DNA from: a virus
Taxonomy: Duplodnaviria; Caudoviricetes
DNA length: 30,415 nt
Direction: 5' to 3' (one strand)
Virus record (IMG/VR): IMGVR_UViG_3300012667_000616
Coordinates: 1 to 30,415 of that record
Shown here: positions 1 through 30,415 of the stretch, piece after piece
How positions within the stretch are numbered: the first letter of the stretch is position 1
Layout: every line of letters begins with the position of its first letter
The notes under the pieces: model-generated
What the model was told of the DNA's origin: nothing
The model's input: the letters and a program-made list of their open reading frames with translations, nothing else
Database searches by the model: none
Translations under genes and position numbers: made by a program

Positions 1-56
1 GGCCCGGCTCAAACCGTCGAGGCGTGGCCATGGGAGCAACCATAACACCACCAACC

Positions 57-365
57 ATGACACCGCGCGAACTAGACCTAGCCAAGCGTGCCGCATCGCG
101 ATTCATCGCCCCGGTAATCGAGAAGCCGAAGCGCAAGAGCGCCAAACTGCCGGGATTCAACCTAGCCGAACTCCAAGCGTTATTCGCCGCAGCTAATGAC
201 GACTACGAAACGCGCAAAAATTCCGGCGGGACGCTGGCAGGAATCGAACGCCAATTCGGGCTGAATCCCCACTCGCTCAAAAGCTGGCGCTCCCGCCGCA
301 TGATCGCCGGGGACAAGGAGATCAAGCGCATCTACGTAAACCGACCACTGAAAGTAAAAGCATGA
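57..365 (+). CDS. Small basic hypothetical protein, possible HTH DNA-binding protein
   Basis: ORF; ATG at 57 follows an A/C-rich leader; segment TLAGIERQFGLNPHSLKSW resembles an HTH; ATGA overlap with the next gene. Confidence 0.6.
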   Translation: MTPRELDLAKRAASRFIAPVIEKPKRKSAKLPGFNLAELQALFAAANDDYETRKNSGGTLAGIERQFGLNPHSLKSWRSRRMIAGDKEIKRIYVNRPLKVKA

Positions 366-802
366 GCGATAACGACACCGAATGCGAGCTAGCAGCGTGG
401 GAGTTGTTGCAATCGACGCGACGCGAGCTTGCCGATGCCAACGCCGAAAACCTTGAGCAGTCCCGACTCCTAGGCATGAGCGCCGAGCGCGAAGCGGACT
501 TACGCGGGGGGCTGGAACGCGAGAAGCGGAGAGCGGATGGGCTTAGGTATGAGATTACCGCCGCCCGCGATGAACGCGACCACTACCTCGGCGAATGCAA
601 CCGCCTCAACTACGAGCTGAGAGCCGAGCGCAAGGCATCGTTCCGCGAGGAACGCGACCGGCTGGCGCAAGCCATCGACGCCGCAACGGTCCTGATCGCA
701 GCGAAAGGCAGGCACAACACGTTTCTCGCTTACGAGGGGCTTCGCGAGGCGCTGGCTGCCGTGAAGGATTCTAGGAACACCCCTGACCAGCCGCCGCGCT
801 AG
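362..802 (+). CDS. Coiled-coil hypothetical phage protein
   Basis: 146-aa E/R/L-rich heptad pattern; ATGA coupling; TAG stop lies inside an attC-like hairpin. Confidence 0.7.
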   Translation: MSDNDTECELAAWELLQSTRRELADANAENLEQSRLLGMSAEREADLRGGLEREKRRADGLRYEITAARDERDHYLGECNRLNYELRAERKASFREERDRLAQAIDAATVLIAAKGRHNTFLAYEGLREALAAVKDSRNTPDQPPR

Positions 803-827
803 CGGTCGGATGCGTCGCACGTTCACC
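772..827 (-). mobile_element. Short attC-like site (inverted relative to genes), slightly degenerate
   Basis: TAGGAAC-6 nt-GACCAGC...GATG(C)GTC-4 nt-GTTCACC; imperfect palindrome with an extra C three bp into the arm; inner stem CCGC-GCTA-GCGG. Confidence 0.55.
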
Positions 828-850
828 TGAAAATATTTTCTCGAATCCCA

Positions 851-902
851 CGAATTTTCTTGAGCACCGCGCCGGATGCGGTAGGTTGAGCGCGTAACCA
901 AC
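851..902 (+). promoter_or_regulatory. Early-type promoter
   Basis: CGAATTTTCT, -35 TTGAGC (860), 16 nt, -10 TAGGTT (882), then AGCGCGTAACCAAC, which is repeated at 1249. Confidence 0.6.
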
Positions 903-916
903 ACCAACCGCCACCC

Positions 917-1135
917 ATGAAGCTCCAAAACACCGTTGCCGCAGTCGCTCAATCTCGCTCCAAGTTCGTCACCATGCACGCGGTCGGAAAGTCCGTTAAT
1001 TCCGGTAATGAGATTTATGGCACAGTGGTCGACGTTCGACTCGGAATCAGCGGAACCGTTTTCATCGACATCAGCCGACACGGACACGTTTACGTCTGTG
1101 ATTCCGAAACGGTTGAGTTGATGGGAAATCCTTGA
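917..1135 (+). CDS. Small hypothetical early protein
   Basis: 72-aa ORF bracketed by its own promoter and terminator. Confidence 0.7.
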   Translation: MKLQNTVAAVAQSRSKFVTMHAVGKSVNSGNEIYGTVVDVRLGISGTVFIDISRHGHVYVCDSETVELMGNP

Positions 1136-1160
1136 TTCTGGCATCTAATGAAAATCACCG

Positions 1161-1191
1161 GCCCGCCTTTCGTAAGATCGGCGGGCTTTTT
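1161..1191 (+). terminator. Rho-independent terminator
   Basis: GCCCGCC/GGCGGGC stem followed by TTTTT. Confidence 0.8.
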
Positions 1192-1210
1192 CGTGCCCTG
1201 AAAAAACTTC

Positions 1211-1262
1211 CGATTTTTCTGGACCTGCCCCCAAAATCCGCCATCCTCAGCGCGTAACCAAC
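1211..1262 (+). promoter_or_regulatory. Early-type promoter (second copy)
   Basis: CGATTTTTCT, TGGACC-16 nt-CATCCT, and the identical 14-mer AGCGCGTAACCAAC (1249-1262). Confidence 0.5.
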
Positions 1263-1272
1263 GACGCACGCA

Positions 1273-1710
1273 ATGAACGCAACGACCACCGCAAACACTC
1301 CTCCCGCAGTATTTACAGTCGGCCAAAAGCTATCCGACCGCTCCGCCTGCGATTGGGATTGCGTTTTTCGCGCAATCGTCATCAAGCGCACTGCGAAGCG
1401 CGTTACCCTTGACCTCGGCCGCGGCGAAGCCAAGACAGTCGGAATCTTCATTGACCATCACGGGAATGAGGCATGTTACCCATTCGGACGATATTCCATG
1501 GCGTCGATTTTTTCGGCTGGTGACAAATACATTGAAGAGACCACGCCCGTCGATGAGACTCAAAGCGGAATTGAAGAGGAATTGGCGATGATTAAAGCCG
1601 CAAGTTTCATCCTTGGCGTTGAAATTGAAGAAGTTATTGATGGCGGCGAAACGCTTCCGGGCAACATCGTTTATCACAATTTCCGCCAACCCGCCCCGCC
1701 CGCCCCGTAA
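1273..1710 (+). CDS. Hypothetical early protein (SH3-like beta N-terminus, acidic C-terminus)
   Basis: 145-aa ORF between promoter and terminator; the fold guess comes from the FTVGQK...VIKRTAKRVTL pattern only. Confidence 0.7.
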   Translation: MNATTTANTPPAVFTVGQKLSDRSACDWDCVFRAIVIKRTAKRVTLDLGRGEAKTVGIFIDHHGNEACYPFGRYSMASIFSAGDKYIEETTPVDETQSGIEEELAMIKAASFILGVEIEEVIDGGETLPGNIVYHNFRQPAPPAP

Positions 1711-1729
1711 AAAGGGCGGGCTTTCTCTT
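1698..1729 (+). terminator. Rho-independent terminator
   Basis: GCCCGCCC/GGGCGGGC stem followed by TTTCTCTT. Confidence 0.7.
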
Positions 1730-1743
1730 CCAGAAACTTCCGC

Positions 1744-1878
1744 TTGACGAAATCGAGCCTTTCAGCTTAATTCGCGTCGTTCCCGATTTGCGGTCGGAAT
1801 CCACCACCTGAAGCTTTGGCAGCAATGCCTTAAGTCCGCTCCCTTCCGACCGCAATCTTTCGGGGAGCGGGCTTTTTC
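1744..1878 (+). promoter_or_regulatory. Promoter plus attenuator-like leader
   Basis: TTGACG-17 nt-TTAATT; terminator stem AAGTCCGCTCCC/GGGAGCGGGCTT plus T-tract; its loop TTCCGACCGCAA (1844-1855) is the exact complement of TTGCGGTCGGAA (1788-1799). Confidence 0.65.
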
Positions 1879-1889
1879 GTTCCAGCGTA

Positions 1890-2215
1890 AACCCGTGACA
1901 TATTCAGGTAGTCCACCGGTAACACTCCCTCCGGCTGCCTCTGGAAATCAGGGTTTCCCGTCGTGCTATTTGTCCGGGCGGGAGTAATCAGTCGGCTCGC
2001 AAGAGCGGCAAGCCTTGGAGATGCCAACCGGTCCTAACGCGACAGCCCCGCCGGAATGCTCCAAGGAGCGGGAAACCGCTGTCTGAAAGCGATGGATGGC
2101 TCCATGCGTGGGAGGGCTTGCTCCCTGTAACGGGGACAATGTCTTCACTCAGGATTCACCTTCGCAGGAAGGCTTTGATTCCAACCGCAAGCAATTGAGC
2201 GTCAACGATGACAAA
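1890..2215 (+). ncRNA. Candidate large structured ncRNA of unknown class
   Basis: No credible ORF; many nested stems with GCAA, GAAA and GCAG loops (see findings). Confidence 0.5.
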
Positions 2216-2462
2216 ATCGGTGCTTGACAGACCCCCAAATTTCCCCCTTGTCTATCCCCCTGCTTCGCCTGCCGCTAGTCTCGCCACTGGCAACCAGCGC
2301 TTCAGTAAACCCCAAGGAAATCTTTCCCGCTCAGCAGATAGCCAGTGCGGCCCAACTCTCTCGACGGTCGCCAAGCGTGCGCAAGCTTCGCCACTCGGAT
2401 AGCCGCTAGAACGGCATCACCGCCAGCCTTCTGCCGAGAGTGCGAGATTGATTAACCCCACA

Positions 2463-2975
2463 CTATTGAGACCAGTCTCAACAAGCGTCCACAAGCTGGG
2501 AAATCCCGATAGCATCACCACATCACGATTTGACGATACGTTGCCACCATTGGCGCTAGGATGCCGCCAGATTGACGATTGATGGCAAGGCCGACCAGCC
2601 ACGGCAACCGGCAACCGTCAACCGTCAAGGCAAGGGGAATGGGCGGGAATGAGGTGGGGTAACCGGTTCCGTGGTCCGACGGAGTGCCACGCGACGCGCA
2701 CGCGAGGGCCACTGACACCAGCCATTCCCCCGTCAAACATGACCGATGGTGACAAATGGCGATACAATGACGCCAAATGACCGTGGTGTTCTCAATAGCG
2801 ATTACAACTCGTTGGTAATCATTGGAGCATTCTCAATAGCCACCACGCTTTATGCTTATTGTCACAAGTTTACCAAGTTGAGCAACTCACTAAGGATTGG
2901 AGCATGGGGGGGAGGGGGTCGCAATTAAGGCCGGCGTTTTCCCCGGGACCCGTCCACCTGCCATTTAAAAAAATC
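2463..2975. repeat. Repeat-rich non-coding region, candidate packaging/terminus or origin region
   Basis: TTGAGAC-CA-GTCTCAA palindrome (2466-2481), 4x CG(G/T)CAA(C/G) (2602-2629), 2x TTCTCAATAGC (2789, 2830), 2x ATTGGAGCAT (2821, 2896), G7AG5 (2906-2918), downstream A-tract. Confidence 0.55.
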
Positions 2976-3015
2976 GCCAAAGGGGCGGCCTTGATTGCCG
3001 GCGCTGACTTTGCCG

Positions 3016-3050
3016 TTGACATTGAGGGGTTAGCCGTGTAATCACGGGGC
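3016..3050 (+). promoter_or_regulatory. Promoter for a probable leaderless late transcript
   Basis: TTGACA-17 nt-TAATCA, with ATG 6 nt downstream. Confidence 0.5.
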
Positions 3051-3320
3051 ATGACGCGGGACGTTTACAATCAATCGGGTTTGAGTGGCGCGAGCTACGT
3101 TGGCACTGGTCAAGCTTTTGCGGGCGAGGGTGGCCCGATTCATGTGCTGGTAAACACCGTGATTGCGTCGGCTACAGCGCCGGGCGGGGTTGCGGTTGCG
3201 TCTCTTGCTGGTCCAACGATTGTTGCGGGGTCTATTATTCCGGGTAAGTTTACCGCCGTTGCGCTTACGTCGGGACTAATTGCTATTCCCAACTTGAAGA
3301 GCGGGAACACCGTTGCCTAA
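3051..3320 (+). CDS. Small putative virion protein
   Basis: 89 aa, G/A/S/T/V-rich beta-type composition; TAATG coupling to the next gene. Confidence 0.7.
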   Translation: MTRDVYNQSGLSGASYVGTGQAFAGEGGPIHVLVNTVIASATAPGGVAVASLAGPTIVAGSIIPGKFTAVALTSGLIAIPNLKSGNTVA

Positions 3321-5533
3321 TGAGTAGGTGGAGTGATTCGCTGGACGATGCGGTTGCCGATGACGGTGATCGTGCGTTTCTTGGCATTCAGGCGAGGCTT
3401 GAGGCTGACCAGTTGAATCCGGGGCAGGTTTCCATTTCGGAGAATGGCCGAATGGATCGCGGCAGTTGGCAGACACGGCGGGCCATTGAGACGGTAAGCG
3501 GGGCGCTTGAGGTGTCGGGGAACCCCGTGACATTGCCATTTACGATTGAGGATGACTCGCTTGAACCGCTGGCAATATTTCTGGATGACACTGCCGTTTC
3601 GACGATTCTTGGAAGCTGCTTGTTTTCTGATCCGTCGCAGGAGTCGGCGGAATCCGTGGTGATTGCGGCAAATGGAAAAGCTTTTGCGGTTGATGTGGCG
3701 AGCGGGGTTTCGTCCGATATTGAATACCCGACCGGAGAAACACTTTCCGGGGACGTTGACTTGATCCAAGCGTTTGACCGTGTGACGCTATTTCGCAGGG
3801 GGTCGCAAGCGTGGGAGTGGTATGGCACGCAAGGGCGGGCGGTAACATCGGCGGTCTTGGCGTCGAACGTGGTGACGGTGAACTTGAAGGACCACGGATT
3901 AACGGTTGGTGATTCCATTGTCCTGTCCGGTATTGGCTATGCGACCACAAATCCGAATGGAACTCGGGTTGTAACCGGGCTTGGCACGGCGGACACGTTT
4001 ACTTTTGCGCTGACGGGAGCGAATGAGACCTTTACGGCTGGCACAGGAGTAGCGGTGACGGGGTTTACAAAAGTAAGGGCTGGCACGCTTACTCAGCCGC
4101 AGGTTTTTGAGGTTGATTCGTCTGATGCTGATGTAAGCGGGGGGCTTGCTAGTTTTGCGGTATCGGCAAACACGACAATTGCGGCAGGTGACACGATTCG
4201 CGTTTACGACGCGACCGATGAACACTTTACTAGCTTCATTGGCAAGAAATTCACTGTCACAAGTGCGACCGCTTCGCTGATTCAGTTTTATATTCCAACC
4301 GGAGACCACGACGGAAGCGGGCATTCAGATTTCGTTTCCATAGGAAAAGAAGTTTCAATCGGCGCAGGGTTTATGAACATGCCCGCGCCGCCGTGGGGGG
4401 TGTATCACCAGCGCCGTATGTGGGTGCCTTTCTGGTATGGTCAAACCGGGACAACGGCCAGCCCGGTGTTTACAGATCGAAAGATTCGGGATGAAATCGC
4501 GGTTTCTGACATCCTCGACAACCTGACGTATGACCAAATAGCAAACCAGTTTCGAGTTACCGCTGGCATTGCCGACTTTACGGTTGCAATGCAGCCCTTT
4601 TACGAGGATGGGATGATTGTTTTCAATCGGAACTCAATGCATTTGATTTCCGGCGTGTCTGGCGGGTTGTCGGATACCACCGTGAATGAGCTTACCCGCG
4701 AAATTGGGTGCCTTGCGCGGAAGTCGATTGCGCAGCGAGGGCCGGAAATTCTATTTTTGAGCGATAATGGGGTATATTCGGTTAGCTTTCTTGACCAATA
4801 CAACCTGCGGGGCGTAGATTTGCCGCTATCTGACGCGATTCAGCCGACAATTGACCGGATAAACCGTTCGTTGGCGTCAAATGCGGTCGGGGCTTACTTT
4901 GATAACCGCTATTTCCTTTCCGTGCCGCTGGATTCCACGCCGGGAGAAGGTGACGCAACGGGAAACAACTCGATTTTGATTTACAATTTCCTGAACAAGT
5001 CGTGGGAAAGCGTTGATTCGGTAAATGACAGTCGGTGGAATGTCCTAAATTTCCATATTGCAAGGAGTGGCGACCGAAACGACCTTTATGCCGTGAACGA
5101 CTTGGGAGGACTTCACCGGATTGACTCTTCGGATTCTGATTCCGATGTTTTGAGTATTGTGCCGGGCGAGTCATCGACGGGCGTTCCGATTCGATCCAAA
5201 ATCGTAACGCGTCGATACACCATGGGCGACTTGGGGCGCAAGAGATTTTCAGAGTTGCAATTGCAGATCGAAAGTAGTAATTCAATGGCGACCGATGGAA
5301 CAATTTCAATCCAGACTGAAGACCCTGACGAGGGGAGCGCCGTGACCGCAATTTCCGATTCATTAGGGCAGCTTCTTGAACCCGGTGAAAGTGCCAGCCT
5401 TCGGTCTCGCGTTGGCGGGTTGAGGGGACACGGCGCAACTATTGAATTTGCGCCGTCATCAGGCAGGCCGAAGCTTAGAAGTGTGAGGGTTTCCGTTACC
5501 GCGATTAACCGCGCAACCGTTGACCAAAAATAA
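3320..5533 (+). CDS. Tail nozzle / tail tubular B / DNA-stabilisation protein (P22 gp10 / T7 gp12-like)
   Basis: 737 aa; beta-propeller-type motifs (EIGCLARKSI, ILFLSDNGVY, LSDAIQPTIDRIN, YFDNRYFL); position before the ejection genes. Confidence 0.75.
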   Translation: MSRWSDSLDDAVADDGDRAFLGIQARLEADQLNPGQVSISENGRMDRGSWQTRRAIETVSGALEVSGNPVTLPFTIEDDSLEPLAIFLDDTAVSTILGSCLFSDPSQESAESVVIAANGKAFAVDVASGVSSDIEYPTGETLSGDVDLIQAFDRVTLFRRGSQAWEWYGTQGRAVTSAVLASNVVTVNLKDHGLTVGDSIVLSGIGYATTNPNGTRVVTGLGTADTFTFALTGANETFTAGTGVAVTGFTKVRAGTLTQPQVFEVDSSDADVSGGLASFAVSANTTIAAGDTIRVYDATDEHFTSFIGKKFTVTSATASLIQFYIPTGDHDGSGHSDFVSIGKEVSIGAGFMNMPAPPWGVYHQRRMWVPFWYGQTGTTASPVFTDRKIRDEIAVSDILDNLTYDQIANQFRVTAGIADFTVAMQPFYEDGMIVFNRNSMHLISGVSGGLSDTTVNELTREIGCLARKSIAQRGPEILFLSDNGVYSVSFLDQYNLRGVDLPLSDAIQPTIDRINRSLASNAVGAYFDNRYFLSVPLDSTPGEGDATGNNSILIYNFLNKSWESVDSVNDSRWNVLNFHIARSGDRNDLYAVNDLGGLHRIDSSDSDSDVLSIVPGESSTGVPIRSKIVTRRYTMGDLGRKRFSELQLQIESSNSMATDGTISIQTEDPDEGSAVTAISDSLGQLLEPGESASLRSRVGGLRGHGATIEFAPSSGRPKLRSVRVSVTAINRATVDQK

Positions 5534-5535
5534 TC

Positions 5536-6216
5536 ATGGCAAAATTTGAAACATCGCAAATTTGGGCGGATGGCGACCAAGTGACATCAACCAAGCTCAA
5601 CCTCGTGATTTCGGGGTTGTCGGCAGGCGCGGACTTGGCGGCGGACGGAACAATTACCGTTTCAAGTGGAGCCATCCGAGTTGGAACCATTACGGCGGGA
5701 AATTACGGCGCGCTTTCCATTCCGACCGCTGCTTATCAGGCTGCTAGCATCACTTCCGCCAAGCTCGCATCCGAAGCAGTGGAAACGGCAAACATCAAAC
5801 TTTTGAACGTGACCGGCGCAACCATTGCGGAGGCCACGATTCCTTGGACCAAGACGCTTGCCGCTGACAGGGCGGTTGCGGCGGACATGCAAGCTGAATC
5901 CGCGGCTCATTTCGTGTCGCCGGACGTTCTGAAGCACCATCCCGGAGTATCGAAGGCCGGTGGCGTTTTGAACATGGCCAGCGGGTCTATTGCCGGCGCT
6001 CATGGGGTTTCATCTAGCGCGAGCGGTTCGTCAACATCGCGAACCGTAACGCTTTCAGCAACAATGGAAAACACCAATTACCGGGTTTTGATTACGCCGG
6101 GCGACACCGGAACCATCGCCAATGCCCCGGTAATTACAGCAAAAACCACTTCGTCCTTTACAATTGCGTCTGGATCAAACACTATTGATTTTTCGGTATT
6201 CGGACAACTTGCATGA
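5536..6216 (+). CDS. Short tail fibre / needle-like structural protein
   Basis: N-terminal GDQVTSTKLN anchor-like motif, ITSAKLA-type repeats, beta-rich C-terminal domain. Confidence 0.65.
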   Translation: MAKFETSQIWADGDQVTSTKLNLVISGLSAGADLAADGTITVSSGAIRVGTITAGNYGALSIPTAAYQAASITSAKLASEAVETANIKLLNVTGATIAEATIPWTKTLAADRAVAADMQAESAAHFVSPDVLKHHPGVSKAGGVLNMASGSIAGAHGVSSSASGSSTSRTVTLSATMENTNYRVLITPGDTGTIANAPVITAKTTSSFTIASGSNTIDFSVFGQLA

Positions 6217-6680
6217 GCGAAGAGTTAGCAGACCCCGACGTTATCGACCACGTGGAGGCCGATCTAATCGCCGAAATTATGGCGGGCGGAAAGATTTTGA
6301 ATGCGCCAGTCCGCGAATACCGCGTTCCCGGCTTGTATGTCCGAGAGACTTTTCTTGAAAAAGGCGCAAAGCTCACAAGCATGATCCACCTTACCGAGCA
6401 TGTTTTCACCATTAGTAAAGGATCGGTTGCGGTAATATCAGAAAACGAGGGGACGTTGATTTATTCCGCCCCCCACACCGGAATCACCAAGCCGCACACC
6501 CGCCGCTTACTTTGTCCGATTGAAGACACGATTTGGACTACATACCATCCCGCTAGCGACGGAGAGACGACCGAGCAAATCGCAGAACGTATTCTTGACA
6601 GTAGAAAAAACCCACTTTTGCCGCCGGATCACCCGCTAATCGGGCAATGGCGGCGAGAACTTAACAAAATCGAATCATGA
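6213..6680 (+). CDS. Cupin-like (RmlC fold) phage protein
   Basis: GLYVRETFL...IHLTEHVFTISKG...WTTYH; ATGA coupling at both ends. Confidence 0.65.
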   Translation: MSEELADPDVIDHVEADLIAEIMAGGKILNAPVREYRVPGLYVRETFLEKGAKLTSMIHLTEHVFTISKGSVAVISENEGTLIYSAPHTGITKPHTRRLLCPIEDTIWTTYHPASDGETTEQIAERILDSRKNPLLPPDHPLIGQWRRELNKIES

Positions 6681-7555
6681 GCTGGGTAGCACTTGGAGTC
6701 GCAGCAGTTGGAGCAGCCGGAACGGCTTATAGCGCATCTCAAGCCGGCGAGGGCGCGCCCGCACAAGTACAAGCCAACCCCGGAAAGTCCCTCTTGCAAT
6801 ACCTCAAGGGGCTTGACCGCGGGCTGCCGCAGCTTCAGCAGATGGAGGCGACATACCGCCCCCAATTCGGTCAATTGAACATTGCCGACCAACAGCAATA
6901 CCTTAACGCGTTGCTCGGCATGGGCGGGCAAGCCGGGACTGAAGCGCAAGGACAGCTTCAACAGCAGCGCGCCGCCGAATACCAAAACATGATCGGCAAC
7001 ACGGGTGCCGTCATGGGATTGCTTGGCGGAATTGACCCTAATAGCCAAATGCTGACCCAGCGCGCAAGCCAGATGGCGGGACAGCGTTTTGATGCGGCGC
7101 AAGGCTTGAATTTTCAAGAGCAACGGGGGGCAACCCAAACCGCACGCGAGGCTTTTGCGTCACGGGGTAGGCTAAACGATACGTCCAGCGTTGCCGCCGA
7201 GGTTCTCGGGCGCGAAGAAGTCTTGCAAAACAAGCGAGCGGAGGCGATGGGAATGGGTCAGCAGGCAATGGGAATGTCGCAAGCCTTCACCTCCCCGGCG
7301 CTTGGAATCCTAATGGGCGCACCGGCAAGCACGGCGCTTGGACAGGATTACGTTTCGCGATCCATGGGAATCATCGGGCAGAATCAACCGCAATTTATTA
7401 ACCCGGATGCCGGAATCAACATGGGCCAACAGAACGCGGCGAACATGAACGCTTACATGCAGGCGCAATCGGCGGCGAAGCAGAATTCAGCGGCGATGTA
7501 TGGGAAAATGGGAAGCTCGCTCATCGATCTAGCCGGAACCATTTATAAAGGATAA
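6677..7555 (+). CDS. Internal virion / ejection (pilot-like) protein
   Basis: Hydrophobic G/A N-terminus MSWVALGVAAVGAAG; Q/A/G/M-rich helical body. Confidence 0.7.
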   Translation: MSWVALGVAAVGAAGTAYSASQAGEGAPAQVQANPGKSLLQYLKGLDRGLPQLQQMEATYRPQFGQLNIADQQQYLNALLGMGGQAGTEAQGQLQQQRAAEYQNMIGNTGAVMGLLGGIDPNSQMLTQRASQMAGQRFDAAQGLNFQEQRGATQTAREAFASRGRLNDTSSVAAEVLGREEVLQNKRAEAMGMGQQAMGMSQAFTSPALGILMGAPASTALGQDYVSRSMGIIGQNQPQFINPDAGINMGQQNAANMNAYMQAQSAAKQNSAAMYGKMGSSLIDLAGTIYKG

Positions 7556-7557
7556 AG

Positions 7558-9609
7558 ATGAGAATTGGCGACACCATTGATCCCCGGTTGAGCGCGGTTG
7601 ACTACTCCGCGTTTCTGAATGCGAACGCCCGCGCAACGCAAAGCATTGGGCAAAGCATCGGATCGGCAATCGGAGCGGTTCAAGACGTTGTTGAGACACG
7701 CAAGAAGAACAAGGATACAGTGAAAGTGTCATCCGACAAGATCGACGCCGCGATCAAGCTTTTCGGGGACCAAGGCGGATACCTAACGGGAATCCGCGAG
7801 TCACTGGAGGACGAGGACACCCCGCTTTCCCAGCGTGCCGCGCTTGGCGGGCAGATTGACGAAATGCTTAATCTTGGGATTGACAAGATGCGGAATGACG
7901 CGCTGATGGACATTCAAGAGCGGCAAGTCACGGTTCAAGAAGGCGAATTTGAAATGCGCAAGCGCGCTGCCGAGTTCCAGCTTGGCACAGCGGAAGAAGC
8001 CCGCGCAGAGCAAGAGCGAATCACCGAGTTCACCGCTCGCCCGATCCTCGAAAACGTCTTGCGCCAAACTCAAGAGGCGGAAGCACGCGGGGAAAGCCCG
8101 CTTATCCCATCAGAAAAACTCAAGCTGGCATTCATGAAATCGCCGAAGGAGCAGTCGCAGATTGCCGCGACGGCTTACCAAGGGCTTCCCAAGCCCCAGC
8201 CGGTTGAGCTTCGGGACATTGAGTTTACCCGCGACGGGCAGGCGATGAAGGGGACGGCGGTTTTCGACCCGAAAGCGGGTGCATTCCAGCTTGTTCCGAT
8301 TCAAGACCCGACCGCTGCCGCTGTCATCGAAACGCTTCCGCAAGGATTGGAGCCATATATCGGGGGCTTCGAAGCGGCAGGCGCGAAATACGGCGTTGAC
8401 CCGAAAGTTCTGGCGGCGATTTCCATGCACGAAACCGCCAACGGAACATCCTCCGCGTTCCGCAACAAGTCGAACGCGATGGGCATTTCCAACGCTTCCG
8501 GCCCGGTCGAAATGGAGAGTGTCGCCGCTTCGATTGACAAGATGGCAAGGCTTCTTGGGTCTACGCAATCGGGACCATACAAGAACGCTCAGACGATTGA
8601 GGAAATTGCCAAGATTTACGCGCCGATTGGAGCTGGCAACGACCCACGCGGGCTTAACAAGCATTGGGTGCAAGGTGTCAAGAAGAACATCGAAAAGCTC
8701 GGCGGAAACCCCGCTGCGCCCGTGCGGATTCAGCCCGGTGCGGGATCAGGGCCTTACGGGAAACGTCCTGATGGGACGGACAAGGGATCTGGTTGGCTAG
8801 GCGAGCTACGGTTGCCGGGTGGTGGAGTCGCGACCGAATACACGATGCAATCTGATGCGGTGAAAGGACCGGACGGGAAGCGTGTTGACTTCCCTACGTT
8901 GGTGCCTACTCTTACAAGGGGGGAAATTGACATGATGGTCAACGACATCATTCCAAATCAAAAAGAAATCCCAGAGCCAATTATTCAAAAAGCCATTGAT
9001 CACGCAAAATCAAAAATAGCATCCGGGAGAAGTGTGTTTGCCCCTCCGACAATTTCGGGCGGTTACGCCGGTTCTGGCATCCAACCGGGCGCTCCAAAAG
9101 CAACGATTACCAAGACCCCGACCGAGCAGGCTATCGACGAGGCCAAGCTGGCGAAGACCAAGGCGGAAGCGGCGGCGGCGGAAAAGACCGCCACGGCAGA
9201 AGCGGGCAAGGCGAAGGCCAAAGCCGACCGGCTTGCGCAGGTTGAAAGCAAGTTCCTGACCAAAGACGGAAAGCCTTCCGATCTTCTACGCAACGCCACA
9301 GGAATCGGCGAGGGCGCGGCATCATTCATGCGGATGAACGCGCCGGAAACGAGGGCAAACCAGAAGGAGCTTGAGCTTGAGCTTTTGGAAACCGACCTTT
9401 TGGAAGCGGCGAAAGACCTCAAGCCTGTTTCGGAAGACGAAATGAAGCAGCTCATGGCCCGCCGTCCGAAGCTTACCGACTCGCCAGAAGAATGGGCTTG
9501 GTTTATCAAGCGCGCTCGCGGCATTCTTGAGTCAGGACAGGCGCAAACGCCATCCGCCAATCCGACACAAGACGAAACGAGCCGCTTGCGCGGAATGCTT
9601 GGACGATGA
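7558..9609 (+). CDS. Ejection protein with a lysozyme-like (GH73 glucosaminidase-like) domain and a second inserted domain
   Basis: FEAAGAKYGVDPKVLAAISMHET...NAMGI...IAKIYAP...NKHW motif at about 8335-8700. Confidence 0.75.
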   Translation: MRIGDTIDPRLSAVDYSAFLNANARATQSIGQSIGSAIGAVQDVVETRKKNKDTVKVSSDKIDAAIKLFGDQGGYLTGIRESLEDEDTPLSQRAALGGQIDEMLNLGIDKMRNDALMDIQERQVTVQEGEFEMRKRAAEFQLGTAEEARAEQERITEFTARPILENVLRQTQEAEARGESPLIPSEKLKLAFMKSPKEQSQIAATAYQGLPKPQPVELRDIEFTRDGQAMKGTAVFDPKAGAFQLVPIQDPTAAAVIETLPQGLEPYIGGFEAAGAKYGVDPKVLAAISMHETANGTSSAFRNKSNAMGISNASGPVEMESVAASIDKMARLLGSTQSGPYKNAQTIEEIAKIYAPIGAGNDPRGLNKHWVQGVKKNIEKLGGNPAAPVRIQPGAGSGPYGKRPDGTDKGSGWLGELRLPGGGVATEYTMQSDAVKGPDGKRVDFPTLVPTLTRGEIDMMVNDIIPNQKEIPEPIIQKAIDHAKSKIASGRSVFAPPTISGGYAGSGIQPGAPKATITKTPTEQAIDEAKLAKTKAEAAAAEKTATAEAGKAKAKADRLAQVESKFLTKDGKPSDLLRNATGIGEGAASFMRMNAPETRANQKELELELLETDLLEAAKDLKPVSEDEMKQLMARRPKLTDSPEEWAWFIKRARGILESGQAQTPSANPTQDETSRLRGMLGR

Positions 9610-12600
9610 CACCCGAAGTCAACAAATTCGCCGCGCAGGTTGCAAAAGGACACGTTGCGCGGTTGGCGGAGCGCGGGGCGAAGCTTGGACCGATTCAGAC
9701 CGAGGAAGACCTTTTTGCGCGGGGATACATCGGCGAAGACGGTCAAGCGACCGACGAAGGCAGTCAGTTCCTAGCTTTGCAGGACGCGGGTATTTTCGAC
9801 GCCAAGGGGCAATTATCACTAAAGGGCGAGGCATTCATCATGCCCACTGAAGACTTGGAAACGGAGGACAAGCTTCCGCATTACATCATGGCGCGAACGG
9901 AGGGGTTGCTTGATCCACCCGAAACGTCATTTGGCGACGCTGCCGGCGCGGTTGGTGAAATGCTGTGGGATGCCGGCGCGGGGTTGCTTAAAGAAATTGA
10001 CGCCAGCTTTTTCCCGTCGGAGAAGAAATCCGCAGAGTCTCAAATTCGGCTCAGGTCGGCGGCGGTTGAATCGGTCAAAGGATCGGCAATGCTTGGCGCT
10101 GGCATCGCCGAAACACTCGCAACCGGAATCAAAATCAACGGCAAGCAAGTCATCCCGGGGATGCTTGACCAGCAAGAAGACCAGCTTGCATATTTTGCCG
10201 CGCAACAAAAGGTGGCGAGGGCAAAACGCGAAATCCAAGACTTTTCAGAAGCGACCGCAACCGCGGCGATTGTTGGATCAATGGATGTTGTCAACGAGCT
10301 TGAGTCCGAAGCTGCAAAACGAATCCAGCAAATCGGACCAGACGCGGCGGCGGCAGCGGTCAAAGAAGGCGCAGGGATTGGCACCATTCTCACGCCGGAT
10401 TCAATGCTTACAGCGGGGACGGGATTCTTTGTTTCAAAAGCCGCGCAAGGACCAACTCTGGCCGCTAGGCTTTCTGCTAAGGTGACGGCAGCAAAAACCG
10501 CAGGCACAGCCGCGGAAGTGGCTGCAAATTCGGCTCAAATAGCGGGAAATAACGTCAAGCGACTTGCGGAAATTGCGGCGAATTCATCAAAACAAGCCGA
10601 TGATTTGGCGGCGATTGGCGACATTCCGGCATCTATTGCGGCGAGGACCACGGCGGAAGCAGCAGGGGCAAGGGCTCAATCCCTAACGAGCGAAGCGGCA
10701 AGGCTTCAGCTTGAAGCGGCAAACAAGGCCAAGCTAGCTGAGGGTCTGGTCAAGAAATCCGGCGGAGCGGAACGTGCGCTTGATTCGCTAAATGCGGTCC
10801 ATCAAGCGAAGGCTATTCCCGCAAACGTCGTTGCCGCCGCCGCCGATAAGGTTGGCGATTTCCTGATTCGGTCGGACGAGCTTTTGCAATCGGCGCTTGA
10901 AAACATCGGGTTTAACGAGGCGACGCGAGGCACGATCAAGGGCGCAATGGTAACAGCTGGCATTGCGTTTCCCGGGGCGGCATCCATTGGCGCTGCACTA
11001 GCATCGGGACCGCTTGTTAAAAACATCGGCAACCTCGCGCGCATGATTGGCAAGGAGCAGCTTGCCGCACGGGGAAGCCTGCCGTTTTGGCGCAGGGTTT
11101 CTCAGAATGCCGGCGCTACGCCATTCACGCGAGGGACAGCGCGCTTTCTCGACTCCGCGACGCTTGGCGGAAAAGCCATGGCACCAGTCCGCATTGCCGG
11201 CCAAACAGCAAAGGGCGTCGGAGCGTCAATCCCGATGGATGTTGGTTTTGAGGTTTTGGCAGAAGGCGGGAACATTTCGGCTAACACAATAAATCAAGGA
11301 GTTGCCGAAAGCCTTGTTTTCGCGGGGACCGGCGGCGCGATGGGATCGCTTGTCTCAGCCCCGTTGCGCGCCAAGCAGCGGCAGCAAATGGGCGATGTAA
11401 TGAACTTCCGTGCTGAGATTCTCGACGACGCATCCCGCCCGGTTTTCGACGGTATGTCCAAAGGGTCTCAGCGGACGCTTGCCACTTACGCGGCGACCAA
11501 TCCGTCGCTCAACATTAAGATTTCATCTGAAGGCCCGAACAAATACGACGCGAAGCTAAACACTGCTTTTGTTAACGTCAAATCCCCGGGATGGATTCGC
11601 CCGCTTGTCGCGCATGAGGTGATGCACCATGTGATCGTCAAGGGGCAGATGAAAGACGGCATTCAAGCTTGGCTTGTCGGAACCCCCGACACTGGCGGAT
11701 TGCTTCGATCTAAAGACGGGAAGCTCGATCCGACATTTGAGGCCGCGATGAGTGCTTACAACCGGCGACTAGAGCAGGAAGGCAAGATTCCGCTTTCGGT
11801 TGAGGACTTCGCGGAGGAGTATTTTATCGAGTCCGCGGTTGATGATTTTGTTGGAATGGCGGATTCTGGCGAGCTATCCAAGCTTGCGGCGCGCTCCCCG
11901 CTTGAGCGGTTGGTCGGCGACACCGCGCGAATCCTAATTCCCAAAATCCCGCTCATTCGCGACATCGCGGTAAAGCTTGGCGGGGCATACGACAATTCAG
12001 GCAAAATGGTTCAAGGGAATGGACTTCTTGCTGATGGTGTCCGCGAGCTACCCGGCGCGAAAGCCATGATCCGTCAAATGGTCCGCATTTCCGCGGGCGA
12101 AACAACCATTGAACAGGGCGGAACCAGAAAAAGAGGCGGGGCGGATGAAGAGAGGGGACCGGGAATTCCGCTCAATCTGCTAAAGAACAACCCAGCGCTT
12201 GCCGAATCCAATTTTTCGGTTTTTCAGTTTGACGAAACGGGAAATCTGAAAACGGACAAAGACGGAGTCCCTTTGTTCATCACTAAAGAACAAGACATTC
12301 AGCGCCAACTTGGCGGAATCGCGGTTGCAGAGTATTACACCGAAAAAGTCAAGCAAGGAAATCTTTTGCCGGGAGAGCTTTCGCCGCAACCAGACGGAAC
12401 GTGGGAGGGCGCGTGGATCGACAACAAGGCAATTGACGCGTTGGCGAAATCGGGTGTTTTCGACCAACGGAGCATCCGCCACCTCAGGCTGATGAACGCG
12501 GCGGCCAAGAAGCCGGACGGGTCAACATTTATGGGTGTAAATCACCCGGCAACGATTAAGCGTCCCGGCAAGCGGGCTGAATACGGGACACTTTCAGCCA

Positions 12601-13085
12601 CGTTCCGCGAGTTTGCGGTCAATGGCATCAAGATCGGGAAAAAGGGACAAATCCTAGTTGGCCTGATGAGCGTGAATCAGCTTATGCAAAACGTGGAGGC
12701 GCGCGCTAATAGCACCCGCGGAAAAAAGCTTTACAACGGCAACCAGCTTGAAATTATCAAGGACGTTGAAAGCGTCGCCAAGCTCCATTTGCAAAACCTG
12801 CCAACTGATGATTTTTTCCGCGAGAAATACGGACCACAAGGCCAAGAGCGAAAGAATTTCATCAACACCGTTCTTGGGCTGATGACGAAAGAGCAACAAA
12901 ACATCAATCCGATGTTCTTGGAAGACAACGTAAAAAGCGGAGGGGTGTTTCGCACTTACCGACTTGACCGCATGTCACAAGTAACGAAAGTTCAGGGGGG
13001 AATCACGATGCCGGTGGGGTATGAGCACGTTAAAGCGAACTTTTTCCCGAATGGCTTGCCGGAAACCCCCCAAGAAAATGAGTGA
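9606..13085 (+). CDS. Large ejection / internal virion protein with an HExxH motif
   Basis: 1159 aa, A/G-rich; AHEVMHH at about 11610 and downstream FAEEYF. Confidence 0.7.
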   Translation: MTPEVNKFAAQVAKGHVARLAERGAKLGPIQTEEDLFARGYIGEDGQATDEGSQFLALQDAGIFDAKGQLSLKGEAFIMPTEDLETEDKLPHYIMARTEGLLDPPETSFGDAAGAVGEMLWDAGAGLLKEIDASFFPSEKKSAESQIRLRSAAVESVKGSAMLGAGIAETLATGIKINGKQVIPGMLDQQEDQLAYFAAQQKVARAKREIQDFSEATATAAIVGSMDVVNELESEAAKRIQQIGPDAAAAAVKEGAGIGTILTPDSMLTAGTGFFVSKAAQGPTLAARLSAKVTAAKTAGTAAEVAANSAQIAGNNVKRLAEIAANSSKQADDLAAIGDIPASIAARTTAEAAGARAQSLTSEAARLQLEAANKAKLAEGLVKKSGGAERALDSLNAVHQAKAIPANVVAAAADKVGDFLIRSDELLQSALENIGFNEATRGTIKGAMVTAGIAFPGAASIGAALASGPLVKNIGNLARMIGKEQLAARGSLPFWRRVSQNAGATPFTRGTARFLDSATLGGKAMAPVRIAGQTAKGVGASIPMDVGFEVLAEGGNISANTINQGVAESLVFAGTGGAMGSLVSAPLRAKQRQQMGDVMNFRAEILDDASRPVFDGMSKGSQRTLATYAATNPSLNIKISSEGPNKYDAKLNTAFVNVKSPGWIRPLVAHEVMHHVIVKGQMKDGIQAWLVGTPDTGGLLRSKDGKLDPTFEAAMSAYNRRLEQEGKIPLSVEDFAEEYFIESAVDDFVGMADSGELSKLAARSPLERLVGDTARILIPKIPLIRDIAVKLGGAYDNSGKMVQGNGLLADGVRELPGAKAMIRQMVRISAGETTIEQGGTRKRGGADEERGPGIPLNLLKNNPALAESNFSVFQFDETGNLKTDKDGVPLFITKEQDIQRQLGGIAVAEYYTEKVKQGNLLPGELSPQPDGTWEGAWIDNKAIDALAKSGVFDQRSIRHLRLMNAAAKKPDGSTFMGVNHPATIKRPGKRAEYGTLSATFREFAVNGIKIGKKGQILVGLMSVNQLMQNVEARANSTRGKKLYNGNQLEIIKDVESVAKLHLQNLPTDDFFREKYGPQGQERKNFINTVLGLMTKEQQNINPMFLEDNVKSGGVFRTYRLDRMSQVTKVQGGITMPVGYEHVKANFFPNGLPETPQENE

Positions 13086-13674
13086 CCGCAAAATGCAAGA
13101 CGTTGAACCCGTCTTTACGGAAGAGCTACAAGAGTTCGCGGTTATCATCGCCGAACGGGGGCGAGACAAGCCCAATAGCGCCATTGAGCGGAAGAATCCG
13201 ATGCTTGCCGCGATGGTCCTTGAAATGCGGGCGCGGTCTGTCCCCATGCGGAAGATCAAAGCCGAGACCGGCGTTGACTTCGCCGCGCAGATTCGGCTTG
13301 AGCGCGCCCACGCGGAGCCGATGGAGAAATGGAGAAAGCGGGCGGCGGAAGCCATGGCGCACACCTCCGACCTTGCGCGAAACGTCCTCAACGAAAAGCT
13401 CCACATGCTGCTTGACGACGAGGAGTCGCTCAGATCGACCCGCGTTTCGGAAATCGCCGTTGCAATGGGCGTTTCGACTGATAAAACGATGGCGCTGTCC
13501 GGCATTCCGTCCATGACCATCGAACACAAGAAAGGCGCTTCCCTTGACGATGCGCGGAAGATGATCGAAGCGGCCAAGCAGAAAGTCGCCGAACGGTTGC
13601 GCGGCGATGCTATAGAGGCGACGGTAATTGAAGGTCCAAGCGCGGGCGCGTATTTTGCAAGGGGGGCGGACTAA
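13078..13674 (+). CDS. terS: Probable terminase small subunit
   Basis: Directly upstream of and TAATG-coupled to terL; HTH-like segment plus helical oligomerisation-like region; start moved to ATG 13078. Confidence 0.55.
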   Translation: MSDRKMQDVEPVFTEELQEFAVIIAERGRDKPNSAIERKNPMLAAMVLEMRARSVPMRKIKAETGVDFAAQIRLERAHAEPMEKWRKRAAEAMAHTSDLARNVLNEKLHMLLDDEESLRSTRVSEIAVAMGVSTDKTMALSGIPSMTIEHKKGASLDDARKMIEAAKQKVAERLRGDAIEATVIEGPSAGAYFARGAD

Positions 13675-15677
13675 TGATTACCTTTGCCGAGCATCCAATC
13701 CTCAAGCCGCCAACGGACGAGGAATTGGCAGCGATGGAACCGGAAGAGCTTATCGAGCTTCACCGGGTTTATCATGAGGCACTTGCTAACGCGCAATCAG
13801 ACCCTTACCGCTACGGATTCAAGCCCGACAACTGGAACAAGGCGGGCGAGCTTTGGGATGACTTTAACGAGTTGCTTGTGCTAGGTGGAAACCGCTGCTT
13901 GGCACCGGATCAAGAAATCTTTGACCCGGTTGCCAAGGTATCGCGCCCCGTCAGTCAGATTGACGGGCCATTTCACGTTTGGGCGTGGGATGGTCAACGA
14001 AAAGTGGTAGCTTTTGCTGAGAAGCCATTTCGGAAGCCTCAAGCAGAGATTTTCCGAGTTTCTTTAGATAACGGCGAAGCTCTGAGTTGTTCAGCGGCTC
14101 ACTTGCTCCTGACTCCCGACGGATGGAAGCCTTTAGGTGCGCTCTCGCCCGGCGATGCTCTGGTGAGTTCCGAGCCCGAATCTAGAACCGTTAGAATTTC
14201 ATGGATTGGACACCTCCGAACGGATTGGGTGTGGGATTTTACCGTTCCCACATACGAGAATTACGTCGCGGCTGGCGTCGTTTCCCACAATTCATCGAAA
14301 ACCCGCTTTGGCGCATGGGCGGTTGTCAAAGCCGCCATAGAAAACCCCGGCAGCATCATCTATTGCTTTTGCCAAAACGCGGAGGCGTCGGAAAAGCTGC
14401 AGCAGCCCGCCGTTTACGAATGGTTGCCGTCCGAATACAAGGCGAAGCAAACCAGCGAATCGGCTTACATTAGCTTTTCGCAGAAGAACGGATTCACGGG
14501 CGGCGACTTCATCTTGCCTAACGGAAGCCGCGTCATCTTCAAGACCTACACACAGTATTTGCAAAACCCGACGATTCTGGAAGGCGCGGAACTAGGAAGC
14601 CGGTCGCCCGAATGGCAGAATATTGGGGTTTGGCTCGACGAGTATCTTGTTGGACCCGAGCTGATTTCAACGCTCCGATTCCGACTTGCGACCCGTAACG
14701 CGAAGATGCTTGTTACGTTCACCCCGATTGACGGTTGGACGGAAGTAATCAAGGACTTCCTCGACGGCGCGGCGACACTTGAGCGCAAGCCTGCCGAACT
14801 GCTACAGGGGGAGCTTGTCCCGTTCATCCAAAAGAGCAAGAACCGCAGCGCGGGCATCATTTACTTTCATTCGCAAGACAACCCATTTGGCGGTTACGAG
14901 CGGATCAAGAAAGACCTTGCCGGACGGTCCCGCGAGGACATCCTCATTCGCGCCTATGGCGTGCCAGTCAAGTCCGCCGCAACCAAATTTCCCAAGTTCT
15001 CAACAGACACAAACGTCATCCCGCACGACAAGATTCCGACCGAGAATGTCTCACGGTTTCAGATCATTGACCCATCGGGCAGCAAGAACTGGTTTTGCGT
15101 ATGGATCGCCGTTGACATTACCGGCACGTATTACGTTTACCGTGAATGGCCGGGTGTCAACGTCGGTGATTGGGCCGAGTGGAGAAGCGGGAAATGGATG
15201 CCGGGCGAGGGGGCGAAGGGGCTTGGCTACGGCATCCGGGATTACGTCGATTTGTTCTTGTCCATGGAGGGCGGCGAAAAGATCGAAGAAAGACTAATCG
15301 ACCCGCGACTTGGGGCGGCGAAATACACCGCAAACGACCACGCCAGCAGCATCATTGAGGACTTGGCGGATCAAGACTTCATTTGCATCCCAGCGCCCGG
15401 ATTGGAGATCGACGACGGACTGCAAGCTCTCATTTCAAAGATGAGCTATGACACCTCAAGGCCGCTCGACGCGATGAACCGTCCGCGATTCTACATTTCA
15501 GAACATTGCGACAATACGATTCGCGCACTTGGGGAATACACGGCGGAAGCAGGGCTGAAAGAGGCGTGGAAAGACCCGATTGATTGCCTCCGATATGCTT
15601 GCGTTTCCAATATCGAGCATTTCGACGGGTCCGCCCGATGCACTGTGCAAAGGACATCGAAAGTTGGCGGGTATTGA
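13674..15677 (+). CDS. terL: Terminase large subunit interrupted by an intein
   Basis: Walker A GGNR/SSKT, Walker B VWLDE, motif III VTFTP, RNase H-like IIDPS and DPIDCLRY. Confidence 0.95.
   Translation: MITFAEHPILKPPTDEELAAMEPEELIELHRVYHEALANAQSDPYRYGFKPDNWNKAGELWDDFNELLVLGGNRCLAPDQEIFDPVAKVSRPVSQIDGPFHVWAWDGQRKVVAFAEKPFRKPQAEIFRVSLDNGEALSCSAAHLLLTPDGWKPLGALSPGDALVSSEPESRTVRISWIGHLRTDWVWDFTVPTYENYVAAGVVSHNSSKTRFGAWAVVKAAIENPGSIIYCFCQNAEASEKLQQPAVYEWLPSEYKAKQTSESAYISFSQKNGFTGGDFILPNGSRVIFKTYTQYLQNPTILEGAELGSRSPEWQNIGVWLDEYLVGPELISTLRFRLATRNAKMLVTFTPIDGWTEVIKDFLDGAATLERKPAELLQGELVPFIQKSKNRSAGIIYFHSQDNPFGGYERIKKDLAGRSREDILIRAYGVPVKSAATKFPKFSTDTNVIPHDKIPTENVSRFQIIDPSGSKNWFCVWIAVDITGTYYVYREWPGVNVGDWAEWRSGKWMPGEGAKGLGYGIRDYVDLFLSMEGGEKIEERLIDPRLGAAKYTANDHASSIIEDLADQDFICIPAPGLEIDDGLQALISKMSYDTSRPLDAMNRPRFYISEHCDNTIRALGEYTAEAGLKEAWKDPIDCLRYACVSNIEHFDGSARCTVQRTSKVGGY
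13896..14291 (+). mobile_element. Mini-intein (132 aa) in the TerL P-loop
   Basis: Begins CLAPDQ; block B SAAHLLLT; block F VWDFTVP; ends SHN followed by Ser+1; no endonuclease domain. Confidence 0.92.
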
Positions 15678-15712
15678 CTTCCAAACAACCGGACATTACA
15701 ACCATAGAACCA

Positions 15713-16096
15713 ATGAAGGCAGACTTTCAGGGAATCAAGCAATCCGAGCTTGCAGATACAACCGGCGCGAAGCATGACACGCTTAAGCGGTTTCGGGACC
15801 GCGAGCTAAAGCGTGGCGAGGACTGGGACAAGGACGGAGCGATTGTCTATTGGACCCACGAATCAGCCGCCCGGTTTAAGGAGAAATACGAACGACCGGA
15901 GCCAGAGCAAGAGCCAGACCTTGACCTGCAAACGGCGCTTGTAAAGCGGCTCCCGAAAAACTCCGCGTTCGTGGAAATTGCGCTTGATGGGGTTTGCGTT
16001 CCGGTTCGCATTCGCAAGGGCGCGGGCAAGCGACTCCTTGGCCGGGTGATTCGATTTGCGGAAGACGAAGACGGCAACTTTTACCACGTTCCATAA
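15713..16096 (+). CDS. Hypothetical protein between terL and portal
   Basis: ATG 15713 follows TTGACT-17 nt-TACAAC; TAATG coupling to portal. Confidence 0.7.
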   Translation: MKADFQGIKQSELADTTGAKHDTLKRFRDRELKRGEDWDKDGAIVYWTHESAARFKEKYERPEPEQEPDLDLQTALVKRLPKNSAFVEIALDGVCVPVRIRKGAGKRLLGRVIRFAEDEDGNFYHVP

Positions 16097-18186
16097 TGCA
16101 AGAAGAAAAAGAAGAATTGATTTACGCGGAAGAAGAGCCAGACATCGGCTTTCTTGCGACGGCTTACACCCGGACAATCCGCGACCTTGACACGTTCTTT
16201 TTTCAGTGTCGCCAAAACTACGAAGACCGGCGTTGCATGTGGCAAGGGAAGTCTGAAGACCTGCGCAAGAACGCGCCCGACGCTTTCCCGTGGCAAGGGG
16301 CCAGCGACCAAGAAGCGCAGATCATCGCGGAGCGTGTTGACACTTACGTTGCATTGTTCATGCAGGCACTCAAGCGCTCCCACATCAAGGCATTCCCAAC
16401 CAAAATGGAAGCGATGCCACGCGCCGCGGTGGTGTCCGCGTTTCTTAAATACATGATGGCGACTTACATTCGGGGGTTTTACTCCGAAATGGAGCGTTGC
16501 GCGAACTTCGGGCTTGAGAAAGGCTTGATGGTTTCTTACGTCGGATGGCAGAAAGAAAGCCGGACGTTCCTGCAAGACATGAGCCTTGAGGAAATCGGGC
16601 AAATGGCTCCCGAGCTTGTGGACATCATCAACGGCGGTGAGGACGACGAGGCGCTTGCCGGCTTGCTTCAGCAGATGTTCCCCGGTCTCTCAACCAAGCG
16701 AGCCAAGCGCGGCATCAAGGACTTGCGGAACAAGGGAACCGCAACACTTTCCGTCTCCCGGCTCTCCGTCAATCGACCGACAGTAGAGGCGTGCTTGCCC
16801 GATGGCGAGGTTTTCTTCCCGTCGTGGTGCAGCGACGCGCAACGTGCGCCTTACGTTTTTTGGCGGAAGCTGATGACCGCGCAGGAAATCGAAAAGAAAG
16901 TCACCGCTTCCGGCTGGGATCGTGAATGGGCGGATTACGTGGTTGATCATCTAGGCGGACAGGGGACGCAAGAGCTATTGATTGATTCCGAATACCTCAC
17001 CCGCAGCACGAATCACCACCCGACGACGTTTTCGGACAACCAAGAGCTTTACCTTGTGGTCTTCGCCTACCAGCGGCTTATTGACGAGGAAGACGGCAGC
17101 GAAGGAATCTATTGCACCGCGTTCTCCCCGTTCTTCGATGGGGCGGCGCAACCGGGAATACAACCATACGCCAAACGCGAATTGCTTAACGGGTATGATG
17201 ATTACCCGTTTGTCGTAACCAAGGTTCAAGAGGATAACAAGCGGCTTTACGATACCGTTGCCATCCCGGAGAAGCTTCGCGGAATTCAATGGGAAGTGAA
17301 GGCACAACGCGACGCCCGCATTGACCGCGCCGGATTGACGACCTGCCCGCCGCGTGAAGGCCCGCTCGGCAAAGCCCCGCCCGATTGGGGTCCGGGACGA
17401 TACATCGGAGTTCGTCGACGCGGCGAGGTTGGTTACGTTGAAATCCCTCGGGGCGACGCAACGTCAAACGAGGTTGAAATGACACTTCTTGCCCAAGCAG
17501 ATAAGATCGTCGGGCTTGACTACAACATCCCAAACGCCCCAATCCGGCAACAGTTCTACGTTGACAAGATGCTAGAACACGCCAAGGAAGTCCTCAAGAT
17601 GGCTTACAAGGCGTTTCAGCGTTTCGGGCCGGATGAGGTGTTTTTCAACGTCACCGGCTTTCCTGACCCGGTGACGCTCGACAATATCGACGAGGAGGAT
17701 TTTAACATTACCATCAATTTCGACACGCTTTCCAACGACCCGGAGACCATGAAGGCGCGGGCGGAACAGATGGCGAGCCTGATGCAATTCGACACTTCCG
17801 GCAGGCTCGACAAGGGGAAATTCATGGAGTTTATTGCCATGAGTATCGACCCCGCGTTTGCCGATTACATCCTGCTTCCGGCAGAGGAAAATCAGCAGAA
17901 GATGGCGAAGGAAATCACTAATGACCTAACCAAGATTTTCAGCGGCATCGAAGTCCCGGCGCAACCCAATGGTGCTCAATTCGCTATGCAGCTTATTCAG
18001 GCTTACTCGCAGCAACCAGACGTTGCGCAGCGCGCGCAAAATGACGAGGCGTTTGCTACACGCTTGCAGAAATACGCGGAACAGTATCAATTCCAGCTTC
18101 AGCAGGCGCAAAACGCGCAGATTGGCCGAATCGGGACCGCCCCGGCTCAAATGGGCGGCGTCCAAACGCAAGGAATGAACCAATGA
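16096..18186 (+). CDS. Portal protein
   Basis: About 696 aa after the terminase; N-terminal FPWQGASD motif; Q-rich C-terminal helical region; start moved to ATG 16096. Confidence 0.85.
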   Translation: MQEEKEELIYAEEEPDIGFLATAYTRTIRDLDTFFFQCRQNYEDRRCMWQGKSEDLRKNAPDAFPWQGASDQEAQIIAERVDTYVALFMQALKRSHIKAFPTKMEAMPRAAVVSAFLKYMMATYIRGFYSEMERCANFGLEKGLMVSYVGWQKESRTFLQDMSLEEIGQMAPELVDIINGGEDDEALAGLLQQMFPGLSTKRAKRGIKDLRNKGTATLSVSRLSVNRPTVEACLPDGEVFFPSWCSDAQRAPYVFWRKLMTAQEIEKKVTASGWDREWADYVVDHLGGQGTQELLIDSEYLTRSTNHHPTTFSDNQELYLVVFAYQRLIDEEDGSEGIYCTAFSPFFDGAAQPGIQPYAKRELLNGYDDYPFVVTKVQEDNKRLYDTVAIPEKLRGIQWEVKAQRDARIDRAGLTTCPPREGPLGKAPPDWGPGRYIGVRRRGEVGYVEIPRGDATSNEVEMTLLAQADKIVGLDYNIPNAPIRQQFYVDKMLEHAKEVLKMAYKAFQRFGPDEVFFNVTGFPDPVTLDNIDEEDFNITINFDTLSNDPETMKARAEQMASLMQFDTSGRLDKGKFMEFIAMSIDPAFADYILLPAEENQQKMAKEITNDLTKIFSGIEVPAQPNGAQFAMQLIQAYSQQPDVAQRAQNDEAFATRLQKYAEQYQFQLQQAQNAQIGRIGTAPAQMGGVQTQGMNQ

Positions 18187-18434
18187 CAGAACCACCTAAA
18201 GTAAGTGAGCTTGCCCACGACCGGGCAAAGACGATTCTCCAAAATAGCGACCTTTGGAGTAGCCCTAATGCCGCCAAGGCTTCAGCCGAGGCACTCAGCT
18301 TGCTGGGCTCCGTCGTGGTGCAATTCCAGCCGCTAGAGCCGAAGCCCGAGCCTGTAAAGGTCGAAAGGCCCACTAAGCCAGAGAAAACCGCCAAGCCTGC
18401 CGCCGATGAGCAACCCGAATCCGCCGACGCTTGA
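18183..18434 (+). CDS. Small hypothetical protein
   Basis: ATGA overlap with portal; P/K/E-rich tail. Confidence 0.5.
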   Translation: MTEPPKVSELAHDRAKTILQNSDLWSSPNAAKASAEALSLLGSVVVQFQPLEPKPEPVKVERPTKPEKTAKPAADEQPESADA

Positions 18435-18615
18435 AGAAAGCCTAGCGCACCTCCGCAGCATGGATCAATTCAAGGTCTTGATGGCGGACCTTGCATCCCG
18501 CCGTGAAGAGGCGATTGACAAGCTTGCCGATGCTGATTCCGAGTTCAAGGAGCGCAAGCAAGCGGCAATCGTTACCGTTCTGACCGACCTATTGCATCAG
18601 TTTTCCGGCGTGTAA
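18406..18615 (+). CDS. Small helical protein typical of the position after the portal
   Basis: 69-aa amphipathic helical ORF ending just before a terminator. Confidence 0.65.
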   Translation: MSNPNPPTLEESLAHLRSMDQFKVLMADLASRREEAIDKLADADSEFKERKQAAIVTVLTDLLHQFSGV

Positions 18616-18629
18616 TAGTGTCCAAACAA

Positions 18630-18664
18630 GAAAACCCGGTCCCCTTACAAGGACCGGGCTTTTT
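18630..18664. terminator. Bidirectional terminator
   Basis: AAAA-CCCGGTCC/GGACCGGG-CTTTTT between convergent genes. Confidence 0.8.
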
Positions 18665-18687
18665 GTAACACAACACCCCGGAAAGTA

Positions 18688-19002
18688 TCAAAACGGGATT
18701 TCGTCACCGTCATCTTCAACCGGCGCAGCTTGGCGCGGTTGGTTTTTGTATTGCACTTGCGACGGGTCAACATCGCGACCGCCAGAACCACCGCCAATGT
18801 ATTTCCAATTCCCAACAATCGGGCCTTTTTCGCCAGCGGCACGGCGCTCTTTGCCCAAGTCTTGCACGACGAATCCATCGTCGCCGAAGTCGTTGGCCTT
18901 TTCCATTAGCGTAAAGTCGTAATACTCGCCCTTCGCGCCCTTGTAAACAGCCGTCCCGTCAATCTTCTTGCGGTCAATTTTAAATCGAATCTTTGCACTC
19001 AT
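18688..19002 (-). CDS. Putative single-stranded DNA-binding protein
   Basis: 104 aa; beta-rich core, G-rich linker, SSB-type acidic tail EDDGDEIPF. Confidence 0.7.
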   Translation of the reverse strand: MSAKIRFKIDRKKIDGTAVYKGAKGEYYDFTLMEKANDFGDDGFVVQDLGKERRAAGEKGPIVGNWKYIGGGSGGRDVDPSQVQYKNQPRQAAPVEDDGDEIPF

Positions 19003-19106
19003 CGGGTGGGTTCTAGCCTTGGTTTTCGGAGCTGGCAAGAAAAATCTCAATCATTACCAACCCGCTAAACTTTGGGCTTGCCAATCCAAACGGAAATGCT
19101 AAGGAT
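19003..19106. promoter_or_regulatory. Divergent promoters (SSB-like gene / scaffold-capsid operon)
   Basis: Minus strand TTGCCA(19038)-17 nt-TAGAAC-7 nt-ATG; plus strand TTGCCA(19078)...TGC-TAAGGAT. Confidence 0.55.
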
Positions 19107-19147
19107 TCCGAATCGCCATCATCCGGGCGTCAAACGGTGGACAGCAT

Positions 19148-20203
19148 ATGAGCGACCAAATCACGGCGAACGAGGGTGCCACAAATGCCTTGACAGACGA
19201 CAGCCTGAACGAAGCGGGAATGATCGCGTTTCTGACAGGTGAAGGGCAAGAAGAGACTCAAGAGGAAATCGCGGAAGAACAACCAGAGGAATCCCAAGAG
19301 GAAGCGCAAGAAACCGAAACTGAAGCCGCCGAAGAAACGGAAGCTGAAGCAGAGGAAGAAAGCGATGAATCAGAAGAAACCGAAGGAATCGACCTTGACG
19401 GACTCACGGAAGATCAATGGGAAGCAGTTCGCACCAAGCTAAAAAGCGGGGCGGCGGCAAGGATTAAAGCCTTGACGGCGCAACTTAAAGCCAAGGACGA
19501 AACGCTTGCCGCGATCAAAGCCCAAGTGCCAACTGAACCGGCCCTGAAACGTATTGAGAACAACCCTTACGGCGACGTAAAGGAACTCAGCGCGCTACAG
19601 GAAAAGGACGAGGAAATCGCAAGGGTTATTGAATCAACCGACGCAATTCTTGACGAGCATGAGGATTACGCGCTTGACGACATTATTTCCGTAGGCGGCA
19701 AGGAATATACAAAGCGGCAATTGAAAGAAGCCAACCGTAACGCGCGGAAGGCGCAAAAAGACTTCATTCCAGCGCAGCGCGCCGAAATTCAGCGAGGGGA
19801 AGCACGAAAGGAACTTCGCGCAAACTTCGACGCAAAAGCAGAAGAGGAAGTTGCAGAAATTGCCGACGAATCAACCGACGTTTCCAAGAATTTCAAAGCC
19901 CTGACAAGTGACCCGCTTTTCCAACAGATTCGCGACAAAGTGCCGGATGCCGAGCCAGTTCTCAATTACATCCTAGCCCACTTTTGCAAATCACGTTTCG
20001 GAAAGCCGACCAAGATTCCAGCGCAAGTCACACCGGCAAGCAAACCGAAGGCGAAACCGCCCGAACAGCCGGGAGGGGTGGCAAGCGTGGGACAATCGAA
20101 GGTTGGCAACCAGAAACAAAAGCAGGCCGAAAACAAAGCGAAACGGTTTGAGGAAACCGGCTCGCGGGATGATTTGGTAAACTTCCTCGCGGCATCACTG
20201 TGA
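19148..20203 (+). CDS. Capsid scaffolding protein
   Basis: Very acidic N-terminus, coiled coil, basic C-terminal tail; precedes the capsid gene. Confidence 0.8.
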   Translation: MSDQITANEGATNALTDDSLNEAGMIAFLTGEGQEETQEEIAEEQPEESQEEAQETETEAAEETEAEAEEESDESEETEGIDLDGLTEDQWEAVRTKLKSGAAARIKALTAQLKAKDETLAAIKAQVPTEPALKRIENNPYGDVKELSALQEKDEEIARVIESTDAILDEHEDYALDDIISVGGKEYTKRQLKEANRNARKAQKDFIPAQRAEIQRGEARKELRANFDAKAEEEVAEIADESTDVSKNFKALTSDPLFQQIRDKVPDAEPVLNYILAHFCKSRFGKPTKIPAQVTPASKPKAKPPEQPGGVASVGQSKVGNQKQKQAENKAKRFEETGSRDDLVNFLAASL

Positions 20204-20221
20204 GACCAACCTAATAAAATT

Positions 20222-21202
20222 ATGGCCATTTCCACTACCTACAATCCATCCGCCCTTTCCGCTCGCAGCGGTCAGGGGGCCGCCATCGGCAACCGGGAAG
20301 ACCTCTCGGGCGTCGTGCCAATGCTGGAAGCCAAGAAGACCCCGTTTTACTCGCTTGCGGGCAAGACCAAGGCGACCGCCACTTACCACGAATGGCTTAT
20401 CGACAAGCTCGACGATCCCGACAACACCGCCATTAACGAAGGCGCTGACGTTTCGAGCTTCGACGACAAGCACAAGAAGGTCGCCCGCGTTGGCAACCGC
20501 ACCCAGCACTTCCGCAAGTCTTGGCTTGTGTCGAAGGAGCAGGAAGCGGTTAACAAGGCCGGCGCTCACGACGTTGCCGGTGCCATCACCAAGTCGCTGA
20601 TTGAACACAAGCGCGACATTGAAAAGGCGCTGCTCGGCACTCAGGATCTTGCCATTGAGGACGGCACCACCGCCAACACCATGCGCGGACTCGGTGACTG
20701 GCTCGACAGCGCCGGTCCTTCCGACGTTGCTGCCGACTACCGCACCCCCGCCGCAAGCATCTTGTCCGCCGCGCCAACTGAAATTACGTTTAACGACGTT
20801 ATCGGCTCGATGTTCAACGTTTCCGGCGACACCGGAAGCTACATCGCGCTTTGCGGCATCACCGTCCGCAAGGCTATCACTCAGTTCACCCGGACTGATA
20901 ACAACGCATCGGAGGGGGTTTACAGCCTCAACCAAGACGCGACCGGCAAGCGGTTTACCCTTGCCGTAAATGTCTTTGATTCCGACTTTGGCCTTGTCAC
21001 CATCGCCAATGGAAACCCGCGTTGTATGCCATCCGCGTCCACCGCTTACATCCTCAATCCGGCTTACGCCAAGGTAGCAACCCTGCTCCCTACCGGCACC
21101 ACCCGACTTGAAGACCAAGGCGGCGGTCCTCGCGGTTTCGTCAACTCCATGCTTACGCTGGAAGTTTGCGACCCTCGCGCCCACGGCAAAATCGTTTACT
21201 AA
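20222..21202 (+). CDS. Major capsid protein (DUF5309/SU10-like)
   Basis: GNREDL, TPFYS, HEWLIDKL, GNRTQHFRK, HKRDIEKALL, MRGL and AHGKI motifs; C-ending codon bias. Confidence 0.9.
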   Translation: MAISTTYNPSALSARSGQGAAIGNREDLSGVVPMLEAKKTPFYSLAGKTKATATYHEWLIDKLDDPDNTAINEGADVSSFDDKHKKVARVGNRTQHFRKSWLVSKEQEAVNKAGAHDVAGAITKSLIEHKRDIEKALLGTQDLAIEDGTTANTMRGLGDWLDSAGPSDVAADYRTPAASILSAAPTEITFNDVIGSMFNVSGDTGSYIALCGITVRKAITQFTRTDNNASEGVYSLNQDATGKRFTLAVNVFDSDFGLVTIANGNPRCMPSASTAYILNPAYAKVATLLPTGTTRLEDQGGGPRGFVNSMLTLEVCDPRAHGKIVY

Positions 21203-21232
21203 TTCAAAACCAACTAAGAAAGAAGAATTACC

Positions 21233-21754
21233 ATGGCTGATATTGCTGTTACTTCCAAACTAGTCAAGGGACCCGCCGTTAATAACGAGCTTGGGCGTGG
21301 CTGGACTCACACGCAATCCGTGAAATGGTCGGACTTCGCTGCTACCGCGGCGGACAACGATACCAACACGTTTTCGCTGTTCACAGTGCCGGCTTATTCG
21401 ATTGTTCGAAATGTCGGTTTCCGACTGAAGACCGCATTTGACGATACCGGCGGCGGAAGCTCGCTTACCGTCAAGATTGGCGATGCTACCGATGATGACG
21501 GTTACGTTACCGCTACCCAGGTTCACCTAGACGGAACTGAGGTGTTTATCGCCGCTAATACCGGCGCTTATTTCACCGGAACCGACTCGGGTAGTGCCAC
21601 CACAGCAAACGTGGTTAAGGGTAAAACCTACACCTCTGCCGCTGAAATCAAGGCCGTATTCACCCCGTCGTCTTACGAACTGGAGGAATGCAACGCTGGA
21701 GAGATTATTTTCTTCGCTGAAATCCTTGATACCAACGTGCTGATTTCGCACTAA
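21233..21754 (+). CDS. Capsid decoration/cement protein
   Basis: Follows the capsid gene before a strong hairpin; beta-rich (KTAFD...VKIGDATDDDGYV). Confidence 0.7.
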   Translation: MADIAVTSKLVKGPAVNNELGRGWTHTQSVKWSDFAATAADNDTNTFSLFTVPAYSIVRNVGFRLKTAFDDTGGGSSLTVKIGDATDDDGYVTATQVHLDGTEVFIAANTGAYFTGTDSGSATTANVVKGKTYTSAAEIKAVFTPSSYELEECNAGEIIFFAEILDTNVLISH

Positions 21755-21764
21755 TGGGACACAT

Positions 21765-21808
21765 TGGCGGCGGGCCGGAATTGCTGGCCCGCTGCCACAT
21801 TTATTTTT
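21765..21808 (+). terminator. Terminator/stabilising hairpin after the capsid genes
   Basis: 14-bp stem TGGCGGCGGGCCGG/CTGGCCCGCTGCCA followed by CATTTATTTTT. Confidence 0.7.
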
Positions 21809-21811
21809 CCA

Positions 21812-22105
21812 ATGCTTGCCAATCTTTCAGAGGGTGAGATTACCCGGGCGATTATTAACGAGCTGATTTCCGGGCGCAGGTTTAAAGACGCGCAGGAAAA
21901 AGCCCGGGAAAGGTCCGCCGCGCAAGAGGCGTTTGCCGCGCGAGGACATAAGAGCATCAAAGGGCTAGGCAAGTTGGCAATCAGCATCCCGGAGGATGAT
22001 TATTTTGACATGGTGGGCAAATACGGAACCGAAGCTTTCGCGGATCGCGGCTTCATTCGGGACTTGCAAAGGCTGGAGCCACAGTTTAAGGTCCACTCCG
22101 TATGA
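21812..22105 (+). CDS. Small hypothetical head-module protein
   Basis: ATG 21812 after the hairpin; ATGA coupling to the next gene. Confidence 0.7.
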   Translation: MLANLSEGEITRAIINELISGRRFKDAQEKARERSAAQEAFAARGHKSIKGLGKLAISIPEDDYFDMVGKYGTEAFADRGFIRDLQRLEPQFKVHSV

Positions 22106-23088
22106 CGACCCGCCCATACAGCGAACTTATTGAGCTTGTTGAAGCGTTCGCTGGATCGTCGCTTGGAACTCAGGAAAGAAACAGACTGAAGGCGCTATTC
22201 AATCGCCGAGCAAAAAAAGCATACCGCGCAACAAATTACTGGCCGCGCTTTCTTAAAGTCGGCGAAGAGCGCGCAGTTTCGGCTGACGGGTTGGTATCGT
22301 TTACGGAATCAAACAAATTAGATATTGATACGGTCTTGCGCGTTCATGCCGCTGAACCGTTTTTCCAAAACTGGTCTCGGGAATATGAGTTTTTTGTGCA
22401 TGGCGACGGCGCGAAGATTATTTCATACACCCCTCGAAACCACTCGACGGCTGGCGCTATTTTGATTAGCGGCGACGCGGCAATGTCGAATTATTTTGAT
22501 TTTGACGGCGAATACACCGATTACAAAAGCATGGCGGGGCTGCTACTCAAAGCCCCCGACCAAGTAAACGGAAGGGATGTTTTTTCGACCAACGGCACGA
22601 ACGATCCCATTGACCTGCCCGACTTGGCAATGCGTGTATCGTATGACGCTTCTACGGGATGGGAGATTGATGCCTATTTCTACGGCATTAACCGCGGCAC
22701 ATTTTGGGCCGAAGGTTTTGATAGCGGCATCATTTCCCCGGTGGATGCCGTGTTCATGAGCCAATCTGGGGGGAATCTTGGCACCTTTACTGTTTCTGAC
22801 GCGCCCCAATATTCGGCATTTGTTACTTACAAGTCCGCGCTTTCTTCAACGTATGGCGACGGCATAAACGATGAATCAAACGTGCCTGAGGAATGGTTTG
22901 ATTACATGGCTTACGGCGGATACGCTGACTGGTTGCGGGGCGAAGGCCAAACGCAAAAGGCCATCGTAGAAGAAGCCGGCGCGAGAGACATTCTTGACGA
23001 TCAACTTGAAAAGATTTCATCGCAACACATCGCGTCGCAAGTGGCGCAGCGAATCAACACCCACGCAAACGCGCAAAACCGATACTAA
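22102..23088 (+). CDS. Head-tail adaptor / tail tubular A-like protein with a probable inserted domain
   Basis: Helical N-terminus (YWPRFLKVGEER) and C-terminus (VPEEWFDYMAYGGYADWLR) around a beta-rich middle. Confidence 0.65.
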   Translation: MTTRPYSELIELVEAFAGSSLGTQERNRLKALFNRRAKKAYRATNYWPRFLKVGEERAVSADGLVSFTESNKLDIDTVLRVHAAEPFFQNWSREYEFFVHGDGAKIISYTPRNHSTAGAILISGDAAMSNYFDFDGEYTDYKSMAGLLLKAPDQVNGRDVFSTNGTNDPIDLPDLAMRVSYDASTGWEIDAYFYGINRGTFWAEGFDSGIISPVDAVFMSQSGGNLGTFTVSDAPQYSAFVTYKSALSSTYGDGINDESNVPEEWFDYMAYGGYADWLRGEGQTQKAIVEEAGARDILDDQLEKISSQHIASQVAQRINTHANAQNRY

Positions 23089-23091
23089 TCC

Positions 23092-25329
23092 ATGTCTGAC
23101 GTTCGACTTTACCCGCTTAATAAAATTGCCGCGCTTTCCCAAAAAGAAGACAAATCAATTCTTGTCGTAACGGATGGGACCGGATCGGATTTGGAAGCGT
23201 CAACAATTCGCGAAGCGCTCGATCTGGCCGGTCACATCGGCGTCCCCCCGACCCGGCCAGAGTCGATCCTCTTCCGCGACCTCGGCGGCGGGGACAACGT
23301 CAACATCGCGGCGGCGGGCACTCGCGCCGTCGATCCGGGGCCGGGCACGATTACCGTCGCGACCCTCGGCGGGAACTCCACGGCTCGATACGAAAACGGG
23401 CGGCTCTATCTGACCGCCGCCGGAACGGGCAGCGTCCACGCAATCGCCCACACCGGCCTCGTCAACATCACCGCCGGACTCACGCTGGTATGCCGAATTA
23501 TCCCGGCCGCGACACCGGGTCAAACTATCAACAATAGCATCGGTTTTAACCACAACACGACCGGATTCACGCCCCGTCGCGGGAATGTTCAAATAACATC
23601 GTCCCGGACCTCGGGCGACCTCACGCTGTCCGTCTCTAACGGCGCGTCCGCCTCTGACGACTCCTCGTTCGCGGTCGGTGCCGGGATTATCCGCCCCGGC
23701 GAGGAAATCGCCGTCGCGGTCCACCACAAGAGCCTGACCGAGCAGGAGTATTACATCCAAGGCGGGCAAGCCGCCGATTTTGGCGCAGAACTCGGCAGCG
23801 AGAACTGGTATCTCATCGGGCGGACCTCGGTTGATAACACCGGCCAGACCGCCTACCCCGGCGTCGGCGTCCAGTTCGCAGGCACCGCCGTCATCCGCTC
23901 GCTCGAATTGTTTTCCGACTGGTCTCCCTCGCCGCGCTGCCAGACGTTCGACCTCGATCGCGCAAAAATCGGCGTCCACATCCCGACGCTGGAGCGCGAC
24001 CCGGCGACGGGCTTGATGGTCCATGCGTGGAACAATGGGGAATCGCACTGGAGCACCGGCCAGACGGCTATCCGGGCGAGCGTCAAGCTCGCCAGCGGGC
24101 AGTGGTCCGCGCCTCAAACATTGATCGCGGCGCTGCCGCTGCCGCAGCAGCTCCACATCGCGACGATGATCCCCATCGGCGGCGTCCTTAACCTCCTATG
24201 GATCTACGCTGCCGACCGCGCGCTGACCCCGAACATCATCTATCGCGCGCCGATGACGATCAACTCCACGACCGGCGCGATCACTCTCGGGGCTTCGGTT
24301 GTCATCGACATTCCAGCCTACGCATTCCCGATGAATAGGGGCGTCGTCCTGCCATCGGGTCGCGTGCTGATCCCGTCTCACAACGCGTCAAGCGTTGCGT
24401 ATGTTTCCTACACGGACAACGGCGGAGCGACATGGACCCACGGTGTCTGCAACACAACCCCCTCGTTGGTCGAGGGGGGATTAATTGTCGAGGATGACGG
24501 CGCGGTCGGTCAGTATTACCGGCCGTTTAACGGTCAGTCCTCGGTCTATTATCAGCGATGCGCCGACCCCAACGCGGCGACGCTGGTATGGTCCACTCCG
24601 GTCAAAATCGACGCGCTGCCGAACCCAATCGTGCCGGTCGCCGGCAGTCGCGTCACGCCGCTGCGACTGAGCAATGGTCGCAAAGTCCTTATTGGCAACG
24701 ACTCGAAAATCGCCCGCCGCGAAGTCGCGATTTGGGAAATCGGCGACAACGGCGAGGTGCTCGACAAGGTCCGAATCGGCAATGTAGGACGCCATCCGTC
24801 TCCGGTCAGCGGCGAGCAGATTTTCCAGTATCCGATGATCGCCGAGGATGGCGACGACCTACTCATCGCCTACAGCCATCAACCGACTGGCGGTGCCTCG
24901 ACCTCCGCGTCATGCATCCGCGTCCACGCATGGCGCTGGACGGACCCGCTGGCCCGCGAGGCTGGCGGCACTGGTCGCCGCGACCGGGATCTTGTCATCC
25001 CGACCGCTCGCCAGCCCCGGCAGCGGGTCGCGAACATGGACTATGCCGCGACGATGACGCTGGACATGTCGCTGGCCTCGCTGTTCTACGTGACGCTGAC
25101 CGGGACCCCCGCGACCGGATTTGCCGCCCCGCTCAACCCGCTGCCGTGGGAGGAGCTGACGCTCGTCATCATTCAGGGGGGCTCCGGCAGCTACACCGCC
25201 GCCTTCAACGCGATCTACGAATTCGGAGGAGTCGCCGCGACATGGCAGACCGCCGTGGGGGCCGCGAACATCCTCCGGGCGATCTACAACCCGATCCAAA
25301 ACAAGTGGCGGGTGACAGGCTTCCTCTAA
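23092..25329 (+). CDS. Tail spike / receptor-binding protein with a sialidase-like (BNR) propeller
   Basis: HIPTL (RIP-like), Asp-box SYTDNGGATW, FQYPMI; N-terminal lectin-like beta domain; tail-fibre-type C-terminal domain. Confidence 0.75.
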   Translation: MSDVRLYPLNKIAALSQKEDKSILVVTDGTGSDLEASTIREALDLAGHIGVPPTRPESILFRDLGGGDNVNIAAAGTRAVDPGPGTITVATLGGNSTARYENGRLYLTAAGTGSVHAIAHTGLVNITAGLTLVCRIIPAATPGQTINNSIGFNHNTTGFTPRRGNVQITSSRTSGDLTLSVSNGASASDDSSFAVGAGIIRPGEEIAVAVHHKSLTEQEYYIQGGQAADFGAELGSENWYLIGRTSVDNTGQTAYPGVGVQFAGTAVIRSLELFSDWSPSPRCQTFDLDRAKIGVHIPTLERDPATGLMVHAWNNGESHWSTGQTAIRASVKLASGQWSAPQTLIAALPLPQQLHIATMIPIGGVLNLLWIYAADRALTPNIIYRAPMTINSTTGAITLGASVVIDIPAYAFPMNRGVVLPSGRVLIPSHNASSVAYVSYTDNGGATWTHGVCNTTPSLVEGGLIVEDDGAVGQYYRPFNGQSSVYYQRCADPNAATLVWSTPVKIDALPNPIVPVAGSRVTPLRLSNGRKVLIGNDSKIARREVAIWEIGDNGEVLDKVRIGNVGRHPSPVSGEQIFQYPMIAEDGDDLLIAYSHQPTGGASTSASCIRVHAWRWTDPLAREAGGTGRRDRDLVIPTARQPRQRVANMDYAATMTLDMSLASLFYVTLTGTPATGFAAPLNPLPWEELTLVIIQGGSGSYTAAFNAIYEFGGVAATWQTAVGAANILRAIYNPIQNKWRVTGFL

Positions 25330-25331
25330 CC

Positions 25332-25370
25332 ATGAAACCCGCCGCCCTCATCCTCGCCGTCCTCGCCTGA
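25332..25370 (+). pseudogene. 12-codon remnant MKPAALILAVLA of a signal-peptide gene
   Basis: Same C-rich codon style as the spike module; stops 1 nt before the next ATG. Confidence 0.45.
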
Positions 25371-25371
25371 A

Positions 25372-25533
25372 ATGAAATCTATCATCATCACTCTCGCATG
25401 GGTCGCGGCGTGGCTTGCGATTTGCGTATCTTTCGCGGGATGCCGGTTGACGGTAACGCCCGACGGGTCGCGCACCTACTCTTTTGACGGGGAGGAAGCG
25501 GCGAAGGCGATTATCATTTACGCCGGCAAATGA
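25372..25533 (+). CDS. Small lipoprotein (spanin-like candidate), 53 aa, absent from the ORF track
   Basis: MKSIIITLAWVAAWLAICVSFAG-C lipobox; ATGA overlap with the endolysin. Confidence 0.65.
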   Translation: MKSIIITLAWVAAWLAICVSFAGCRLTVTPDGSRTYSFDGEEAAKAIIIYAGK

Positions 25534-26204
25534 ATAACCTCCGCGCCATCATTTCCGCCTTGTTTCAAAAGGCGTTTGATCCCTTCCGGGCGGAAGAGGA
25601 TCGCGGATTCGACACGTTCACTCCAAGACAAAAGGTAATCATGAGCGGACATTTGGTTGCGATTTGTGTTGGCCACTCGCGAACCGGCGACAACGGCGCG
25701 CTGTCCGCCGACAACACTACGGAATGGGACTACAACCGGAGGCTTGCAAGCGAGCTTCACGACGCTCTGTTCGCCCGCAAAATCAGCGCGTTCATCGTTG
25801 ACGAATACGAAGGCAACGGCTACGGCGCGGCAATGCGCTGGGTTGCCGGGCATGTAGAGCAGAAACACGCGAGTCTAGCGGTTGAGCTTCACTTCAACGC
25901 AGCGACCGGCGGCGCGCAGGGGCACGAATGGCTTTATTGGGCATCGTCAACCAAGAGCAAGCGACTTGCCGAGAGCGTCCGCGATGCTTTCGTCACAGCC
26001 TTCCCCGTCCGCAAATCGCGGGGATCGCGTGGCAAGATGAGCGGCGACCGGGGCGCGGAGTTCCTGCGACTGACACATTGCCCGGCGATCATTTGCGAGC
26101 CATTCTTCGGCGACAACCCGAGCGAATGGGAGTTCGCAAAAGCTAACATCGCGGGAATCGCCGACGCCATCGCGGAAGGAATCTCAAACTACCTAAAACA
26201 ATGA
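25530..26204 (+). CDS. Endolysin, N-acetylmuramoyl-L-alanine amidase (Amidase_3)
   Basis: VAICVGH...EWDYN...ELHFNA...ICEPFF Zn/catalytic motifs; alternative start at 25641. Confidence 0.9.
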   Translation: MNNLRAIISALFQKAFDPFRAEEDRGFDTFTPRQKVIMSGHLVAICVGHSRTGDNGALSADNTTEWDYNRRLASELHDALFARKISAFIVDEYEGNGYGAAMRWVAGHVEQKHASLAVELHFNAATGGAQGHEWLYWASSTKSKRLAESVRDAFVTAFPVRKSRGSRGKMSGDRGAEFLRLTHCPAIICEPFFGDNPSEWEFAKANIAGIADAIAEGISNYLKQ

Positions 26205-26380
26205 ACATCGACTGGAAATCACTAGCATGGGGCGCTGCACTTGCCGGCGCTGAAACGTTCTATCGCTTCTTTTCCGAGCCGTCGTTTGATTTCGGCGATG
26301 CTCAAGGGTGGGGAAAGGCAGTTGCGCTAACCGTCGTCGGATTCATCCTTGCTCGACTCAAGCCGCAGCCAACCCCGTGA
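26201..26380 (+). CDS. Holin-like small membrane protein, 59 aa, absent from the ORF track
   Basis: MNIDWKSLAWGAALAG...AVALTVVGFILARLK; ATGA overlap with the endolysin. Confidence 0.6.
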   Translation: MNIDWKSLAWGAALAGAETFYRFFSEPSFDFGDAQGWGKAVALTVVGFILARLKPQPTP

Positions 26381-26397
26381 TTGCGCGACACAATCCG

Positions 26398-26574
26398 ATG
26401 CACCCCCACCGCGAAGACGTTATCACCGGCCTGTTAGGTTTTGCACTCACCACGCTGGGGGCGATTACGTCGCTTCAAGAACAGCTACTATGGGGCGTGC
26501 AATTTCTATCCGGCGCGGGTGCAGTCATTGTCGCCGGGTTGACCATCTGGAAGATGGCGAAAAAGAAAGGTTGA
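26398..26574 (+). CDS. Holin-like two-TM protein
   Basis: Two hydrophobic helices and basic tail KMAKKKG; start moved to ATG 26398. Confidence 0.65.
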   Translation: MHPHREDVITGLLGFALTTLGAITSLQEQLLWGVQFLSGAGAVIVAGLTIWKMAKKKG

Positions 26575-26607
26575 CGGCATTAAGCCAAACCGTTAGAAGC
26601 CGATTGC
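26571..26607 (+). promoter_or_regulatory. Promoter, probably leaderless
   Basis: TTGACG-17 nt-TAGAAG-8 nt-ATG. Confidence 0.5.
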
Positions 26608-27339
26608 ATGAGCTTTACTCATTGGATTGCCGCGGCCGATAACCACGGCGGGCTTGTTTGCCCCAAGGCGGTTAAAGTGCTTTTGAGCTTTGCGAAAACG
26701 TGGAAGCCGAAGCACCGAATCCACCTTGGCGACAATTGGGATTTCTCGCCGCTTCGCCGGGGAGCATCGCAGGAGGAAAAAGCGGACGGCATCGCGGAGG
26801 ACTACCAAGCTGGAATTGAATTCCTCGACGCATACAAACCGACTCACCTAACGCTTGGCAACCATGATGACCGCATCTGGATGAACTCGACGCATTGCGC
26901 GGATGGCATCCTTCGCGAGCGTTGCTCGGAACTCGCCAAAGCGTCGGAAGCGGAATTCAAAAAGCGCAAGATCCAATTTTGCCATTATCACGTTTCCAAG
27001 TTCCTCCGAATGCCAGAAGGCGGGCCGAAACTTATTCACGGATTCCGCGCCACGATGTATCCGGCCAAGTCTCATTTTGAGAACTGGGGCGAATGCATCC
27101 ACGGCCATACGCACAAGCCCGACAGCTACCATGCGCGCCACGTTGACGGCGGGGGCAGCATGTCGGTTGGATGCATGGCGGACATGGATCTAATGACCTA
27201 CGCGGATCGCACGCCCGCAAAGCTTGCGTGGCGTCAAGGATTCGTTTACGGGATGACCAACAACAAAACCGGACAATGGCACGCATGGCACGCAACGAAT
27301 CAAGGGGGAGTATGGGTCAGCCCACACGGGGCGCTTTGA
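26608..27339 (+). CDS. Calcineurin-like metallophosphoesterase
   Basis: DNHG, LGDNWD, GNHD, IHG and GHTH motifs. Confidence 0.9.
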   Translation: MSFTHWIAAADNHGGLVCPKAVKVLLSFAKTWKPKHRIHLGDNWDFSPLRRGASQEEKADGIAEDYQAGIEFLDAYKPTHLTLGNHDDRIWMNSTHCADGILRERCSELAKASEAEFKKRKIQFCHYHVSKFLRMPEGGPKLIHGFRATMYPAKSHFENWGECIHGHTHKPDSYHARHVDGGGSMSVGCMADMDLMTYADRTPAKLAWRQGFVYGMTNNKTGQWHAWHATNQGGVWVSPHGAL

Positions 27340-27551
27340 GCGATTTGGGCGCGATGCTCAAGGAGATGAGCGAGTCGCTTGAGTCCAACCGCCAGCCGGG
27401 GGAATTTACCCGCCAAGAGGCGATGAAAGAGCTTGGCATCGGTCGCAGTGCAACTCAGGTCCGGCTTGCGTCGCTGGTTGATTCCGGCGCGCTGGTCAAG
27501 CGCGAGGGGCGCGAGAAGTCGAAAATCGTCACGTTTTACCGCAAGGCATGA
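27336..27551 (+). CDS. Small winged-HTH protein
   Basis: FTRQEAMKELGIGRSATQVRLASLVDSG; start is TTG 27336 or ATG 27354. Confidence 0.65.
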   Translation: MSDLGAMLKEMSESLESNRQPGEFTRQEAMKELGIGRSATQVRLASLVDSGALVKREGREKSKIVTFYRKA

Positions 27552-27775
27552 ATCCGCCAGAGACAGCGCCAAGAGACTGCATCATTCTAGCGGATTTCGG
27601 CTGGCCTTGGATTCTCCCGGCGCGATGGAATCCGATTGATGGCAAGTGGGCGACCGTCACGCTGCAATGCGGGCCAGTGGATGGCCAGTGGGAGGACTAC
27701 TATTTCGAGTCCGAGCAAGAGCTGGATTCTGACCTTAAAGGCTGGCTGCCGACGCCGGTTGTTGCGCGAAGGTAA
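27548..27775 (+). CDS. DUF551-like small protein
   Basis: PETAPRD...GWLPTP termini; ATGA coupling. Confidence 0.65.
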   Translation: MNPPETAPRDCIILADFGWPWILPARWNPIDGKWATVTLQCGPVDGQWEDYYFESEQELDSDLKGWLPTPVVARR

Positions 27776-27844
27776 GCCGGGGCCGGGAATCGAACCCGGA
27801 GCAATCGCCTTGAGACGATCATGTTACCATTACACCACCCCCGC
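27775..27844 (-). tRNA. Degenerate tRNA (Gly-like body, 6-nt anticodon loop)
   Basis: GCGGGGG/CCCCGGC acceptor (G3:G70 mismatch), D-arm GTGT-AATGGTA-ACAT, perfect T-arm CCGGG-TTCGATT-CCCGG, U73; anticodon arm ATCGT-CTCAAG-GCGAT. Confidence 0.7.
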
Positions 27845-27848
27845 AAAA

Positions 27849-27919
27849 TGGCGGCCCGTTGACTCTCGCCAGATTTGGATTCCAGCGAGCCCGCCCATTG
27901 AAGATCACCGCGACGGGCC
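27849..27919 (-). ncRNA. 71-nt CCA-ended tRNA-like RNA without a T-arm
   Basis: Perfect 7-bp GGCCCGT/ACGGGCC plus G plus CCA; internal 9-bp stem with 7-nt loop ATCCAAA. Confidence 0.5.
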
Positions 27920-27948
27920 AAGCGCGGCAGCGTGGAGGGCTAAGAAAA

Positions 27949-28009
27949 TGGAGCGCGGGCCGGTTGCCTCTTTGCGACGTATCGGGAGCGACCCGACCGC
28001 CCCCCGCAT
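27949..28009 (-). ncRNA. About 61-nt CCA-ended tRNA-like RNA
   Basis: ATGCGGG/CCCGCGC plus T plus CCA; internal hairpin GTCGGG-TCGCT-CCCGAT; followed by TTTT. Confidence 0.4.
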
Positions 28010-28146
28010 TGCTAGAACCGGCAAGCCGATTCCGTAATTGATTCGCCACGTGGGCGATCAATGCGCAACCCAAGCACAGCGCTTGCAGGTTGTCAACGCC
28101 GAATCCGGTCAAGATTTTTCCGCGAGTATGACACAAATTCTTTTTC

Positions 28147-28184
28147 CGAATTTTCTAGCCATGGCGAAAACGGCGAGGTAGGTT
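28147..28184 (+). promoter_or_regulatory. Early-type promoter (third copy)
   Basis: CGAATTTTCT identical to 851-860; TAGCCA-17 nt-TAGGTT; GGTAGGTT shared with 880-887. Confidence 0.6.
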
Positions 28185-28207
28185 CACGGCGTCAACCGCA
28201 ACACGCC

Positions 28208-28402
28208 ATGAGCCACACCGAGCTAGTCGCCGAACAAAAAGCCGCCATCCTTTCCGGTAAAATCACCGTCCGTTGGTCGCAAGCTCGCGCAGGATTCACC
28301 ATCCGTAGCGGACGCTCGCAGGTTGTCGGAACCGAATCATTCAGCTCCGAGACTGACGCTTGGGAGTGGCTTCTCGAAACCCACGGCATCGCCCGCCCTT
28401 AA
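28208..28402 (+). CDS. Small early hypothetical protein
   Basis: ATG 28208 downstream of the promoter. Confidence 0.6.
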   Translation: MSHTELVAEQKAAILSGKITVRWSQARAGFTIRSGRSQVVGTESFSSETDAWEWLLETHGIARP

Positions 28403-28414
28403 CCATTTCTTGCC

Positions 28415-28591
28415 ATGACCGCCGACACCATCACCGCCGACCGCGTAATCGACCTTTGGGCGCAAATCACCGTTGCAGAGGAATCCATTTACAACCTGCT
28501 CGGCCAGATTCGATCCGGCGACATTGACCCCGAGGAAGCCGCCGCCATCGTCAACCACACAATCAGCAAAATCAACACCGCTGCAAAATGA
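28415..28591 (+). CDS. Small hypothetical protein, 58 aa, absent from the ORF track
   Basis: MTADTITADRVIDLW...; ATGA overlap with the next gene. Confidence 0.6.
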   Translation: MTADTITADRVIDLWAQITVAEESIYNLLGQIRSGDIDPEEAAAIVNHTISKINTAAK

Positions 28592-28770
28592 ACGATTACG
28601 AAATAGTCACCGCATTCGCCGATTCGATCCGCAAGAAATGCAGCAACGGCGACAATAATGTTGAATACGCCGCGGCATTTGGCCGACTCACCGGGGAGCT
28701 TGACGCGATGATGTGGAAAGTTCCCGGCGTTAAGGAATACCTCAAAGAAAGATTAGAGAGAGAAAAATGA
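28588..28770 (+). CDS. Small hypothetical protein
   Basis: Member of an ATGA-coupled chain. Confidence 0.65.
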   Translation: MNDYEIVTAFADSIRKKCSNGDNNVEYAAAFGRLTGELDAMMWKVPGVKEYLKERLEREK

Positions 28771-28868
28771 ACTGGCTTCAAATTGCCGCCACCGTGCTTT
28801 TTTGCTGGACTCTCGCTAGCATTTTTGCCGCAGTCCTCTTCCGAATCCTGACCAAAAACAACGAATGA
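28767..28868 (+). CDS. 33-aa single-TM protein, absent from the ORF track
   Basis: MNWLQIAATVLFCWTLASIFAAVLFRILTKNNE; ATGA overlaps at both ends. Confidence 0.6.
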   Translation: MNWLQIAATVLFCWTLASIFAAVLFRILTKNNE

Positions 28869-29047
28869 AAACTTACATAATCGCATCCGCCGTGCTCGCC
28901 GTCGCGTCCGTCGCGCTGGCGGTCGCGGGATGCCCGGCAATCGTCGTATCGTCATGCATCGCTGTCTCACTGGCGTCGCTGCTGGCTTGCAAGTCGGAAT
29001 CCGGCATTGCGGCCGAGAACGAGGAATTTAGCCGCTGGAAACGATGA
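28865..29047 (+). CDS. Small membrane protein (two TM or lipoprotein)
   Basis: Hydrophobic; VAGC possible lipobox; ATGA coupling. Confidence 0.6.
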   Translation: MKTYIIASAVLAVASVALAVAGCPAIVVSSCIAVSLASLLACKSESGIAAENEEFSRWKR

Positions 29048-29358
29048 CACCAGAAGCACAACGAATCGCGATTGCAGAGGCTTGCGGGTGGAATCGAGAG
29101 GACTCTTTGTTCTGCCGCGCTCAAGGATGGCGAGGGCCTCAAGGCCAGTGGTATTCTCCGCTGCCGCCCGATTACATCAACGACCTCGACGCAATGCACG
29201 AAGCGGAGAAAGTAATTCTTGACAATTGTGGAACTTGGACGCGTTACGTAACTGAACTCAAGTTTCAATCAGCGAAAAATGGAATACCTCACTTCCATTT
29301 GACCGCCGCCCAACGAGCCGAAGCGTTCCTGCGAACCCTCAACCTCTGGCAAAAATGA
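29044..29358 (+). CDS. Phage ABA-sandwich-like hypothetical protein
   Basis: AIAEACGW...PDYINDLDAMHEAE...TAAQRAEAFL pattern. Confidence 0.6.
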   Translation: MTPEAQRIAIAEACGWNREDSLFCRAQGWRGPQGQWYSPLPPDYINDLDAMHEAEKVILDNCGTWTRYVTELKFQSAKNGIPHFHLTAAQRAEAFLRTLNLWQK

Positions 29359-29669
29359 CATTGTGGGCTAAGCGAACCGACGCGAACCACGCAGAGATCC
29401 GCGACGCGATGCGGGCGGCAGGCGCGGAGGTTGAGGACCTGAGCGGCTGCGGAAAGGGGATGCCGGACACGCTGGTGCTTACGATGGACGGCAGGCTACT
29501 CTTGGTCGAAATCAAGACCGCCACCGGCAAGCTGACCGCGCCGCAAGTGAAGTTCCACGCACGATTCCCGGTTTACGTGATTCGGAGCGTTGAGGAAGCG
29601 GTCAAGCTAATTGCGAACGCAATAGGTGACTCGCGGCGAGCGGGAAGCCCGAATCAACAAGGCGGCTAG
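29355..29669 (+). CDS. VRR-NUC / PD-(D/E)xK nuclease
   Basis: RTDANH, GMPD, LVEIK and LTAPQVKF motifs; stop lies inside the attC-like site. Confidence 0.8.
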   Translation: MTLWAKRTDANHAEIRDAMRAAGAEVEDLSGCGKGMPDTLVLTMDGRLLLVEIKTATGKLTAPQVKFHARFPVYVIRSVEEAVKLIANAIGDSRRAGSPNQQGG

Positions 29670-29699
29670 TCGCCGTCGATGTCCACCGTCTTGTTGGGC
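29612..29699 (-). mobile_element. attC-like site (inverted relative to genes)
   Basis: TGCGAAC-6 nt-GGTGAC...GTC(C)ACC-5 nt-GTTGGGC; attC-type 6/5 spacing with an extrahelical base; inner GCGGCGA/TCGCCGT. Confidence 0.75.
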
Positions 29700-29730
29700 A
29701 TCTTTGAGTCACTAACCAACCCCAATAAAT

Positions 29731-30054
29731 ATGATCGCCACGACCCACCAAATAGACGCCGCAATCGAGGCATACCAACGCAAGCGCGAACCTCACGGCG
29801 ACTCTCAGAATCACCGTGACGCACTCGGAGACGCTCTTCGCACCGTGCGCCCGTTCAAGTCCATGGAACTCCTGACCGCGGAAACCGCTTACGGGCATCA
29901 CCGATCCCCCGCAAGATGGGATGGCGTGCCGTGGGGCGAGTGCGGCACGAAGAACCACCGCGCCGGAATCCGCGCCGCTCTTAATTCTCTGCACAACGTC
30001 CGCCCTCTGGCACCTGCCGACAATCAAACTCCAAAACAAAATGGCCACTCCTAA
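29731..30054 (+). CDS. Cassette-borne hypothetical protein
   Basis: 107-aa ORF between two attC-like sites; stop lies in the loop of the second. Confidence 0.65.
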   Translation: MIATTHQIDAAIEAYQRKREPHGDSQNHRDALGDALRTVRPFKSMELLTAETAYGHHRSPARWDGVPWGECGTKNHRAGIRAALNSLHNVRPLAPADNQTPKQNGHS

Positions 30055-30115
30055 CGACATCCCAGCGCCGACGAAACCACTGATGGCAGGTTGCCAGCAG
30101 GAGCCTTGTTCTCTG
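29991..30115 (-). mobile_element. attC-like site (inverted) with a long variable loop
   Basis: GCACAAC-6 nt-CCT.CTGGCA.CCTGCC ... GGCAGG(T)TGCCAG(C)AGG-6 nt-GTTCTCTG; 15-bp stem with two extrahelical bases. Confidence 0.75.
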
Positions 30116-30415
30116 TCTTCGACGCCGGACACCGATGCGGTGAAGGTGAATCAAGGCCGAGGAATCTGGATCGTGAACGCCGAATACATGGCCGAAATGG
30201 AACGGCAACGTGACATACTCAAGGCCGCTGGATACGTGCTGAAGGAAGCCGTCGAAAAGCTACTGGATAGCGACGAGCAACTGAAGACGACGACCGACGA
30301 GGATCTTGAGCAAGCGATGGAAAACGGCTACGCGGCGGAGATCCGAACGCAGGCCGAAACCATCCTGCTCGCCCGGAAAGCTATAGGGATGACGAACTAC
30401 CTATTTCCAGAGAAC
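30041..30415 (+). CDS. Cassette-borne hypothetical protein, truncated by the window end
   Basis: Open for 125 codons (MATPNDIP...STPDTDA...AEMERQRD...LFPEN); starts inside the attC-like loop. Confidence 0.65.
   Translation, partial: MATPNDIPAPTKPLMAGCQQEPCSLSSTPDTDAVKVNQGRGIWIVNAEYMAEMERQRDILKAAGYVLKEAVEKLLDSDEQLKTTTDEDLEQAMENGYAAEIRTQAETILLARKAIGMTNYLFPEN

Follow-up and report, generated by a model that had tools for sequence, protein, structure and literature searches.

The window, by which we mean the whole stretch of DNA analysed here, is an entire IMG/VR record of 30,415 nt. It is a linear viral contig, ~82% complete by estimate, from a freshwater phage (the habitat evidence comes from pieces found in runs X1-X4, and the small-share runs X2-X5 and X13 contribute short pieces only). 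Among the 40 ORFs scanned of the 215 listed are genes for a major capsid protein, tail proteins, an amidase endolysin and a metallophosphoesterase. A run of small co-directional genes extends from ~28200 to a VRR-NUC nuclease gene (29355-29669), and the array with which we are concerned here occupies the record's very end.

Several other features of the record are of interest in their own right: (i) a tRNA gene (27775-27844, - strand; Rfam 47.1 bits) lies between the late genes and the early run; (ii) three promoter-like stretches (800-916, 1190-1272 and 28090-28210) are alike and lie upstream of small genes, and X5 pieces share parts of them with other contigs; (iii) early and late genes are separated by ~1.3 kb without a convincing ORF (1720-3050), in which there are terminator-like hairpins as well as short repeats and which may hold the origin or a genome end; (iv) a 667-aa protein (13674-15677, + strand) shows a weak, sub-cut-off Pfam match for intein splicing at residues 178-206 and is possibly a terminase or other protein with a mini-intein; (v) a 745-aa protein (23092-25329, + strand) with a BNR/sialidase-like repeat domain is probably a tail spike; and (vi) the gene at 29044-29358 belongs to a widespread mosaic small-protein family, its blocks 29044-29092, 29167-29210 and 29302-29358 being common to many unrelated lake contigs while the sequence between them differs.

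Two attC sites and a probable third

The features on which the following rests are these:

29355-29669, + strand: VRR-NUC endonuclease gene (Pfam PF08774, over cut-off); a non-cassette gene by R-box pairing
29616-29695, + strand: core of attC site 1; bottom-strand geometry on the coding strand; predicted crossover AA/C at 29617/29618
29618-29996, + strand: cassette 1 (379 bp), site 1 and the downstream gene body; unit defined from homologous cassettes
29731-30054, + strand: cassette 1 gene, 107 aa; opens after site 1, reads across the AAC of site 2 in frame and ends in the loop of that site
29995-30110, + strand: core of attC site 2; polarity as site 1; gene 1 stops and gene 2 starts within the loop
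29997-30414, + strand: cassette 2 (418 bp), site 2 and the downstream gene body; R boxes pair 8/8
30041-30415, + strand: cassette 2 gene; the window encodes 125 aa of it, and protein P0021 has 141 aa; ATG in the loop of site 2
30409-30415, + strand: R box closing cassette 2; a probable third attC opens with its AAC and extends past the record's end
776-823, + strand: possibly a short attC in decay, situated across the assembly gap from the array; ORF 362-802 ends in it, with an in-frame AAC and a loop that contains the stop

Site 1 consists of AAC, a 6-nt spacer, a 15-bp stem, a 5-nt spacer and GTT, and its 3' arm carries an unpaired C, T and T after 3, 3 and 3 bp, respectively. Site 2 has a 15-bp stem between spacers of 6 and 6 nt, with an unpaired C after 3 bp and an unpaired T 6 bp further in, again on the 3' arm. 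Both thus exhibit the features that define attC, namely invariant AAC/GTT R boxes, unpaired 5-6-nt spacers, a paired L stem and extrahelical bases on one 3' arm. Since these unpaired bases lie on the 3' arm of the + (coding) strand, the + strand is the bottom strand. The original prediction had correctly placed an extrahelical C at 3 bp and missed this polarity; the spacers of site 2, for which it had allowed 5-6 nt, are 6 and 6. The first unpaired base is in both sites a C and not the G of the classical bottom-strand consensus, and according to the portions of PMC2727003 drawn on here a G-to-C change at this base lowers recombination by IntI1 only 2.7-fold, its identity thus not being essential to that enzyme.

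On both strands of the whole window, sites 1 and 2 are the only ones of such geometry with a stem of at least 9 bp, and 60 dinucleotide shuffles gave 13 hits, none longer than 13 bp, versus 15 bp in both real sites. A covariance model built exclusively from 50 chromosomal attC sites of Luteolibacter-family genomes, the E-values of which are rough, matches site 1 (29612-29699) with 55.6 bits (E 1.8e-13) and site 2 (29991-30114) with 35.6 bits (E 4.4e-8), both on the + strand; the third-ranked of its 17 matches in the window reaches only 13.1 bits. Geometry, shuffles and host-attC model hence confirm that two attC-type palindromes lie where they had been predicted, and, as judged from their sequence, both are attC of the type that stands beside IntI in Verrucomicrobiales chromosomes. 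With two complete sites 300 nt apart, and a third probable, the cluster has the two or more attC sites that mark a CALIN. The arm pattern of site 1 recurs in 17 viral and 58 metagenome stretches, its exact left-arm pattern having 0 hits in viral contigs, and the arms of site 2 recur in L033 and L035, where they precede other genes.

It was likewise claimed that R boxes pair better across each gene than within a site, and this holds in the sequence: those around cassette 1 pair at 7/8 positions and those around cassette 2 at 8/8. Such cross-gene pairing also bears on whether the palindromes might be RNA-level elements (terminators, processing signals or translation-coupling hairpins) or products of chance, a reading of practically negligible probability. 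It is true that the sites overlap stops and starts, and that folding with flanks reveals no unusual stability (z -1.46 for site 1, the minimum-energy fold of which differs from the attC fold, and -0.04 for site 2); these z-scores are uninformative as a test of attC identity, and for the bare cores the stem-pair probability is 0.76-0.96. Chance, however, is excluded by the shuffles and the host model, the Rfam search of the window found no family except the one tRNA, and invariant AAC/GTT, fixed unpaired bases and cross-gene pairing are features of DNA recombination.

The AAC is read in frame in all three cases that the window offers. The VRR-NUC gene enters site 1 in frame at the AAC, from which its last 18 codons run into the loop, where the gene stops; the closest upstream partner of its R box, a 7-mer, is 3.5 kb away. 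The cassette 1 gene starts 36 nt past site 1, unlike 73 of 83 viral cassettes, in which the start lies inside their own site. In relatives of its protein the C-terminus switches at the Asn codon of the AAC, and a homolog (79%) is encoded in a prophage-like gene run without attC in Luteolibacter pohnpeiensis, where an AAC occupies the same codon at which the phage version meets the site, and where no site is present. Cassette 2 keeps the rule of a start within its own site, which encodes ~23 N-terminal residues of the protein; P0005-P0009 have this site-encoded N-terminus in common, and their bodies are unrelated. PHROGs and Pfam hold no family for either cassette protein, and searches with them yielded 0 loci each in a set of viral contigs from which the phage's own genome may be absent. 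As a separate observation, in a frameshifted relative of the cassette 1 protein (P0018) the frame stays open across a site and joins that of the following cassette gene, so that a 213-aa fusion results.

A third attC likely follows 30415, its left arm being deduced from translation. On a 63,038-nt contig, protein P0021 is identical to all 125 residues of the window's last protein and then continues for 16 more, and P0022, from a 4,553-nt contig of run X1, has the same tail. Because this tail resembles translated left arms (7/10 residues match the in-frame translations from three complete sites), the left half of the site predicted at this position is supported; the window itself stops at the AAC of this site. 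A further, short imperfect hairpin at 776-823 is possibly a decayed attC. It is borderline, with a relaxed score of 12 versus 7 hits of at least 12 in 40 shuffled windows and a model E of 1.3, and a search for a partner R box found none.

Strand, reading frame and unit of exchange

The polarity of the window recurs among its relatives. In 88 viral loci, found by three site patterns, the ORF of distinct cassettes lies on the strand bearing the unpaired bases in 76 of 92 cases and on the opposite strand in 2; in most of the 14 tied cassettes the ORF starts in the site. Host cassettes behave as in classical integrons, with the ORF opposite the unpaired-base strand in 37/41. The 58 metagenome loci are mixed (35 same strand, 11 opposite, 9 tied), as expected from phage and host contigs together. 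A first unpaired C is the rule in both groups (123/154 viral and 50/57 host sites). In a typical cassette the ORF is on the top strand, upstream of its own attC; here it is on the bottom strand, downstream of its own site and overlapping it, and because gene polarity departs in this way from the usual arrangement we do not speak of a typical cassette array. The strand assignment is supported by Pfam, which on the coding strand assigns a family to 27 of 113 cargo proteins (86 have none); their domains mostly start at residue 23-56, right after the site-encoded leader. DNA-modifying enzymes (C5, N6/N4, Dam, MT-A70 and Mom) make up 23/113, 21 of them over cut-off, in a sample in which one of the three site patterns may favour methylase cassettes. 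One stretch of the viral collection (L042, 1407-2006) has its cassette ORF on the top strand, and is either a piece of a host array or a host cassette inserted antisense.

The overlap of gene and site has a fixed frame. The crossover AAC is in frame 0 in 88 of the 91 viral cassette genes that reach it, and among 147 viral sites of at least 75 nt a stop is present in frame 0 in 143, versus 66 and 86 in the other frames; the 52 host sites, with stops in 40, 38 and 32 across the frames, exhibit no such bias. Viral cassette genes start within their own site in 73/83 and stop in the next one in 61/83. We infer that attC doubles as a translation module: an upstream gene would read through AAC as Asn and stop in the loop, in which the next gene usually opens. 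Owing to the fixed frame, cassettes could be joined in any order and each would still have a proper stop and a start coupled to it, all within a single early operon transcribed from a phage promoter. The reversed polarity, along with this in-frame overlap of gene and site, is the novel part of the array.

Which unit moves is indicated by homologous bodies in different settings. In 26 such pairs the upstream site is kept in 23, the sequences differ from the first base past the closing AAC in 22, and both flanks differ in 16; the loci having been picked by site patterns inflates the agreement of upstream sites, and several pairs are near-duplicates, but neither circumstance explains the sharp change after the closing AAC. 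L175 and L203 share one 100% identical cassette with wholly different flanks on both sides, and L116/L153 and L104/L138 show recent cassette gains among near-identical genomes. R boxes agree at all four variable positions (4/4) across the gene in 76/92 viral cassettes and within a site in 6/92; a partner R box is present downstream of 49/59 last sites and upstream of 21/54 first sites. The pattern of breakpoints and R boxes fits cutting at AA/C on the coding strand, and, as these comparisons indicate, the cassette unit is a site followed by a gene body that moves precisely between arrays. The comparison of breakpoints in relatives, named as a test when the array was first proposed, thus came out in its favour, since homologous viral and metagenome cassettes switch neighbours at AA/C.

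These data also bear on the canonical alternative, in which the coding strand is the top strand, the right arm is cut at G/TT and each gene forms a cassette with the site downstream of it. It would accommodate one site-encoded N-terminus before many different bodies, and a short X1 contig does diverge directly after GTT 29695. Moreover, the non-coding strand folds equally well or better: the coding strand gives the stabler fold in 60/154 viral sites (host 42/57) and in neither window site. The choice of strand would hence rest on the unpaired bases. Yet identical bodies keep the upstream site (23/26) and lose the downstream one (22/26), in host arrays that adjoin IntI it is the non-coding strand that has this geometry, and the host model matches the + strand, so that we regard the canonical arrangement as most unlikely.

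Not every exchange falls at AA/C. The X1 contig identical over 29670-30415 diverges where the right arm of site 1 meets the loop; P0001 and P0021 differ only before the right arm; L135 has a 98% identical body behind a site different from those of L210/L227; and the site arms of L034 are mismatched. A second, minor route, homologous or involving the other strand, probably swaps loops and arms. One may go further and regard the hairpins altogether as conserved linkers of inherited integron appearance, which phage annealing proteins or host homologous recombination swap and on which IntI no longer acts. Exchanges inside sites, recombination-type genes and an SSB gene adjoining arrays, and the 15 of 17 near-complete viral records that are devoid of an IntI-profile match speak for this reading. 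On the other side, the flanks of identical cassettes diverge on either side at the very first base beyond AAC, which leaves no homology to anneal, cross-gene R-box pairing (76/92) would be useless without a circular intermediate, and the arrays have attI-like ends and adjoining IntI-like genes (see below). We therefore consider it unlikely that the hairpins are such linkers, and have good confidence that the array consists of real attC sites and would work like an integron cassette array with mirror polarity. Among the contigs, neither an excision circle nor a recombination joint was seen.

attI-like ends, integrase genes and host integrons

An attI-like motif, drawn after inspection of host and viral sets and modelled on the junction between host array and intI, is present at 24 of 60 terminal junctions, at none of 72 junctions into full sites, and at 76 of 8,995 AAC overall in the loci. 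A search of 50 viral records (of 89 loci with sites, obtained from L010 and three pattern searches) with the IntI profile gave 4 strong matches, 1 of them over cut-off. In G070, G081 and the complete genome G090 an IntI-like gene starts within ~50 nt of the last array junction, is co-directional with the cassette genes and has genes for replication and recombination around it; the one in G065 lies 7 kb from the array. G070 combines an IntI over cut-off with an attI-like junction, G090 has the junction and a match below cut-off, and G081 has an IntI-like gene without the motif. A quick tree, from which G090, G065 and one host row are omitted, places G070 and G081 among host IntIs and apart from Xer-like rows, G081 on a long branch; given this long branch and the missing rows, we make no claim on the origin of phage IntI. 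Since attC, attI and intI stand in their usual relation in these phages, only the genes are flipped.

A six-frame search of the window found no tyrosine recombinase, in agreement with the earlier remark that no integrase is in view. That remark holds for the sequenced 82%; the record breaks off where three related phages carry an IntI-like gene. With the gap exactly behind the array, absence of an integrase is unproven for this phage, and since the record stops inside its own array the phage's own intI may sit in the gap. Joining the window's end to its start was considered and rejected: there is no terminal repeat of 8-199 nt, the record is listed as linear and 82% complete in IMG/VR, and the 4,553-nt X1 contig, identical over 29670-30415, continues for ~3.1 kb before a match to 276-314, with none on 1-275. 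On these grounds a sequence gap remains.

The host, which from one homolog in L. pohnpeiensis and the likeness of the sites to the host model is probably a verrucomicrobium, would then belong to a group with integrons of its own. The L. pohnpeiensis genome encodes an IntI over the NCBIfam cut-off, as do 25 of the 61 Luteolibacter-family genomes overall. From 20 reference regions (15 beside an IntI match, the other 5 from contigs of L. pohnpeiensis in which the arm motif is frequent) we collected 57 distinct sites of the same geometry, the stems of which covary (93.9% paired versus 63.4% shuffled, for sites selected for pairing). These sedentary chromosomal integrons of Verrucomicrobiales resemble the phage arrays in (i) site geometry, 6/5 spacers and first unpaired C, (ii) cross-gene pairing, (iii) the attI-like junction, and (iv) the relative orientation of attC, attI and intI. 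However, host integron genes are read away from intI, on the top strand, whereas phage genes lie on the bottom strand and point to attI and intI; the sites and bodies of the phages are shorter (medians 90 vs 117 nt and 304 vs 492 nt, respectively); and phage sites, unlike the host sites, carry starts and in-frame stops.

Such resemblance might suggest that the array descends from a single capture, in whatever orientation, of a dead host-integron fragment, with phage genes arising in it or drifting into it later. The sites are indeed near host attC, the hairpin at 776-823 may be a decayed site, and prophages with captured host integron pieces are described in the portions of PMC9892861 drawn on here. 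Viral cassette bodies, however, have no match in the host array DNA sampled (20 regions) beyond weak methylase hits, which fall in one site-less region; the frame-0 stop and in-loop starts are phage-specific; and many unrelated viral contigs share and shuffle the design, with recent gains in L116/L153 and L104/L138. A captured dead piece thus appears very unlikely. Among loci fetched via the neighbouring phosphoesterase gene, 2 of 31 have model hits within 10 kb; because these are partial genomes, no array frequency is claimed.

Proposed mechanism and relation to published systems

IntI cuts the folded strand that bears the unpaired bases on its 3' arm, at AA/C, and in a cassette circle the two R boxes that flank the gene are paired, which explains why R boxes pair across genes. 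The most coherent reading of the locus, which we hold to be highly likely, is therefore a phage integron-type array in mirror polarity, in which a cassette is a site plus a gene and is exchanged at AA/C by an IntI from the host or encoded in the phage's sequence gap. The original suggestion that cassettes are shuffled by a host or off-window IntI-type recombinase thereby gains support, both from the likeness of the sites to host attC and from the neighbour changes at AA/C. During phage replication the coding strand of a site would fold and be cut by IntI at AA/C; recombination between two sites would free a circle consisting of a site and a gene; and for its re-entry this circle would use an attI-like end, another site or a secondary AAC. 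The entry point of new cassettes would be the attI-like junction at the promoter-distal end of the array.

Ordinary phage genes could become cassettes through insertion of a site on both sides. Candidate traces of such births are site 1 itself, located at an in-frame AAC of the VRR-NUC gene without a nearby partner R box, and the Luteolibacter homolog of gene 1, which has the AAC and no site. IntI insertion at minimal targets is known from the parts of bioRxiv 10.1101/2022.09.11.507474 used here (Loot et al.), where it concerns attG; the minimal GWT target would explain the presence of site 1 at the AAC of a non-cassette gene. The attG events, however, bring ordinary cassettes into bacterial chromosomes and do not build arrays from phage genes.

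Why the genes are reversed can only be speculated upon. A cassette that passed from host to phage, or from phage to host, would end up antisense; and should transcription and fork movement be co-directional, recombination would take place on the template of the lagging strand, an orientation which is the opposite of the excision-limiting one in the passages of PMC5371416 drawn on. GC skew gives no indication of the direction of replication in the window. In its widest form, to which we incline by a small margin over doubt, the proposal is that Verrucomicrobiales phages possess a mirror-image integron of their own, with a separate cassette pool and with fixed-frame attC sites that supply stop, start and N-terminus, served mostly by host IntI and in some phages by an intI behind attI at the operon's end, and with cassettes born when an ordinary phage gene receives a site at an in-frame AAC close to its end.

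Integrons are regarded as bacterial tools, and if this proposal is true, the recombinase also serves phages, which use it in arrays rich in DNA-modifying genes to shuffle accessory genes and genes for counter-defence, and host cassettes that enter remain antisense in the phage. Many host integron cassettes are reported, in excerpts of the literature, to be anti-phage defences. A precise mechanism would then be available for mosaic early regions, and one would understand why many unannotated phage proteins have short termini in common (P0005-P0009). To our knowledge, how integron cassettes are born is still open; here, cassette birth becomes testable, since gene 1 is found without attC, and with an AAC at the same codon, in a prophage-like region of Luteolibacter. 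A natural attC that encodes protein ends in a fixed frame would also be useful for cassette engineering.

Phage CALINs as such are already known. In the consulted portions of Qi, Rajabal, Ghaly, Tetu and Gillings 2023 (PMC9892861), 17 CALINs are reported in 10,705 phage genomes and IntI1 recombined 5/6 phage attC sites; these are attC clusters without adjoining IntI, and, as among the relatives of the window, DNA methyltransferases are part of the cargo. The same portions present TJE1 and PH101 as typical arrays and do not describe bottom-strand genes, site-encoded gene ends or attI-like ends in virulent phages. In our own check the TJE1 array has canonical polarity, whereas by inspection the MW202573 array from the same set has bottom-strand geometry on the coding strand, with one model hit. 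The reversed design thus seems to be present in the data of Qi et al. and to have passed without remark in those portions; for P12002L, their text notes two sites on opposite strands, as we find too. In MW202573 (L245, 2066-3750), the coding strand carries the classical G, and a methylase frame seems to open in the upstream site, before the annotated start.

Similar in layout are the inverted-integrase integrons of the Treponema group (Cury et al. 2016, PMC4889954, as excerpted here), in which intI is likewise co-directional with the cassette genes. In those integrons it is intI that is flipped relative to attC, whereas in the phages intI and attC keep their usual relation and the genes are flipped. 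The sections of Cury 2016 and Ghaly 2021 drawn upon do not describe a reversed cassette design, and a search of open-access PMC and bioRxiv papers (subscription journals lying outside it) found no description of reversed phage cassettes. Virus Rctr41k (L246, KX853513), found via phage IntI, was set aside as an example of the reversed design, its genes being on the top strand. It has, at 4680-10100, an IntI-like gene followed by at least six sites of attC geometry with a first unpaired C, the integrase being co-directional with the genes.

What the first reader, a model, noticed from the sequence alone, without database searches (positions are those of the whole stretch)
29640..30115. The attC-like sites are inverted and double as translation punctuation
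Seen: the longer arm with the extra base is on the right, so the sites face opposite to the usual gene-attC polarity. Upstream ORFs read into the sites and stop in the loops (TAG 29667-29669, TAA 30052-30054, also TAG 800-802). The next ORF starts inside the loop at ATG 30041 after an A-rich leader and reads through the right arm (AGCQQEPCSL). Among the genes I called, the only two TAG stops lie in these elements. Inference: the sites supply start and stop signals, so reshuffling would swap protein termini and keep translational coupling; the inversion may alter which strand folds and so tune excision rate.
Basis: partly seen in the sequence, partly recalled or inferred. Interest (0 to 1): 0.7.

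Follow-up and report, generated by a model that had tools for sequence, protein, structure and literature searches.

The report
Back-to-front integron cassettes in a phage
This phage carries small genes between folded DNA sites of the kind bacterial integrons use to swap genes, but the genes run the opposite way, so each site ends the gene before it and one site likely also holds the next gene's start; some related phages carry such rows next to their own integrase gene, which likely makes this a phage-side gene-swapping system.

Summary
Observation confirmed. A 30.4-kb phage contig holds integron attC sites of Verrucomicrobiaceae type at 29616-29695, 29995-30110 and 776-823; a fourth is cut off by the contig end. 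Genes lie on the attC bottom strand, opposite to the arrays of two bacterial genomes. The crossover AAC is an in-frame Asn at all four positions, and in 59 of 71 read-ins at related sites. Inter-site segments have self-complementary ends, as true cassettes do. Homologues switch C-terminal tails at that Asn. The 30041 start is supported: 19 of 20 copies of this site keep an in-frame loop ATG. Corrections: the 29616 site supplies no start; integrase shuffling would swap C-tails while N-termini travel with their gene (N-termini change by a separate, apparently slower site replacement); TAG is not special; the bottom strand still folds best. Related phages carry intI, an attI-like site and such arrays in normal integron geometry with only the genes reversed; this contig has no integrase. 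Phage attC clusters are published; the reversed design was not found in nine literature searches. This scan has noted it before in at least 17 other genomes.

The parts
29355..29669 (+). VRR-NUC endonuclease gene, left anchor of the array; its last 18 codons (from the Asn) and the TAG come from site A
   Evidence: Pfam PF08774 E 2e-5 and PHROG 93 over residues 14-96. A contig in run X4 carries a homologue followed by a different attC arm right after AACG 29619 (one contig, depth 2).
29616..29695 (-). attC site A (top strand on minus), canonical 5/6 spacers, extra base on the right arm; predicted crossover AA|C at 29617/29618
   Evidence: 50.8 bits, E 8e-12; predicted folding probability low, 0.01
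29618..29996 (+). cassette 1 (predicted unit): site A plus gene 29731; ends GTT-GGGCA and TGCAC-AAC complementary at 4 of 5
29731..30054 (+). 107-aa gene of unknown function; starts outside site A, takes its last 19 codons and TAA from site B
   Evidence: homologues share the N-terminus MIATT and differ after the Asn; one is from Luteolibacter pohnpeiensis
29995..30110 (-). attC site B, 116 bp, 6/6 spacers; holds the stop of 29731 and the likely start of 30041; member of a site family found in 20 distinct contexts
   Evidence: 32.3 bits
29997..30414 (+). cassette 2 (predicted unit): site B plus gene 30041; ends GTT-CTCTG and CAGAG-AAC complementary at 5 of 5
30041..30415 (+). gene of unknown function, likely starting in the loop of site B after an A-rich leader; runs off the contig
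   Evidence: P0021 gives the full 141-aa form
30413..30415 (-). left end (AAC) of a further site cut off by the contig end
   Evidence: in frame; own-end match; a 16-residue tail follows in P0001, P0021 and P0022
362..802 (+). 146-aa gene that reads in frame into site 0 and stops at TAG 800-802
776..823 (-). site 0: short degenerate attC-like hairpin (4/6 spacers) that likely closes the array at the place where attI sits in integrase-bearing relatives
   Evidence: E 0.03; near-identical last site of an array in L191, with identity starting at GAAC and running on into the right flank; no cassette end to its right

Best explanation
These are integron-type gene cassettes with the gene on the attC bottom strand, likely cut and rejoined at AA|C by an integron integrase that this phage would have to borrow from its host or another phage. 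Shown by sequence and comparison: attC geometry, reversed gene polarity, cassette-like complementary ends, the in-frame Asn, tails that switch at it, and relatives with intI plus an attI-like site at the end of such arrays. Inferred: the moving unit is site plus downstream gene; the array is read from upstream as part of a phage operon; AA from one unit and C from the next always rebuild Asn, so any incoming site supplies a short tail and a stop; a start inside the loop removes the gap of 50-120 nt that the hairpin would otherwise put between genes and couples translation. Site 776-823 is the likely resident end site. If these genes run with replication (unknown), the recombining strand would be the lagging-strand template, which favours excision.
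For: Polarity: in the arrays of two Verrucomicrobiaceae genomes (L131-L133) genes lie on the top strand; in phage-like loci on the bottom strand. DNA methyltransferase domains on the bottom strand begin at residue 24-28, just after the arm. Cassette ends: 3.74 of 4 complementary within a segment against 1.95 across a site (42 segments; 37 higher, 1 lower; 0 of 5000 permutations as high). Frame lock: 10 of 12, 32 of 33 and 17 of 26 read-ins are frame 0. Site B family: sequence turns conserved at AAC; stop at +57 in 17 of 20 as TAA, TGA or TAG; loop ATG in 19 of 20. Swap points: X4 contig; tails of P0001-P0004 and P0011-P0020; L182 holds a tandem copy of site plus downstream gene with two different tails. 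Enzyme: in 46 viral loci with an IntI-like gene, 57 sites have the bottom strand on the intI strand and 1 the reverse. In L140, L141, L142 and L182 the last cassette ends in a hairpin-less AAC 48-53 nt before intI. These integrases match TIGR02249 over its length and keep the catalytic motifs and the IntI-type insertion (motif names recalled). Phage attC sites are substrates of IntI1 (PMC9892861).
Against: No tyrosine recombinase in this contig (82% complete, about 2.8 kb missing by one relative) and no copy of the attI-like motif. Only 1 of 11 incomplete viral records with such sites had an IntI-like hit. Three of five phage integrases tested score below the TIGR02249 cut-off (244-251 against 265). 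Site A is predicted to fold poorly (0.01) and site 0 no better on the bottom than on the top strand. In run X1 identity with the window starts at 29670, inside the loop of site A, not at AAC. Site B sits before many unrelated bodies, and the same body can carry different sites, which the bottom-strand cut alone does not explain. No excised circle, transcript or peptide was observed. Sites are related, so the counts are not independent events.
Confidence: 0.8

Rival explanations
1. The sites are relics of integron origin that now act only as shared homology blocks and translation linkers; genes are exchanged by homologous recombination inside the sites, without an integrase.
For: No integrase in this contig. 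Near-identical site B copies in 20 contexts. Breakpoint inside the loop of site A in X1. Low predicted folding of site A.
Against: Arms and extra bases are kept across diverse sites (partly circular because the sites were chosen for pairing). Segment ends stay complementary. Tails switch between unrelated sites right at AAC. Relatives keep intact intI genes and attI-like sites. It may still act as a second route.
Confidence: 0.12
2. Ordinary host cassettes were inserted backwards or flipped between their GTT and AAC ends, and the plus-strand frames are chance overlaps.
For: An open frame of 176 codons lies on the minus strand at 29602-30132. The sites closely resemble host sites.
Against: The plus-strand proteins have homologues down to 56% identity, and known domains lie on the bottom strand. 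The five bases at +5 to +9 after GTT are pyrimidine-rich in phage-like and bacterial arrays alike (purine fraction 0.27 and 0.29; about 0.77 expected if flipped). The frame lock is far from one third.
Confidence: 0.04
3. The hairpins are RNA elements (terminators, processing sites or repeats) and the likeness to attC is incidental.
For: They lie in transcribed, translated regions, and attC sites are reported to act on translation (PMC8876359 passages).
Against: No Rfam match except a tRNA elsewhere. Same geometry as the sites of IntI-bearing bacteria. Fixed polarity to intI. Complementary cassette ends have no RNA rationale.
Confidence: 0.04

Closest known systems
CALINs and integrons in phage genomes (Qi et al. 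2023, PMC9892861)
   Same: Clusters of attC sites between small phage genes, often methyltransferases, with no integrase; 5 of 6 tested sites recombined by IntI1 through the bottom strand. In phage TJE1 genes also read into the sites.
   Different: TJE1 has normal polarity. The text I read (parts 1-4 of 7, plus a term search of the supplement) describes neither genes on the bottom strand, starts in the loop, a locked frame, nor a phage integrase clade; its complete integrons are host-derived or class 1. Its figures were not visible to me.
Chromosomal integrons of Verrucomicrobiaceae (IntI, attI, attC; here L131-L135)
   Same: Same attC arm sequences and geometry, G after AAC, complementary cassette ends, intI opposite to the attC top strand.
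   Different: Their genes are on the top strand, upstream of their own site; a loop start reading out on the bottom strand occurs at 1 of 12 sites against 40 of 65.
Inverted-integrase integrons (Treponema group; PMC4889954, PMC13323075 passages)
   Same: intI and cassette genes end up on the same strand.
   Different: There intI is turned relative to attC; here intI keeps its normal relation to attC and the attI-like site, and only the cargo genes are turned.
Translation through attI and attC in class 1 integrons (ORF-11; short ORFs within attC; PMC8876359 passages)
   Same: A recombination site supplies start or stop signals and couples translation.
   Different: Those are short helper ORFs on the top strand; here the cargo gene itself begins inside its own site on the bottom strand.

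Membership tests
attC site | AAC and GTT triplets at the ends, R-L arms with unpaired central spacers of about 5 and 6 nt | tested here: met
   site A 5/6, site B 6/6, site 0 4/6; model hits. Sites B and 0 deviate by one base.
attC site | extra-helical base on one arm that fixes the recombining strand; G after the AAC of R' | tested here: met
   right arm on + at all three sites; AACG at A and B, AACA at site 0
attC site | recombined by IntI as a folded bottom strand | not testable with these tools
   folding probability only predicted: A 0.01, B 0.13, site 0 0.25
integron gene cassette | unit ends that restore full R'/R'' pairing on circularisation | tested here: met
   4 of 5 and 5 of 5 in the window; 3.74 of 4 over 42 segments
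integron gene cassette | gene on the top strand, upstream of its own attC | tested here: not met
   genes on the bottom strand, downstream of or starting in their site
integron gene cassette | mobile: same unit in other neighbourhoods with a break at the crossover point | tested here: met
   tails switch at Asn; X4 contig; one counter-case with a break inside the loop (X1)
complete integron | intI gene beside the array | tested here: not met
   none in this contig, which is 82% complete; present in relatives L140-L142, L144, L182
complete integron | attI next to the 5' end of intI | tested here: not met
   motif absent from the window; attI-like site in L139, L140, L142, L144 by exact motif and in L141, L182 by position; function untested
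complete integron | Pc promoter driving cassettes away from intI | not tested
   gene direction in relatives points towards intI, so a Pc could not drive them (inference)
CALIN | two or more attC sites close together on one strand with no neighbouring intI | tested here: met
   sites A and B 299 nt apart, same strand; no integrase in the held sequence

The most novel reading that the evidence does not exclude
Phages run their own branch of the integron system: a clade of phage integrases with its own attI, and a pool of cassettes built on the bottom strand in which the attC site doubles as an exchangeable stop-and-start module with a locked Asn junction. Integrase-less phages like this one draw on the pool in trans and use a degenerate hairpin as their entry site. 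Because one site is joined to many unrelated genes at a sharp point just past its right arm, these arrays record how new cassettes are made, a long-open question.
Probability: 0.5. Interest if true: 0.82.

Novelty: new variant of a known kind. Interest (0 to 1): 0.66.

Why it matters
Integron cassettes are thought to keep one gene polarity because the host promoter must read them. A mirror-image design with a locked reading frame shows the same recombination chemistry adapted to a phage operon. It offers a site-specific route for the mosaic small-gene regions of phages, including methyltransferases that may protect against host restriction. It also affects annotation: many unrelated phage proteins share a false N-terminal or C-terminal 'homology' that is only attC sequence (5 of 9 hits). 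The sharp joins of one site to many genes give a testable handle on cassette genesis.

Tried and rejected
Protein-pattern scans of viral contigs with ORF 30041 found nothing, and with the VRR-NUC gene one distant site-less locus. Site B has no match among 50,697 GenBank phage records and none in 4 of 5 viral records tested. Rfam: only a tRNA. The repeat finder's listed families did not show the sites. Comparing the minus-strand frame with P0011 was uninformative by design. No RNA holder listed; this says nothing on expression. Laid contigs were assemblies, not reads, and showed no joint at the sites; the two joints listed have sides under 30 letters and were ignored. Of 120 pattern matches, 82 lacked the left-arm motif and were dropped. 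Near-duplicate loci were removed. The inverted and canonical groups were assigned by eye, so the contrast is not fully independent. One search is partly circular. The integrase tree has no outgroup and says nothing on origin. Rejected: special meaning of TAG; flipped host cassettes; a change in which strand folds; a fixed frame at the right arm (phases 20/13/7 outside the site B family). Literature: nine searches found no description of the reversed design; the library lacks most subscription journals and bioRxiv supplements were closed.

Full report
Context. The window is a whole 30,415-base virus record, linear and estimated 82% complete. It encodes an SU10-type capsid protein, an endolysin and virion proteins, with nearly all genes on the + strand. 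A homologue of ORF 29731 comes from Luteolibacter pohnpeiensis and the sites resemble those of Verrucomicrobiaceae genomes, so the host is likely of that family (inference).

The sites run from AAC to GTT at 29616-29695 (A), 29995-30110 (B) and 776-823 (site 0), and the contig ends on a fourth AAC. A geometry scan scored A and B at 24 and 25, against at most 20 in 12 shuffled windows; site 0 scored 17. A covariance model from 37 other sites recovered A, B and site 0 as its three best hits, all in bottom-strand orientation on +. Bouvier et al. (PMC2727003, passages) state that one extra-helical base picks the strand and that G usually follows the AAC of R'. Both markers make + the bottom strand at A and B; G follows the left AAC at 83 of 86 non-bacterial sites and never follows it on the other strand.

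The polarity is reversed and general. Pattern scans brought 100 distinct sites. In the three bacterial loci an open frame of 50 codons or more approaches from the top strand at 11 of 14 sites and from the bottom strand at 3 of 14. In viral records it approaches from the bottom strand at 16 of 17, although with their high GC a top-strand frame is also open at 13 of 17. Segment coverage and methyltransferase domains that begin at residues 24-28, just after the arm, fix the bottom strand as coding in the phage-like loci. Both bacterial genomes encode an integron integrase above the family cut-off. Phage TJE1, an example in Qi et al., has normal polarity.

The segments are cassettes. The bases after a site's GTT pair with the bases before the next site's AAC: 3.74 of 4 over 42 segments, against 1.95 for the same site's own left flank. 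In the window the matches are 4 of 5 and 5 of 5; the latter shows that the final AAC is a site end. This test does not say which site belongs to the segment. The known cut in R' (PMC5371416 and PMC2727003 passages; exact AA|C position recalled) makes it the left one. L182 agrees: site plus downstream gene is duplicated, with two different tails. A contig in run X4 carries the VRR-NUC gene followed by a different arm right after AACG (one low-depth contig). Against a single mechanism, a contig in X1 is identical to the window only from 29670, inside the loop of site A.

Translation punctuation. All four AACs are in-frame Asn codons. Among genes that read into a site, frame 0 is used in 10 of 12 viral, 32 of 33 metagenomic and 17 of 26 integrase-linked cases; the other sites had short flanks, no long frame or an earlier stop. 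Homologues of ORF 29731 keep their N-terminus and change after the Asn; two distant ones lack the tail. Homologues of ORF 30041 have different tails, and P0004 starts about where the site ends. In 20 contexts of site B the frame-0 stop lies at +57 in 17 (11 TAA, 5 TGA, 1 TAG), and 19 have a loop ATG in the frame that reads through the right arm, at six offsets. Across 80 sites of reversed arrays, 55 have such an ATG, 16 of them as an ATGA overlap, and 20 have no other in-frame ATG in the first third of the gene; 1 of 12 canonical sites has one (groups set by eye). None of 28 window genes has a GGAG or GAGG leader, and the leader of 30041 is 58% A against a gene mean of 35%, so an A-rich start fits this phage. 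None of this is expression data. Site A gives no start. TAG is a minority stop elsewhere.

N-termini. Five of nine hits to ORF 30041 share only the site-encoded N-terminal peptide. Two pairs of homologous bodies (77-79% identical from the sixth base after GTT) carry different sites. So sites are also replaced at the right arm, apparently more slowly. Candidates are top-strand recombination, exchange between sites, or whatever creates cassettes; group IIC introns that invade attC sites are another lead (PMC8876359 passage). This step is unexplained. The bodies are not flipped host cassettes.

The enzyme. This contig has no tyrosine recombinase. One of 11 viral records with such sites, the one that also carries a site B copy, begins with an IntI-like gene. 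Searching with it gave 53 viral loci. Among the 46 best, 23 have sites, 57 of them with the bottom strand on the intI strand and 1 the other way: normal integron geometry. In L141 about ten sites lead, between a RusA-like gene and a terminase small subunit gene, to a last cassette that ends in a hairpin-less AAC 51 nt before intI. L140, L142 and L182 are built alike, and L139, L140, L142 and L144 share the motif AACAG-N-TGATTAA. All these genes point towards intI. Five of these integrases form a supported group in an unrooted tree of 36 rows (99/97); two of five tested pass the TIGR02249 cut-off and three fall just below. A few loci (L145, L151) look canonical or mixed. In the window the array appears to end at site 0, which recurs as the last site in L191 with the same right flank and is followed by non-coding DNA and small genes, not by intI. 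A relative suggests about 2.8 kb between the contig's end and start, so an integrase there is not excluded; supply in trans is more likely (inference).

Folding. The bottom strand is predicted to form the recombination hairpin more readily than the top at 79 of 84 non-bacterial and 13 of 13 bacterial-type sites; site B follows (0.13 against 0.02), sites A and 0 do not. Loot et al. (PMC5371416, passages) show more excision when the bottom strand is the lagging-strand template. With genes running along replication, the reversed design would give that arrangement, but the origin here is unknown.

Known and new. Qi et al. (PMC9892861; parts 1-4 of 7 and a supplement term search) established active attC clusters in phages. 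The inverted-integrase integrons (PMC4889954, PMC13323075; passages) turn intI, not the genes. PMC8618304 and bioRxiv 2025.06.18.660453 (passages) held nothing relevant. Nine searches found no description of the reversed design. The scan's own notes report it in at least 17 other genomes; I reached my reading before seeing them and count them as leads only. Verdict: a real, new variant of integron cassettes; interest 0.66.

Noticed in passing
window 840-1750: Two small genes (917-1135, 1273-1710) each follow a copy of AGCGCGTAACCAAC (about 889 and 1249) and are followed by a terminator-like hairpin. Contigs of run X4 show the first copy followed by another gene, and the second gene placed behind a first-type upstream sequence: a second, non-attC kind of swappable module.
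   Followed up: no
window 27775-27844, minus strand: A tRNA gene against the direction of all neighbouring genes (Rfam).
   Followed up: no
window 13674-15677: Large gene, likely the terminase, with a weak intein-splicing hit at residues 178-206 (below cut-off).
   Followed up: no
L029, L030, L052, L056, L068: Arrays of related sites in which bottom-strand frames start before the site and read right through it instead of stopping in the loop; the polarity of the real genes was not settled.
   Followed up: partly
P0018 (homologue of window 29731-30054): The Asn junction is replaced and the protein runs on to 213 residues, apparently fused to the next gene; one record only.
   Followed up: no
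L182:8132-9512: Exact tandem copy of one cassette directly before intI, the two gene copies ending in different tails.
   Followed up: partly
site B family, bases +5 to +9 after GTT: TCTTC is kept at 80-95% in front of unrelated genes, and a T-rich patch lies 7-10 bases before AAC: possible marks of how cassettes are made.
   Followed up: partly
L012 (phage TJE1) 77-1467: In this normal-polarity phage cluster two genes also read in frame through AAC into their attC sites and stop inside them.
   Followed up: partly
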